64,000 nucleotides of DNA from the IMG/VR virus record IMGVR_UViG_3300043010_000145, one strand, 5' to 3'. The first letter of the stretch is position 1. Every line of letters begins with the position of its first letter. Source of the DNA: a virus. Its lineage: Duplodnaviria; Caudoviricetes. The notes below the pieces were generated by a model that was given only the letters and a program-made list of their open reading frames with translations, was not told where the DNA came from and ran no database searches. Below, piece by piece: positions 1 through 64,000 of this stretch. The position numbers and the translations under genes were made by a program.

Positions 1-357
1 CAGTCTATATCTGCATGCAGTGTTATTCTCGCCTGTCTGCTTTCTCGCCTGTCTATCCTCGCCTGTCTTTTCTCGCCTGTCTCTCCCTGTTGTAGTTCAG
101 CCAGCCAGCCTATCTGCTCTCGCCTATCCTCCCACCTCCTCACTTCATTGGGTATCTTGCAGTAGCAGATGCTTCTACCTACTGGTTATCTTGCCTTGCC
201 TTATCTTGCATCATTTCTATCTTGTAGGGTATTCTTGTCTGGGCTATCTTTTGTCTTAGCCTATCTTTATTCTTGCCTATCTTTATTCTTGCATATCTTT
301 ATTCTTGGCTTAGCTCTATCTCTGTCTATCTTTATTCTCGCCTATCTTTTGTCTTGC

Positions 358-456
358 CTTAGCTCTATCTCTGTCTATCTTTTGTCTTGCCTTAGCTCTA
401 TCTCTGTCTATCTTTTGTCTTGCCTTAGCTCTATCTCTGTCTATCTTTTGTCTTGC
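358..456. repeat. 33-bp tandem repeat x3 inside a pyrimidine-rich low-complexity tract (about 25-480)
   Basis: CTTAGCTCTATCTCTGTCTATCTTTTGTCTTGC is perfect at 358, 391 and 424, with degenerate copies on both sides. Confidence 0.95.
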
Positions 457-544
457 CTATCTTTTGTCTTAGCCTAGCTATATCTAGGTATAGAAAGGCG
501 GCCACGGTACTCCATTGCATTTCGTACCTAAGACCCGCCTTTGT

Positions 545-625
545 CTAGGCGAAGCAATATTTAGGCAAAGCAATCATTTAGGCGAAGTTATTATCTAGGC
601 AAAGTAATTAACTAGGCGAAGCAAA
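545..625 (+). repeat. Array of five TAGGCRAAG boxes at about 16-18 bp spacing
   Basis: ctaggcgaag, ttaggcaaag, ttaggcgaag, ctaggcaaag, ctaggcgaag; reverse complement of the TCGCCT/TTGCCT motif of the flanking arrays. Confidence 0.8.
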
Positions 626-1000
626 CCATATATTTGCACACAGTACGGTTCTTGCATATACCCAACAAGGAGAAGCAATTGCAAGCAAGAATATGTTTGC
701 ATGAAGCGATATCTACACCCGCCTTTGCATAGGTAACTAATTATTCAGGCACAGATATATTCAGGCGAAGCAATTAATCAGGCTGCTATACTGCACATCA
801 TTTCTGCACCAAGAAAGCCTATATTTAGATATTTTTGTATCTTGCCTTACTATGTATCATCGCCTGATATAATCTCGCCTGTTTATTCTCGCCCTACACC
901 ACTTCCTAGGGTATCCCTTCCACCCTTACAGTTGTGGCATACAGAAACACCTAGGCGGAGACGGATTTGCATACATATTATCTTCGCCCAGATTTATTTA

Positions 1001-1074
1001 TCGCCTGTACTTATTCTTCGCCTGTACTTATTCTTCGCCTGTACTTATTCTTCGCCTGTACTTATTCTTCGCCT
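1001..1074. repeat. 17-bp tandem repeat x4.3 (iteron-like)
   Basis: TCGCCTGTACTTATTCT at 1001, 1018, 1035, 1052, plus partial TCGCCT at 1069. Confidence 0.95.
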
Positions 1075-1545
1075 AGCTTTATCTCGCTTGCTATATTCTT
1101 GTCATAGTTTTAGCTTAGAAAAGGCGGTGGACATCGTTGCACGAGACCCACCGCCTTTGCCAATAGAAGCAGTCAGGTGCAGAAGATATAAGGAACAGTA
1201 TGAAGCAGTTCTAAGCAGGCATAAGGCACATAAACAAGGAGGGCAGGGTATTTACATCTAGCCACAGGCGAAACCTGGAATTGTACTATCTTGATGATAG
1301 CGGTGTTCGTGTATGGTTTTACAAGAAGCCTTCTCTAAGCCAAATAAAGGTTGCATGCAATTCTTCTAAATGCAGAAAATATCGCCGCTCGCACGAAGTA
1401 CGAGCGGCCCTCTGCATATGCACACAGCTAATATTGGAGCAGCCTTTCAGTTTTCACACAACAAACGGTTTCACATAGTATAATAAAAGTGAAACAACAC
1501 AACTCGTAAGCCAGCGGGTAATATTTCAAGGAGGAACAAGGAGAA

Positions 1546-2415
1546 ATGGCAAAAAACACAGTGAAGCAAGCAGGCGAATATGTCTGCAACGGCAAGTATT
1601 TTGTAAAAAGAGTACTAAAAGGTGGCGGAGACAGTCATATTTATCTAGCAACAGATGTAAAGTATGGTCAGGCATACTGCATCAAAGAATATGTGCACAA
1701 CAGTTCCGATGACGGTACCTTGCATGCAGGCAAGTTGATGCAGAAATTAAACCACCCCGCAATTCCCCGCATTATTTCCATTGAGCAAGAAGGCTACACA
1801 GATTACACAGTAATGGAATATGTGCAAGGAGATAATCTTCTTGACATAATTATTCTGGAAGAAGGTGGTTTGCCATTAGACAAAGCGGTGAATTATATGA
1901 AGCAGCTCTGTGGAGCGGTAGGGTATCTGCATGAAAAAACGGAAGGCAAGCCGGCGATTCTTTACAGAGACATGAAGCCTTTGAATATCATCATTTCGCC
2001 AGACGGAATGGTACATTTATTAGACTTTGATATAGCCGTAGAGCTTGAGGAAGAAGAAACAGGCGAGGCAGAAGTATCTATGGCAGCCAGTGAAAAGAAC
2101 ATCAACCGTCACCCAGTAGGAACACCTGGGTATGCCGCACCGGAGTTGTATCGCAAAGGTGCCAAGTATGATTTACGTTCCGATATTTTTGGATTAGGAG
2201 CAACATTCTACCATATGCTTACAGGGACTATTCCGAATCGGTATGTGAATTGCCGTGGTGAGTTAGAAAATCTTCCAAAAGTACATGATACCAAGCCAGA
2301 TATTCCGCCCGAAGTAGATGAAATTATAGATAAAGCTTTGAATACAGACATGGATAAGCGGTATGCAACTGTGTATGAGCTGTATCAGGCATTATGTGAA
2401 CTACCATATTGTTAA
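1546..2415 (+). CDS. Hanks-type Ser/Thr protein kinase (soluble, catalytic domain only)
   Basis: IKE lysine, LNHPAIP, VMEYV, YRDMKPLN catalytic loop, DFD in place of DFG, GTPGYAAPE, SDIFGLG; AAGGAG RBS. Confidence 0.92.
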   Translation: MAKNTVKQAGEYVCNGKYFVKRVLKGGGDSHIYLATDVKYGQAYCIKEYVHNSSDDGTLHAGKLMQKLNHPAIPRIISIEQEGYTDYTVMEYVQGDNLLDIIILEEGGLPLDKAVNYMKQLCGAVGYLHEKTEGKPAILYRDMKPLNIIISPDGMVHLLDFDIAVELEEEETGEAEVSMAASEKNINRHPVGTPGYAAPELYRKGAKYDLRSDIFGLGATFYHMLTGTIPNRYVNCRGELENLPKVHDTKPDIPPEVDEIIDKALNTDMDKRYATVYELYQALCELPYC

Positions 2416-2419
2416 TACA

Positions 2420-2452
2420 AACAAAAGGCTCGCCTACTGCGAGCCTTTTGTT
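2420..2452 (+). terminator. Intrinsic (probably bidirectional) terminator
   Basis: AACAAAAGGCTCGC-ctact-GCGAGCCTTTTGTT directly after the kinase stop. Confidence 0.85.
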
Positions 2453-2724
2453 GCATCTTATACTTATTTGTTGTGGCTTCTGCCTGCTCTACTATTACTT
2501 GGCATAGTTCCTGTGCACATTCATATTGGGTATTTCAACATTAGCGAAAATCAGGCAAACTTCACCTATGTGTAATGCAATCAGCCAAGCACAAAAAGCA
2601 GCCGAAGTCAACACTTCTCTTCACTTTTTATTTTTATCACATCACAACTCGTGTAGGTATACAATCAGGCAAAAGATAGTATCAGCTAGAGGAATATTAC
2701 TTTGGCGTCTTTAATGTGAAGTAT

Positions 2725-2890
2725 ATATGGGCGAAGATATTTTTTAGCACTAGTACCAGTCATACAAAGCAAGTAAACTTGCTTTGTATGACTATCTAGA
2801 TGAAGCAAGAATTCAAGTGGGGTTTTACTCTACAATAAGTCATTATTTTAATTTTAGCAATTGCCTTTAAGTAAAGCATATTAGGGTATG
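2725..2890. repeat. Partial (left arm) copy of the long fold-back repeat family
   Basis: GGCGAAGATAT...CATACAAAGCAAG/CTTGCTTTGTATG...AGATGAAGCAAGAATTCAAGTG, closely similar to 5116-5250. Confidence 0.8.
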
Positions 2891-3051
2891 CATGCACTTT
2901 GGGTTGAATCTAATGCAAGCCCAATTTCTAATTCTAATTCTAATTCTAATGCAAATGAAAACACAGAAAAACTAACAAAGTAAAAAGCAAGCAGTACTTT
3001 GCTTGCTTTTTACTTAAATGTGGTTTCTAAATCTTGATACTCACCAAGCAC

Positions 3052-3222
3052 AAAAAAAGCAGCCTGTGGCTGCTGTAAACATGCTCGCTGTGAGCAATCC
3101 TGATTGCATCTGATGACAGATAGCTGCAATCGTACATCATTTTTCAGACTTTGGATTTGCAGTCCATTTTATATGTCAGAGCAGTTCTAAGGTACTTGTA
3201 CTAGCAATCATCCCCAAGTACA
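3052..3222 (-). ncRNA. Candidate structured small RNA (about 170 nt)
   Basis: Lies between a consensus minus-strand promoter and terminator AGCAGCC-aca-GGCTGCT-T run; internal stems GTACTTG/CAAGTAC and CTGCAA-ATC/GATTGCAG; no convincing ORF. Confidence 0.55.
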
Positions 3223-3227
3223 TTCAT

Positions 3228-3256
3228 AGTATAGCCCAGCCGCCAGCCAAAGTCAA
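3228..3256 (-). promoter_or_regulatory. Sigma-A type promoter
   Basis: TTGACT-17 nt-TATACT on the minus strand. Confidence 0.75.
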
Positions 3257-3299
3257 CACTTTTCTTCACTTTTTATATTTTATTGCATCACAACTTGTG

Positions 3300-3975
3300 C
3301 GGGTATTTTACAGGCAGAATACATCTTGAAGGAAAGGTATCTGGGCGAAGACAAATTATGCACGAGTTAGCCATACAAAGCGAGTTTACCTACCATAAGT
3401 AAGTTAACTTACTTATGGTAGGTGGCTGTATGGCTGGTTGGATGCAGGCAGAAATCAAGTGAAGTTCTAATCTACAAGCAGTTATTATTCAACACTAACA
3501 AACACCTTTAAATAAAGCACATTCTGGTATTTTTAACTAGTAAGCATTCACCAGAGTGATTTCTGGGTATACTTGTTAGCACTTGTCTTGATTTTTGCTT
3601 AGAGTGTATGCTCTCGTGCTTTATTTCGTAAAAGCTCGGAAACAGCAATTTCCGAGCTTCTGCAAGTCCAGAAACTGCACTATTTGAGCTTTTAGCAAAG
3701 TAACAACTTTATCTACTTTTTCTAAGGAAAGTCAGTTAATTTTAAAATACATCTTCACTCAGCCATACATCTGCATCTCACCAGCTACAAAAAGCAAGGC
3801 ACCTTGCTTTTTGTAGCTAATCTCGTGCCAGCCACCTACCAGAAGCAAGAGACCTTGCTTCTGGTAGGTAGTCTTCGCCTAGCTCAATCTCTCATATTGT
3901 CATTTTATTAAGCAAGGGCGGACCCGAAGACAAGCTCATTACATTCGCTTACTTCTACACCCGCCCTTTGCTTGT
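3300..3975. repeat. Long non-coding fold-back repeat, copy I
   Basis: Shares CATTCACCAGAG...CACTTGTCTTGATTTTTGCTT...GCTTTATTTCGTAAAA core with copies II and III; complementary arms GGCGAAG/CTTCGCC, GCACGAG/CTCGTGC, AGTGAAG/CTTCACT; several perfect internal palindromes. Confidence 0.9.
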
Positions 3976-4197
3976 TGTAGTTTCTGCCTGATGTAGTTTC
4001 TTACTTGTCGTAATTTCTTCTTGCCCTAGTTTCTGCTAGCTGCCTTCTTTGCCCACAGTAATTTCTGCCCGCTCAGCTCTTGTCTTGCCCTATCTATTAT
4101 ATTCTTGCAGAACTTCAGTCTAACACTCTTCACATTTTATAGCTAATAATCAAGGAATATAAAAAGCCACATCGTAGATGTGGCTTTATTTCTTCAC

Positions 4198-4941
4198 CTA
4201 AATATTAAACCCCTCAGGAGCATCAGGCCAAGCAGCCTGATAGAAGGCCATCTTACCATTTTCATCAAAGAAGAGGCGAAAAGCACCATAAGGCATATCT
4301 GTTGTATAATCCAGAACCATTTCCTTTTTTCTTGCCTTAGCAAATTCACTCAGTTTAGTTACCAACTCAGCAAAGTCGATATCAGCATACGGAGCACCCC
4401 AAGCAAAGTTCAGTTTGTTGCCCGAACCTTCCATATAGCAATCTTCCAACATATCCCAATTAGCAATTTCTTGCACCGCATCGCTGTCTGCTGTAATGCA
4501 AGCCATACCATCTGTTTCATACTGTACCGCAGAGCTATGTTGTGCAATCACAGACTGGGTATCTACATAATCTTCCAACTTAGCTTCATTCGGCAGCACC
4601 ATAGTATCCCAATCCCAAACAACATCGCAGCCGTACTCATCCTCCTGAGCATAGATTCTTTTAGCGAATGGCAAGCCTAGTTTGTTTTTCTTACCATTGT
4701 CGTGATATTCCGCCACAACTTGCAAGTTCGGGTATAGGGAAGTCATATGAGTAATATGACCAATGATTTCTTGCACATCATTGACACAATACACAAGGTA
4801 TTCTGCCGTAGCATGCAGACAATCATTCTTCAATATTACAGAGGAACAGTATTGTTTGAATTCTCTTTTCATTGTTTTTACTGCATCAAGCACATCGCCT
4901 GTTCCATTTGAGAATAAGTGTATCGTTAAATTCAGTTGCAT
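4198..4941 (-). CDS. Hypothetical protein, probable paralog of 6542-7243
   Basis: AGAAAGGAG RBS before ATG at 4941; C-terminal GAFRLFFDENGKMAFYQAAWPD resembles GYYRFFFKNGKVDSYKAEFPD; terminator at about 4161-4190. Confidence 0.8.
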   Translation of the reverse strand: MQLNLTIHLFSNGTGDVLDAVKTMKREFKQYCSSVILKNDCLHATAEYLVYCVNDVQEIIGHITHMTSLYPNLQVVAEYHDNGKKNKLGLPFAKRIYAQEDEYGCDVVWDWDTMVLPNEAKLEDYVDTQSVIAQHSSAVQYETDGMACITADSDAVQEIANWDMLEDCYMEGSGNKLNFAWGAPYADIDFAELVTKLSEFAKARKKEMVLDYTTDMPYGAFRLFFDENGKMAFYQAAWPDAPEGFNI

Positions 4942-5087
4942 TGTTTTTCTCCTTTCTTGCATCTTCATCTATGTATTTGCAAGTTTTTATCTTTTTCTAT
5001 ATTTATATATTAGCACAGTATAGTTTTATTTGCAAATATTTATTCAATAATTAGTACGATATAGATAAGTACTCGCATAGCAAAGTT

Positions 5088-5775
5088 CGGGTATTTTCAG
5101 GCGGAGTCAGATTCAGGCGAAGATATGTTTAGCACGAGTTAGCCATACAAAGCAAGTTTCCTTGCTTTGTATGGCTAGGTAGATGAAGCAAGAATTCAAG
5201 TGAAGTGTTCCTCTACAATCAGTCATTATTCCAATTTAGCAATCACCTTTACATAAATTCCCAGCTATGCAAAGCAAATTTATTTTGCTTTGTATAGCTA
5301 ATCGTTCTTACAGAATGATTATTTGGGTATTCTTAGCCAGCAGACATTCACCAGAGCGATTTCTAGGGTCACATGTTACCACTTGTCTTGATTTTTGCTT
5401 AGAGTATATGCTCACGGGCTTTATTTCGTAAAAATGCGGAGAGTGAACTCTCCGCATTTGCAGAAACTCGGAAATTGCACTATTTGGACTTTTAGAAAAG
5501 ATACGGCTTTATCTACTTTTTCTAAGAAAATGTGGCTTAACACACCACGATACTGCCACAGGCAGTTAATTTTTGAGTACATCTTCACTTAACCACATAT
5601 TTTCATCCATCCAAGGATATGTGCAATCCACCTACCAGAAGCAAGGTCTCTTGCTTCTGGTAGGTGTTCTTCGCCTAGCTCCACCTCTGCCTAGCTTTAT
5701 ATCTAAACAAACAAGGGCGGACCCGAAGACAAGCTCATTACATTCGCTTGCTTCTAAACCCGCCCTTGCTTGCCG
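5088..5775. repeat. Long non-coding fold-back repeat, copy II
   Basis: Colinear with copy I including the distal AAGGGCGGACCCGAAGACAAGCTCATTACATTCGCTT block; carries an extra hairpin module at about 5255-5322. Confidence 0.9.
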
Positions 5776-6054
5776 TAGTTTCTTGCTTGCCGTAGTTTCT
5801 TGCTTGTTGCAGTTTCTTCGCTCCCTTATGGCATCTACTGTGGGGATGCTTGCCATAGCTTTTGCCTGTTGCAATTATTTCTTATTGTATTTTTCACTTG
5901 CTCTATATTTATCTTGCCCACTATTCCTCCTCCCTTTTGCCTGCTTCACTTCATCGGGTATTTTGTAAGCAATTTGTTTTCTAACCTAGCAGATAAGGTA
6001 TATGTACCGAAACATAGCAAGCTATGAATTACATAAGGCAGTAAGCAAAAGTTC

Positions 6055-6510
6055 GGCGGGTACGACAGTTAGGCGAAGCTGCATTATGCACGAGCCAGCC
6101 ATACCAAGCGAGTTTTCTCGCTTGGTATGGACAGTTAGATGTATGCAGAAACCAAGTGAAGTTGTATCTAAAATCATCCAGTATTCAATACAAGCAATCA
6201 CCTTTATATAAAGTATATTGGGGTATTTTCAAACAGCAGACATTCACCAGAGTGATTTCTAGGTGCACTTATTACCACTTGTCTTGATTTTTGCTTCAAG
6301 TATGCACTCACGAGCTTTATTTCGTAAAAGCTCGGAAACTGCGATTTCCGAGCTTGCAGAACATCAGAAATTGCACTATTTGAGCTTTTAGATAAGGAAC
6401 AACTTTATCTAATTTTTTCTAAGAAAAGACAGTTAATTTCTGAATAAATCTTCTCTCAGCCAAGGAACTTCATCCAGCCAATTCTCGTGCTAGGTAATTT
6501 CTCCGCCCAA
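6055..6510. repeat. Long non-coding fold-back repeat, copy III
   Basis: Same core and same complementary arms (GGCGAAG...GCACGAG / CTCGTGC...CTCCGCC). Confidence 0.9.
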
Positions 6511-6541
6511 CAAAAAACCATGCCGAACGGCATGGTTTTAT

Positions 6542-7243
6542 TTATTTCAAATCTTTCACAACTAAATCAGGGAATTCAGCCTTATAAGAATCCACTTTAC
6601 CATTCTTAAAGAAGAATCTGTAATATCCATCCCATGTATCTGATTCCAGTTCCAGCTTAATCATCTTTTCCGTATGCTTGCTTGCTTCCAACAGCAGTCT
6701 CAGCAGCGGTTCTAATTCCAACTCACAGCTTCCGTCATCATAGAAAGTCAGGCATTTGCCAGTCCAGTTGCCATTATATCCATCAGCCATATACTCAGGC
6801 AAGCCAACAGTGTTCAATGCTCTTTTTGGAGCATAGATGCAGCCGCTTACAACTTCAAAAACGGAAGGAATTTCCAACTCAATATGCAAAAGCAGGCATT
6901 TATCCAAGGCAACAAAATCTTTTTCCTTTGGTTCTTTAGGCAGATACAAATAGTAGGTTGCTCTTTTCTTGCCAAGTGCATAAATTACATAGCTGTGGTC
7001 TTCGTGCAAATCCGGGTTGAATGCTTGCAAACTGAACAGCACATCTGGGTATACCTTAGTAATTTCGTCCAGCAGCCAGTTTACCCAGTACTGTGTAGAC
7101 CAGTCCAAGCTTTTGTAATCAGACCAGCTATACGATGCAAAGTTTCTGATAAAATCCTCATTTGGTAAAAGTGATTGAAGTGTGCCTCCCACATTTTCCG
7201 TTTTTTGCGGGTCGGAAAGCAGTTCTAATACATACATTGCCAT
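6542..7243 (-). CDS. Hypothetical protein; its 5' end is matched by the mini-CRISPR spacer at 8028-8053
   Basis: 233-aa ORF, AAAGGAG RBS, terminator at 6511-6540. Confidence 0.85.
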   Translation of the reverse strand: MAMYVLELLSDPQKTENVGGTLQSLLPNEDFIRNFASYSWSDYKSLDWSTQYWVNWLLDEITKVYPDVLFSLQAFNPDLHEDHSYVIYALGKKRATYYLYLPKEPKEKDFVALDKCLLLHIELEIPSVFEVVSGCIYAPKRALNTVGLPEYMADGYNGNWTGKCLTFYDDGSCELELEPLLRLLLEASKHTEKMIKLELESDTWDGYYRFFFKNGKVDSYKAEFPDLVVKDLK

Positions 7244-7689
7244 TTTAATTAACTCCTTTTATTCATTCTCAGGGTATTCCACCCTCGTCTCTATCTGTAA
7301 TTATCTTACTATATTTTCTATCCTTTTTCAAGTGGTATGTAAGAATATTTATGAAATAGTATAGAATAATTTTATATTCACACACATCTTTGCTCAGGAA
7401 GTTTTTCTAAAAAAACCGCTTGCATTCACCTTCTATCTGTGATATATTATGGTTGCCCTCCGAAGAGGACAGTTATTTTTTTTGGACATGTTAAGACAAA
7501 AGCCACAGCGAATGCTGTGGCTTTTGTCTTTTAGTATTCATATTCTTCATCTTCGTCAGTTTCTACTGGCTCGTAAATCTTATATCTAGGTGTTGCATAT
7601 AGTTTTGCTTTTCATATGTAGTTCTTCTCCTTTTCAACTATTTCAATGTCGTACTAATTTTTTTTGTAAAAATTTAAATCATTTTTTTA

Positions 7690-7718
7690 TTGCATACTTA
7701 TTTTATTTGTGGTATACT
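7690..7718 (+). promoter_or_regulatory. Sigma-A promoter (extended -10) of RNA/mini-CRISPR cassette A
   Basis: TTGCAT-17 nt-TATACT preceded by TGTGG; same TTTGTGGTATACT at 41478-41490. Confidence 0.8.
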
Positions 7719-7728
7719 TTAAACAGAC

Positions 7729-7867
7729 AAGGAAAAGCATTAGATATTAGGGTGCTTGGGTGAAAAACCTAAGTGAGCCCCGCACGGGCGGGGAAATCCT
7801 ATATTATTTAAAGCTAGCAAAATGATATAGGTCAGTAAAAGTGCACGTTTACTGCAATGCTTTCCTT
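7729..7867 (+). ncRNA. Conserved multi-stem structured RNA, copy A
   Basis: Closing stem AAGGAAAAGCATT/AATGCTTTCCTT encloses four hairpins; homologous to 41501-41638 with compensatory changes. Confidence 0.75.
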
Positions 7868-7928
7868 CTAAAGATGTCAGGCTTGGGAACTAGTATGTCT
7901 TAACTATTCGATTGGAAAACACAGATAT

Positions 7929-7998
7929 GTTGCAAATTTGCGGATTTGTAACAAGGTATACCAAGTTAAGTATGAAAACGGAAAAGCATCTTTCTAGT
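7929..7998 (+). promoter_or_regulatory. CRISPR leader-like segment, copy A
   Basis: GTTGCAAATTTGCGGATTTGTAACAAGGTATACCAAGTTAAGTATGAAAACG conserved with 41671-41722; ends in AGT directly before the repeat in both copies. Confidence 0.65.
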
Positions 7999-8108
7999 AC
8001 TTGCCCCATAAGGGTGGGAATGTTTCTGTATGTATTAGAACTACTTGTTGACCGTTTGCCCCGCACGGGCGGGGATATGTTTCTTGTTTCAACAATCTAT
8101 ACAAGTTG
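7999..8108 (+). CRISPR. Orphan mini-array of two degenerate type I-E-like repeats (7999-8027, 8054-8084) with a 26-nt spacer and a trailing segment
   Basis: ACTTGCCCCATAAGGGTGGGAATGTTTCT and GTTTGCCCCGCACGGGCGGGGATATGTTTCT; CCCCGC-N4-GCGGGG hairpin as in I-E repeats; spacer matches 7210-7235 at 22/26 with an AAT flank. Confidence 0.8.
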
Positions 8109-8136
8109 GCACTCCGCAAATGCGGAGTGTTTTTTC
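8109..8136 (+). terminator. Intrinsic terminator closing cassette A
   Basis: GCACTCCGCA-aa-TGCGGAGTGT followed by a T run. Confidence 0.85.
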
Positions 8137-8203
8137 TATTGTCTAACAAGATAAAGCAGCGATACCTCGACACATAGGTCGGACTTCGCTGCTTTATCTT
8201 GTA

Positions 8204-8763
8204 TCAGATTTTATCTAACCATAACATTTGTTTTGTAGCAGATTTCACCTCGCTACAGTCTTTGTTTTGTACTAGATTTTGTCTAGTCGCAATCTTTATT
8301 TTGTTCCAGTATTTATCTTGTCCTATTTTCTCTACTCCACCTCTTCTGCCAGCACCAAACATTCTATGCATCAGCATTATACCCATACTATGATATTCTG
8401 CACCACCAGTAGAAGCACAGCAATCCTCTATTACAATAGGAATAATACCCGCATCCCAGAGCGAAATAGCACAGGCAAGCACACAAATTCCCAGCTATGC
8501 AAAGCAAATTTAGTTTGCTTTGCATAGCTAATTATTCTGTTAGAATAATTGCAAGTAAGCTCCTGTTCCGTAGCAGATTCCATTTTCATCCAACCTATTG
8601 CTTTTTCGTAGATACTTCCTTGTTCATTCTTGAATTGGGTACAAATTACGGTATCAAATTTCTTATTAGCAACCAGCTTCTGTATTCTTTCTGCACAAAC
8701 TTTTGTGTTTTCGTCTAAAAGAAAGCCTTGTTGTACATCTACAATCAGTAATATCTTCTGCAT
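8204..8763 (-). pseudogene. Isochorismatase/cysteine hydrolase family gene disrupted by a palindromic insert
   Basis: N-part MQKILLIVDVQQGF and C-part CVLACAISLWDAGIIPIVIEDCCAS lie in different frames, separated by a hairpin module at about 8486-8550. Confidence 0.8.
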
Positions 8764-8873
8764 TTTCCATTTCCACCTATCTATTTCTTCTTCTTTTATT
8801 TGTTTCCTCCTTTTCACCATTCACTCGCTCTATTTTCTTGAACCAACTTTCCATTCAGCACCAAGGGGAAATT

Positions 8874-9139
8874 ATGAACCAGCTCATTCTCGACATACTC
8901 CTATTTCGCCCGCAGACAGCTCCTATTATTACATCATTTCAGCAGCAGTTCTGCCAGAGCATCAAGGCAAAGGCATAGCTACGAAATTAATGCACAAACT
9001 TCTAATCAGTCTGCCTAGTTCTTGCAGTACCATTACAGCATCAGCCGTTTCTCACGAGGGTATCTCCTTGCTTGAAGCAAATGGTTTTGTCGCAGTGCAT
9101 TCTGCATCTACTTATACGGTTTATTGCAAGAACATCTAG
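8874..9139 (+). pseudogene. GNAT acetyltransferase fragment (frameshifted or internally deleted)
   Basis: YIISAAVLPEHQGKGIATKLM acetyl-CoA motif and EANGF; the RBS-preceded ATG at 8874 is in another frame. Confidence 0.65.
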
Positions 9140-9266
9140 TCGCACATATTCCCCGTTCCATTTTTTGTCTTGTGCCATTCTATTGCTTGTTCCTAGCCTT
9201 ATTTTTCTATATTTGTACAAGGTAAATTACTTATACTCTTTGAACAACAAGGAGTTGAGTTTAACT

Positions 9267-9893
9267 ATGATAAAATTTGGAAAATACAGAGTTCAGGCAT
9301 ATATTACTCTAACTCAAAAAGAAATCAATGAGATACTCACGGAGCAGAGCAACGGCTTGTATTTTTGGGAATACAATCGAAAACTAGACGATTATTGCGG
9401 GTATAAAAAGGGGAAACCCAGTGAAGAAGCATCACGAGAAGTTCGCCGAATTCTTAGCAGATATTACCATGTACGAATTACAGATATAATTTTTGTAGAT
9501 TTTTTTGAAACTGAAGAAGAGCCACCAGAAGATGAGTATATACCTTATTTTTGCATGCGAGTTGCTACATCAAAGCTTTTACCTGCTACCGTAGAATATG
9601 GTGCTGAGTATATGATAGAAATGCCGAAGCAAGAAGCTTTGAAATTATTGCAGAAAATAAATCCAGATATCGAATATTTAACTCATATCGTTAATAGTTT
9701 GGCATATAAGCTGAGGAATGATGACTATGAGTATTATGACAGTATGGATTTAGTTGCCACTTTATCTGCTTATTTTGGTATAGAGGTGTTCGATATCACT
9801 ACAAATATTACTAGGTATGTCTATATAAATGATAGGTATAAGTCTACTGAGTTCGACACAGTGTATTTTCACCTATTTCACTTCGACAAGTAA
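9267..9893 (+). CDS. Hypothetical protein (two-fold internal repeat; probable paralog of the next gene)
   Basis: AAGGAG RBS before ATG 9267; SEEASREVRRILSRYYHV versus SEEATAAVCQLLTKYFQV. Confidence 0.75.
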   Translation: MIKFGKYRVQAYITLTQKEINEILTEQSNGLYFWEYNRKLDDYCGYKKGKPSEEASREVRRILSRYYHVRITDIIFVDFFETEEEPPEDEYIPYFCMRVATSKLLPATVEYGAEYMIEMPKQEALKLLQKINPDIEYLTHIVNSLAYKLRNDDYEYYDSMDLVATLSAYFGIEVFDITTNITRYVYINDRYKSTEFDTVYFHLFHFDK

Positions 9894-9995
9894 TCATTTC
9901 ATGTATTCTTCTATTCACGGAGGAAGTACTTCGTTTTTTCTCTATTTTCAACCAGAAAACTCATATAATTTCTGAAACAAAAGGAGATGTAGAAA

Positions 9996-10556
9996 ATGTA
10001 TCAAGTATGCAACACAGAAGTAAAAAACTTGCTTGAAATTAAATATGAAGATTTAAAGAAACTTGTTTCAAATTTATCCAAAGGCTCTTTGTCCGTACAA
10101 TATGACCCATGGAGCTGCACAGGAGTAGATAAAGCAACAGGCGAAGCATCCGAGGAAGCAACAGCAGCAGTCTGCCAGCTTTTAACCAAATACTTTCAAG
10201 TACCAGTTGTCGGCTTACATTATTGGGACCCAGCTGGCTGGCGAGAAGCTGTCATCAAATTGGTTTTAGATGTAGATAGACCTCTGCGGTCAATCAAAGG
10301 GTATCCAGTGAAAAACACGATTGTGTTTGATTGGAATAGTTTTGATGCAAATGTGCATAATGCAGACACGAATTACAACGGTATGACAAGAGATACGGAT
10401 TTCAATCTGCTGTACAAAGATGCACACGGTACAGAGCACCCAGCAGAAGAATATTTCCCTAAGTTGTCTAAGATTTTAGGCGTGCATGTTTCCCATGTGT
10501 ATATGGACGCTGACGATGATTATTGCACAACATTGTATGTTGAGTATACAATTTAG
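9996..10556 (+). CDS. Hypothetical protein
   Basis: AAAGGAG RBS, 186 aa, terminator at 10565-10590. Confidence 0.8.
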   Translation: MYQVCNTEVKNLLEIKYEDLKKLVSNLSKGSLSVQYDPWSCTGVDKATGEASEEATAAVCQLLTKYFQVPVVGLHYWDPAGWREAVIKLVLDVDRPLRSIKGYPVKNTIVFDWNSFDANVHNADTNYNGMTRDTDFNLLYKDAHGTEHPAEEYFPKLSKILGVHVSHVYMDADDDYCTTLYVEYTI

Positions 10557-10880
10557 GTAAAGCAAAAGCACTCAATCGAGTGCTTTTTCTTTTGCCAGTT
10601 TCTATTTGCAGCAATCTTTGGAGAATACATATTGGAAGTTTCTATTAAGATACGGGCAGCACTAGTTGTTTATTGTACAAAACACAATTTATGATTAAAA
10701 AATTTGCACATTATTTTTTTACTTCATAGATTAAAATAAGGTTAAAATGATAAAAATAAGTGAAGTATGCTTTGACATATATTTGATTTTTATATTTATA
10801 AGCATGCACACTTGTATGCAGCATTTAAAAGGTAATACTGCAATACTACGATTAGTTTTATGGTTAAAGGAGATGATATT

Positions 10881-10913
10881 ATGTTTCTTAATATTCATTT
10901 AGCCTACCCTTAA
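10881..10913 (+). promoter_or_regulatory. Putative leader peptide MFLNIHLAYP
   Basis: AAAGGAG RBS, 10 codons, followed by a hairpin next to the RBS of the TTG-start adhesin. Confidence 0.4.
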
Positions 10914-10956
10914 TCTTTATTATTGGGGATTAAAAGAAAAAAGGGGTGAAATAAAT

Positions 10957-13900
10957 TTGGATAAATTAAAACGAACAGTATTGTTCTTATTTCTTGGAAT
11001 TCTAGTATTAGCAGATACTAGTATGTCTATTTTCGCAGCGGGAAGTAGAGCGGCTGACGTAATTTGGGGCGATATACGAACATATTCACAAGAGGACATG
11101 CCTTATTTAAGTGATGCAATCACAGCGGGAAATATAAGTTATTCAACGGCTTATCAAAGAGGTCGTTCCTCCTCAGATACAGTTAAGACAAGTGTATATC
11201 AGAGCCAGAGGTTTAGTTCTGAGTATTCCAGTGGTTATTTTGCACCACAAGCAGGTCGTGAAATGGCGGGATTATCTAGTACGGCTGCAAGTACGGGTAA
11301 AGTTAGTTTAGGTTATTCATGGACATATAATGGTGAAGCATCCTATTGGTATAGCAACACGGTATGTTGGAATTTCACAAATACAGCTTATAACTCAAAT
11401 ATATTTGTTTATTATAAGCAAGGGGCTTTTTATAAGGGTGAGTATTATGATGTTAAGGTGTATTATTGGATGGAAAAGACATCTGGTCTTGATACTTCTT
11501 ATAAAGTGTATTCTAGCGGCTCTGTACAGGTTGTAGTAGATGCTAATGGGGATACTGCAAGACAAGCCTGTAGTCAGGTACATATGAAGATGTATTTCTT
11601 TAAGTCAGATGATACAAATGTAACATTCACGGATAGTACAGACAAAAGTAATAATGGTGAGGGTTATAAATTAGCAACTTATTCTACTGTGCCTGCTAAT
11701 TCTAAGGCTGCTGAGTTCAAAGGTGTTCTTTGTATAACAGATATGGACGCTGGCGAGGGTATGTACTTTAAGAGTGGTGTAGCGAGTGCTGCAAATGTTT
11801 ATTTGTCATCCAATACATTTATACGTAGGGTGCATTCTGACTCAGATATGCATGGTGCTTTTAATGAATATTATAATACAGGTTATACTAGTGAATTAGA
11901 CACAGGTAGTTTGTATGGTGTTGTTGCATCGGAGAATGCTAGCTCAAATCTGTCTACATTACTTAAAGAATATATTGCAGACGGGATGAATGCATCTACT
12001 AAGAAATTCCCATTAGGAACAAGTACAGTTGCTTCAACCTTACAATCTGGTTATGATACTGGTTTAATGTATGTGAGTGCATTTAGTAATGTGAGCCCGG
12101 ATTCTTCGAATAGCTTGTTAGGTAATGAGCCTGAATATATGTCTATGTGGGCAGAGTTTTTTTCATCATATTCTACACCAACGGAATTGGTTTATTTTAC
12201 GCCAAGTTCTCGTGGTGCAGACATTGGTTACCGAGGTGTGAATATTAACTATCAGAGTGTAGTTGTAGATAATGACTGTCTCCAAACTACTGCTAAAAAA
12301 TCTAAGGAGCTGGCAGCAGACCATGCAACTGCTTACGGTTCTTATCCTGTAACAAACGCTAGTTCTGCGTATGCTCAGGCACAGAGTGTTTATGGTTCCA
12401 ATTATACTGTTGAGGGTATTTATGCAGATTCAACATTAAAAACAAAGTATACTAGTGAGGATATTATAAAATTAACAGATGAAGATATTACATTATATGT
12501 AAAGATAATACCTACATATACTGTTACTGCGAAATCTTCTACTGGGGGCGTTACAGTTACACCGTCTAGTACTACATTGGCAGAGGGTGATTCTTGTAAA
12601 ATATCTTGGACTGCCCAAACTGGGTATGTAATTGCGGATATTACTGTTACAGCTCAACAAACAACAGCTGCCTATGGCCTAGTTAGTTTAGGTGGCGAAT
12701 CACATGGTGTAACTAGTACGTATACAATGCCATCCAGTAATACTGTTACAGGTGGTTATGTTACTATTACAGAAAAAGACCAAGCCGCCACAGGAAGTAC
12801 ACATAACACACATCGAAATTATGTTGTGAATGTAAGAGCAGTGCCTATAACCACGGATACTGTGGAAAGTTCTTATCAGTATGAAGTGCCTGTAACCTTT
12901 AATCTGACAAAAACAGATTCAGGAGATTCTACGGTATTACTGCAAGGAGCTACATATAGTTTAAGTCCATATAAGGCATTATCAGGTTCAACTTCTTATA
13001 GTGCTGTAACGTCTGCAAATAGTACGGCTACAACAAGCAGCACGGGAAAAATATCGAAAAAGTTTACAGTTGCCTCAGGTACATCTAGTACGTATTCTAC
13101 TTCTATAAAGTATATTCAGTCATCTGATATACTATCTTCATATAGTTCAACGGCTCAGAAGAATTTATTTGAAACAGCTTATAAGAGTACTTATACAGAA
13201 TCAACAGTACGAGCGAATGCTGAATCAACAAATGTAACAAGTTTCACAAATTGGCTTACGTCCAGTAAATTGGTTGGCAGCAAGATACAAGTAAAATACA
13301 CAGAAACAACTGCACCGACAGGTTATCAGTTATCTTCTACTACGAAAACTAGTTCTTCTGCTACGGTGGGTAGTTTTTCAGCAGGCACAGATGGTGTTTA
13401 TAGACCAACAACTGCATTGACAATAACAGCAACAGATACAAATACACCGTATAGCGGTACAAGACAAGAAGCGAATTATTCTTGTAATTATCTTGTTTAT
13501 GTTCCTATAACCGTAACCTTAACTAAGAAAGATGCAGGTACAAGTGATTTATTATCTGGTGCTAAATTCAGTATGTCTAGTGCCATTACGACCAATTCCT
13601 CCGGTGTAACATTAAGTTTAACAAACAATACTGCAACGGCTACAACCAATACAAATGGAACATTAACGTTTACCTTCCAAGTAAAAGGTTCTTTCACAAA
13701 GAATCTCACATATTATTATTACGATATGGATTCCTTGACAGGTTCAGCTAAAACTGCAGCACAAGCAGACGTGAATGCAAATTCCAATGTGTATGCAACT
13801 AAAGATGAAGCAACAAAAGCAGTTCAAGCAGCAGTTCTAGCAGAAGCAAATGCTACTGCAACCAAGCTGAGTAATGTAGTTATAACTGTTTCAGCTAAAG

Positions 13901-16900
13901 AAACTACTGCACCTACGGGGTATGATTTACCTAGTTCTGCTACAACTACTAAAACTGTAACATTAGGAACATTGCCTTACGATTCTTCCACTACGAGTTA
14001 TGGAACTACTGTAACTTCCTCTATGACTGTTACAGATACGGCTACGGCAGGCACAACAGCTACGGCATCTAAAACACAGACTTATACTTATGAAATTCCT
14101 ACAAGTTTAGTTATTACAAAAACAGATGCTACATCAAATTCTGCTTTATCTGGTGCTGTTTTTTCTGTAACTAGTACTGCAACAGATTCTACAAAGACGT
14201 TAACAAGTGAAACTACAAACACACAATCCGTTACAACAAATAGCAGTGGTAAAGCAACGTATTCTAATACATTGACAGGCTCTTTCACATTGACAACAAA
14301 GAATTATACGTATTATACGAATTATTCTTCGTTAAAGGGTTCTGCATTAAAAGATGCAAATAATGCAATTAATAACACAACAGTTTTCAAAACAAAATCA
14401 GAAGCTGAAGCTGCCGCTGATTCCGAATTAGCAACACTGCTTTCATCTAAGCAAACAGATTTAAAGAATATTGCGGTTACATTCTCTGCTAAGGAAACAA
14501 CTGCACCCAGTGGTTATGCTTTAGATACAACAACACATACATCTTCCAGCATTAAATCATCAGCATTTACAACTTCTGGTACGAAATTAACTGGTTCTAT
14601 ATCTACAACTATGTCCGTAACAGACACTCCATCAGGTGGTTCCTTGTCTGTTTTGACTGCACAAACAAAGCAGTATAACTACACAATTCCAGTGTCTATT
14701 AAATTAACTAAGAAGGATTCTACTACTAATGATGCTCTTGCTAATGCTACATTTACTGTAGTGAGCAAGTTTGGTTCTGAATCTTACGGTAATTCTGTCT
14801 CCAAAACGACAGATGAAAACGGTTTATTAACAGCAACTAGAAATATTACAGGTACAATTTCTGTTACAACATCCGCTTATTTGTATTATACAGATTATTC
14901 TAGCCTCGTAAGCTCTGCAAAAACGGAAGCAGATACAAAGATAGCCAATGGTGAAGCTTATAAAACGAAAGAAGATGCACAGGCTGCCGCTGATGCAGAA
15001 TTGCCTAATTTGGTTAAAGCAAAGTTAGCTTCCTCCGTTACGAGTCAAGCGATTCAGGCAAAAGCAACAGAAACAAAAGCACCATCAGGGTATACGTTAG
15101 ATACTACTGCACATGAAAGCAGTAAAGTGTATCCTAGCAATTATACTCTATCTGGAACAACTGCAACGTATTCAACTGTATCCGTGGATATTGGTACAGT
15201 TACAAATGATGCAGCAGGTGCAGCTACGGCACAGGTAGAAGCTACTACAAAAGAATATACCTACAGTATTCCTGTAAGTATTTCTTTAACGAAAACAGAC
15301 GCTGATTCTGGTAATTTGTTGAGTGGTGCAGTTTTTGATATTACAACGAAAGGTGCTTCCGATACAACGTTTACAAGAAAACAGTCTAAAACAACAGATT
15401 CGAATGGTGCAATAACCACAACGGACACTATTACAGGGAAATTCTCAGTTACATCTAAGGCGTATAAGTATTATGTAGATTATGATTCACTTGTAAGCAC
15501 TGTCAAGACAGAGGCAGATAAAAAAATTGCAAGTGGTGAGATGTATAAAGATGAAACGGCAGCCAGAGCTGCCATGCTTGCTTCTTTGCCTAGTCTAGCA
15601 GAAGAATATCTTAAAACAAATATTTCTGCGGTTGCATTACAGGCACAAGCAATAGAAACCACAGCACCAGCAGGGTATGAACTTGATGCTACTGCACATA
15701 CAAGTAAAGAGGTTAAGCCAACAACGTATTCTTTATCTGACACTGTATTTACATATGATACTGTGGCTTTACAAATAGGTACAATTACAAATGAGCCAAA
15801 AGGTGCAGCAACATCTACATTGTCATCTGTAACACAAAATTATTCGTATACAATTCCCCTGCAAATTACTTTGACAAAGAAGGATTCAGATTCTGACAAT
15901 CTGTTACAAGGTGCGGTATTTGATATCACCACAAAGTCTGCCACAGATTCTAGTTTTACAAGAAAACAATCAAAGACAACAGATAATAACGGTGCTATTT
16001 CTACTGCGGATACAGTCAATGGTACCTTTACAATAACGTCTAATACATTTAAGTATTATGATGATTATGATTCTCTTGTAGGTACAGTAAAAGACGAAGC
16101 AGATAAGAAAATAGCGTCTAATCAAGTTTATAAAACAAAAGCAGATGCACAAGCAGCACAAGCTGCTTCATTACCCGTTCTTGCAAAGGAGTATGTTGAA
16201 GCAAATATTTCTGCAAAAGGAATTCAAGCACAGGCAATAGAAACAACAGCACCTGACGGATATACATTAGATACAACTGTACATACAAGTGAGGAAGTTA
16301 AACCTGATAAGTATACATTATCTGGCACAACTTTCACATACAATACTGTAACATTACCTATTGGTACAGTTATAAACACACCAAAAGGAGCTTCTGTTTC
16401 TACCGTAGCTGCCATTGAAAAGCAGTATTCGTATGTAATTCCTTTACAAGTTACTTTGACCAAGAAAGATTCCAGTACATCTTCCTTGTTAAAAGGTGCT
16501 ACATTTGACATTACAACTAAGGGATTGAATGATGTTGACTTTACAAGGAAACAAACAAAAACAACGGATACTAATGGAAGTATTATTGTAACAGACAGTA
16601 TAAATGGTACATTTAAGGTTAAATCCAAGGAATTTAAATACTATGATGATTATAATGCACTTGTAAGTACAGTTAAAGAAAATGCAGATAAGAAAATTGC
16701 TGCGGGAGAGATGTATAAAACAAAAGCAGATGCAGAGGCTGCCCAAGCCGCTTCGATTCCAGTATTAGCTACGGAATATCTCGCAAATAATATTTCCACG
16801 GAATCTATTCAGGCTCAGGCAATAGAAACAGCAGCACCTGACGGGTATACATTAGACACAACTGCACACCTTAGTAAAGAAGTTACACCAAGCAAATATT

Positions 16901-19860
16901 CTTTAACAGATTCTGTATTTACGTATGAAACTGTAAATTTAGATATTGGAGATATTACAAACACACCTAAAGGTGCAACAATTTCTACAATAGAACCAGT
17001 TACAACCACGTATACTTACACTATACCTATGTCTGTAACCTTAACAAAGAAAGATTCTACTGCGGATATTATGTTGGCGGATGCAAATTATACTTTGTCT
17101 ACAAAAACTTTGAAAGATTCAGACTTTGTTCGTAGTCAGAATGCTACCACAGATAAGAATGGCTCTTTAAATGTATTGGATTCTGTAAGTGGTACGTTTG
17201 ATGTAAAAACTTCTTCTTATAAGTATTATGATGACTATGACGCACTGGTAAGCACTGTAAAAGAAGAAGCAGATAAGAAAATTGCAGCCAACGAAGTATA
17301 TAAAACAAAAGCAGATGCACAGGCTGCACAAGCAGCTTCTATTCCAGTATTAGCTAAGAATTATGTAGAAAATAATATTTCAACGGAAGTCATACAGGCA
17401 AAAGCAGTGGAAACTAAGGCACCTAGTGGGTATGTATTGGACACAACAGAACATGTTAGTAAAGAAGTAAAACCAACAAAATATACTTTGACAGATACTA
17501 CTTTTATGTATGATACTGTGAATTTAAGCATAGGAACTTTAACGAATACACCTAAGTCTGCTGATGTAGAAACATTGAATGAAGTTACAACAAAGTATAC
17601 TTATACTATACCAATGTCTGTAACGTTAACAAAGAAAGATGCTACCGCTGATATTCTGCTGGCAGATGCTAGTTACACCTTGGCTACAAAGACTTTGCTA
17701 GATGCAGATTTTTCAAGAGCACAAGTGTCTGCTACAAATGAAGATGGAGTTTTAACTGTGAACGATAGTGTCAGTGGGGAATTTAGTGTAACAACATCTT
17801 CTTATAGCTATTATACAGACTATGATTCTTTGGTTAGTACAGTGAAGGAAGACGCAGATAGTAAAATTGCGGCTAAGGAAGTATATAAGACAAAAGAAGA
17901 TGCACAGGTTGCATTAAATGCGTCTATACCAGTTCTTGCTAAACTTTATCTTGAAAAGAATATTTCATCACAAGATATTCAAGCTAGTGCTACGGAAATT
18001 AAAGCACCTGATGGGTATGTAGTAGATTCAGAAGTGCATATTAGTGATGCAGTTAAACCAACAAATTCAACTTTGACAAATACAGAATTCACGTATGATA
18101 AAGTTTCCTTGAATATTGGTACTTTAACAAATACGCCTAAGCCCGCAGTAGTTGATGAGTTAGATGCTCAAACAAAAGAATATTCCTATAATTTACCAGT
18201 AGATATACAGTTAGTGAATCAAGATGTAGATACTGAGGAGCCCTTGATTGGTTCAGATTTTACTATTACATCTGCCACTTCTCAGAAAGATAGTTCTTTT
18301 GCGGAAACTTATAATGAAACAACAAATGAAGTCGGCAAAATTAACTTATCTCGGGAAATCACGAATAAATTCACTGTAACGTCTAGTTCTTACAAATATT
18401 ACGATGATTACGATGCACTTGTAAGTACTGTAAAAGCAGAAGCAGATGAAAAGATTGCAAATAATGAAATTTATCAGTCTAAGGAAACTGCACAAGCAGC
18501 TCTTGAAGAAGAACAAGAAAAGCTTGCCAATCAGTATATGACGAATAATATTTCAACTACAACACTACAATCTACTGCAAAACAAACGAAAGCTGCTACA
18601 CCTTATGTTCTTAATACAGAGACCTATGAGTTGAATGATGTTCCAATGACGAACTATGCTTTTGACGAAGATACAAATACCTTCAATTATGAAACAGTAA
18701 TTATGGATTATAAAGTTGTAAATAATTTGAAGTATCTTGTGGAATTAGTGAATATAGAGAATGAAGTATTAGAAGGTGCAGAATTCCAGATTCAAGATGT
18801 AAATGGTACTGTAATTGACGAATGGGTATCCTCCGAAGAGCCACATGCTATACCGGAACTCGTAGATAATCAAACATATACAATTGTAGAGGTGAAAGCA
18901 CCACAAGGCTATGTTTTAGCAAATTCAACTACATTTGAAACGATTGATGAACATAATACAAAGATAACCATTGTAAACGGTAAGTATAGTGTATCTCTTG
19001 TAGATTCCCAAGAAGAAACTATCGAAGGTGCAAAATTCCAGCTTTTAGATGAAGAAGGTAATATCTTAGAAGAATGGGTATCTACCGAAGATGTTTATAT
19101 TCCTGATTCTTTAACTGTTGGTAAAACGTATACTATTGTTGAAACATATACGCCAACTGGATTTAATCAAATGCAGCCTTATACATTCACAGTAGCAAAT
19201 GAAAATGAAGCTATTGTTTTAAAGAATAATTGCACAAGTATCTATAAGAAAACTTCCACGGGCAAAGCCGTGGTAGGTGCTGCATTACAGATACAAGACG
19301 AGGAAGGTAATGTAATTGATAGCTGGCTAAGTGGTCAACAAGTTGTTTCACTTGAGGATTCCGTAGTTAAAGAAGCAAATGAAAAGGGTATTGCATATAT
19401 TGTAAAACCTGATATTTCAGAGAATTCAACTGAAGAAACTATACCGTCTGATGAAGATTTAGCTATTATTATTATGCAGAAGGTTAAGCCAACAACAACC
19501 GAAAATACATATGTTTTGATAACAGAATATTCTGACGGTAATTGGACTTATCAAGAAGTTGATAGTAAAGGTATTGAATTAGGACATAGAGCAAATCTTA
19601 TCTCTGATACCAATTATGAACTTGTGGAAACTAAAGCACCAGATGGTTTTGAACTTGCTTCTAATATGAGTTTTATTGCAAAAGCCGATACAGATTATTC
19701 TGTAACAATGATTGATGAATATAAAGTAGAAGCTGCAATTCATAAGCTAGCTACGGGTATTCATTCTAACATTACATATATTGCAGTTGGTTTCGCAGCC
19801 ATTGTAATTCTTGTCGTTATTTTTGTTTTGCGAAAGAAAAAACATACTGCCACAAACTAG
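10957..19860 (+). CDS. Giant cell-wall-anchored adhesin with SpaA/prealbumin-like repeats (2967 aa)
   Basis: Signal peptide; many roughly 195-aa repeats with LTKKD..LxGA.F and ETxAPxGYxL motifs; C-terminal LATG, hydrophobic segment and RKKK tail. Confidence 0.9.
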   Translation: MDKLKRTVLFLFLGILVLADTSMSIFAAGSRAADVIWGDIRTYSQEDMPYLSDAITAGNISYSTAYQRGRSSSDTVKTSVYQSQRFSSEYSSGYFAPQAGREMAGLSSTAASTGKVSLGYSWTYNGEASYWYSNTVCWNFTNTAYNSNIFVYYKQGAFYKGEYYDVKVYYWMEKTSGLDTSYKVYSSGSVQVVVDANGDTARQACSQVHMKMYFFKSDDTNVTFTDSTDKSNNGEGYKLATYSTVPANSKAAEFKGVLCITDMDAGEGMYFKSGVASAANVYLSSNTFIRRVHSDSDMHGAFNEYYNTGYTSELDTGSLYGVVASENASSNLSTLLKEYIADGMNASTKKFPLGTSTVASTLQSGYDTGLMYVSAFSNVSPDSSNSLLGNEPEYMSMWAEFFSSYSTPTELVYFTPSSRGADIGYRGVNINYQSVVVDNDCLQTTAKKSKELAADHATAYGSYPVTNASSAYAQAQSVYGSNYTVEGIYADSTLKTKYTSEDIIKLTDEDITLYVKIIPTYTVTAKSSTGGVTVTPSSTTLAEGDSCKISWTAQTGYVIADITVTAQQTTAAYGLVSLGGESHGVTSTYTMPSSNTVTGGYVTITEKDQAATGSTHNTHRNYVVNVRAVPITTDTVESSYQYEVPVTFNLTKTDSGDSTVLLQGATYSLSPYKALSGSTSYSAVTSANSTATTSSTGKISKKFTVASGTSSTYSTSIKYIQSSDILSSYSSTAQKNLFETAYKSTYTESTVRANAESTNVTSFTNWLTSSKLVGSKIQVKYTETTAPTGYQLSSTTKTSSSATVGSFSAGTDGVYRPTTALTITATDTNTPYSGTRQEANYSCNYLVYVPITVTLTKKDAGTSDLLSGAKFSMSSAITTNSSGVTLSLTNNTATATTNTNGTLTFTFQVKGSFTKNLTYYYYDMDSLTGSAKTAAQADVNANSNVYATKDEATKAVQAAVLAEANATATKLSNVVITVSAKETTAPTGYDLPSSATTTKTVTLGTLPYDSSTTSYGTTVTSSMTVTDTATAGTTATASKTQTYTYEIPTSLVITKTDATSNSALSGAVFSVTSTATDSTKTLTSETTNTQSVTTNSSGKATYSNTLTGSFTLTTKNYTYYTNYSSLKGSALKDANNAINNTTVFKTKSEAEAAADSELATLLSSKQTDLKNIAVTFSAKETTAPSGYALDTTTHTSSSIKSSAFTTSGTKLTGSISTTMSVTDTPSGGSLSVLTAQTKQYNYTIPVSIKLTKKDSTTNDALANATFTVVSKFGSESYGNSVSKTTDENGLLTATRNITGTISVTTSAYLYYTDYSSLVSSAKTEADTKIANGEAYKTKEDAQAAADAELPNLVKAKLASSVTSQAIQAKATETKAPSGYTLDTTAHESSKVYPSNYTLSGTTATYSTVSVDIGTVTNDAAGAATAQVEATTKEYTYSIPVSISLTKTDADSGNLLSGAVFDITTKGASDTTFTRKQSKTTDSNGAITTTDTITGKFSVTSKAYKYYVDYDSLVSTVKTEADKKIASGEMYKDETAARAAMLASLPSLAEEYLKTNISAVALQAQAIETTAPAGYELDATAHTSKEVKPTTYSLSDTVFTYDTVALQIGTITNEPKGAATSTLSSVTQNYSYTIPLQITLTKKDSDSDNLLQGAVFDITTKSATDSSFTRKQSKTTDNNGAISTADTVNGTFTITSNTFKYYDDYDSLVGTVKDEADKKIASNQVYKTKADAQAAQAASLPVLAKEYVEANISAKGIQAQAIETTAPDGYTLDTTVHTSEEVKPDKYTLSGTTFTYNTVTLPIGTVINTPKGASVSTVAAIEKQYSYVIPLQVTLTKKDSSTSSLLKGATFDITTKGLNDVDFTRKQTKTTDTNGSIIVTDSINGTFKVKSKEFKYYDDYNALVSTVKENADKKIAAGEMYKTKADAEAAQAASIPVLATEYLANNISTESIQAQAIETAAPDGYTLDTTAHLSKEVTPSKYSLTDSVFTYETVNLDIGDITNTPKGATISTIEPVTTTYTYTIPMSVTLTKKDSTADIMLADANYTLSTKTLKDSDFVRSQNATTDKNGSLNVLDSVSGTFDVKTSSYKYYDDYDALVSTVKEEADKKIAANEVYKTKADAQAAQAASIPVLAKNYVENNISTEVIQAKAVETKAPSGYVLDTTEHVSKEVKPTKYTLTDTTFMYDTVNLSIGTLTNTPKSADVETLNEVTTKYTYTIPMSVTLTKKDATADILLADASYTLATKTLLDADFSRAQVSATNEDGVLTVNDSVSGEFSVTTSSYSYYTDYDSLVSTVKEDADSKIAAKEVYKTKEDAQVALNASIPVLAKLYLEKNISSQDIQASATEIKAPDGYVVDSEVHISDAVKPTNSTLTNTEFTYDKVSLNIGTLTNTPKPAVVDELDAQTKEYSYNLPVDIQLVNQDVDTEEPLIGSDFTITSATSQKDSSFAETYNETTNEVGKINLSREITNKFTVTSSSYKYYDDYDALVSTVKAEADEKIANNEIYQSKETAQAALEEEQEKLANQYMTNNISTTTLQSTAKQTKAATPYVLNTETYELNDVPMTNYAFDEDTNTFNYETVIMDYKVVNNLKYLVELVNIENEVLEGAEFQIQDVNGTVIDEWVSSEEPHAIPELVDNQTYTIVEVKAPQGYVLANSTTFETIDEHNTKITIVNGKYSVSLVDSQEETIEGAKFQLLDEEGNILEEWVSTEDVYIPDSLTVGKTYTIVETYTPTGFNQMQPYTFTVANENEAIVLKNNCTSIYKKTSTGKAVVGAALQIQDEEGNVIDSWLSGQQVVSLEDSVVKEANEKGIAYIVKPDISENSTEETIPSDEDLAIIIMQKVKPTTTENTYVLITEYSDGNWTYQEVDSKGIELGHRANLISDTNYELVETKAPDGFELASNMSFIAKADTDYSVTMIDEYKVEAAIHKLATGIHSNITYIAVGFAAIVILVVIFVLRKKKHTATN

Positions 19861-20053
19861 CAACTATCTCTAAATTAAAAGGAAAGGCAACCTCTCCTCC
19901 CACTCCGTGAGAGGAAGACCGCCTTTCCTTTTCTTGTGTTGACATTTCTTTTTTGCAGCAAAATAGGTTCTTTCGCATTTTATTTCTAATATTTTTACTC
20001 TGCTCTTATCAAACAAACAAAACCAATATAAATATCGAGAGGAAGGTTTTTAT

Positions 20054-20599
20054 ATGTACAAGAGATTGTTTATATTAACATTAGCCGTTATATTAGCAGG
20101 CTGCGGTTCAAAAACCCAAACATTTTATGAGGAAGGCGAAGAGAACAAAGCTATTTCTGGTGATTATACAGAGCAAGCAACAACAGTTGTTTCCGAGGGC
20201 TTACCTGGTACAAATGCAGCGAATACTATGAAATTGTTAAGTACTGTATTAACAGGTATTACTTTGTATGATGCAGAAGCGGTTCCAGACACTAACAGGG
20301 TATCTTATCACATGTATTATGGGGAAAAGACAGACGGTACACATGTTATCGTTCAGGCAGATAAAGATACAGGTGAAATTGCTTATCTAAATGTCTATCT
20401 TGATGCAGGTGATATTTCCAAGCAAGATACTGTTGTTAAGATTATTTCCAGTATAGGGTATGAGGACGTATCCTATGACGATTACTATGCTTTCTTTAGT
20501 AAGGAATACAACGATACACAAGTGTTTGGTTCTAGTATTGCAAGTTATTCGTATAATATGACAGCTTTTGAATATACAATCAAATCTTGTGGTATTTAA
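20054..20599 (+). CDS. Lipoprotein of unknown function
   Basis: Lipobox LAGC after a hydrophobic signal. Confidence 0.85.
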   Translation: MYKRLFILTLAVILAGCGSKTQTFYEEGEENKAISGDYTEQATTVVSEGLPGTNAANTMKLLSTVLTGITLYDAEAVPDTNRVSYHMYYGEKTDGTHVIVQADKDTGEIAYLNVYLDAGDISKQDTVVKIISSIGYEDVSYDDYYAFFSKEYNDTQVFGSSIASYSYNMTAFEYTIKSCGI

Positions 20600-20613
20600 A
20601 ATAAAGAAAGGAA

Positions 20614-23600
20614 TTGATTAATTTGGGGTGTTTAAAGCGAACATTTACGGTTTTTACAGCCTTATTTATAGTATTGTGCAGTTCTATCACTATGTTGTTT
20701 GCTGAAGAGCAAGAGTCATTAAAAAAGCAATATCATGACGCAAACACTTTTAATAAAGATTTAGAGAATTTTGAGTGGGGTGATGTTAGAACATATCCTA
20801 CGGAAACCATTGGTTGGTTATCTAATGCTATAAGTAAGGGTTATATTAAATATACAACAGATGCTGAACGTGGCGGTTCTTCTATTTATGCAAAGAACGG
20901 AAATACATCAAATTCAAAGTGTCATAGTTTCCGACAAGAGTACTCTAACGGGTATTTTTCCCCGCAGGGTGGCCACACAAAAGCTACAATTAGTTCTAAG
21001 TTGCGAGTAGCAACTTATGATGATTACAATAATTCACCAAGCTACAAAGCATTTCTCAATAATTTCGATGTTATTATAACGAATCATAATGAAAGTCGAA
21101 CAAATACATCCGTGGAGAGTTATTGGGCCATAGATAACGATATGTGGACTTTCTTTAATACTAGCTATAATGACAACATATATGTATATTATAAAGAGGG
21201 TGCTTTCTATAATGGTGAATATTATGACGTAAAGGCATATTACTGGACTGAAAGTACAGTAGAGGATTCCACAGATGTACCTATTCGTTATTCTGTGTTA
21301 TCTAGTGGTTCTATCTCAAATGGTTGGGCTGGCTCTGCTAGGAACGCACAAGCATTTACACAGGTGCATTGTAAGTTTTATTTCTTTAAATCATCTGATT
21401 ATCCTAATGCAAATGCAGATAATGCCCCTGCTAATTCTAAGGCAGTTGATTTTAAAGGTGTGTTTGGTATAACAGATTTAGATGCTGGGGAAGGTGTAAA
21501 ATTTATAAGCGGTGTGCAGTCTGACGAGAATGTGTATTTATATCAAAATACATTTGTTAAGAAGGCCACAGAGAGTACAATTCATGGTTTATTTAATGAG
21601 TTTTTCAATACGCAAAATTCTAGTACAGAAGATGGTGTTATTACTGCAAATGATGAAGAGTTAAACTTATTATATATTCAGGCTATGAAAGGCGGGGCTT
21701 CGAGTATTAACACTACAAATTGCCCATTTATTGCTACAACAGGTTTCAATACTACAACACATAAGTATGATTTAGCTAAAAGCACAGTCCCAACCAGTAT
21801 TTCTGGTACAGACGGTTCTTATGCTTTAACATATGTTGGTTCTTTTGATAATGTGAGTAGTAATTATTTATTAGGTAATGATGTGGAATCTATGATGCTC
21901 TGGGCGGAATTTTCCTCCACAGCTTCCGAGCCATTTGAAATAACTTATTTTAGTCCAAGTACTCGTTGCACAGATATTGCTTATAAAGGTCTAACTATTA
22001 ATTATAAGGCGAAAGTAGAAGATAATAATTGCTTGTCTAGCAGTAAGAAAACTACAACCGATTTAGCCACAGATTATGCAGATTATTATGGTACATATAC
22101 TTTACGTACCTTAGACGACACAAGTACTGATGGTTATACTGCTGAAAAATCTTTACTGCAAAAAGTAAAAGCAGAATATGGTGATGGTTACACTGTACAG
22201 GGTATTTATACAGATTCTACATTTAAAACACTAGCACCCGCAAGTGTAAGTTTAGGTGAAACTGACTTAACCTACTATGTCCTTGTTACACCAACCTACA
22301 ATGTAACTGCCGTAACAGATGCTGGTGCAACTCTGCTAACAGACGCTTCGGTTACAGGTCTAGCGGAAACATCTTCTACCAACACAAAGCTTGTGGAGGG
22401 CAGTACTGCAACCACTGTTAAATGGGAAGCAAAGAAAGGGTATATCATATCTGACGTAAAGATAGAAGCAATTCCCGCCACAGATACCGATTATTATGGT
22501 AATAGCAGTAAGATAAAAGATGTATCTAATACAGCGTATGCAAACAAGAATTATACATTGACAAGCGGTTCTGTTCAGATATGCGAGAAAGATGAAGATA
22601 ATATTCATAGAAATTACAAGGTAACTATATCTACGGTGGCCATAGGTTCTAAAGAAGATACTACATCTTTTGCATTAGAAGTTCCCGTCACATTTGAATT
22701 AACAAAAACGGATAGTGCCAATTCCAGTTTATTGCTAGAAGGAGCTACTTATGATGTTACATTCATGAAGGATTCAAAAGCAGTAACCACAGTGCAGGCT
22801 ACAACAGATGCAACAGGAAAATTAAGTGCAACTGCCGTTGTAGATTCTTACACGTATTCCAAATCTTTTGATACCACTAAATCATATATTGCGGGAACAT
22901 TGCCAAAGACGTATTCCAGTACAACACAGCAAGCATTGGTACAGAATGCAATTTCCAGCGGTAATTATTATGCAAATGAAAGTGCGGCATTAGCAGCATC
23001 TAAGGCTTTACGAGAAGAAGATTGGTTGAATGCAATAAAGAATAGAACTTCCAATATTACGGTGAAATATAAAGAAACGTCAGCACCATCCGGGTATGAA
23101 TTGTCTAGTAAAGAAAAGACTACATCAAGCATTACAGTGAATTCATATGCTGCCGATTCCAGTGGTGTGTATAAGCCTACAACAACAGTAAAACTTACTG
23201 CAACTGATACAAACACACCATATAGTGGTACACGAAAGACAGTTTCTAAGAGTGCTACTTATAATGTTTCTGTGCCTGTAAGTTTCCAAGTTACAAAGAA
23301 AGATGGCAGCACGAATGATTTATTATCTGGTGCAGATTTCTCAATCACAGGTACTATCTCTTCAAATACAACAGGTGTGAATTTGTCTTTAGCAAATTCT
23401 ACATCGACAGGTACAACAGATAGTAATGGTGTAGTAACTTATTCAACAAACTTGACGGGTTCGTTTACGAAAAATGCTACATGCTATTATTATGATTTAT
23501 CTTCCTTAGCAGGCTCTGCTAAAACAGAAGCACAGAAAGAGATAGATTCTAATAGTAATGTTTTTGCAACACAAGCGGAAGCAGAAGCGGCTGCATTAAA

Positions 23601-26283
23601 AGAAGTGGAAAGTGCTGCCCAAACAACGGCTAACGCATTAAAAGATGTCGAATTAACTTTTAAAGCAACAGAAACAAAAGCACCAAGCGGGTATAATCTT
23701 CCAGCAAATGCTGCCACAAGTAAAACTGCTACATTGGGTGAGTTGACATATGACAGTACTAAGAAACTATTTAGTACGAATGTTTCAGCAAAAACAGATG
23801 TTACAAATACAGCCACAGATGGTGTAACAGCTAAAACGTCTGCTAGCAGTACATATACTTACGAGATTCCAGTTACATTTACTTTAACAAAGACGGATGA
23901 AGCAAAGAATACACCATTAGCCAATGCAACATATTCGGTTGCTATGAACGTAGTTGACCCAACAGGCACTGTAACTTTACCAAATACATCTTCACAATCT
24001 GTAACAACGAATGATAAAGGTGAAGCAACAGTTACAAACACTTTGACAGGTACATTCCAGTTGGAAACTGGTCAATATAGCTATTATACAGACTACAGTT
24101 CTTTAAAAGGTGAAGCTTTAACAAAAGCAACAGCTGCTATTGATAATAAAACAGTATTTAAAACAAAAGAAGACGCAGATGCAAAAGCGAAACAAGATTT
24201 AGCTGAGTTATTGAAAGCAAAGCAAGAATCTTTAAAGACAATTTCTGTAAGTTATACGGCAACAGAAACAAAAGCACCAGACGGGTATACTTTGAGTTCC
24301 ACAGAGCTTACTACAAATGCAGTAAGTCCTACGGATGTTCAAGTGAACGGTACAAAATTATCTTCCACTATTTCCTTAAACTTAGAAGCAACAGATAAAC
24401 CAATTGAGCCAAGTATTGATGTGATTCAAGCTGTTGCAAATGAGTTTACATATAAAATTCCTCTTGAAACAACTTTGAAGAAAGTAAATGCAGAAACAAA
24501 TGACGGTTTGCAAGGTGCTGAGTTTACAATTCAAAGTAAATTAGGTGAAGATAACTTTACAGATACAGTTACACAAACAACTGACGATAATGGCTTATTA
24601 ACAGATACTCGTGAAATTACAGACACGTTTAAAGTCAAAACTTCTGCTTATTTGTATTATACAAATTATGATTCACTCGTAAGTACTGCCAAGATTGATG
24701 CTGATGCCAAGATAGCTTCCGGCGAAGTTTATAAGACAAAAGCAGACGCTGAGGCAGCAAGAGATGCAGAAATAACAAAGCTTTTAGAAGAATATACAGA
24801 AAAAAATATCACATCGCAATCTGTACAAGTACAAGCAACTGAAATTAAAGCTCCAACAGGTTATGTATTAGATATGACTGCACATGTAAGTGATGAGGTG
24901 AAACCGTCTAATTATACACTTAACGGTTCAACATTAACGTATGAAACAGTTAAATTTGATTTAGGTACAATCAAGAATGTGCAATATCTTGTTGAAAAAG
25001 TAGATAAGTCTAATACTTCCCTAGAAAATGCAGAATTGCAAGTTGTAGATTCCAGTGATACTGTAATTGATTCTTGGGTATCAGCAGCAGAGCCACATGC
25101 TGTTGATGGTTTAAAAGCAAATCAGACATATACTTTAGTGGAAACAAAAGCTCCGAAAGGGTATGCTATTGCAAAGCCTATTGAATTTACAACAGATGCT
25201 GAGGCTACCACAAAAGTAACTATGACAGATGTGAAGATTTCTATTTCTTTATTAGATGAGCATGATATGCCAGTGGAAGGTGCACAGTTACAATTGACTG
25301 ATGAAGATGGGAATGTAATTGCCACTTGGACTGTAACAGACGAACCTTATATTCCAGAAGGTTTAGAAGTTGGTAAAAAATATACTATTACCGAAATCTA
25401 TACACCGGATGGTTTTAATCAAATGCAGCCATATACTTTCACAGTTGGCGAAGAAGATATGAATATTGTTGTAAGAAATGGAGCAACTTTACTTTATAAG
25501 AAATCGCCTGATGAGAAAGAAGTAAAAGGTGCAGAATTGCAGCTTGAATCTAAAGACGGTACAGTAATAGATTCTTGGGTATCTGGGCAAGAGATTGTGC
25601 AATTAACGGATGAGTTGAAGCAAGAAGCAGATACAACAGGTGTTGCATATCTGATTGATAACAAGGAAGATACGCTATCCGTTTCTCTGAATAAAGAGCC
25701 TGATGAATCAAATAATTCTACCACCTTAGCAGATAGCTCTACTACTGTATCTGATATCGTATCTGAAACCACATCGGATACTGCCTTGGCAAGCGAAGAT
25801 GAAGATATTGTTTCTTACAATGAACCAAATAAACAGGCAAGTGATTCTGATGCAAATACTGAGAAAACGATTGTCATGCAGAAAATTAAACTAGCTTACA
25901 CAAAGAATTGCTATACTTTAATTACACAGTATAGTGATGATACTTGGACATATCAGGAAGTTAATGCGTATGGTAATGAAGCTGGGCATAGGGCAAGCCT
26001 TGTTGAAGGTGAAGAGTATTCTTTTGTAGAATCAAAAGCACCAAAAGGATACGAAGAAGCTGCTACGATTACATTTAAAGCAGAAGCTGAACAATCTTAT
26101 ACTTTAACTATGTATGACGAGTATCTCGTGGAAGGTGCAAGGAATAAAGCCGACACTGGTATTATGGGTAATAGTACTGTTATTGCAGTGGCTGCGATTG
26201 CTGCTGTGATATTGTTAGTCCTTATTCTTCTTGTTTTGAAAAAGAAAAAGAGTAAGCATACTTCCGATAATAGTTTGAATTGA
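20614..26283 (+). CDS. Cell-wall-anchored SpaA-repeat adhesin, paralog 2 (1889 aa)
   Basis: Same N-domain (WGDVRTY, GAFYNGEYYDVK, DLDAGEG) and repeats; ADTG, TM and KKKK tail. Confidence 0.9.
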   Translation: MINLGCLKRTFTVFTALFIVLCSSITMLFAEEQESLKKQYHDANTFNKDLENFEWGDVRTYPTETIGWLSNAISKGYIKYTTDAERGGSSIYAKNGNTSNSKCHSFRQEYSNGYFSPQGGHTKATISSKLRVATYDDYNNSPSYKAFLNNFDVIITNHNESRTNTSVESYWAIDNDMWTFFNTSYNDNIYVYYKEGAFYNGEYYDVKAYYWTESTVEDSTDVPIRYSVLSSGSISNGWAGSARNAQAFTQVHCKFYFFKSSDYPNANADNAPANSKAVDFKGVFGITDLDAGEGVKFISGVQSDENVYLYQNTFVKKATESTIHGLFNEFFNTQNSSTEDGVITANDEELNLLYIQAMKGGASSINTTNCPFIATTGFNTTTHKYDLAKSTVPTSISGTDGSYALTYVGSFDNVSSNYLLGNDVESMMLWAEFSSTASEPFEITYFSPSTRCTDIAYKGLTINYKAKVEDNNCLSSSKKTTTDLATDYADYYGTYTLRTLDDTSTDGYTAEKSLLQKVKAEYGDGYTVQGIYTDSTFKTLAPASVSLGETDLTYYVLVTPTYNVTAVTDAGATLLTDASVTGLAETSSTNTKLVEGSTATTVKWEAKKGYIISDVKIEAIPATDTDYYGNSSKIKDVSNTAYANKNYTLTSGSVQICEKDEDNIHRNYKVTISTVAIGSKEDTTSFALEVPVTFELTKTDSANSSLLLEGATYDVTFMKDSKAVTTVQATTDATGKLSATAVVDSYTYSKSFDTTKSYIAGTLPKTYSSTTQQALVQNAISSGNYYANESAALAASKALREEDWLNAIKNRTSNITVKYKETSAPSGYELSSKEKTTSSITVNSYAADSSGVYKPTTTVKLTATDTNTPYSGTRKTVSKSATYNVSVPVSFQVTKKDGSTNDLLSGADFSITGTISSNTTGVNLSLANSTSTGTTDSNGVVTYSTNLTGSFTKNATCYYYDLSSLAGSAKTEAQKEIDSNSNVFATQAEAEAAALKEVESAAQTTANALKDVELTFKATETKAPSGYNLPANAATSKTATLGELTYDSTKKLFSTNVSAKTDVTNTATDGVTAKTSASSTYTYEIPVTFTLTKTDEAKNTPLANATYSVAMNVVDPTGTVTLPNTSSQSVTTNDKGEATVTNTLTGTFQLETGQYSYYTDYSSLKGEALTKATAAIDNKTVFKTKEDADAKAKQDLAELLKAKQESLKTISVSYTATETKAPDGYTLSSTELTTNAVSPTDVQVNGTKLSSTISLNLEATDKPIEPSIDVIQAVANEFTYKIPLETTLKKVNAETNDGLQGAEFTIQSKLGEDNFTDTVTQTTDDNGLLTDTREITDTFKVKTSAYLYYTNYDSLVSTAKIDADAKIASGEVYKTKADAEAARDAEITKLLEEYTEKNITSQSVQVQATEIKAPTGYVLDMTAHVSDEVKPSNYTLNGSTLTYETVKFDLGTIKNVQYLVEKVDKSNTSLENAELQVVDSSDTVIDSWVSAAEPHAVDGLKANQTYTLVETKAPKGYAIAKPIEFTTDAEATTKVTMTDVKISISLLDEHDMPVEGAQLQLTDEDGNVIATWTVTDEPYIPEGLEVGKKYTITEIYTPDGFNQMQPYTFTVGEEDMNIVVRNGATLLYKKSPDEKEVKGAELQLESKDGTVIDSWVSGQEIVQLTDELKQEADTTGVAYLIDNKEDTLSVSLNKEPDESNNSTTLADSSTTVSDIVSETTSDTALASEDEDIVSYNEPNKQASDSDANTEKTIVMQKIKLAYTKNCYTLITQYSDDTWTYQEVNAYGNEAGHRASLVEGEEYSFVESKAPKGYEEAATITFKAEAEQSYTLTMYDEYLVEGARNKADTGIMGNSTVIAVAAIAAVILLVLILLVLKKKKSKHTSDNSLN

Positions 26284-26471
26284 TTGAAATAAAGGTTAGT
26301 ACTATGTACTAACCTTTACTATTTTTTTGAATTGCATTTTGTAACTCATACATTAAACATAGATTAAATAAATATAAATATTGAAAGTGAGATTATTTTT
26401 CACTTATATTTTTTACGTATTACAGGCATACTGCCACAAGTATAATTTATTTAAGAAAGGAACGGTATTTT

Positions 26472-26531
26472 ATGTTTATGTATAAATTTTTGGTTCATTG
26501 TGCTTCTCCTCCCCCCCTAATGTTCTATTAG
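26472..26531 (+). promoter_or_regulatory. Putative leader peptide MFMYKFLVHCASPPPLMFY with C7 tract
   Basis: AGAAAGGA upstream; its TCTCCTC is complementary to the GAGGAGA RBS of the downstream GTG-start gene. Confidence 0.4.
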
Positions 26532-26568
26532 TATTTCAATTTAGTAATATAGAGAGGAGAAAGATAAT

Positions 26569-28962
26569 GTGAAAAGATTAAAGAAACTTAGTGCAATTCC
26601 GTTAGCCTTCTTCACGGTATTGTGCTGTGCAATATCTACGATAACAATGAGTGCAGATACAACGAGTACGTCTAATCAGGTTACTTGGGGTGATATACGT
26701 ACTTATTCTAAAACGAATATGCCGAACTTAGAGGATATTGCAAGTAAAACTGACATCAAGAATCCTATAAAATTTTCTACTACGATTCAAAAGGGCGGTG
26801 CTAGCACTTATGCAAAGACGAGATTTGATAAGGAGTATTCCAGTGGGTATTTTTCACCACAACCTGGTGTTAATAGTGCTGCTGTACCGACTAGTGCATT
26901 GTTGTCTGGTTATTTTCATGGTTCTTATGTTGCATCTGAAAAAAGCGATTCTGAAAGAGCAGCAGATAATTATCAGTATTGGTATGATAACACAGTAATT
27001 TGGGAATTTAATAATACTAGTAAAAATTCTAATATTTTTGTTTATTATAAGAATGGTGCATTTTATAATGGGGAATATTATGACGTAAAAGTTTATTATT
27101 GGATGAGTACCACGGATGACGCAAAATCTGAGGAGTATTATCAAGTATTATCTAGTGGTTCTATTCAGGTTGTAAATAATAGAACGGCGGATAAAAATGA
27201 AAAAAATAAGGATTTTTCCCAGATTCATATGGAGATGTACTTCTACAAGTCTTCCGGCTCCGTTGCTTCTAAGGTAACATTTGCAGACAGTTCAAAGGGT
27301 TTTAAAGTAATTAATAATATTAATTCTGTACCAGCAGATAGTGCTGGTGAAGAGTTTAAAGGTGTTTTATGTCAGACAGATATGGACGCTGCTGAGGGCG
27401 TTTGGTTTAAACAAGGTGCTAATAACACAAGTGGTGTTAAGAGTGCAAGTAATGTTTTCTTGTCGGCTAATACTTTTATAAGGCGGGCGTTATCAGATGC
27501 TGATATGCATGGCTCTTTTTATGAATATTTAAATTCCAATGTGCATGATAATGATAATAATATAGGTAATATATATGAATATGCTACGCAAGATGGTGCG
27601 GATAATGATAGCACGTTAAAAACATTGCTACAAGCTTATGCTGCAAATACTAATTATGGTTTTAATTTAAGTACTTTTAAATACACGTATTCTGAAAGTT
27701 CTTCTGAGGTACCAGAGGAGTATTTAAATGCCATTACTCACCATGAGCTTATATTTGTAGGTTCTATTTCTAATGTTGGAAGTAACACTGGTTCTCATAT
27801 TTTAGGTAACAATCCTGAATATATGTCTTTATGGGCAGAGTTTTATACTACGGCAGGAAATCATCCATTCCAGATGGTCTACTTTACACCTCATTCTAGG
27901 GGTGGAGACCTTGCATATCGTGGCGTAGATATTAATTATAAGTATACAATTGTAGATAATAGTTGCACAGCAGACACAAAATCAGGTGATTTGAGTGCAG
28001 ACCATGCTACAGCTTATGGTACGTATGATATCTTATCTGCAACATCTATATATAATCAAGTTAAAAGTCTGCTTGGTACTGCATACAGTGTAGAAGGAAT
28101 TTATACGGACAAAAGTTTTAGTGCAAGCAGTAAAATAGCTGCCGGAAGTACAGTAGATTTAACAGATGTTGATGAAACATATTATGTAAAGTTAGTGCCA
28201 AATTATACAGTAACCACAGTTGCGGATTCACATTCAACTATAACAAAGTCTAGTGGAAATGTAAAAGAGGGGGATAGTTATACAGTTACATGGAAAGCAG
28301 ACGATGGGTATGTAATAAGTGATGTTAAAGTGGAAGCTACGGCTGCTTCAAATGCACCGTCTGGAACAACAACATCAAATGTTACAAATACCAGAATTAC
28401 ATCTAGTAATATAACAAATGGTACTATTACAGAAACAGGTGGTACACTCGTTATAAATGAGGGCGATGAAAAGTATGGCTCTTCAAAAGCACATAGAAAT
28501 TATACAATAACTGTAACTACTACTGAATTATTGAGTAAGGACGTATCATCAACGTATAGCTATGAAATTCCTTTAACTTTTACTTTAACGAAAAAAGATA
28601 GTGGTGATTCCAGCGTATTATTGCAAGGTGCAACGTATAGTTTAAAAGCCCTAGGAAAAGATTCAACTGATACATCTTATTCTACTAAAACAAGTGCTAC
28701 TGCTACTACAAATTCAAGTGGTAAGTTAACGTCTACAATGACTGTAGAAAAGAATACTGCTTATACTATCACAAGCCCAGTATCTTATATCGTAGCACCA
28801 ACACAATCAAATTGTAGTGCATTATATGACTTACTATGGAGTACGTATGTAATGTCAGACACTGTTATAAAAACTGTGGGTACAACAGAGAATGACAAGG
28901 AGTGGAATAATTTCCTAGCAAAGAAAGCTGAACGAAGTTCAGCCAAATCTAGCACAAAGTGA
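26569..28962 (+). pseudogene. Adhesin paralog 3, C-terminally truncated (no anchor)
   Basis: Homologous to paralogs 1 and 2 until EWNNFLAKK, then 11 unrelated codons and a stop in the middle of the first repeat. Confidence 0.75.
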
Positions 28963-29686
28963 ATATGATACCATAGGTTCAACTCGCACCACTGTTTTGC
29001 AAGGTGTAAGACATTGCTACCACCAAGGAATCTGCAACTATGTAAATTTTGTCTTAGACTGGCTTTCCAGTGTGCAAGATACGGTACACATTTGGGACAA
29101 AGGTTTCTATTCAAACACTCCCGCTTATGCCTTATATGTTGCGGTAGAAATGAGCCGCTGGATTGATGTCTACACACAAGATGAATGGCTCAATCTCTTT
29201 CTGCCCGACAATGTTCAACAGCAGTCTATGGCGAACAACTACTTATACTACAATGGAAACCAGCAAGACAGACCAGACCCGTTGATGACTTCCGTGAACT
29301 TGTGCTTATATCTTCACCAAATTATGTCTAGTGCTGCTTGTGCTTATGCAGTTGTGCCTTGTGCCGAGTGGGATGACCGTGGGCAACCTACTGCTCAATA
29401 TGTTTGTCTGTTCCGCATAGACCAGATGATGAAGCAAGGTTTGTTGAAATATGGAGCAGCACAAGACAGACGAGGATTACCAAACAATGGCGGTGGCGGT
29501 TTAGCACTTCCAAATAATCAAGCACAGGCTCAATTGGGTATGCAAGCACAAGCACAGCTTCCATATCATGCAAATACGGGCAATGGCAACCAGCTCCAAG
29601 TATATAACGATAGTACCAGCATCAATCAGCGAAAAGACTGGCGATTGTATTTAGATGATGTAAAGAAGCGGTTTTTGTATAAATAA
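28919..29686 (+). pseudogene. Probable 5'-truncated gene of unknown function (Gln/Asn-rich C-part)
   Basis: Frame of the 28997 ORF is open back to 28919, overlapping the adhesin end; no RBS before the TTG at 28997. Confidence 0.55.
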
Positions 29687-29746
29687 GAATTTTCACTACC
29701 GTAATTTTCTATATAATATGTACCTATTTGAAAGGAGATTTTAACT

Positions 29747-30055
29747 ATGTCTATGCCTAGACCTTTTACTATTCACTACCCAGAAGAAAAGAAATTCCCG
29801 TTCCAGTTAGACGGAGACGATATTATTGCAACTATTCCCGTAACTGTTGCAGGGCAAAAAGTTGCCGTACTCTATATTGAGGCTTATCCACAACGAGACG
29901 GAACATACAAATATGTGGCAGACCAGCAATACCCAGACGGTTTCGAGGAATCAATTACACCATATGCAACAAGCAAGGATGCTGTTCGTGGAGTTGTTGA
30001 ATATGTTCTTGGAAAACTCATTGGTGATGAAGTCAATAATTACAAATTAGACTAA
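29747..30055 (+). CDS. Hypothetical protein
   Basis: GAAAGGAG RBS, upstream TATAAT, terminator at 30066-30090. Confidence 0.8.
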   Translation: MSMPRPFTIHYPEEKKFPFQLDGDDIIATIPVTVAGQKVAVLYIEAYPQRDGTYKYVADQQYPDGFEESITPYATSKDAVRGVVEYVLGKLIGDEVNNYKLD

Positions 30056-30177
30056 TTCAGCATCTACCCGCCAAATCAGGCGGGTTTTCTTTGCTCTCAT
30101 ATTTTTTATTATTTTCGTACAAACACAATGTATATTTGAGAAAATACATATATTCACTAGAAGCAAAGGGGGAAATT

Positions 30178-30660
30178 ATGCGAAAAGATTTTGATTTAAC
30201 TAAAGGGTATGTTTACATAGAATCACTTTGTGGTATTCGTATTAAAACGAAATTCCTCAGTTCCCCATCTTATATTGCCCAATATCGTTATTTAACCAAT
30301 CCATTGAGTAAAGCAAAAGTGAAATTTTCCAGTGGGTCAAGAGTGGTATTTAGAGATGGTTTTCGCAAATATACTTTTATTGAATTTGATAAAAATCTTA
30401 TGCTGGAGGGTGATATTACTGCTGTAACAGATAAGATTGAGTTATTGCAAGAAAGTATGCCACCAGTAAATTTATGTAAGTTCCCTTATGTTACAAAAGA
30501 ACAAGAAAAGGCAGAAGAACTGATTCTTAGTGAAATGGCAGGCAATCCACATATCAAATATCTGTTTGGAAAGATAATCTTTTATAAGGTTTCAAAAAAA
30601 AAGATTGTGTACAATATCAAAGAGAACTCTTGGAAAGCAAAAGGGAGGATGATTCTGTGA
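30178..30660 (+). CDS. Hypothetical basic protein
   Basis: AAAGGGGG RBS before ATG 30178. Confidence 0.7.
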   Translation: MRKDFDLTKGYVYIESLCGIRIKTKFLSSPSYIAQYRYLTNPLSKAKVKFSSGSRVVFRDGFRKYTFIEFDKNLMLEGDITAVTDKIELLQESMPPVNLCKFPYVTKEQEKAEELILSEMAGNPHIKYLFGKIIFYKVSKKKIVYNIKENSWKAKGRMIL

Positions 30661-31037
30661 TTTTTACAAATTCTTTATATTTAGAGAAAGATGGTACAGG
30701 TGCTACAATTTCACAAAATATCAGGCTTCAAAAGGTATCGGGGATTTCAGACACAACAATTGTTCTTGATTTACGAGAAATGTTACAGGCAGCTTACGAG
30801 GATTGCAGAGAATTAGCAAGAAAAACAGAAAGTATTGAATCACATAGAAGTTATCAGTTATTTTCTGATTTAAGTTCTCTTGTAGAACAGGCATCTACAA
30901 TCACATTAGATGAGGAAACAGATACAGTGTTTTTATATAATACAGAGTTATCTGTTTGTGCAGGATATAATTATAAGACAAATGAATGGGTATCGTACAC
31001 TTATCCATGCTCATCTTATGTAGGAAGAATAGACTAG
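30657..31037 (+). CDS. Hypothetical acidic protein, translationally coupled
   Basis: GGAGG RBS; GTG overlaps the TGA of the previous gene. Confidence 0.7.
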   Translation: MIFTNSLYLEKDGTGATISQNIRLQKVSGISDTTIVLDLREMLQAAYEDCRELARKTESIESHRSYQLFSDLSSLVEQASTITLDEETDTVFLYNTELSVCAGYNYKTNEWVSYTYPCSSYVGRID

Positions 31038-31046
31038 TATAAATAC

Positions 31047-31184
31047 AAAAAGAAAAACCCCGCATCAGCATTATGCGAGGTTTTTCTAATATCTAAAAAG
31101 GTTTTTCTTGTGATTCACGCCACCACAGATTGAATGATGCGAAGGAGGAAACTTACGCATTTTACAGGAACCTTTTACCTGTTA
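31047..31184 (-). ncRNA. Candidate sRNA with an anti-Shine-Dalgarno loop
   Basis: Minus-strand promoter TTGACA-17-TACAAT (31218-31190); hairpin AUGCG-[UAAGUUUCCUCCUU]-CGCAU; terminator at 31047-31086. Confidence 0.55.
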
Positions 31185-31299
31185 ATAGTATTGTATACCT
31201 TTTCGTTTTGCCTGTCAACACATAAAACAACAGTTTCCATTAAATTTTCTACACATTCTTGTATAATATACATAGATAAACAAAGAAAGGAGCTAACCA

Positions 31300-34200
31300 T
31301 TGAACAACTTAAAGAAACTGCTTTATACAGTCATAGCTGTATCTATGTCTGTAATGTCTGCCTTACCTACAACCGTAGCAGCTACTGAAACTGAAAGTAG
31401 CTCAGACACTTCCTATGTTTATTGGGACGAAACCCGCCCGCCAACTCTCTATGGTGCTGGTGATATTAAGATTCCCGTAAACCATTTAACTGAATTCAAC
31501 CCACTAGATACTCGTTTTAGGGTATTTGCCACCGATTTTGAGGACGGAGATTTAACTCAATCCATTGCAGTAACAGGTGCAGATACCGTAGATACAACAA
31601 ATATTGGTACATATCATGTAACATACACTGTTACAGACAGTGATGGAAACACTTCAACTCTGAACAGTACGATAGAAGTTGTTGCCGAGGATGAGAATTA
31701 TTATGTGGAAAGAATTCTGTACACACTACCTTCCATGTGGAACTTGCAGAAAGCGGGTACACAGCGAGCCAACTATGGCGACAGACAAATTCTTGGTGTT
31801 ATGTTGCCACAAGGTGTAACAATGACGGTAACGCCACTTGATGTATCAGGCAATTCTTTTACCATTTCCAATCTTGGCAACGATTCAGCCTATGAAAATA
31901 GTCAAAATTTGACTTCTACCGATTCCTTGACTGTACAGAATACCCTAGGCGATTCCGTTCCATTGATTTCTACAAAGGTTTTAGGCCCTAGCGATGCCCC
32001 TACGGATTCTTCTCTGATTGGTACAACTTATAAGATAGCATTAGAATATGGCGATGATGTATTAGAATTGCCATATTACCATAACGGTGATGATGAAACA
32101 GAATTCCGCACAAACTGGAAAGCTTCTCAATATTCTTATGCTGTTGTTGAAGGGCAGAGTGTTATGGTGCTTGTACCATTCGCAGATGAGAAATGGTTAA
32201 CAGGTAAATCTTCTGACAATCGTTTTGCTACATTAGATGAGTTCTTTGAATATTATGACAAAGTACTTACTCGTATGGACGAAATTCTTGGTGTTGAGCT
32301 GAAAACAACTGACCCAGTTCAGCAGAATGTCCGTGTTCAATACCTTGTAAAAGCCAATGTGAACGGCTGGGGTTCTGCTTATTATACAAGCAGCCATGTC
32401 GGAACACATTCAGCAAGTGTTGGTTCTTTCTTCCAAGTCAACTGGGGCGGTTTGCACGAAATAGCCCACGGCTATCAAGGTTCTCTCGGACAAGGTATAA
32501 TGAACCTAGGTGAAACAAGCAACAACATATACGGGTACTATATTCAGTCAGATAAATCTATTTACCCATTTGCTGGCAGCTGGCTTGGTGATTTAGATAA
32601 GATTGAAACATCTAAAAACACGGGCAGATTGCTTGGTAAATCATTGACAGATTGCGAAGTAGATGTCCGATTATACTTCCTTATCAATTTATTTGATTCC
32701 TTTGAAGGTGCAGATACCTATGCAAAAATGAATGCTTGGTACAGACAACAGCTTGTGGACGGACGGTCTATGAACAATGTAGATGCCTATGTGGAAGCTT
32801 TGGCGGATATTTACGGTGTAAACATTACTCCTTATATGGAAGCTTGGGGTATGACAGTTTCCCAATCTCTGCAAGAAGAACTGCTCGAACGAAATCTTAC
32901 CTTGATGTCAATTGCTTATGACACATCAGATTCTTCTGCACAAATGGTACAAGACGGAACAATTCCACACAGATATTCTCTAGCTACAACAAGTGATTAT
33001 GCTACCGTAGGGGAAACAGGTTATTTAACAATTCAATTTGATACAGATACACCAGAAGATGTTATCGGTAAATTTGTAAAGATTTATGACGGAGATACCG
33101 TTGTAGCTATGCAACAGATTGAATCCGTTACAGATACTTTGACATTTTCAAATCTTCCAATTGGAACATATCAGGTAAAGCTGCCAGCAGTAGATAATTA
33201 CGAACAGAACTACGGGTATGCAACAGTTAAGCCAGATAGATATACAACCTATACTGCTACATATACACCAATGGAAGTATTACCAATCAACGATACACCA
33301 GTGTTTATGTTCTATGGTTGGTATGACACTTACGGTTTGAAATTGGCTTTCAATGATGATTATTCTCAAATGACTGTATCATTTGGACAGGCAAACATTA
33401 TTTCCAGCGACCCGTATGCAGTTGTTACATCAGCAGACGGAACGGAAAAGATGCGAGAAGCGATTGCAAGCACAACAAACGGCAATTACTTTGATTTCAA
33501 CAAAGGAACTTACACATTAGACCTTGAAGTTGGTGATGAAATCACTTTATCCTATGCAAGTCAGCACAGAATTATGGTTCGTAATGCTCTTACAAATGAG
33601 AATATTACTTCTTTGAAGCCTACAACAAAAACAACAACTTATGTTGTAACAGAAAATGGTTTAGTGCCAAAAGGTACAGACGAACAAGTTGTTATTGATG
33701 AGATTTACGAACAGACAAAAGTGTATCTGAAAAATATCATTGATACTTATAAAGCAGAAGTTACACAAGATGAATTAGAAAATCGCTACATTAACTTTAA
33801 GGAAAAAGCTAAAGTAGTTGCAGCCTACAATCAGTTGCGAGAAGAAGACCAAGAAGAATATGCCAGCTTTATTCAGCAGATTTTAAATGGTGGACTTCCT
33901 ACTGCCACATATACAGGTATTACAACTTTGGATAATACAAAAACAAGCAAATTGCCAAATTTCCTAGACTATGTTACCGTGCAAGATAACGAGGACGGAA
34001 ATTACCTTGTAAAAGCCGAAGTGAAGCAAAGTATTGATATTAAAACTCCAAAAACTTATCCAGTAATCATTACGGTATACGATTCTGACGGCAATACAGA
34101 TACGATTACATTTGACTTTGTTGTAACAGGAAAGGCAGCTTCTAAGCCTAGTACTTCTACTTCCAATTCAAGTTCTTCAACAAAGCCAAGTACAGATACA

Positions 34201-34773
34201 GAGACTTCCAACACAACTGACAATCGGGTTGAAATCAAAATCCCAGAAAAAACTGAGGACGAAGTAGAAATTACAGAGAAAGGCACTACCTTTGGAAATG
34301 GTAGTGATACAGGTGTACGTATGATGTTACATAAATTTATTCTGCCAGCTGTTACACTTGGTGTAGCTGCTGTATATGCTGCTACGAAATTGGTAAAACG
34401 AGAAGAAGATGAAGACGGTAATGTTACTTACACTATGGAAGTGAAAGTAAAAAATCCGTTTAACGAACCCGTTGATGATGAAGTAGTAGATACAAGAGCA
34501 GAGCATTCTGATGAAGAAGCCGATGCCGAACCAAAGGTAGAAGTAGAAGATAAGCCAGAAGAACAATCCGAAGCAGAGGATAAACCAGAAGCAGAGGAAG
34601 AAGTTCAGACAGAACAGCCAGAAGCAGAGGAAGAAGTTCAGGCAGAACAGCCAGAAGCAGAGACAGAACCAACAACCAAAGCCGATGAATGCGAATGCCC
34701 AACAGTTGAGCTTGTTCTGGACGAAGAAGTAAAAACAGTTATTATTCCATTAGAGGAAGAACCAAAAGAATAA
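31300..34773 (+). CDS. Surface M60/enhancin-like metallopeptidase (mucinase-like) with Ig-like domains
   Basis: Signal peptide; DFEDGDLT...GTYHVTYTVTDSDGN Ig-like domain; WGGLHEIAHGYQ...GETSNN gluzincin motif; SDTG, TM and acidic tail. Confidence 0.85.
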   Translation: MNNLKKLLYTVIAVSMSVMSALPTTVAATETESSSDTSYVYWDETRPPTLYGAGDIKIPVNHLTEFNPLDTRFRVFATDFEDGDLTQSIAVTGADTVDTTNIGTYHVTYTVTDSDGNTSTLNSTIEVVAEDENYYVERILYTLPSMWNLQKAGTQRANYGDRQILGVMLPQGVTMTVTPLDVSGNSFTISNLGNDSAYENSQNLTSTDSLTVQNTLGDSVPLISTKVLGPSDAPTDSSLIGTTYKIALEYGDDVLELPYYHNGDDETEFRTNWKASQYSYAVVEGQSVMVLVPFADEKWLTGKSSDNRFATLDEFFEYYDKVLTRMDEILGVELKTTDPVQQNVRVQYLVKANVNGWGSAYYTSSHVGTHSASVGSFFQVNWGGLHEIAHGYQGSLGQGIMNLGETSNNIYGYYIQSDKSIYPFAGSWLGDLDKIETSKNTGRLLGKSLTDCEVDVRLYFLINLFDSFEGADTYAKMNAWYRQQLVDGRSMNNVDAYVEALADIYGVNITPYMEAWGMTVSQSLQEELLERNLTLMSIAYDTSDSSAQMVQDGTIPHRYSLATTSDYATVGETGYLTIQFDTDTPEDVIGKFVKIYDGDTVVAMQQIESVTDTLTFSNLPIGTYQVKLPAVDNYEQNYGYATVKPDRYTTYTATYTPMEVLPINDTPVFMFYGWYDTYGLKLAFNDDYSQMTVSFGQANIISSDPYAVVTSADGTEKMREAIASTTNGNYFDFNKGTYTLDLEVGDEITLSYASQHRIMVRNALTNENITSLKPTTKTTTYVVTENGLVPKGTDEQVVIDEIYEQTKVYLKNIIDTYKAEVTQDELENRYINFKEKAKVVAAYNQLREEDQEEYASFIQQILNGGLPTATYTGITTLDNTKTSKLPNFLDYVTVQDNEDGNYLVKAEVKQSIDIKTPKTYPVIITVYDSDGNTDTITFDFVVTGKAASKPSTSTSNSSSSTKPSTDTETSNTTDNRVEIKIPEKTEDEVEITEKGTTFGNGSDTGVRMMLHKFILPAVTLGVAAVYAATKLVKREEDEDGNVTYTMEVKVKNPFNEPVDDEVVDTRAEHSDEEADAEPKVEVEDKPEEQSEAEDKPEAEEEVQTEQPEAEEEVQAEQPEAETEPTTKADECECPTVELVLDEEVKTVIIPLEEEPKE

Positions 34774-35055
34774 AGATTTAAAGAGTTTTTGCAAAAGCAA
34801 AAACTCTTTTTCATTTTCTTTAATTTTTGTATTGCTTTCTATATTACAATATGCTACTATATACACACCAACACAAATGCAGCCTGTGTTGGAAGAACAT
34901 TTCGCCCATTTGATGAGTTGTGGGCGATTATTATCCTTTCTTTTATACTTTACAAATCGAATACAAATTTTGAGGACCCTCCACAGCCGAGGGTTCTTAT
35001 TTTTTGTTTGTTTATCTATCTTTCTTATTCTATAATATTTGTAGAGGTACAAGAC

Positions 35056-35349
35056 ATGAACTATAAACGAGCAGAACACATTTCCGTACATCATTTATGC
35101 AAAGAAAAAGAATTCGAGCAAATACAACCAACACCAAACGGAACACACAACTCTACATTGGAATACTGGGTATTGGTAGTGGAAGCTATTCGTAAGCAGC
35201 TGCCACAAGAACCTATTGTAGCTAGCCATAAACTTTCCGCAGACGGCAATAGTATCACTTATACTTATGCTTGCCCTAGTTGCCATACTGAGTTATGCAC
35301 ACATTTTACTTATTGCCCAACATGTGGGCAAAAAATTTCAAAAAAATAG
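35056..35349 (+). CDS. Small double zinc-ribbon protein (phage-like)
   Basis: AIRKQLP...YACPSC...YCPTCGQKI; GAGG RBS. Confidence 0.75.
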   Translation: MNYKRAEHISVHHLCKEKEFEQIQPTPNGTHNSTLEYWVLVVEAIRKQLPQEPIVASHKLSADGNSITYTYACPSCHTELCTHFTYCPTCGQKISKK

Positions 35350-35539
35350 TAAAAAGTTGTTGCAATCTATTTTATCTAGTGATATTCTATCTATGTAATC
35401 ATATTAAACACAGCACCTAGTTCAAGAATGTGAAGTTGAGCGGGTATAAGATTTGTGTTGAGTATTAATTACCTCCTTTCTATTATTTGTAGAAAAAGCT
35501 GCCCAAGTAGTCAGGGCAGCTTTTTCTTTTGTCTATTTT

Positions 35540-37177
35540 CTATTTTTTGTCTACTCCAAATGCTTGTATCATTTTCGTGGAAAGGCTGATATATCCGCCA
35601 GATTTGTCTGCACCTACCAGTTTGCAATACCTACAAAAATCCTCAGAAGCAAATATATTCTGTAACCAGCTTAGTGTTTTGTCGTACTCTTCCACATTAA
35701 ACAGACATTTTTCGCCGTCAGAACTTCCCGTACAGAGTTCAAGCTGAACCGTTGTATAGATGCCAGAATAGGCTATAACATCACTATCTAAGATATAAGG
35801 AACGACATTACCCGTTTCCTTAGCAATAATATGTTTGAATACTATCTTCTTGAAGCAACTGTTCACAATTCCTTGACTTCTGCCAAACAAGAACCATGCT
35901 GTATTTTTATCTATATCACGAGCCACGAGTTCTTCCTTAATAGATAAGAGATAGACATAAGCCAACGGGTATTTTTCAGCCAGTTCGTTTTCTGTTAGGG
36001 GCACATACTTGCTATCCATTAGTAAGCCAGCATTATCTTGAAATCGCTTTTCTGCTTTATATGGGAATAGAATGTATTTGTTTTCAATATTACCGTTAAA
36101 TTTAGAAGCCTTTACACACCTATGAAGAATACTGCTTTCAATTGCTGTGCTTACACCTTTATTATTAAAATAGACAATTTGTTCTATATCTGTATGCTTG
36201 CCATAATATGCTTGTGTAAGTTCCTTATCCTTAAATACTTTAAAAATATAGGCTAAATCTTTGTATGTTGCAACTGCATTCTGTATAACAGCAAGGTCTT
36301 TTACTTTCAAGGCTGTCTGCCTATTTTCCGCAAGAAACAGAGTATCTTCCGCAGAGCCTAAGTTCCAAGGTTTACTGCCTAATTTTTCAAAATAGGCATA
36401 TTCAAGTGTGTTTTGTGTTACAACATCGTACATTCGGTATTCTTTGTATTCTACTGTATTTTTTTGTCGTTTATTATCATTATTCAGTACACAAATGCAA
36501 GTATATGTGCTAGTATCTCCGAAGATTTTAGAAGTTTTAAAATCGTAGATAGCCTCTAAATATCTGTTTTCTATTAGATATTGACAAAATTTCGCTTGTG
36601 ATGAGTTTCGAAGAAAAGAGTTTGCTGAGATATAACCAAGTTTACCAGTAGAATTGAGCATAGCTAAACCAATCTCGTAGAATGTAATATATAAGTCCAA
36701 CATGCCGCCACTAAATTGGAATTCCTTTATAATTTCTCTATATTCAGGCTGAATATTATGTATTCGTACAAAAGGAGGATTACCAACACAATAATCTTTA
36801 CTGTGCAAGTGTTTATTATATTCCAGCAAGGTATCGCCATTAGTTAAATTTGACCAAGAAATAGTAGCTATGCCTTCCGTTTTCAATAAGCCAGTTAGCC
36901 TTGCAATCGCTTTATTGTATAGTTCTGTATCTTTTTCTATTCCGTAAACATTTTGCTGAATAATCTCTGCTATTTCTGAGTTTGTTAGTCCTTTATTTCT
37001 TCCTTCTGTAATTATTCGCCGTATTATTTCCACTAAAAAAGCACCTTCACCAAAAGACGGTTCTATGATGCTTTTTGTTAATATCTTTTCCCCAGTGTAT
37101 CCAACACTATCCAGTACCATATTTACCATTCTGTCTGGTGTCATATATTGCCCCAGATTTTTTTGTTTTGAAGCCAC
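35540..37177 (-). CDS. Orphan amino (N6-adenine) DNA methyltransferase, Eco57I/TaqI-like gamma class
   Basis: LGQYMTP, IEPSFGEGAF motif I, GNPPF motif IV, DLYITFYE; no adjacent endonuclease. Confidence 0.9.
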   Translation of the reverse strand: MASKQKNLGQYMTPDRMVNMVLDSVGYTGEKILTKSIIEPSFGEGAFLVEIIRRIITEGRNKGLTNSEIAEIIQQNVYGIEKDTELYNKAIARLTGLLKTEGIATISWSNLTNGDTLLEYNKHLHSKDYCVGNPPFVRIHNIQPEYREIIKEFQFSGGMLDLYITFYEIGLAMLNSTGKLGYISANSFLRNSSQAKFCQYLIENRYLEAIYDFKTSKIFGDTSTYTCICVLNNDNKRQKNTVEYKEYRMYDVVTQNTLEYAYFEKLGSKPWNLGSAEDTLFLAENRQTALKVKDLAVIQNAVATYKDLAYIFKVFKDKELTQAYYGKHTDIEQIVYFNNKGVSTAIESSILHRCVKASKFNGNIENKYILFPYKAEKRFQDNAGLLMDSKYVPLTENELAEKYPLAYVYLLSIKEELVARDIDKNTAWFLFGRSQGIVNSCFKKIVFKHIIAKETGNVVPYILDSDVIAYSGIYTTVQLELCTGSSDGEKCLFNVEEYDKTLSWLQNIFASEDFCRYCKLVGADKSGGYISLSTKMIQAFGVDKK

Positions 37178-37359
37178 TTTATCAAACCTTCCTACTTTCT
37201 TACTATTTGTATTACCTTTAATATAATTTTACCATTTAAACATCTCTTTTCTTGCCGAAACAGTTGGCAATATCTTTACTGAAATTTTTCTTTTTCTTTG
37301 TTAGTAAATTGATATAATTTAAGCCAACTCACATAGAATAGAAAGGAGATTTCCACCGA

Positions 37360-37836
37360 ATGCTTCTATATCTAATAGAAATACTTCTTGCCTGTTCCAT
37401 TTTTCTAATCACAACAGGCATACTTCACATACATTCCCCACTTATGCTGTTGCACCTTTATCCGCAAGAAGTCTACGATAACCTCGTATATTTTCCCGAA
37501 CAAGTAAAGAAGCCGAAACTATGGCAATACATCTTATCTGCCTTATTTACTTCTTGCCTGATTGCCTTTACTTTCCACATATTCAACCGTATTCATCACC
37601 CATTCCATGCTTTTTGCCTTGCCTTTGGTTTATGCCTTGCAATTATTTTTGTAGACTTTTTTATTGTCGATTTATTCTTCTCTAAATACAACATTGTCTA
37701 CCAAAAAGCACATATTGAACCATATTCTAAGCCAGCCATTCGGCAGCATATCAAACACACTTTCTGCTTGCTCCTTGCGGGTATTCTTGTTTCACTCGCT
37801 GTTGCTTTGCTTATCTTTTGTCTGCAACAAGTCTAA
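37360..37836 (+). CDS. Four-TM membrane protein
   Basis: GAAAGGAG RBS; four hydrophobic segments. Confidence 0.75.
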   Translation: MLLYLIEILLACSIFLITTGILHIHSPLMLLHLYPQEVYDNLVYFPEQVKKPKLWQYILSALFTSCLIAFTFHIFNRIHHPFHAFCLAFGLCLAIIFVDFFIVDLFFSKYNIVYQKAHIEPYSKPAIRQHIKHTFCLLLAGILVSLAVALLIFCLQQV

Positions 37837-37896
37837 TTTTTGGTTTTTAGCCGTTCATTTGCTACAATATTCTCACACAGAAAGGAATCTTAAACC

Positions 37897-38358
37897 ATGC
37901 CAGAAGTTTTTAAACCCACACAACTGCGGGAAGAATATCCTGATATTCCTATCCTTTACGAAGAATTTTGTTTCAATCCCCTTGATGCCCAAGCCAAAGC
38001 TGACTATTTGCACACAAAAGAAACTAAACCCGTTGCAATTCCATATTTAGATGCACCAACTCAATCTTATGCAAACATCTGGAAGAAGATATTCAATATA
38101 CAATATTCTATGCACCTTATAGAAAACAATTGGAGTCCTAAATCCAGTTCTACAACATGTTCCTCTTGTGGTTCAGTTATCAACACCAACCTTTACCACG
38201 GTATGACTTGCCCAATTTGTGGCGAGCAGCTACCAGATACAGAACAAGCAGAGGAACTAGCAAAGCGAAAGCAAGAAATACACGAATTAGAAACGAAAAT
38301 GTTGGAATGTGAGCCAACTTTGTACTTTCTTGTGGTATTTCCCGCAAGAACAAAATAA
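37897..38358 (+). CDS. Zinc-ribbon protein
   Basis: CSSC...CPICG followed by a coiled coil; AGAAAGGA RBS. Confidence 0.75.
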   Translation: MPEVFKPTQLREEYPDIPILYEEFCFNPLDAQAKADYLHTKETKPVAIPYLDAPTQSYANIWKKIFNIQYSMHLIENNWSPKSSSTTCSSCGSVINTNLYHGMTCPICGEQLPDTEQAEELAKRKQEIHELETKMLECEPTLYFLVVFPARTK

Positions 38359-38452
38359 GTAAAACTTTTTACATATTTTGCTTGCATTCCTTTCTTTCAT
38401 TTGATATACTAACGATGTGCAGAAAAGCCATAGTTTGCTGCACCTCCTCCCT

Positions 38453-38540
38453 CCCGTCATGGTGGAATCGGCAGACACACCGGACTTAAAATCCGTTGCT
38501 CATTTCGAGCGTTCCAGTTCAAATCTGGATGACGGGACCA
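38453..38540 (+). tRNA. tRNA-Leu (anticodon TAA)
   Basis: Acceptor CCCGTCA/TGACGGG-A-CCA, anticodon loop CTTAAAA, long variable arm GCTC/GAGC, T-arm TCCAG-TTCAAAT-CTGGA. Confidence 0.95.
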
Positions 38541-38630
38541 TATATCTGCTTTGCGGTTAACAGCCTTACGAGCAGACCTTCTGACATACAAAAAACGAGA
38601 AAAAGTGCGAGCTTGCTCGCACTTTTTCTT

Positions 38631-38861
38631 TTACTGTTTGTCTAACATATAATCTTCTTTTGAAATTTCTACAATATAATCAATGTTGTAAACATCGTAA
38701 TCCGCTTCAAATCTGTTTTGTTTGACTGCTCGTTCCACAGCATCTTGCTCGGAGTTTCCTTTCATAAAAATAGAATAACCCGGCTTGCAGTCATCTTCTA
38801 CAACAACATGAATATCCCAATATCGCAGACTAGTTCCTTTCTTTATCTCTAATATAAGCAC
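38631..38861 (-). CDS. Small acidic hypothetical protein (start uncertain)
   Basis: ORF ends at a bidirectional terminator; internal AGAAAGGA suggests a later start; SEQDAVERA resembles the small acidic family. Confidence 0.55.
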   Translation of the reverse strand: MLILEIKKGTSLRYWDIHVVVEDDCKPGYSIFMKGNSEQDAVERAVKQNRFEADYDVYNIDYIVEISKEDYMLDKQ

Positions 38862-39021
38862 AGTTTTTGTGCTACACTTTATAATTATTTCTTTATTTGT
38901 TCTTGGTAGTAGAAAGAGTAATACCCACTGCTAAGTATTTTTCTTCTATTGTTCCATACTTACTAAACCCTTACCAATTTTTGTGAAAACTCTTACATAT
39001 TGTAAGAAAGTAGGGATACTT

Positions 39022-39270
39022 ATGTTTCGCAAAGATGTATTAGAAGAAGCCTACACAACATTTGGTGGGCACAAAGCCTTTTTCGTAGGCGAAGAAAATT
39101 ACAGTATTCAACTTGAATACACCAACAAGCAACCAATCGTAACGGTTGTAATGCACAAGAATGTCTGCCCCGGCTCTGATGTGTATTTTTCTACTGCAAA
39201 AGAAGCAGAATGCTTCGCTCACTGCATGACAGATGAGCAAAAAAGAGCTTATTTTCGATATTTTTCTTGA
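39022..39270 (+). CDS. Hypothetical protein
   Basis: AGGGA RBS before MFRKDV. Confidence 0.55.
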   Translation: MFRKDVLEEAYTTFGGHKAFFVGEENYSIQLEYTNKQPIVTVVMHKNVCPGSDVYFSTAKEAECFAHCMTDEQKRAYFRYFS

Positions 39271-39436
39271 CAGCAACATATCCTTAGGCTAATATAATAA
39301 GTGAAAAATCCTTTGGATTTTGTGTTGCCATAAGCGAGCAGTTCTAACTTTTAGACTTGCTCGCTTTTTGTTTTCCCACCGTTTTGTAGTACAATTAAGT
39401 ATATCTTTTATAAGCTGGAAAGGAAGTGTTTTTTTA

Positions 39437-39748
39437 ATGTCAGCTTATCCACAAGAAATACAAACCAATCTGTTCGATGCCATTGGCGACCAAATCACTT
39501 TATGGCAGACAGATTCTAAAACAATCTATGACGCCAATGATATTCTAGCTTTTTTAAATATATACGGAACTTTGCAGCCGAATCTGGAACAAATCAAAAA
39601 CCTTGCCACAGAAAACCATGCCCGCATTGATGTAGATGATGAAGATATTTTTGTTTACAATCCAAAGGGTATCACCGAAGCAGACCAGCAAAATCTTGCA
39701 CAAGCAATTCAGCAAATCAGTCAATTCTTGAAGAGGATTTCTAAATGA
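39437..39748 (+). CDS. Hypothetical protein
   Basis: GAAAGGA upstream of MSAYPQ; stop overlaps the next start. Confidence 0.65.
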   Translation: MSAYPQEIQTNLFDAIGDQITLWQTDSKTIYDANDILAFLNIYGTLQPNLEQIKNLATENHARIDVDDEDIFVYNPKGITEADQQNLAQAIQQISQFLKRISK

Positions 39749-39930
39749 TTGAGAAATTAGATGCCTATCTTGAACTTTTGCTCGATTTCTTACTTTATGC
39801 AGTTGCTCTGGTAATTGTTTTCTTTGTCTTGCTTTTCTGCGGTGCAACTGTTGTACTTGCTGTTGCATTATTGCCACTGTTTGCACTTATTTATTATGGG
39901 TATACCAACTTTAAGAAAAAGGATAAGTAA
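39745..39930 (+). CDS. Small membrane protein
   Basis: GAGGA RBS, long hydrophobic stretch, KKKDK tail. Confidence 0.65.
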   Translation: MIEKLDAYLELLLDFLLYAVALVIVFFVLLFCGATVVLAVALLPLFALIYYGYTNFKKKDK

Positions 39931-40145
39931 ATTTATGGTTCTGTAAAGATTTCTAAGGGAAAACACTTATATCTTTTGTATTGGTGGACAGGTATAATAG
40001 AAAGGTGTCGGACAAGGCACGGTTCACCGCTCAAAATACGGATTACTGGAATGGCTAATTAGGGAGTGGCTGTTTCAGTTTTTTCTTGCTCTTTTTCTTA
40101 CTTAATACCACTTGCAAAATTTTCGATTCTACGAACATTTCAAGA

Positions 40146-40280
40146 CACTTGCCTTGATTTTTGTCCAGCACTTGCCTTCACAGGCTTTATTTCGTAAAAC
40201 TTCATTTAGATTAATTTCCGAGCTTGCGGAAATGCGGAGAGTGTACTCTCCGCATTATCATCAACTTTTCCAACTTATCT
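40146..40280. repeat. Distant partial copy of the fold-back repeat core
   Basis: CACTTGCCTTGATTTTTG...GGCTTTATTTCGTAAAA...TTTCCGAGCTT...AATGCGGAGAGTGTACTCTCCGCATT. Confidence 0.75.
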
Positions 40281-40553
40281 ATTTATTCTGCCTACAATCT
40301 AGTCTTTTTCTTCTGGCATATCCTCACATTCTGTTTCCGTTTCATACGAGTAAAGTGAGAATTTACGAACTTCTTCGGTATCCTCGTAGATTTCTGAATT
40401 GTCAGCTTCGTATTCTTTTTCGTGCATAAAATTGCTCCTCCTAGTACAAACTATATGTGTTTTACTGTTTCTGCTTTCTCTTTGCCTTGTTTCAGAACCA
40501 GTGAAGAGAAATTATCTATAAATATATGAATAGACCTAGGAAGGTGGGTATTT

Positions 40554-40739
40554 ATGAAATATTTTGTAAATGTACGTATTGACGGATGCTATACGGCTGC
40601 TGTAAATGCAAAAGATATTGACGAAGCTATCGAGAAAGCACAAGAAAAATATGCAAAAAAGAATTTTGGTGAAGATGTTTATTTGCTTGATGGCTTCGAA
40701 GTGATGTCTGTGGAAGACGAAGATGGTAACGAACTCTAA
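40554..40739 (+). CDS. Small acidic protein, family member 1
   Basis: MKYFV..DG....VNA..IDEAIEKA...VEDEDGN shared with 41944 and 42137. Confidence 0.8.
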   Translation: MKYFVNVRIDGCYTAAVNAKDIDEAIEKAQEKYAKKNFGEDVYLLDGFEVMSVEDEDGNEL

Positions 40740-40843
40740 AATAGGAAGAAGTTTGTGTGAATACAAACTTCTTTTCTTTGGGTATTATTTTTGTAATTTA
40801 GTCTATGATAACTATTTTTTGTTTAAAATAGTTAATCTTATGC

Positions 40844-40985
40844 TTGATTTAATTGTATAGATGGGTATAATAATACTCAGAAAGAGGCAAAACAAAATAA
40901 TACATCTCGGTGCCTCTTTTAGTAGTAAAGTTCCTTTCTAAATTCATTACATTGAAAAAGTCATGATTCCCCACATGGCTTTTTC
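40844..40985 (+). ncRNA. Promoter-sRNA-terminator cassette 0
   Basis: TTGATT-16-TATAAT; stem AAAGAGGCA/TGCCTCTTT; TTCCTTTCT; terminator with ATTCCCCA loop. Confidence 0.55.
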
Positions 40986-41073
40986 TTTTGCTTGTTTCTT
41001 CTGTTTGCAAACAGTTATATCTTTTAGAAAGGAATATGTACAAGATATTATTGCTTGTACCATAATATGTAAA

Positions 41074-41274
41074 ATGAAATATAATGTGCAATATCTATTT
41101 AACGGTGAGATAGACCTTGAAGTATCCGCAAATAGCCCAGAAGAAGCCGTGCAGAAGTTCTGGAACAAATTCCCAAAAGCAACTATGGATAATCTAAGCA
41201 TTACAGAAGCAAATGAATTGAATATATGCGATAAAGACTGGAACTTCATTTGCTCCGCTGATTTTGAAGAATAA
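41074..41274 (+). CDS. Small acidic protein, family member 2; its 3' end is matched by the guide at 41757-41807
   Basis: MKYNVQYLFNGEIDLEVSANSPEEAVQK...ICDKDWNFICSADFEE. Confidence 0.8.
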   Translation: MKYNVQYLFNGEIDLEVSANSPEEAVQKFWNKFPKATMDNLSITEANELNICDKDWNFICSADFEE

Positions 41275-41462
41275 TACATTGTATTATCTTGCTCGTGCAA
41301 AGCACGAGCTTTTCTTTTGTTTTAGTATTTTAGAAAACCTTTAGATTTTCCTGAACTATTACTTAGAGAAGAAATTATACAAGGGTGATAAATTCTATCT
41401 AATTTTGATTTTATTGAACTAGTTGAATACTGTGATTAATTGTTAAAGTTTTTAACTTTTAC

Positions 41463-41490
41463 TTGCAGTTCTTCTAATTTGTGGTATACT
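41463..41490 (+). promoter_or_regulatory. Sigma-A promoter of cassette B
   Basis: TTGCAG-16-TATACT with TGTGG extension, homologous to 7690-7718. Confidence 0.75.
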
Positions 41491-41500
41491 GTATTCATAT

Positions 41501-41638
41501 AAGGAATAGCATTATATTATGGTGCTTGATTAGAAACATTTAAGTAAGCAATTTAGAACGGTGGAAAAGCATATATTATTTAAAGCTAGCTAAATGATAT
41601 ATGATGGTAAATGTGCACGTTTACTGTGATACTTCCTT
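41501..41638 (+). ncRNA. Conserved multi-stem structured RNA, copy B
   Basis: AAGGAA...TTCCTT closing stem; hairpins CATATATTATTTA-AAGCTAGC-TAAATGATATATG and GGTAAA-TGTGCACG-TTTACT. Confidence 0.75.
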
Positions 41639-41727
41639 GTAAAGCTACCAGTCAGAAAACTCGAAGGTGTGTTACAAAGTTGCGAATTTGTAACAAGGTG
41701 TACCGAGTTAAATATGGAAACGAAAGT

Positions 41728-41807
41728 GTTTGCCCCGCACGGGCGGGGATGTTTCTGTTTGCGATAAAGACTGGAATTTTATTTTATCCGCTGATTTCAA
41801 TGATTAA
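41728..41807 (+). CRISPR. Solitary type I-E-like repeat (41728-41756) followed by a guide-like segment
   Basis: GTTTGCCCCGCACGGGCGGGGATGTTTCT (29 nt); the next 51 nt match 41224-41274 at 41/51; leader-like segment at 41671-41727. Confidence 0.8.
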
Positions 41808-41826
41808 ATTGCTGCTTGGTATGGTT

Positions 41827-41856
41827 AAAAAGCTCATTTAATGAGCTTTTTCTTTT
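41827..41856 (+). terminator. Intrinsic terminator closing cassette B
   Basis: AAAAAGCTCATT-t-AATGAGCTTTTT. Confidence 0.8.
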
Positions 41857-41943
41857 TGCCTGTCTGTTTGCTTGCAAATAGCTATATCTTTTAGAAAGTG
41901 AGGTTCTGCACCAAAGTAATAATATAGGTGCAATATTCATTGT

Positions 41944-42132
41944 ATGAAATATTATGTAACTTATGTAATAGACGGAAGATTAACCGTTGAAGTGAATGCG
42001 AATAGTTTAGAAGAAGCTGTAACAAAAGCAGATTATGCCTATGATGATGCTAATCTTGGTAAAACAGAAGTTGTTGATTCGTTCTTATCTTTGATAGAAG
42101 ATGAAGATGGGAATTATTTGTTTGAGAGGTGA
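41944..42132 (+). CDS. Small acidic protein, family member 3
   Basis: MKYYVTYVIDGRLTVEVNANSLEEAV...IEDEDGN. Confidence 0.8.
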   Translation: MKYYVTYVIDGRLTVEVNANSLEEAVTKADYAYDDANLGKTEVVDSFLSLIEDEDGNYLFER

Positions 42133-42136
42133 TTGT

Positions 42137-42310
42137 GTGAAATATTCTGTAACTTATGCAGTAACGATTGATGTAGATGCAAATAGTTTAGAAGAAGCTG
42201 TATCTGCTGCTAATTTTGTCTTATATACTCAGCTTACTCCTAGTGAGTTTCTAACTTATTATTTAGCTTCCGTAGAAGATGCTAAGGGAAATTGTATTTA
42301 TGAAAGCTAG
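42137..42310 (+). CDS. Small acidic protein, family member 4
   Basis: GAGGTG RBS, GTG start; KYSVTY...VDANSLEEAV...VEDAKGN. Confidence 0.75.
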   Translation: MKYSVTYAVTIDVDANSLEEAVSAANFVLYTQLTPSEFLTYYLASVEDAKGNCIYES

Positions 42311-42478
42311 GCTTATACAGTTTATAAAATAACTTCTTGCATGAAATCTAGCTACTAATTTCTATTTATTCTCCACAAAAACTATTTTTAAAACTATTCT
42401 TAACAAAAATACTTGCAATATTCACATATTGCAAGTATAATTATATACAAAGATAATAGCAAAAGGAGATAGCAACAC

Positions 42479-43060
42479 ATGACAAACACAAAACCAACGA
42501 TTAAAGCTGAACGAACTGCCCTCTTGCACGAACTTAATCTTACCGAAGAAGAAATGAACCAAATCTGGAAAGATTGTGTTAAAAATTCTTACAAGTGCAG
42601 AGTAATCGCTGACACTGGCAGAGATTGGACAGACCTTGCCTTATCCGAAATTCGCAAGCTGCCTAACCTTGTAGAAGAAACAAAGAAATATCAGGCAGAG
42701 AAAGAACGGATTGCACGAGAAAAGCAAGAGCAGAAAGAAAAAGAAGAGCAAGAAAAAGAGTATTATAAGCACCATTTTGATGAGTTGATGCTGAAAAAGA
42801 TTGATTCCGAAGAAGAACTTACTTCTGATGAACTTTCCGAACTTGTATACGGGTATGATGTAGAAACAAATTATGATGACAACCGCCGTTGGACAAGAAC
42901 AGCACACACTATTGTAAAACTTGCAGATAGATATTTTGAAATCGAATGGGAAGAAGGCTTAACAGAATATCAAGAGAACGAATTCTTAGAGCAGCCTGTC
43001 GAAGTAGTAAAGCACGAATACCAGAAAACAATTACAGTTGTAGAATGGTTAGCAAAATAG
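42479..43060 (+). CDS. Acidic hypothetical protein (one copy of the KLADRYFxIEW domain)
   Basis: Own promoter TTGCAA...TATAAT, AAGGAG RBS; paralog of 43518. Confidence 0.85.
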   Translation: MTNTKPTIKAERTALLHELNLTEEEMNQIWKDCVKNSYKCRVIADTGRDWTDLALSEIRKLPNLVEETKKYQAEKERIAREKQEQKEKEEQEKEYYKHHFDELMLKKIDSEEELTSDELSELVYGYDVETNYDDNRRWTRTAHTIVKLADRYFEIEWEEGLTEYQENEFLEQPVEVVKHEYQKTITVVEWLAK

Positions 43061-43140
43061 CATAATATACAACTTATGCAACCTATACTCGCTTGAATAA
43101 TTCAGGCGGGTATTTTGTTTGCTTGCTATTTTATTCTATG

Positions 43141-43370
43141 TAGTTAGTAAATACTAACTAGTTTTTTATAAAAATATTCATTTTATGCTTGCAATTCATT
43201 TATATAAGAGTATACTTATAGATAGAAAGAAACAAGTAAATCTTCAACAAAGTAAAATTCAATCGTGTAATTATAATTTCAACAAACTACTTGTTTCTTT
43301 CCGTTTCATAATAATTTCCTTTCTAAAAAGCGAAAGAGCTGTGAATTCCCCACACGGCTCTTTCCTTTTT
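43141..43370 (+). ncRNA. Operator-promoter-sRNA-terminator cassette 1
   Basis: TAGTTAGTA-aa-TACTAACTA palindrome; TTGCAA-16-TATACT; stem GAAAGAAACAAGTA/TACTTGTTTCTTTC; CAT-N7-TCCTTTCT; terminator. Confidence 0.65.
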
Positions 43371-43517
43371 TTATTTTGCTATTTTCCTTAATTGCTATTC
43401 ATTCTGCTATATTCTATACAATACTATTTTTAAAAAAAATTTCTATGTAACTATTGCAATATATTCTTATTTGGTGTATATTATATATGCAGATAGCGAT
43501 AGGCTATTAAGGAGGAT

Positions 43518-44120
43518 ATGAATATGACTAATACTGAATGGAACAATTTTGAGGAAATCAATCGCTGGAATCAGCACGAAGCGGATTTGCTTAAACAAAT
43601 TGATGCTCACGAGCAACTCACTGCTGCCGAATTATCTGAACTTGTAGAAGATTGCGGTATTGAAACAACTTATGAAGAAAACAATCATTTCTACCAAACA
43701 GCTTATACCACAATTAAATTGGCAGACAGATATTTCACAATTGAGTGGCAAGAAGCATTAAGCCATGTGAATGAGAATATTTTTGAAGAACAGCCTGTTG
43801 AAGTAAAGCAGTTTGATGAAATATACTGGAAAAACTTTGAAGGAATTGCCTTGCACAAGATTGATGCAAAGGAAGAACTGGAATCAATCGAATTGAGCGA
43901 ACTTGTTTCCTTGTACGAAGTAGACCGAAGCTATGAAACAGAAGGGCATTGGTCTAATACAATTCATTCCATTGTAAAACTTGCAGACAGATATTTCTTA
44001 ATTGAATGGGACGAAGATACAACAGAATGTGGTGAAGATGAATTTGTTGCTCAGCCTATTGAAGTTTTAAAAGAAGAAGTTCAGCAAACAATTACAGTTG
44101 TGAACTGGGTTGAAAAATAA
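43518..44120 (+). CDS. Acidic hypothetical protein (two tandem copies of the KLADRYFxIEW domain)
   Basis: AAGGAGG RBS; ELSELV...KLADRYFxIEW...QPVEV occurs twice. Confidence 0.85.
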   Translation: MNMTNTEWNNFEEINRWNQHEADLLKQIDAHEQLTAAELSELVEDCGIETTYEENNHFYQTAYTTIKLADRYFTIEWQEALSHVNENIFEEQPVEVKQFDEIYWKNFEGIALHKIDAKEELESIELSELVSLYEVDRSYETEGHWSNTIHSIVKLADRYFLIEWDEDTTECGEDEFVAQPIEVLKEEVQQTITVVNWVEK

Positions 44121-44192
44121 ATTAAATACAGCATATACTCGCTTGAACAACTCAGGCGGGTATTTTTATTTGCTTGCTTTTTTATTCTATTC

Positions 44193-44397
44193 AGTTAGTA
44201 AACACTAACTATTATTTGATTAAAATATTTATTTTATGCTTGCATTTCGTAAATATAGGAGTATACTTATAATCAGAAAGAGGTACAGAAAACCTTATAA
44301 TAAAACCTTTTGCAAAAACTTCCCCTCTTTCTAATTTAGACATTATTTTTTCCTTTCTGAGAAGAAGCCGTGAATTCCCCACACGGCTTTTTCTTTG
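44193..44397 (+). ncRNA. Operator-promoter-sRNA-terminator cassette 2
   Basis: AGTTAGT-aaac-ACTAACT; TTGCAT...TATACT; stem AGAAAGAGG/CCTCTTTCT; CAT-N7-TCCTTTCT; terminator with ATTCCCCA loop. Confidence 0.65.
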
Positions 44398-44460
44398 TCA
44401 AAATTTCTATATCTAATATCAGTAATTAAACAAATAGAAATATACGGAAAGGTGAAAATT

Positions 44461-45621
44461 ATGAACTACATCTCATTATTTAGCAGTGCTGGTGTTGGCT
44501 GCTATGGTTTTCAAAAAGAAAATTATGATTGCATAGCAACAGTGGAAATGTTACCAAGACGAATGGCAATACAACGATATAACAACAAATGTAAATACGA
44601 TACTGGATATATTTGTGGAGATATAACAAAGAAAGATATTCACAACCAAATATTCGAGCAAATTAAACTTTGGAATGAGCCAGTTGATGTCGTCATTGCC
44701 ACTCCGCCATGTCAAGGTATGTCCGTAGCGAATCTAAAAAAGAAAGCAGATAAGGAACTCATTCGTAATTCATTAGTAGTTGAAGCAATTAAGCTCATTA
44801 AATCTATTCAGCCAAAATTCTTTATTTTTGAGAATGTGCCAACTTTTTTGAAAACAATCTGTACGGACACAGACCATTTAGATAAACCAATAGGGCAAGC
44901 CATAGAAGAAAATCTTGCACAAGAATATATTTATGAAGCAAGAACACTAAATTTTGTAAATTATGGCAACAATTCCAGTAGAACGAGAACTCTTGTGATA
45001 GGAGTTTCTCGTTCATATTCTACAAAAATCAAGCCAGCATCATTGTTTCCACAAGAAACAAAGGCAAAGACCGTAAGAGAAGTAATCGGGTATTTGCCAG
45101 CATTACATACTTTTGAAGAAATATCTGCAACAGACATTTATCATTCTTTCCGACCTTATGCTCCACAAATGCGAGAATGGATTTCTTGTCTAAACGAAGG
45201 TGAATCTGCTTTCGATAATGAAGATGATTTAAAGAAACCGCATAAGGTTGTAGACGGGAAGATTGTAATACATCAGCAGAAAAGCCATGATAAATATAAG
45301 CGACAATTCTGGGATAAGCCAGCTTTTTGTGTACACACAAGAATGGATACCTTATCCAGCCAGAATACAATTCACCCACAAGACGATAGAGTTTTTAGTA
45401 TAAGAGAACTAATGCTTCTAATGACCATACCCGAAGATTTTAAATGGTGCGAGCAAAGTTTGGAAGAACTCAATGCTCTGCCAGTAGAAGAAAAGAAGAA
45501 ATATTTGCGAAAAGAAGCACCTACAATTCGTAAAGCAATAGGTGAAGCTGTGCCTACAAGTATATTTCAGCAGATAGCAAGAAATATAAAAGGACAATCT
45601 AGTCTGCTACTGAATAATTAG
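44461..45621 (+). CDS. Orphan C5-cytosine DNA methyltransferase
   Basis: SLFSSAG motif I, TPPCQGMS catalytic motif, FENV, RTR, R.FSIRE, IGEAVP; GAAAGGTG RBS. Confidence 0.92.
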   Translation: MNYISLFSSAGVGCYGFQKENYDCIATVEMLPRRMAIQRYNNKCKYDTGYICGDITKKDIHNQIFEQIKLWNEPVDVVIATPPCQGMSVANLKKKADKELIRNSLVVEAIKLIKSIQPKFFIFENVPTFLKTICTDTDHLDKPIGQAIEENLAQEYIYEARTLNFVNYGNNSSRTRTLVIGVSRSYSTKIKPASLFPQETKAKTVREVIGYLPALHTFEEISATDIYHSFRPYAPQMREWISCLNEGESAFDNEDDLKKPHKVVDGKIVIHQQKSHDKYKRQFWDKPAFCVHTRMDTLSSQNTIHPQDDRVFSIRELMLLMTIPEDFKWCEQSLEELNALPVEEKKKYLRKEAPTIRKAIGEAVPTSIFQQIARNIKGQSSLLLNN

Positions 45622-45816
45622 TAAATACTAATTACTTTTATTCATAAATTTATATTTTGTGCTTGCAATTTATTTATATATGAGTATACTTATAGATAGA
45701 AAGAAGCTAGAGAAAACCTATTAAATACAACAAACTATAATATTCGCTTCTTTCCATTTAAATTACGTCATTGATTTTCAGAAAGAGCAGTGGTTGTTTA
45801 CCACTGTTTTTTCTTT
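45615..45816 (+). ncRNA. Operator-promoter-sRNA-terminator cassette 3
   Basis: TAATTAGTA-aa-TACTAATTA; TTGCAA...TATACT; stem GAAAGAAGC/GCTTCTTTC; terminator CAGTGGT/ACCACTG. Confidence 0.6.
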
Positions 45817-45837
45817 GTCTGTACTAGCCATTTTTGA

Positions 45838-46047
45838 AGTTAGTAAGTACTAACTATATTTCTACACAAATTTATATTTTATGCTTGCAATCTAAAACTA
45901 TAAGAGTATAATAATAATCAGAAAGAGGGTTCACATCTAACGAGCTATGCAAAACAAAAACATTAAATAATTAAAAAGAACCCATCTTTCATGTATATTT
46001 CATTTTGTGTCCTTTCTGAAAACACCGTGCGACTGCACGGTGTTTTC
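45838..46047 (+). ncRNA. Operator-promoter-sRNA-terminator cassette 4
   Basis: AGTTAGTA-ag-TACTAACT; TTGCAA...TATAAT; stem GAAAGAGGGTTC/GAACCCATCTTTC; CAT-N6-TCCTTTCT; terminator AAAACACCGTGC/GCACGGTGTTTT. Confidence 0.65.
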
Positions 46048-46143
46048 CATTTTCTCCTCCAATCCAAAAGATTTTCTGTTTCTATCATTATTTCTCAAAA
46101 ATATAGTATACTAATTATACACACAAGGAGGAAATTGCCCACT

Positions 46144-46551
46144 ATGGAAAATAACAACGAAGCATTACTTCACGAAGCAGAACTCGAAGCAGAAAAAGGC
46201 TTAAACGAGCAACTTCAACCTGAACCAGAAACTTTCACGGGTTTCCGTCCGGGAGCTTTCGATAACCCACCGCAACAGCCAATGCCACCACATCAGCCAC
46301 AGCCATTAGATGCAAAATTTGATGAGTTACACCGTAAACTTGATGCTTTTGAAGTGAAGCTGTCAGCCATGGAAGGTGAGGCTGCTAAAATTCACGAAGA
46401 CTTAGGTGTTATACGTGAAGAATTTGACAAACAAGATGAAGAATTATCCGTTCAGCACGATAAACTGAATTCTATCATTACTGTTGCAGTAATTGTTTTA
46501 CTTGCTACGGGATATATTGCGGGTATTCTTACTTCACAAGTTTTCTTTTAA
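46144..46551 (+). CDS. Coiled-coil protein with C-terminal membrane anchor
   Basis: AAGGAGG RBS; Pro/Gln linker, heptad region, terminal TM helix. Confidence 0.75.
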   Translation: MENNNEALLHEAELEAEKGLNEQLQPEPETFTGFRPGAFDNPPQQPMPPHQPQPLDAKFDELHRKLDAFEVKLSAMEGEAAKIHEDLGVIREEFDKQDEELSVQHDKLNSIITVAVIVLLATGYIAGILTSQVFF

Positions 46552-46651
46552 TTTGTTTTACCAAGTCCTTGCCTAAGGACTTTTTATTTTGTCTGCTCTT
46601 TTCTCTTTTACTTGAAATCTGTATGTATTATAGAAAAGGAGTTTTTACAAA

Positions 46652-47545
46652 ATGATTGATTTAGACAAGTATTGGGAAAAACATATCAATTTTCTTTCTA
46701 ACTCTGCACATATAAATTTTTTAGCTAAAAACAAAGATTCCAGTTCTGCACCATTTAATCAGATTTTCTATAAACACGGTTTTGATGTTTCTGTTTATGC
46801 TCAAATCTTCTGGAACTATGCTAATACCACAGACAAGAATTTTCTTGAACTATTTCCAAATAAAACGGAAGAAGATATTCAAAGATTGCTTGTTGCTCTT
46901 TCGTACTTGCACGATATAGGGAAACTGGCAGAAAGCAACCAACAACTCATTTGCAACAACAAGGTAACACCTACACACCCATTTGCAAGTGTTGTTGTTC
47001 TTTCTAATCTTTCCAACATTTCTACACAAGAATTATCTGCAACCAACCTACCAAGCTGGCTTGAACTTATCTATATGCACCACGGCTGGCTGTCCGAAAA
47101 GTTTGAAGCAAGTTTGTCTGCTTATAGCCACTCTGACAAAATTTCTAACCTATTTGCTCTAAGCAAAGAAGCGGTAGAATATATTCGTACTTATTACCGA
47201 ACTTATATTGAAGATTTGCAGAATTTAGCACAAGACTTGGATTTATGGCAAGAACTTGTACTTCTTAATATTTTAATTCTCGCAGACAATATTGCTTCTA
47301 ATCTGGAACAATACAAACTTCCGACAGAGTTCCAATCCGCCACAGATTATCAGACATATCTGCAACAGCAACCAGATTATAATTTCTATGATTTTGCCTA
47401 TGTCTATCGGGTATTACACAACAGTATGGAGCAAGATACTCGTTCCATTATGCAATATTGCAAAGACAATGATATTACAAAGCTGGAAACATTGAGGAAG
47501 CTAGGGTATCAGTTTTGTGCAAAAGAGCTTGAATTAGCATTATAA
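46652..47545 (+). CDS. Stand-alone Cas3''-like HD nuclease domain protein 1
   Basis: LAK...KHGFD...YLHDIGK...HPFAS...MHHG...LADNIAS: motif order of Cas3 HD domains; no helicase part. Confidence 0.75.
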   Translation: MIDLDKYWEKHINFLSNSAHINFLAKNKDSSSAPFNQIFYKHGFDVSVYAQIFWNYANTTDKNFLELFPNKTEEDIQRLLVALSYLHDIGKLAESNQQLICNNKVTPTHPFASVVVLSNLSNISTQELSATNLPSWLELIYMHHGWLSEKFEASLSAYSHSDKISNLFALSKEAVEYIRTYYRTYIEDLQNLAQDLDLWQELVLLNILILADNIASNLEQYKLPTEFQSATDYQTYLQQQPDYNFYDFAYVYRVLHNSMEQDTRSIMQYCKDNDITKLETLRKLGYQFCAKELELAL

Positions 47546-47721
47546 AAGCAGAAAGAGTTTTCTTTCTGCTTTTCTTTTCGCTTAGCAGAAGCAAGCCTCC
47601 TCATACTTCGGAAACCTTGCTTCTGCCTGATATTAGTTATTTCTTATATTAAACTAAGGCACGAGACCTCGCTTTCTTTCATTCCATTCAAGAAACCGGA
47701 CTTCGTGCCTTGTCTTGCACC

Positions 47722-47910
47722 AGTTTTTATCTAACCGTAGTTTTTGTCTTGCCCTAGTTTTCATCTAACCGCAGTTTTTGTCTTGCCCTAGTTTTCATCT
47801 AACCGCAGTTTTTGTCTTGCCCTAGTTTTCATCTAACCGCAGTTTTTGTCTAGCCGTAGTAATTGTCTAGCCGTAGCTTTTATCTAGCCACAGTAATTGT
47901 CTAGCCATAG
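47722..47910. repeat. 34-bp (2 x 17 bp) tandem array decaying into 17-bp units
   Basis: AGTTTTCATCTAACCGC + AGTTTTTGTCTTGCCCT repeated nearly four times. Confidence 0.92.
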
Positions 47911-48041
47911 CTCCCGCATAGCCTCACCATTTTCTTGCCCTAGTTTCTTTTCAGCCACATTTCCATTTTGCCCGCTGACATTTTGCCCAATATTTAGCAA
48001 AAAACAATATGATTTGTGTAAAACTTAGAAAGGAGAACATC

Positions 48042-49124
48042 ATGAATGAAAAACTTTTCCAAGAACTCTATGCCCAAAGCCAAAGCAGTCAGCACAAAGA
48101 ATATCTTGCCAAAACATCGAGCCTTGCACCATTAGAAAGCAATGGGTACTTCTTTACTCATGCCATGGACTCAGCCATATTTGCAGATATGTTTGTCGAA
48201 GAATTTATTGCCCAATGTAAGCATTACCCAGACCTTCTTGCTTTCATTAAGGCAAATGTCAATCTTGAAGAAATTGTTGTCAGCTATGCAAAACTGCACG
48301 ACTTAGGAAAGTTAGAGAAAAAACTTCAAGCTATGTTTAAAGATAATAATAAAACAGATTCGCTTGATTCACATTCTTTTGGTTCAGCAGTTATCTGCAA
48401 CAATATTCTAAACCACAAACCAATAACACAGTTTGAATTAGAAAAATTAGAAACTTTGCCCGCATTTATTGATATTTTGAGTCTGCATCACCTACAACTT
48501 GTAGATACTTATATTACTAGAATGAGAAATTATGAAATTAATCTAGGTTCAAAAGAACCTAACCACTACATTACCAAAGAAACCGTAAAGTATCTGCAAA
48601 CCTATTTTGCCCGAGATATAGAGAATATGCGAGGGCAAGACAAATCTATTCCGCTTGTTGTTCGTATGCTTGTGTTGAATTTAGTAAAAATGGCCGATGA
48701 TTTAGCCTCGAATAAAGAAAGGTACACAGAGCAGCCGTTCAATTCAGCCAAAGTGTATGCCACTTATTATGATAAACACAAGTATGAATATGGCTATACC
48801 AATATGGCTCATACTTATAATTTGTTGTACCAATCATTAGGCAATAGGCAAGAGAGCATTTTGTATTATTGCAAGCGAAACAACATTAAAGACTTAATTC
48901 CAAAGCGAAAGCTAGGGTATGCATTTGTTCTTAGTGAAGCACAGAGCTTAATCAACTTACGGTATCAGCAAGAGAAAGATAAACAGCAGTACTTAGCGAC
49001 AATCAGCAAACAAGCTGGGACAATACAGATATTACAGAAGTATAAGCAAGATTTAGAGCAAGAGAATGCTCAGCTTAAAGCACAATTGCCTAAGCCAAAG
49101 AAGAAAAGATTCTTTTGGTTCTAA
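48042..49124 (+). CDS. Stand-alone Cas3''-like HD nuclease domain protein 2 with coiled-coil/basic tail
   Basis: LAK...THAMD...LHDLGK...HSFGS...LHH...MADDLAS; shares SIxxYCKxNxI...RKLGY with protein 1. Confidence 0.75.
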   Translation: MNEKLFQELYAQSQSSQHKEYLAKTSSLAPLESNGYFFTHAMDSAIFADMFVEEFIAQCKHYPDLLAFIKANVNLEEIVVSYAKLHDLGKLEKKLQAMFKDNNKTDSLDSHSFGSAVICNNILNHKPITQFELEKLETLPAFIDILSLHHLQLVDTYITRMRNYEINLGSKEPNHYITKETVKYLQTYFARDIENMRGQDKSIPLVVRMLVLNLVKMADDLASNKERYTEQPFNSAKVYATYYDKHKYEYGYTNMAHTYNLLYQSLGNRQESILYYCKRNNIKDLIPKRKLGYAFVLSEAQSLINLRYQQEKDKQQYLATISKQAGTIQILQKYKQDLEQENAQLKAQLPKPKKKRFFWF

Positions 49125-49749
49125 TCCGAAGCAAGATGAACTACATCTTGCTTTTCTTTTGCTCTAACATTCTGATTTCATAGGGTATTTTTCGTTCTAA
49201 AACCTCGGAAACTGTACTCTCCGTCTTGTTGTAAATAGCTAAAATAGAACGAAATCAAGCCATTTTAGAAGTATTATAAACATATTTAACACCATATTAG
49301 AAAAGAATTAAGCCAAATAAGAAAAGAACTCAAAAAAAGAAAGCAAAAATAATTGCAGACTTTTTGTTTTTCATTATCACATTAGACATAGAACAAAATC
49401 AAAATAGAAAGAATTTTTCTTCTCTCTTTCAGAAAATTTCTTTCATATTTAGCTAATGAAACATATTGTTTTCATAATTATAAAAATACATAAAAATTTT
49501 GTAATTTTTGCTTGCAAATGAGTTCAAATTTGATAAAATATACTTGTCTCATGGCAAAGCAGAGACCTCAAACAAATTCCAATTGGTACTCTCTCCTACA
49601 ACCTTTAGAATTTGACCTCACATTTGTCATGGAAAAGCTGTTTTAGGTAAAAAATTTGGGAACTATATCTGAAACTAGCAAAATCTGAAACTAGCAAAGG
49701 ACAAAGGCGAACAGTTACCTCCTGTTCGCCTTTTTTAATTTTGCTCTAT

Positions 49750-50124
49750 TCACTTTTTAAAAGTATAAACTACACCGTCATAATACACGATAGCATAGCC
49801 ATTTCTTTCACCCGAACATTGTCTGCCGTTAGTACATCTGTTAACCATTTGTCTTGTTGTCTTGTCTAATGTGAACTTACTTGTAAACTCTTTCCAAAAC
49901 TCTTGACTTCGTTCGGATTCTGCAACAGTTTCTACACTCCAAAGCGGCAAGCTTTCCTTAAATTGAACCATATCTTGAATTGTGCTGTCTGCCTGAGCAT
50001 AAAAAGATTGTTCCGCTTCTTGCTGTTCTGCCGTTTTATCTTCGTAGAACTCAAATGTTTCTGTTAATGAATTTTCTTGCATGGTAATCATAACCTCCAA
50101 TTCATAAAGATATATCTTTTTCAA
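49750..50124 (-). CDS. Hypothetical protein
   Basis: 124-aa ORF, GAGGG upstream of TTG. Confidence 0.55.
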   Translation of the reverse strand: MKKIYLYELEVMITMQENSLTETFEFYEDKTAEQQEAEQSFYAQADSTIQDMVQFKESLPLWSVETVAESERSQEFWKEFTSKFTLDKTTRQMVNRCTNGRQCSGERNGYAIVYYDGVVYTFKK

Positions 50125-50350
50125 GATTATTTCGTTTCAACACCCTCAGTTTTCTATGTTGTATCTTCTTTATTTTACTATATCTTTTAAATTTTGCATT
50201 CCCTACTCGCCAGAACTCCTTTATTGATATCAGCCTAACAGTTTGCTCTTAGCTTCTTTTATCCTTTGCTACACTAACTATTTTTCCTCTCTTTTAACAT
50301 ACATTTAATATAAAAAGGTATAGCATTTGCTTATAATAGGAGGTAAAAAT

Positions 50351-50968
50351 ATGAGCAAGAGATACTATTTAGGTGTCTTGTCTGCGGGACTATTGGCAGT
50401 AAGTCTCGGCATAACAGGCAGCCTTGCTTTTAGAACTACGACCAATTCCAAAGAGAATGTATTTCTTATCGGAGATGATTTTGGCACGGGTGATACAAGC
50501 AAGATTACTCTTACTGAACCAAGCTGGAAAGACAGCTCGGCAAATGGTGTGATTGCCAGTCAGAGTATAAAAAAAGACCCAACTGTAACCAACAATTCAG
50601 ACATTCCAGTCTATGCCTTTCTTGTTGTGGAAGAGCCTTTAATTACTTTGAATTCACAATCAACAACTTTATTCAATTATACTTTAAATGACGGTTGGGT
50701 AAAACTATCCAGCTACCAAATTCCAGACATGAAGACAACGGTATATGCTTATGCCAAGGATTCAGCTATGACCGTTCTTGCACCAACGGAAAGTGCTACA
50801 CTCTTTAATAAGATTGTAGCAGCCAGTTCTTTTGGTACAGAAACACAAGTGGCTGGAACAGAGCAGACTTTCACCGTTCGAGCTTATGTCATTCAGTCGC
50901 AAGGATTGAAAAGCACCAATCCTTATGATGTATGGGATATTGTAGAAGAACAAGGAGAAACAGCATGA
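50351..50968 (+). CDS. SipW-dependent TasA/pilin-like subunit
   Basis: Signal ending GSLAF-RTTTNSKENVFLIG (SipW-cognate pattern), KKDPTVTN motif; AGGAGG RBS. Confidence 0.8.
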   Translation: MSKRYYLGVLSAGLLAVSLGITGSLAFRTTTNSKENVFLIGDDFGTGDTSKITLTEPSWKDSSANGVIASQSIKKDPTVTNNSDIPVYAFLVVEEPLITLNSQSTTLFNYTLNDGWVKLSSYQIPDMKTTVYAYAKDSAMTVLAPTESATLFNKIVAASSFGTETQVAGTEQTFTVRAYVIQSQGLKSTNPYDVWDIVEEQGETA

Positions 50969-53628
50969 CGTTGAGAAATTATTTACGAAAGGTTGCTGTT
51001 TCCGTTTCTGTTTTGCTTTCTTCTATTCTTTCTAGTTCTTATTCCGCACCTTTACTTGTTTATGCAAAGGATTCGACAGATATTTCTTTTACGGTAAATA
51101 CTTCTTTTACAGACAGTGAAGGAAATTCCACAGATACCTATACGGGCGGAAAAGTTTATGACCGCACAACTGTTGATGAAGTTGCTTCTGTCACCAACAC
51201 GGGTGCTTCTTGCTATCTGCGAGCAAAGATAAAAACGAACAACTGGGACGATTTTGTTGAAGTTTCCTTCGGTTCTGATTGGGTTGAGAAACCTGACGGG
51301 TATTATTACTACACAAATGTTGTTGCTTCAAAGGAAACTGTAACGATTTTCGATAGTATTACTTTTGCTGACGGTATCGTGAAAGAATCTGATAAGCGGT
51401 TGTCTAAATCAATCACCTTGGGTATTTCCGTAGATGCTGTTGCAGATGCTATTGCTCCCGATTTTAATTCGGATACACCATGGAATGCTTCTCCAAGTGA
51501 AATTGTAACAAAGGAAACGAATAGCTTCTCTACGGGTATTGATTCTAATTTATGGTATGCAGTTGCGGTTGTTCTTGCTTTATTTTCTTTGCTGCTTCTT
51601 GTGTATTTGAATAAGCAAACTATTCTTTCACATTTACAGAATAAAAGCATAATTTTTATTTTGATAGTTCTGCTCGTTTTAATTGGTTCTATTAGTTTAT
51701 TTACCAAAGGAACATATTCTTATATTTTATCTACGGATAAAGTGATTGAAAGAAAAATACAATTTGCTAAGGAATCGTATGCTGCTACTCTTGAACTAGG
51801 TACAAAGTTTAATGCACATATTCCTGATACTGCAACAGAAGTTATATTTACAGATGTAGCTGCTCCGAGTGGTGCTTCTTTAATAGATGTATCTGAGGCA
51901 CAAGATAATTCTATCGTAGCTTGGTTAGCTGACACAACATTTTATGTTTCTACACAAGATTCGGCGGGTAAGATATATGCAAATAAATCTTGCAAAGATA
52001 TGTTCTACAATAAAAAATCTATTGAAACAATACAGTTTTTGAATTTTGATACGAGCAATACAACTAGTATGTTTCAAATGTTCAAGTTTTGTACGAATTT
52101 AAAAAGCATAGATTTATCTTCTTTTGATACAAGAAATGTTACGTCAATGTATTATATGTTTCAAGGTTGTAATGCTTTGAGTAATTTAGATGTTAGTGCT
52201 TTTGATACATCAAAAGTTACAAATATGGCGGGAATGTTTTCATCTTGCAGCAACTTAGAGAGTATTGATTTGTCTAATTTTGATACATCAAAGGTTACAA
52301 CTATGCAGAGTATGTTTCAATATTGTAGTAATATGAAATCATTAGATTGTAGTATGTTTGACACGAGTTCCTTGGAAAGTATATATTATATGTTCTTTGG
52401 CTGCAGTAATCTGGTCTCTTTAAATTTAAATGGATTTAACACAGAAAAAGTGGATTCTTTTGATTCATTGTTTAGGAGTTGTAGCAGTTTAGAAAAGATA
52501 GATGTATCAAGTTTTGATACGAGTAATGCTACCGGATTTGGTTCTATGTTTAGGGAATGCACATCATTAGTTAATCTCAATCTAACAAATTTTGATACAA
52601 GCAAGGCTACGGATTGTTCCTATATGTTTAGTGGTTGTTCAGCTTTAACAGAACTTGATATAACGAATTTTGATGTGAGTAATGTTACGACCTTTGATTA
52701 TATGTTCAAATCTTGTGCAAAGCTATCTAGTTTAAATTTAGAGAACTTTTATACAAGTAAAGCTACTAGTATGACTGCTATGTTTATGAATTGTAGTTCC
52801 ATAAAAGAGTTAGATGTGGAAGCCTTAGACTTGTCTAATGTAACTAATACAGATTATATGTTCCAGAATATGTCAAGTTTAACTACATTATCAATTATTG
52901 ATAGCTATAAAAGTACAAAATCTGTAACCAGTTCAAGCTATATGTTTGACGGTTGTACTTCATTGGTTGGCGGTATAAAATACAATTCCTCGAAAATTGA
53001 TATTACTTACTATAAATCTAGCGGAGGATATCTAACAGTTGCACCTTATAGCTATGCTATTAAATCAGTTGATGTATTTAGGGAACAGCTGACAGACAGC
53101 ATTACGGGTATTGTCTTTACAACAGAGGGTGCTCCATTCTGGGCAATTTGCAGCGGTTTGTCCAGAGATGATTCCGTAATTTGTTGGACAAATCAAAATA
53201 TATTGTATGTTTCTGTAACTCTTGGCTATGATGATATTTATGGTGATGCAGAAGAACATTTCATACATGCACCAACGGATATGACGGGCATGTTTAAGGA
53301 TTTGCCGAATGTTACATCAATAGACTTTACTGGTTTGATTACTGATAACACTACAAATATGAAAGATTTATTTTCAGGCAGTACTGGTTTAACAGAATTA
53401 GACCTTAGTACATTTACATTTGATAAGGTAACGAATACAAGTCGTATGTTTAAAAACTGCTCCAATTTAACAACTATTTACACTTCTTCCAATCCAAACC
53501 TTTCAGCTGTAATCAACAGCACAGATATGTTCGCTGGTTGTACTTCATTAAAAGGTGCAAAAGCTTTTGATGTAGATAAGATTGATTTCAAATACTTTAA
53601 TTTATCCTATTATCTAACACAGAAATAA
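50965..53628 (+). CDS. Pilin-like domain + two TM + BspA-like (DUF285-type) surface repeat protein
   Basis: ATGA overlap; VTNTGASCYLRAK...DGYYYY domain; FSTG + TM; many FDTSxVTxMxxMFxxCxxLxxLDLS repeats. Confidence 0.85.
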   Translation: MTLRNYLRKVAVSVSVLLSSILSSSYSAPLLVYAKDSTDISFTVNTSFTDSEGNSTDTYTGGKVYDRTTVDEVASVTNTGASCYLRAKIKTNNWDDFVEVSFGSDWVEKPDGYYYYTNVVASKETVTIFDSITFADGIVKESDKRLSKSITLGISVDAVADAIAPDFNSDTPWNASPSEIVTKETNSFSTGIDSNLWYAVAVVLALFSLLLLVYLNKQTILSHLQNKSIIFILIVLLVLIGSISLFTKGTYSYILSTDKVIERKIQFAKESYAATLELGTKFNAHIPDTATEVIFTDVAAPSGASLIDVSEAQDNSIVAWLADTTFYVSTQDSAGKIYANKSCKDMFYNKKSIETIQFLNFDTSNTTSMFQMFKFCTNLKSIDLSSFDTRNVTSMYYMFQGCNALSNLDVSAFDTSKVTNMAGMFSSCSNLESIDLSNFDTSKVTTMQSMFQYCSNMKSLDCSMFDTSSLESIYYMFFGCSNLVSLNLNGFNTEKVDSFDSLFRSCSSLEKIDVSSFDTSNATGFGSMFRECTSLVNLNLTNFDTSKATDCSYMFSGCSALTELDITNFDVSNVTTFDYMFKSCAKLSSLNLENFYTSKATSMTAMFMNCSSIKELDVEALDLSNVTNTDYMFQNMSSLTTLSIIDSYKSTKSVTSSSYMFDGCTSLVGGIKYNSSKIDITYYKSSGGYLTVAPYSYAIKSVDVFREQLTDSITGIVFTTEGAPFWAICSGLSRDDSVICWTNQNILYVSVTLGYDDIYGDAEEHFIHAPTDMTGMFKDLPNVTSIDFTGLITDNTTNMKDLFSGSTGLTELDLSTFTFDKVTNTSRMFKNCSNLTTIYTSSNPNLSAVINSTDMFAGCTSLKGAKAFDVDKIDFKYFNLSYYLTQK

Positions 53629-53773
53629 TATAATTAAGCAAATATAAAGCACATTCGGAGAATGTGCTTTCTTTTTATATTTCTTATACTTTTCAAACCC
53701 ACTTTTTCCTCCTACATTCTCTTACATTTTTACAAAAATGTTATACTTTTTGCTTATGCTAGGAGGTAGATAC

Positions 53774-54388
53774 ATGAGCAAAAGACAACATTTAGGCATT
53801 TTGTCTGCGGGGTTACTGGCAGTAAGCCTCGGAATAACAGGCAGCCTAGCTTTTATGACCACTACCCAAGCGAAAGAGAATGTATTTCTCATAGGGGATG
53901 ACTTTGGTACTGGTGATACAAGCAAGATAACTCTCACAGAGCCAAACTGGAAAGAAAGTTTGGCACAAGATGTTGTTGCAAATCAAACACTAAAAAAAGA
54001 CCCGACTGTAACCAACAATTCGGACATACCAGTGTATGCTTTTATTGTTGTAGATGAGCCTTTGATTACAGTTGATTCAAAGACAACACCTTTATTTTCT
54101 TATTCTTTAAATTCAGGCTGGATTGCATTAGCAACAAGTGAAACTACTGACACCAAGACAACAGTATATGCTTATGCAACAAATCTAGCCATGACAACAC
54201 TCTCGCCAACTTCTAGCACAACTTTATTCGATTCCGTTACCACTGCTTCATTCCCTAGTGGTAATGCTGTGCAAGGAACAGACCAGACGATTACAGTAAA
54301 ATCTTATGTTATCCAAACACAAGGCTTGAAGAGTAATTATCCACAAGATGTTTGGCAAGTTGTTCTCGGACAAGGAGTGAATGCATGA
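53774..54388 (+). CDS. SipW-dependent TasA/pilin-like subunit, paralog 2
   Basis: N-terminus nearly identical to that of 50351. Confidence 0.8.
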   Translation: MSKRQHLGILSAGLLAVSLGITGSLAFMTTTQAKENVFLIGDDFGTGDTSKITLTEPNWKESLAQDVVANQTLKKDPTVTNNSDIPVYAFIVVDEPLITVDSKTTPLFSYSLNSGWIALATSETTDTKTTVYAYATNLAMTTLSPTSSTTLFDSVTTASFPSGNAVQGTDQTITVKSYVIQTQGLKSNYPQDVWQVVLGQGVNA

Positions 54389-57300
54389 CTTTAAAGAACC
54401 ATTTACAAGTTTTATTTCTAACCTTATTCACTCTTCTTTCTTCTTTGCTGACACAGCCTACACAGATTTTTGTAGCTGCTGTCGAAGATTCAGACGATAC
54501 AGTTCTGTCATTTACGGTAGACACTTTCTTTACCGATTCCACGGGCAACCAGTCGGAAAGCTACACGGGCGGGAAAGTGTACGATTTATCTACGGTTAGC
54601 GAAGTTGCTTCTGTTACCAATACGGGAAGTTCTTGCTATATACGAGCCAAGGTAACGACAAATGATTGGGACGATTATGTAACATGTTATTTTCTTTCTG
54701 ATTGGATAATGAAACCTGACGGGTATTATTACTACATGAAAGCAGTTCAGCCAAATGAAACTGTAACTATTTTCGAGGGTATTGAATTTGCAGATGGTTT
54801 AGTAAAAGAATCCAATAAAAGATTGTCTAAATCTGTTACGGTTGGCATTTCCGTTGATGCAATCACAGACGAGTTAGAAGCAGATTTCACTTCTGACACA
54901 CCTTGGGCTGCTCTGCTTGCTTATACACCAGAATTACCAGAGGAAGATGCTGATGTTGATACGGATACAGATTCTAACTCGAACTCTAATTCCAATTCTA
55001 ATTCCAACAGCAATACAGCAAATTCTAATAATGCAACTAACAGCAACACTTCCACAAACGGAGCAAATGAAATTGTTCTGCCTGATGATAAGATTGTAAC
55101 CGTTGAAAAGAATGTAGTTTCTACGGGTATCAATACAAATTTAGGTTATCTTGTAGCTTTATTGTTTGCAGCAGCTGCCTTACTTATTCTGATTTATCTG
55201 CACAAAGATTCCTTTACACCGACAATGCAGAATAAGACATTATCTTTATTTGCCTTATTTGCTCTTTTCGGTTCTGCAAGCATTTGTACTGCGGGAACAT
55301 ATTCCTACATTACTTCTACTGACCAAGGGATTGATAATAAAGTTTCTTTTGCCGCTTATGAGCCAAAAGCATTTCTTGAAACTGGGGGTAATTTCAATAG
55401 TCATATTCCGTATGGTACAACGGCTATTGTTTTTACAGATGAATCCGCACCAGCTTCTGCAAGTTTGATAGATGTTTCCGAAGATAAAGATAATTCTGTT
55501 GTTGGCTGGTCTGATAATGATACTTTCTATGTTTCCTCTCAACAAGACGGTGTGATAATTTATGCGAATGAATTATCCGATAATATGTTCTCTTATCAGT
55601 CTGATTTGGAAAGTATTGATTTTACAAATTTAAACACAAAAGATGTTACAACAATGGCGAGTATGTTCGAGGGCTGCAGTAGTCTGCAAAGTCTAGACCT
55701 TTCTAGTTTCGATACTTCCAATGTTACAAATATGTATTATATGTTTGGCGATTGCACGGAGTTGGAAACCTTAGATATTTCTAATTTTGACACTTCCAAG
55801 GTTGAGAATATGTCATATATGTTTTTCAGTTGCGAGGACTTAGGAACACTTGACCTGACACATTTTGATACATCAAATGTAACAACAATGGAACGAATGT
55901 TTCACGATTGTATGAATTTAACATCTTTAAATGTGAAAGGTTGGAATACTTCAAATGTAACTAACATGTCAAATATGTTTGCTTATTGTGAATTGTTGAC
56001 TTCATTGAATGTTTCTAGTTTCGATACAAGCAATGTTACAGATATGAGTTGCATGTTCTATTATGACCGTGGCTTAGAAAAGCTAAATATTACGAATTTT
56101 GATACTTCCAAGGTAACAACAATGCAAGGAATGTTCTATTCTTGTTCAAGTATTAAGACATTAGATGTTTCCAAACTCGAAACAAAGAATGTAACAAGCA
56201 CTAATGCAATGTTCGGGTATATGACTAGCCTGACAACTCTTTATGCAGAGAAAGACCCAACAGTAAGCAATGTAACAAATTCAAAGAATATGTTCTATGG
56301 CGATACTGTTCTGAAAGGAACGATTAAATACAATAGCAGCTATGTTACAGTTTCTTACTATAATTTCAAAGGGTATTTAACGAAGAAAGTATCCACTTAT
56401 GCTTTACTTTCAGGCACAGATTTCGCTGATGCCATTCCATCTTCTGCTACAAAGATTGTATTCACAGACAGTACTGCACCAGCTAGTGCCGAGTTAATTG
56501 ATATGACAGATGGCCAAGACGGTTCTGTTGTAGCTTGGCTTGACGGTACAATATTGTATATTTCCAGTCAAAAGAGCGGGCAAGTCATTTATGCACCAAC
56601 AAATGCGAGTGGAATGTTTGAGAATTTGACAAATATTGTTTCTATTGATTTGAGTAATTTAGATACAACTAAGACAACAAATATGAAAGGAATGTTCTAT
56701 AACTGTTCTTCCTTAACTGATGTGAACACCGATAAATTAGACACAACGAGTGTTACAGATATGTCATTTATGTTCGGTAAATGCTCTGCTTTAACAGATG
56801 TTGATACAAGCAATTTTACAACTTCAAAGGTAACAACTTTCGAGGGTATGTTCAACGGATGTACTTCGCTTACAGATTTAGATTTATCTAACTTTACAAC
56901 GAGTGCTGCTACAAATACTTCATTTATGTTTGCAGCTTGCTCTAACCTTAAAACCGTAGATATTTGTCATTGGAGTTTTGCCAATGTTACAGATTTAAAT
57001 AGTATGTTCCAAGGTGATTCAGCCTTAACTACAATCTATGCAAGCAGAACACCAGATTTGCAGAAAGTTACCGCACACAGCAATATGTTTGTAGGAGATA
57101 CAAATCTTGTTGGCGAAACTTCTTTCGATTCTGCCAACGTTGATGCAAATTATTTTAATTTAAACTCTTATTTGACGAAGCATGATGACGATAGCCTGAC
57201 TTATATTATGAATACTGGTTTATTTGTAAGAGATAATATATCCTCTGATATGACAGAAGTTATCTTTACGGGTATAACGGCACCAGTAGGTGTAGCTTTA

Positions 57301-59820
57301 ACAGATTTTTCTAATGCAAAGGACGGTTCTGTTGTCGGCTGGGTAGTTGATACAAAATTGTATATATCTTCACAGTATAACAAACAAGTTGTATATGCTT
57401 ATTCTGATTCAACTTATATGTTCCAAGATAAGTCTAATTTAACGAATATTGACTTTTCAAATTTAGACACTTCTAAGATTACGAATTTTGTCTATTTCTT
57501 CTTTAATTGTTCTGGTTTGAAAACATTAGATGTTAGCAATTTTAATACAGAAAGTGCCTACAATATGCAATATATGTTCTACGGTTGCAGTGGCTTGACG
57601 GAGTTGGATTTAACTTCTTTCAACACAGAAAATGTTACAGTTGCACAGAGAATGTTTATGAACTGCACAAATCTGGAATCATTAGATATTAGTAGTTTTC
57701 GCACACCTAAATGGGAGCAGTTCTACGGTATGTTTACAAATTGTGAGAGTTTGGAACAGATAGACCTAAGTAATTTTGATACTTCCGTAGCTACAACTAT
57801 GAGTTATATGTTCTCTGGTTGTGAGAGTCTAACATCATTAGATGTTAGTAACTTTAAGACTAGTAAAGTAAAAGATATGGATAGTATGTTTGCTTACTGT
57901 TCTAGTTTAACATCATTAGATGTTAGTAGTTTTGATACTTCAAATGTTACAAGTATGTCATATATGTTTTATAGTATGACTAATATTAAGACATTGGATT
58001 TATCTAACTTTAATACTGCAAAAGTTACAACAATGGAGTATATGTTCTGTTATGATAGCTCTCTTATAACAGCAGATGTTTCTAATTTTAACACAAAAAA
58101 TGTTACAAAAATGCAGTGGATGTTTAATCAATGTAAATCATTAGAATATTTTGATATAAGTGCTTGGGATATGTCCTCCGTTCAATATATAGGGTATTTC
58201 TGCTACGGTGATTCTAAACTTAAAACTATTTATTCCTTAACAGATAAAACTTACCCTAAGCTAAGAGATGGAATGTATGCTTTTGTGGATTGTACAAGCC
58301 TTTCTGGCTCGCAGAAATTTTATCAGTATTATACTTCTATTGCTTACATGACATTTGATTATTATTTAACATATAGAGATAAAACAGATGCTTCTTATAC
58401 TCTCAAAAATGGTTATGATTTAAATGAATTGATACCTGATAATACAACACAAGTTATTTTTACAGATGCTACTGCACCAACTTCTGTTTCTGTTACAGAT
58501 GTGAGCGATACAGAAGATTCTTCCGTTGTGGCTTGGTCAGTAGGTACGAAGTTCTATATTTCTACTCAGACGGAAAATCAGAAAGTATTAGCCAACAGTA
58601 ATACGAATCAGATGTTTAAGGATAAAACATCTTTGACAAGTATTGACTTTACAAATTTTGATACAAGCACGGCTAAATCTTTCTATGGTCTGTTCCGAGG
58701 TTGTACTGCTCTGAAAACCTTAGATTTAAGTAATTTTGATACAAGTCAGGTTACCAATATGTCCCTTATGTTCTATCAGTGCCGTGCTTTAACGAGTTTG
58801 AATGTTTCCATGTTCAACACAAGCAATGCAGTATTGATGGATTCTATGTTTGCATATTGCTCTGGATTAACAGCATTAAATGTGTCTAATTTTAATACAA
58901 GCAAAGCCACCACTATTGCAGGTATGTTTGCTGGGTGTAGTTCAATTACTTCCTTAGATATTTCCAATTTTGATACAAGCAAAGTAACATCTATAAGTTC
59001 TTTATTCTATAATTGTAGAAATCTTACGAATTTAAATATTACAGGATTAACAACAAGTAAAGCTAAGAGCTTGCAAAGTATGTTTAGTGATTGTATTAGT
59101 TTAACAGAGTTAACTCTTGACTTTGATTTAAGTTCTTGTACAACTTTAAATAGTATGTTTTCAAATTGTTACAGTTTAACAAATTTAACATTAAACTTTA
59201 AAAATACAACAGGTATTACGGATATGGATAATTTTGTATCCTCTTGTACGAGTCTGACAAGTATAGACTTAACTTGTCTTGCTAATTCAAGTTTAACGAC
59301 AATGGCAAGTTGGTTTAAGGGTTGTACCAACTTAGTTAGTATAGATTTAAGTATGTTAAATACAAGCAAAGTTACATACTTTACTAGCTTATTTGCTAAT
59401 TGTACATCTCTTGAAGAAGTGAATATGAGTTCATTTGATACGAGTAAGGTAATAAGTATGGCTTATATGTTCCAAAATTGCACTAGCCTTGAATCCATTG
59501 ATTTATCTAATTTTAATACTGCTTCCGTAACATCGAACTATGATATGTTCGCTGGCTGTACTTCTTTAACAGTATTAGATTTATCTTCTTTTACCTTTAC
59601 GAAGGTTTCCAATATGGCAGAGTTTGTTAAAGGTTGTACAAACCTTACAACAATCTATGTGTCCGAGAACCCTACTTTATCCGCCTTAAAACTTGGCGGC
59701 GGAAATGACCGTGAAATGTTCTCCGGCTGTACATCTCTGCAAGGAGCGATTGCTTACTCCGAAGATTGCATCGGCGGTGCATATTTCAACACAGAAACTG
59801 GGTATTTAACAATTAAATAG
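54385..59820 (+). CDS. Pilin-like domain + two TM + four BspA-like repeat modules (about 1810 aa)
   Basis: Paralog of 50965; VSTG + TM; repeated cap (IVFTD..AP...SVVAW) plus LRR-like blocks; terminator at 59838-59870. Confidence 0.85.
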   Translation: MTLKNHLQVLFLTLFTLLSSLLTQPTQIFVAAVEDSDDTVLSFTVDTFFTDSTGNQSESYTGGKVYDLSTVSEVASVTNTGSSCYIRAKVTTNDWDDYVTCYFLSDWIMKPDGYYYYMKAVQPNETVTIFEGIEFADGLVKESNKRLSKSVTVGISVDAITDELEADFTSDTPWAALLAYTPELPEEDADVDTDTDSNSNSNSNSNSNSNTANSNNATNSNTSTNGANEIVLPDDKIVTVEKNVVSTGINTNLGYLVALLFAAAALLILIYLHKDSFTPTMQNKTLSLFALFALFGSASICTAGTYSYITSTDQGIDNKVSFAAYEPKAFLETGGNFNSHIPYGTTAIVFTDESAPASASLIDVSEDKDNSVVGWSDNDTFYVSSQQDGVIIYANELSDNMFSYQSDLESIDFTNLNTKDVTTMASMFEGCSSLQSLDLSSFDTSNVTNMYYMFGDCTELETLDISNFDTSKVENMSYMFFSCEDLGTLDLTHFDTSNVTTMERMFHDCMNLTSLNVKGWNTSNVTNMSNMFAYCELLTSLNVSSFDTSNVTDMSCMFYYDRGLEKLNITNFDTSKVTTMQGMFYSCSSIKTLDVSKLETKNVTSTNAMFGYMTSLTTLYAEKDPTVSNVTNSKNMFYGDTVLKGTIKYNSSYVTVSYYNFKGYLTKKVSTYALLSGTDFADAIPSSATKIVFTDSTAPASAELIDMTDGQDGSVVAWLDGTILYISSQKSGQVIYAPTNASGMFENLTNIVSIDLSNLDTTKTTNMKGMFYNCSSLTDVNTDKLDTTSVTDMSFMFGKCSALTDVDTSNFTTSKVTTFEGMFNGCTSLTDLDLSNFTTSAATNTSFMFAACSNLKTVDICHWSFANVTDLNSMFQGDSALTTIYASRTPDLQKVTAHSNMFVGDTNLVGETSFDSANVDANYFNLNSYLTKHDDDSLTYIMNTGLFVRDNISSDMTEVIFTGITAPVGVALTDFSNAKDGSVVGWVVDTKLYISSQYNKQVVYAYSDSTYMFQDKSNLTNIDFSNLDTSKITNFVYFFFNCSGLKTLDVSNFNTESAYNMQYMFYGCSGLTELDLTSFNTENVTVAQRMFMNCTNLESLDISSFRTPKWEQFYGMFTNCESLEQIDLSNFDTSVATTMSYMFSGCESLTSLDVSNFKTSKVKDMDSMFAYCSSLTSLDVSSFDTSNVTSMSYMFYSMTNIKTLDLSNFNTAKVTTMEYMFCYDSSLITADVSNFNTKNVTKMQWMFNQCKSLEYFDISAWDMSSVQYIGYFCYGDSKLKTIYSLTDKTYPKLRDGMYAFVDCTSLSGSQKFYQYYTSIAYMTFDYYLTYRDKTDASYTLKNGYDLNELIPDNTTQVIFTDATAPTSVSVTDVSDTEDSSVVAWSVGTKFYISTQTENQKVLANSNTNQMFKDKTSLTSIDFTNFDTSTAKSFYGLFRGCTALKTLDLSNFDTSQVTNMSLMFYQCRALTSLNVSMFNTSNAVLMDSMFAYCSGLTALNVSNFNTSKATTIAGMFAGCSSITSLDISNFDTSKVTSISSLFYNCRNLTNLNITGLTTSKAKSLQSMFSDCISLTELTLDFDLSSCTTLNSMFSNCYSLTNLTLNFKNTTGITDMDNFVSSCTSLTSIDLTCLANSSLTTMASWFKGCTNLVSIDLSMLNTSKVTYFTSLFANCTSLEEVNMSSFDTSKVISMAYMFQNCTSLESIDLSNFNTASVTSNYDMFAGCTSLTVLDLSSFTFTKVSNMAEFVKGCTNLTTIYVSENPTLSALKLGGGNDREMFSGCTSLQGAIAYSEDCIGGAYFNTETGYLTIK

Positions 59821-59955
59821 TTTGCTTAATCTATTACAAAAAGCACATTCTAACCGAATGTGCTTTTCTTTTACACAAAACCTTGACAATTTTGCCACAT
59901 TTTGCTATACTATTATATGTAATCAAATAGATTTAAGTTTTAGAGGGTTTTTATT

Positions 59956-60102
59956 ATGTTAGTTTTAAGTATTATATACACGGTATTCTTCGCCTTTCTC
60001 GAATCTACAACAAGAAAGCTCGAACGAAAAGATTTCTTTATCTATGCAACATTCTGCCTAATAGCAGCTAGTACATTATCCTATATTTTCAGCCTTGCTT
60101 AA
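59956..60102 (+). CDS. 48-aa two-TM peptide (not in the ORF track)
   Basis: Promoter TTGACA-17-TATACT at 59883-59911, GAGGG RBS, MLVLSIIYTVFFAFLE...FIYATFCLIAASTLSYIFSLA. Confidence 0.55.
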   Translation: MLVLSIIYTVFFAFLESTTRKLERKDFFIYATFCLIAASTLSYIFSLA

Positions 60103-60250
60103 AAGCAAGGCTTTAATTATTTAGCACCAAATTTTCTAGGATAATATTGTATTATTGAACCTTATACAGTATACTGTGTGTAATTACTACTGCCTTTTTG
60201 CAAGTATTATCATCTTTACTTAATCTATTGTTTTTTAGAAAGGACTTCCC

Positions 60251-60640
60251 ATGTTTCAAAAATACCGCAACTTATTCACACTCAACACCGATTCCCGCTA
60301 TCCCTTGCTTCTTATTCTTGCTTATACTTGCCTGAATATTTGCTTTTTATCTTGTGCAATCTATCTTCGCCACTTAGTCTTAACCAACACAATAGACTTA
60401 CCAACAACTTCCCCGCTGCCATTAGCAATTTTTAGTGCTTGTGTAGTATTTGCCCTAGTGATTTTTGCAACCAGCTTAATTTTAATCCTCAGTCGAGCCA
60501 CTCGCCTATTCTGTGTGGATACTTCTAAGCTCACCTATTCACTTGTTTACATTCTAGGTGGTTCTATTGCTTTTCTTTGCTTGTACTATATTGTGCTTTA
60601 CTGTTTGTACTTATATTACAATCTGGCTACCTTCGGATAA
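60251..60640 (+). CDS. Three-TM membrane protein
   Basis: AGAAAGGA RBS, hydrophobic segments, terminator follows. Confidence 0.7.
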   Translation: MFQKYRNLFTLNTDSRYPLLLILAYTCLNICFLSCAIYLRHLVLTNTIDLPTTSPLPLAIFSACVVFALVIFATSLILILSRATRLFCVDTSKLTYSLVYILGGSIAFLCLYYIVLYCLYLYYNLATFG

Positions 60641-60778
60641 AAAGCCTTGCCTAACGGCAAGGCTTTTCTTTTTACTCTCATTTTTATACAAAACTATTTT
60701 TCAAAAAAATATGAATAAAGTGTTGCAATATTGCCAAATAGGAGTATACTGTAAGTATAAATAAAGGAGGAACTTAAT

Positions 60779-61045
60779 ATGTTCGAAAATACTGTCATCA
60801 CAATCTTTGCAATCGCAACTCTTTCCATTCTTGCTGTTACTATTCTTAAAAAAGTGATTTCTCACACACTTCGCACAATCATCCTTCGCACCGCACTCGC
60901 AACAATTCTTACTTGCTTTATTGCAGAAGGCTGGGCTCAAATTTACCACCCACAGATTTCAGCACTTGCAGATACAACAAATTATTGGCAGAATGTAGTA
61001 GATGCTTGGAACTCCTTCCCCGAAATCCCTGAATTCCCATTCTAA
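60779..61045 (+). CDS. Small membrane protein
   Basis: Own promoter TTGCAA...TATACT, AAGGAGG RBS, terminator. Confidence 0.75.
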   Translation: MFENTVITIFAIATLSILAVTILKKVISHTLRTIILRTALATILTCFIAEGWAQIYHPQISALADTTNYWQNVVDAWNSFPEIPEFPF

Positions 61046-61138
61046 TAGAATTATACAGAACAGGCTCTAAGCCTGTTCTTTTTGGTTTCTAGTTTATTTG
61101 TGGTAAAATAATATTCATATAAGAAAGGCGGTATTTTC

Positions 61139-62677
61139 ATGGCAATACATTTCTACAAAGGACACTTAACAGGCGATTACTTAGATGATGCTCTTTGCGA
61201 TAGGCTCCTTAAAATTCAACAGCTTTCCGAAGAAGGTGTTTCATTTGAAGCATTAAGGCATATCATATATGATTTAACACCAGAGCATATTGCACAAGTC
61301 ATGCAAACCAAAGAACCAATTTCACCCGAAACACTTGCACCCGAAGAAACTGGAACATTGACCTCTTTACAAACCGTTGGTGTTGCCTATATGTATCTTG
61401 CCAAGCGATTACTCTTAGCCGATTCCGTTGGTTTTGGTAAAACTCCGCAAGTTGCTGGTTTAATCAGATATATGCAAGAATTATCCCCAGATAAACAACC
61501 GCCCCGTTTTCTATATTGCACAAAAGCTAGTCTAATCGACAAAGACCACAGCGAGTTAATTCGCTTCACCAACTTACCCGTTCAACTATTACACGGTACA
61601 ACAAGTAAGCTAAAAAAAGAACTTGCTAAAAATCCAGATAGTTCCTATGTTGCACCGCATTCCATTATAAAAAATGCCACATTTCAAGAATGGCTGCTCC
61701 TTCACCCAGATGTTTTCGATATTATTGTTATAGATGAATCTGGTGCAGTTGGAACGGCTGGCACAACAGATTTCACCAAACCCGCTCAGCGAATTTGCAG
61801 TATGTCAGACCGAGTGATTTTGTTAAATGCCACACCATTCGAGTGTCGCTTAGATTCCTTTTGGAGTCAGCTCAATCTTGTAGACCCTACATTATTGCCT
61901 TCCCGTACAGAATTCCGCAGAATGTTCCAGCAGCAAGAATTTGACGGGTACTCTTGGCATTTCGTAGAAAAATACAAAAACCCCGCAGAGTTTAAAGAAG
62001 CAATACAACTTCGCTTTTTATCTCGCAAACGAATTACAACAGGCGGAACTATGACAAACTGTTCCGCAGAACTGATTACCCTAGGTAAGTCTGCTATACA
62101 AAAGAAGCTTGATGCCCTAACTACACAACATCAGCTTGTCTATGATTGTCCGAGCTTGATTGACAAAGATATTGATACCGATGTATCTACAACACCAAAA
62201 CTAGCCAAAACATTGGAACTTGTGCAATCACACCCAGATGAGCCAAGAATTCTAATTTATTGCCCGTATATCGAAGCACAAGCAGCTATACAACAGACTT
62301 TACAGCAATATGGATACAATACTCTTATTTTAAACGGACAAACTAAGCAAGATGACCGCTTAGCCATTACACAGCAGTTTACAAACAATGAAAAGCAAAT
62401 TCTCATAACCAATGTTATGGAGGGTATGAACCTAGGTAATTGCCACATGCTCATTTACTACACCTTATGCCCTAGTGCCAGCAAAATCGTGCAAGTGGAA
62501 GGTCGTATTACTCGTGAGCAAAATATCCAAGACAAACATGTTTATGTTTTAGCTACAAAAGGTAGAGAAATTAGCTATATACATAAAACGATAGCAAACA
62601 GAGCACGAGCTATGCAAGAGTTCCAAGGCAGAGATTTTAGCATGGTGCTTGACTTGTTAGAACAGGCGGGAGTTTAA
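61139..62677 (+). CDS. SNF2-family (SF2) helicase-like ATPase
   Basis: LLADSVGFGKT Walker A, IVIDES, LNATP, EGMNL, QVEGRITR. Confidence 0.85.
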   Translation: MAIHFYKGHLTGDYLDDALCDRLLKIQQLSEEGVSFEALRHIIYDLTPEHIAQVMQTKEPISPETLAPEETGTLTSLQTVGVAYMYLAKRLLLADSVGFGKTPQVAGLIRYMQELSPDKQPPRFLYCTKASLIDKDHSELIRFTNLPVQLLHGTTSKLKKELAKNPDSSYVAPHSIIKNATFQEWLLLHPDVFDIIVIDESGAVGTAGTTDFTKPAQRICSMSDRVILLNATPFECRLDSFWSQLNLVDPTLLPSRTEFRRMFQQQEFDGYSWHFVEKYKNPAEFKEAIQLRFLSRKRITTGGTMTNCSAELITLGKSAIQKKLDALTTQHQLVYDCPSLIDKDIDTDVSTTPKLAKTLELVQSHPDEPRILIYCPYIEAQAAIQQTLQQYGYNTLILNGQTKQDDRLAITQQFTNNEKQILITNVMEGMNLGNCHMLIYYTLCPSASKIVQVEGRITREQNIQDKHVYVLATKGREISYIHKTIANRARAMQEFQGRDFSMVLDLLEQAGV

Positions 62678-62681
62678 TTCT

Positions 62682-64000
62682 ATGGCAACAATTTTACAAT
62701 GGTTACACAAAGATGATGTGTGTACCACAATACAGCTAACCGATGACGGTATGGTGCAGTTCGAGAACCATACATCAGACCCTTTTCTTTGTGCATTTGG
62801 CACATTGCCAAGTCCAGTGGATTTTGGCGAATTTGATGCTTTACTCAAAACAAGATTTTGCCCGAAACGTGGCAAGTATGCCGATTATATGCTTGCTAAA
62901 AATTTAGGCATTGATAAAGCCAAAGTAGGCGAGCAGTTAGTTGATATCAATCATGGTATGGTTATTGATGACTTTTTCTGGTTAAAAGCACCAGAAGAAA
63001 ATCTGACATTTGCACAAGTTCGTTCCAAACTAGGTATATCAGGCAAAAAAACGAGTTGGCAGAATCTATCAACAAAACCACTTCGGACTGACAATTTTTA
63101 TTCTAAGCTGGCTGTTACAACCAAAGCAAGCCAAGTGAAATATGCCAAAAATGGCTGGTTGATTAAAAGAGATACTTATGCTTGCGAGGGCTTGTGCGAA
63201 GCTTTAAATTACTTAATCAGTCGGTATGTCAAGGATTTAGATATTTTAGAGTATCGTTTACTTCCGCAAGAAGTGGAAGGCAGAGGAGTTTGTGCTTCAC
63301 CAATTTTTACAGACAGTAACGATATTGAGATTTTTACACAATGGGATATTATACAAAAGTTTGATTTATATCCTGTTTTGTCTATGTATCAGGATAATGG
63401 TGCAGAATTGCTTGCTCAAACTATTGCTATGACAAGCGATATATTGGGTATCACTACTCACGATTATATTCACCGTATGCTTATGTGGGATGCCCTCACG
63501 ATGAATTTAGACAGACATTACAATAATTGGGGTTTTGGTAGGCGACAAGACGGTACATTTTGCTATATACCATATTATGACCAAGGTTTAACATTACACG
63601 GTTATTCTTTGTTGGGTATACAGAAAGGTGTAAAAGAGTGTGTGTACGATGCTAGACCTCGTATGTATGCAGCCAGTTTTGATGACTTAGCTTTAATGCT
63701 AGATTCTTCTTTAATTTTGCAGATTGACCTTGACGGACTGGTTGGGTGCTTAAAACGGCAGCACAAGAAATTCCGTAAAATTGGCGGGGTTTTATACGAG
63801 GAATATGTTGTACTAGAAAATTTCTTATATAAACGACTTCGTAATACAGAAGGCACGATTTGGAAAGAAAATCCTGAAAAACCGTCCACTGCAAAGTATA
63901 GGAAGTATTTCGAGCAACATGCTGATTCTTTACCAGATAGCTGTGTGCCAGAACAAAGACATCTGTTGGGTACGGACACTTCTAACACATTAGCCGAAGA
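62682..64000 (+). CDS. HipA/CtkA-like kinase (runs off the window end; not in the ORF track)
   Basis: Manual translation MATILQWLHKDD...HGMVIDDFFWLK...WDALTMNLDRHYNNWGF...IPYYDQGLTL; open to 64000. Confidence 0.8.
   Translation, partial: MATILQWLHKDDVCTTIQLTDDGMVQFENHTSDPFLCAFGTLPSPVDFGEFDALLKTRFCPKRGKYADYMLAKNLGIDKAKVGEQLVDINHGMVIDDFFWLKAPEENLTFAQVRSKLGISGKKTSWQNLSTKPLRTDNFYSKLAVTTKASQVKYAKNGWLIKRDTYACEGLCEALNYLISRYVKDLDILEYRLLPQEVEGRGVCASPIFTDSNDIEIFTQWDIIQKFDLYPVLSMYQDNGAELLAQTIAMTSDILGITTHDYIHRMLMWDALTMNLDRHYNNWGFGRRQDGTFCYIPYYDQGLTLHGYSLLGIQKGVKECVYDARPRMYAASFDDLALMLDSSLILQIDLDGLVGCLKRQHKKFRKIGGVLYEEYVVLENFLYKRLRNTEGTIWKENPEKPSTAKYRKYFEQHADSLPDSCVPEQRHLLGTDTSNTLAE

Follow-up and report, generated by a model that had tools for sequence, protein, structure and literature searches.

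Full-length type I-E Cas3 is a protein of ~900 aa in which an HD head is fused to RecA1, RecA2 and a C-terminal domain. Its HD domain, as represented by the structures from T. fusca (PDB 4QQW/6C66) and Thermus thermophilus (PDB 3SK9/3SKD), belongs to the same PF18019 family and has the same motif set as the two proteins described here, which are only 297 and 360-371 aa long. I-E systems recruit Cas3 whole, as a helicase-nuclease, through Cas8 (PMC12956352). In split-Cas3 systems the HD nuclease, Cas3'', is likewise a separate polypeptide, of ~200-240 aa, encoded beside a Cas3' helicase and Cascade genes; examples are the type I-A Cas3-HD of Pyrococcus furiosus in Cascade (PDB 7TR8/7TRA/7R2K) and Methanocaldococcus jannaschii MJ0384 (PDB 3S4L). 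To judge from the titles of the PDB entries, these systems give a precedent for an HD-only subunit that docks on Cascade.

Two kinds of mobile-element system are also relevant. The Cas-derived anti-CRISPRs AcrIB3, AcrIB4, AcrVIA2 and AcrVIA2.1 stem from orphan cas genes of viruses or mobile elements, and AcrVIA2 and AcrVIA2.1 keep a DEAD-box helicase and have no HD domain (Katz et al., bioRxiv 10.1101/2023.06.24.545427). The cas-less mini-CRISPR arrays of viruses and plasmids borrow Cas proteins in trans (reviewed in PMC11656645).

Two Cas3-type HD proteins with no helicase domain

The locus examined here comprises two tandem genes on the + strand of a 64,000-nucleotide stretch of DNA from gut microbes, recorded as viral and mobile-looking in character, referred to below as the window. 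Gene 1 (P0001; 46652..47545, +) encodes a protein of 297 aa with a pI of 5.0, a predicted stand-alone Cas3-type HD nuclease with a private C-terminal block at about residues 250-297; PF18019, TIGR01596, PADLOC, hhalign and fold comparisons all bear on this assignment. Gene 2 (P0002; 48009..49124, +) is also predicted to encode a Cas3-type HD nuclease, with the same C-terminal block followed by a tail. Both + strand ORFs lie within the span given in the earlier note. The start of gene 2 is most likely not at 48009 but at the ATG at 48042, which follows a GGAG at 48032-48035. The longest ORF from 48009 would give 371 aa and the probable start 360 aa, with a pI of ~8.9. The tail of 60 residues is rich in lysine and glutamine (pI 9.9), ends in KPKKKRFFWF and is possibly a coiled coil.

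The two proteins are 31% identical over 289 residues (E 3e-36). Both exceed the curated gathering cut-off of PF18019 (Cas3_HD; 23.1 bits), gene 1 with 49.9 bits over profile positions 5-204 of 207 and gene 2 with 38.5 bits over positions 16-205. The curated cut-off of TIGR01596, the Cas3'' equivalog domain, is 43.45 bits, and this is passed by gene 1 (45.9 bits) whereas gene 2, at 33.8 bits, falls below it. Neither protein matches a helicase family among the Pfam, TIGR/NCBIfam and PADLOC models. The HMM comparison proposed in the earlier note thus upholds its description of helicase-less, Cas3 HD-like proteins, through PF18019 for both and through TIGR01596 for gene 1.

The metal ligands that the note had read in both paralogs are also in place. 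In an alignment of 32 rows, made up of both paralogs and the heads of 30 Cas3 sequences, the full set of motifs (H, HDxGK, H, HH and D..S) is aligned, and His42, His87, Asp88, Gly90, Lys91, His143, His144, Asp212 and Ser216 (gene 1 numbering) are invariant in every row; His109 is common to the two paralogs. We conclude that both proteins belong to the Cas3 HD family (PF18019), with a complete set of metal-binding and catalytic residues and no helicase domain.

Closest affinity to the HD domains of type I-E Cas3

The best PADLOC model for both proteins is Cas3e, with 58.9 bits for gene 1 and 44.8 bits for gene 2, compared with 21 bits for Cas3c and 20 bits for Cas3a2, a ranking of subtypes by HMM score that does not amount to a phylogeny. 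Alignment by hhalign to canonical Cas3e heads gives a probability of 94% (E 1e-7) over 195-200 columns, taking in residues 22-223 of gene 1, compared with only ~11% for two other groups of Cas3. Identity to the Cas3e heads in the alignment is no more than 14-21%. The Cas3e sequences used for comparison were fetched by way of a Dehalococcoidia genome that carries a lone match to the repeat core discussed below.

Structural comparisons point in the same direction. In a fold search against 48,161 PDB representatives the top four matches are all Cas3 chains, with Z-scores of 11.4 for T. fusca Cas3 (11.4-12.0 over all fold comparisons), 10.1 for the T. thermophilus Cas3 HD domain (10.1-10.2 over all), 9.9 for 4q2d and 8.4 for the I-F2 protein, and with generic HD enzymes at 8.1 or below; a Z of 10-12 is not decisive for an all-helical protein, and the AlphaFold model used was built on the Cas3e alignment and is biased towards the I-E fold. 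The ESM Atlas model, which is alignment-free, has its best match (TM 0.66 over 260 residues) to a Bacillota Cas3 of 915 aa. Foldseek against the PDB returned only E-values above 0.2, and the top rows were nevertheless Cas3 chains, with probabilities of 0.9-0.99. The best structural matches are therefore Cas3 HD domains and not non-Cas HD phosphohydrolases; it is the latter outcome that the earlier note had named as speaking against its proposal. We conclude that the closest affinity of both proteins is with the HD domains of type I-E Cas3, in the sense of a ranking and not of a phylogeny.

No relatives are detectable in public data. A word-index search of 5.8 billion proteins and an exhaustive HMMER profile search of 1.84 billion representative proteins recovered none beyond the pair itself, and each protein forms a cluster with a single member. 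No relatives of either gene were present in IMG/VR viral, JGI metagenome or GTDB genome contigs, nor by tblastn in PLSDB plasmids and INPHARED phages, and neither protein matches PHROGs.

The C-terminal block and the surroundings of the genes

The extra C-terminal block of ~45 residues, which the earlier note had seen in both paralogs, is real and is the best conserved part of the proteins. It reads SIMQYCKDNDI...RKLGY in gene 1 and SILYYCKRNNI...RKLGY in gene 2, and paralog identity over residues 250-290 is 41.5%, compared with 29% in the HD core. No similarity is detectable between the block and any region of Cas3 or any known domain, and it is modelled at a pLDDT below 50. When the C-terminal part of the gene 2 protein was used to search the ESM Atlas, no match was usable, and the PDB sequence search gave only an E-value of 0.075 to an unrelated TEPP protein and of 0.4 to the I-A Cas3-HD. 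The block was also considered as a vestigial start of RecA1, since MAFFT placed it on the Q-motif/Walker-A segment of the Cas3 helicase; hhalign to the Cas3e region that follows the HD domain gives a probability of 0.1%, and we treat the placement as an alignment artefact. The block is thus private to these two proteins and better conserved than their catalytic core.

As read from the sequence, each gene appears to be its own, monocistronic transcription unit, with its own ribosome-binding site and terminator. A terminator-like hairpin of the preceding gene (46563-46582) is followed by the promoter and ribosome-binding region of gene 1 (46624..46651), with a likely extended -10 promoter, TGnTATTAT, at 46624-46631 (+) and the putative ribosome-binding site AAAGGAG at 46635-46641 (+). 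Gene 1 is closed by a terminator-like hairpin at 47544..47573 (+), a stem of 13 pairs followed by a T run. The corresponding region of gene 2 (47968..48041, +) has a possible promoter, TTGCCC-17-TATTTA, at 47968-47996 and the GGAG mentioned above as its putative ribosome-binding site; a terminator-like hairpin of 11 pairs and a T run closes the gene at 49128..49154 (+). Contigs from the gut metatranscriptome of an independent second study match gene 2 without a difference at 48048-48282 and 48441-48611. Gene 1 is covered by no RNA contig, which in contig data is no sign of silence.

Between the two genes lies a tandem array of 17/34-bp units with the core TTGTCTTGCC.TAG (47706..47923), which scores 260 in TRF with 4.4 copies of 34 bp at 94% identity; six matches are found where none is expected by chance. 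Related arrays are found at 229-492 and 8190-8318 (repeat families D5 and D11), so that the array is a dispersed intergenic feature and not one specific to this locus. The idea that it serves as an operator recognised by the C-terminal block was dropped for this reason.

Repeats of type I-E-like sequence (GTGTTTGCCCCGCACGGGCGGGGAT...) without cas genes occur in the window at ~41.73 kb and at 7.78-8.08 kb. The nearer of these, in cassette B (~41726-41755), is 4.8 kb upstream of gene 1, in agreement with the ~5 kb estimated earlier, and unrelated genes lie between. Pfam and/or PADLOC models, as applied to 40 further window ORFs (the two giant ORFs at 10957-19860 and 20614-26283 not among them), did not identify another cas gene, an I-E Cascade gene or a DEAD/DEAH helicase of the Cas3 type, and the claim that the genes stand outside any cas operon holds within the window to that extent. 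The helicase gene closest to the pair, at 61139-62677, is of the SNF2 type. When 185,579 species genomes were searched for exact copies of the I-E-like repeat core, the single match, in the Dehalococcoidia genome, was irrelevant, and the search pointed to no I-E Cascade, Cas6e or host for the element. The I-E affinity of both proteins fits the nearby I-E-like, cas-less mini-arrays.

Next to the two genes are a C5 DNA methyltransferase that appears to be an orphan and a number of small proteins to which no function is assigned. No known acr or aca families are detectable near them. Other defence-type genes in the window are a PD-T4-6-like kinase, an Eco57I-type methylase and the SNF2 helicase.

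Possible functions and known counterparts

The explanation that we favour, with a probability of about 0.4, is that the proteins are active stand-alone Cas3''-type ssDNA nucleases, recruited through their private C-terminal module, probably to an I-E-type Cascade in trans. Both genes would descend from the head lineage of type I-E Cas3, through an old duplication, with both copies maintained since. Each protein would cut single-stranded DNA in a metal-dependent manner, an activity reported for isolated Cas3 HD domains in vitro. The C-terminal block would dock the protein onto a partner that exposes single-stranded DNA, most likely the R-loop of an I-E-type Cascade that comes from the host or from genes elsewhere on the 577-kb contig, and this is the same machinery that the neighbouring cas-less I-E-like mini-arrays would need. 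Having no helicase, the proteins would nick rival sibling elements locally or cut them over short distances, and would not shred them processively. Docking of an HD head by itself on Cascade is a proposal of ours, and the recruitment of whole Cas3 through Cas8 in I-E systems (PMC12956352) counts against it. The separate transcription units, with 4.8 kb and unrelated genes between gene 1 and the nearest mini-array, likewise count against this explanation, as do the absence of homologues, of an I-E Cascade, of Cas6e and of a host among the searches and the lack of resemblance between the C-terminal block and any Cas3 region or known domain.

A more specific version, close to what the earlier note had put forward and in our estimate decidedly improbable, is an RNA-guided nickase, in which guides from the element's mini-arrays would be combined with a helicase-free Cas3 head placed on a borrowed I-E Cascade by a new adaptor. 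Here the cas-less I-E mini-arrays would be aimed at variant alleles of the element's own genes, and targeting of sibling elements would produce a local nick in place of processive degradation, which may favour exchange between related elements through recombination, gene conversion or homing. The two paralogs, one acidic and one basic, might then serve different Cascades or work as a pair.

The location and novelty of the genes can also be explained if an HD head was captured from cas3 and put to another use by the element through the C-terminal module, with no CRISPR partner at all, for example in degrading the incoming ssDNA of rivals, in stand-alone defence or counter-defence, or in DNA processing. 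This is a somewhat unlikely alternative, in favour of which several observations speak: no cas gene, array or helicase is adjacent and each gene appears monocistronic, the proteins have diverged beyond sequence-level detection from every Cas3 among 1.84 billion representative proteins, their best conserved part is a new block absent from Cas3, and the window holds the other defence-type genes named above. To our knowledge, however, members of the Cas3_HD family seldom occur away from CRISPR-Cas loci; moreover, CRISPR parts of the matching I-E flavour are unusually abundant on the element, and no neighbour points to an alternative partner or pathway.

Rather improbable, in our view, is a Cas-derived anti-CRISPR or modulator, in which these HD-only proteins would take the place of Cas3 at its docking site on a host Cascade, or bind another Cas component or the crRNA, and so blunt type I interference by the host against the element. 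There is precedent in cas homologues found as orphans on phages and mobile elements, which serve as anti-CRISPRs, two of them, AcrVIA2 and AcrVIA2.1, being Cas3 homologues (bioRxiv 10.1101/2023.06.24.545427); the adjoining, apparently orphan methyltransferase and small uncharacterised proteins give a layout reminiscent of anti-defence islands, and processive interference is impossible when the helicase is absent. A passive decoy would need no catalytic residues, however, and all of them persist in both copies even though these are only 31% identical, which speaks against a mimic that is purely passive. The known Cas3-derived anti-CRISPRs also have the opposite architecture, and the lack of detectable acr or aca families nearby tells against this role as well. 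It seems highly improbable that truncated cas3 genes have left these two copies behind as decaying, functionless remnants. HD-only proteins of ~290-310 aa form clusters in the ESM Atlas, some of which are perhaps, at a guess, truncated cas3 fragments, and gene 1 has no RNA contig coverage; against decay stand the open frames, putative ribosome-binding sites and terminators and complete catalytic residues of both copies, which are 31% identical, together with the shared non-Cas3 block conserved above the core and the presence of gene 2 in an RNA library.

Which borrowed proteins execute mini-array interference is largely untested, and a nuclease-only Cas3 head of the matching subtype offers a concrete handle on this question. 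A head that docks on Cascade would represent a natural type I effector without a helicase, one that nicks instead of shredding, of relevance to conflict between mobile elements and to genome editing; a head that blocks the recruitment of Cas3 would be the first Cas3-derived anti-CRISPR of the HD type. In either case the conserved block at the C-terminus would act as a new kind of adaptor, and if neither holds, the genes would provide a clear example of the exaptation of a Cas3 HD domain away from a cas operon.

Set against the known systems, these proteins differ from type I-E Cas3 in that they have no helicase lobes or C-terminal domain, carry a private C-terminal block in place of the link to the helicase, and are encoded outside a cas operon. 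Compared with the Cas3'' of split systems they have ~45-110 extra C-terminal residues, and neither a Cas3' helicase nor Cascade genes were detected beside them among the scanned ORFs of the window; the match to split-system Cas3'' is also weaker (Z 7.0-7.1; PADLOC Cas3a2, 20 bits). Their likeness to the Cas-derived anti-CRISPRs is that of a partial Cas3 homologue which a mobile-looking element carries at a distance from any matching cas operon, and the scanned ORFs include no other cas gene, yet an I-E-like mini-array is only 4.8 kb away. The domain content is the reverse of that in AcrVIA2 and AcrVIA2.1, the nuclease site being intact and the helicase absent. As in the mini-array systems of PMC11656645, the same element carries cas-less arrays, with I-E-like repeats, and the HD genes may be part of the same borrowing strategy; the portion of that review consulted describes no nuclease-only Cas3 fragment alongside mini-arrays, whereas such genes are present on this element.

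Two HD-only Cas3 paralogs of I-E-like type

Gene 1 (P0001; 46652-47545, 297 aa) and gene 2 (P0002; 48009-49124, 371 aa) are intact open reading frames on the + strand, and their products are paralogs (E 3e-36, 31% identity across 289 residues). Both pass PF18019 (Cas3_HD; cut-off 23.1), with 49.9 bits for gene 1 and 38.5 bits for gene 2 and nearly the entire model covered, whereas TIGR01596 (Cas3'', NCBIfam; cut-off 43.45) is passed by gene 1 only, gene 2 lying below at 33.8. Neither protein matches any helicase family in the Pfam, NCBIfam and PADLOC models, in agreement with an earlier note that had described them as helicase-less versions of the Cas3 HD head, the nuclease domain of this CRISPR enzyme. 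The metal ligands listed in that note are also correct. When the two paralogs are aligned with 30 Cas3 heads from genomes, residues His42, His87, Asp88, Gly90, Lys91, His143, His144, Asp212 and Ser216 (gene 1 numbering) are invariant in all 32 rows, and the motif III histidine, His109, is common to both paralogs. With these residues in place, both copies seem to have a complete active site. None of the loci used belongs to a genome flagged as unpublished.

Among the PADLOC models Cas3e scores highest with both proteins (58.9 bits for gene 1, 44.8 bits for gene 2), with the Cas3b, Cas3c and Cas3a2 models at 20-35 bits (Cas3c 21 bits), although this is a ranking by score and not a phylogeny. A profile of the two paralogs matches canonical Cas3e heads with 94% probability (E 1e-7, 195-200 columns, residues 22-223), as against only ∼11% for two further Cas3 groups taken from the same sample of genomes. 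The alignment-free ESM Atlas model of P0001 (pTM 0.76) has as its best structural neighbour a 915-aa Bacillota Cas3 (TM 0.66 across 260 residues), and the nearest Atlas feature clusters are Cas3_HD proteins of ∼290-310 aa. The AlphaFold model, biased by its Cas3e-seeded alignment, reaches pLDDT 72 and pTM 0.74; its core is confident and its C-terminus falls below 50. In a fold search of 48,161 PDB representatives the four best chains are all Cas3 (T. fusca I-E, Z 11.4; T. thermophilus HD, Z 10.1; 4q2d, Z 9.9; I-F2, Z 8.4), ahead of generic HD enzymes (Z ≤8.1), I-A Cas3-HD (Z 7.0) and I-C Cas3 (Z 6.8), the Z scores being moderate and the fold all-helical. The earlier note would have been refuted by best structural matches to non-Cas HD phosphohydrolases; the best matches are Cas3 chains instead. 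Despite these caveats, four partly independent lines agree on an I-E-like Cas3 head.

A private C-terminal block

The stretch SIxxYCKxNxI...RKLGY, previously noticed at the end of both proteins, is indeed shared and occupies residues ∼250-297 of gene 1. It is the best conserved stretch between the paralogs, at 41.5% identity compared with 29% for the HD core. The block matches no Pfam family, gives no lead in the ESM Atlas and does not resemble the part of Cas3e beyond the HD domain (hhalign probability 0.1%). Judged by this hhalign comparison, its placement by MAFFT on the helicase Q-motif/P-loop is an artefact. Gene 2 has an extra tail of 60 residues, rich in lysine and glutamine (pI 9.9); overall, the gene 1 protein is acidic (pI 5.0) and that of gene 2 basic (pI ∼8.9).

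No relatives of either protein were found among 5.8 billion proteins (word index), in 1.84 billion representative proteins (exhaustive profile HMM), in viral, metagenome and genome contig collections, or in plasmid and phage collections. Each protein is a singleton cluster, found on 7 contigs, the longest of 576,898 bp.

Expression signals and surroundings

The gene 1 ATG has AAAGGAG ten bases 5' and an extended -10 element further upstream. In gene 2 the in-frame ATG at 48042 is preceded by GGAG at 48032-48035, whereas 48009 has no comparable site; 48042 is therefore the more likely start, giving 360 aa. Each gene ends at its own terminator-like hairpin (47544-47573 and 49128-49154), and they are therefore two transcription units. 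A gut metatranscriptome of another study has contigs identical to gene 2 at 48048-48282 and 48441-48611, and none for gene 1 or the C5 methylase. This speaks only weakly for expression of gene 2, since RNA-library contigs may also derive from DNA. Identical contigs also correspond to the small gene upstream of gene 1 (contig cover at 46129-46453) and to 49566-49696, a probable small RNA and the deepest contig on the window (depth 51.9). The latter lies within 49512-49733, where a promoter-like TTGCAA-16-TAAAAT with TG precedes a strong terminator (49703-49733).

The small upstream gene (46144-46551) lies directly 5' of gene 1 and encodes a ∼135-aa protein that has a PQ-rich repeat, a possible coiled coil at its centre and a C-terminal hydrophobic helix; it therefore looks tail-anchored. 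A longer reading frame of this gene, from 45991, runs over a terminator hairpin at 46018-46047. A C5 DNA methyltransferase (44395-45621) and small proteins lacking assigned function lie upstream of the HD genes; DUF285/LRR surface proteins and an SNF2 helicase lie downstream. HMM scans of 40 further ORFs detected no other cas gene, and for these ORFs the earlier statement on the window is borne out. Mini-arrays of I-E-like repeats, unaccompanied by cas genes, can be read at ∼41726-41755 and 7778-8080; the repeats resemble the E. coli I-E repeat in their GTGTT start, their CCCCGC/GCGGGG stem and the AT after it.

Between genes 1 and 2 lies a tandem array (47706-47923) of 17/34-bp units. Because related arrays occur at 229-492 and 8190-8318, we take it to belong to a set of intergenic arrays dispersed over this DNA and not to the HD-gene locus. 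All three, with units of 16-17/33-34 bp and the common core TTGTCTTGCC.TAG, are intergenic and follow terminators. More copies occur on contigs of a public run that contains 98% of the window and is probably the source sample, and the arrays are candidates for protein-binding arrays or iterons.

Elsewhere, a 289-aa protein (1546-2415) strongly matches the PADLOC PD-T4-6 and mad6 Ser/Thr-kinase defence models (E 5e-49). Small paralogs of 61-62 aa (40554-40739 and 41944-42132) score 19 and 17 bits against PF16857 RNA polymerase inhibitor, below its cut-off of 27, and are a lead only. The region 61139-63998 holds the SNF2-family helicase, with ZorD/BrxH/DrmD-like scores, and then an ORF open at the window end with weak PDC-M03A matches. 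Within 37897-38540, a 153-aa zinc-ribbon protein, whose Cas12f/TnpB TNB-like matches are weak and non-significant, lies directly 5' of the only tRNA in the window, tRNA-Leu-TAA (38453-38540).

Possible roles of the HD proteins

Read from their sequences, these are two maintained, helicase-less and apparently catalytically complete Cas3 heads of I-E flavour, each extended by a conserved C-terminal module that is private to the pair. The same DNA carries I-E-type guides, yet no I-E Cascade is present in the examined parts. In vitro, Cas3 HD domains on their own, like Cas3'' proteins, have been reported to act as metal-dependent ssDNA nucleases, and both proteins would share this activity. The C-terminal module may recruit the head to a partner, most economically an I-E-type Cascade in trans, identical to that needed by the mini-arrays, and the outcome would be local nicking, not processive degradation. 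We place the probability of this reading at about 0.4. What speaks against it is that Cas8 normally recruits I-E Cas3 as a whole enzyme (PMC12956352) and that no Cascade or host was found.

A nuclease exapted for a non-CRISPR role, a somewhat weaker candidate, would fit the monocistronic layout, the extreme divergence of the proteins and the new C-terminal module; on the other hand, none of the neighbouring genes indicates a pathway. An anti-CRISPR derived from Cas is less likely again. Orphan cas genes on mobile elements, Cas3 homologues included, give it a precedent, but the known Cas3-homologue anti-CRISPRs have the reverse architecture to P0001 and P0002, with a retained helicase and no HD domain (10.1101/2023.06.24.545427); moreover, a passive decoy would not need the full set of catalytic residues that both copies keep at 31% identity. 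That the genes are decaying relics is very improbable given their intact frames, expression signals, motifs and conserved extra block.

For Cascade-recruited HD proteins there is a precedent in type I-A, in which an HD-only subunit is seated on Cascade (PDB 7TR8 and related entries). Known kinds already include Cas3'' nucleases that stand alone, cas genes orphaned on mobile elements, and mini-arrays lacking cas genes. The novelty lies in the combination: an HD-only protein of I-E lineage, duplicated and bearing a private block that resembles an adaptor, is encoded outside any cas operon and without detectable relatives, and cas-less guides of matching type lie on the same element.
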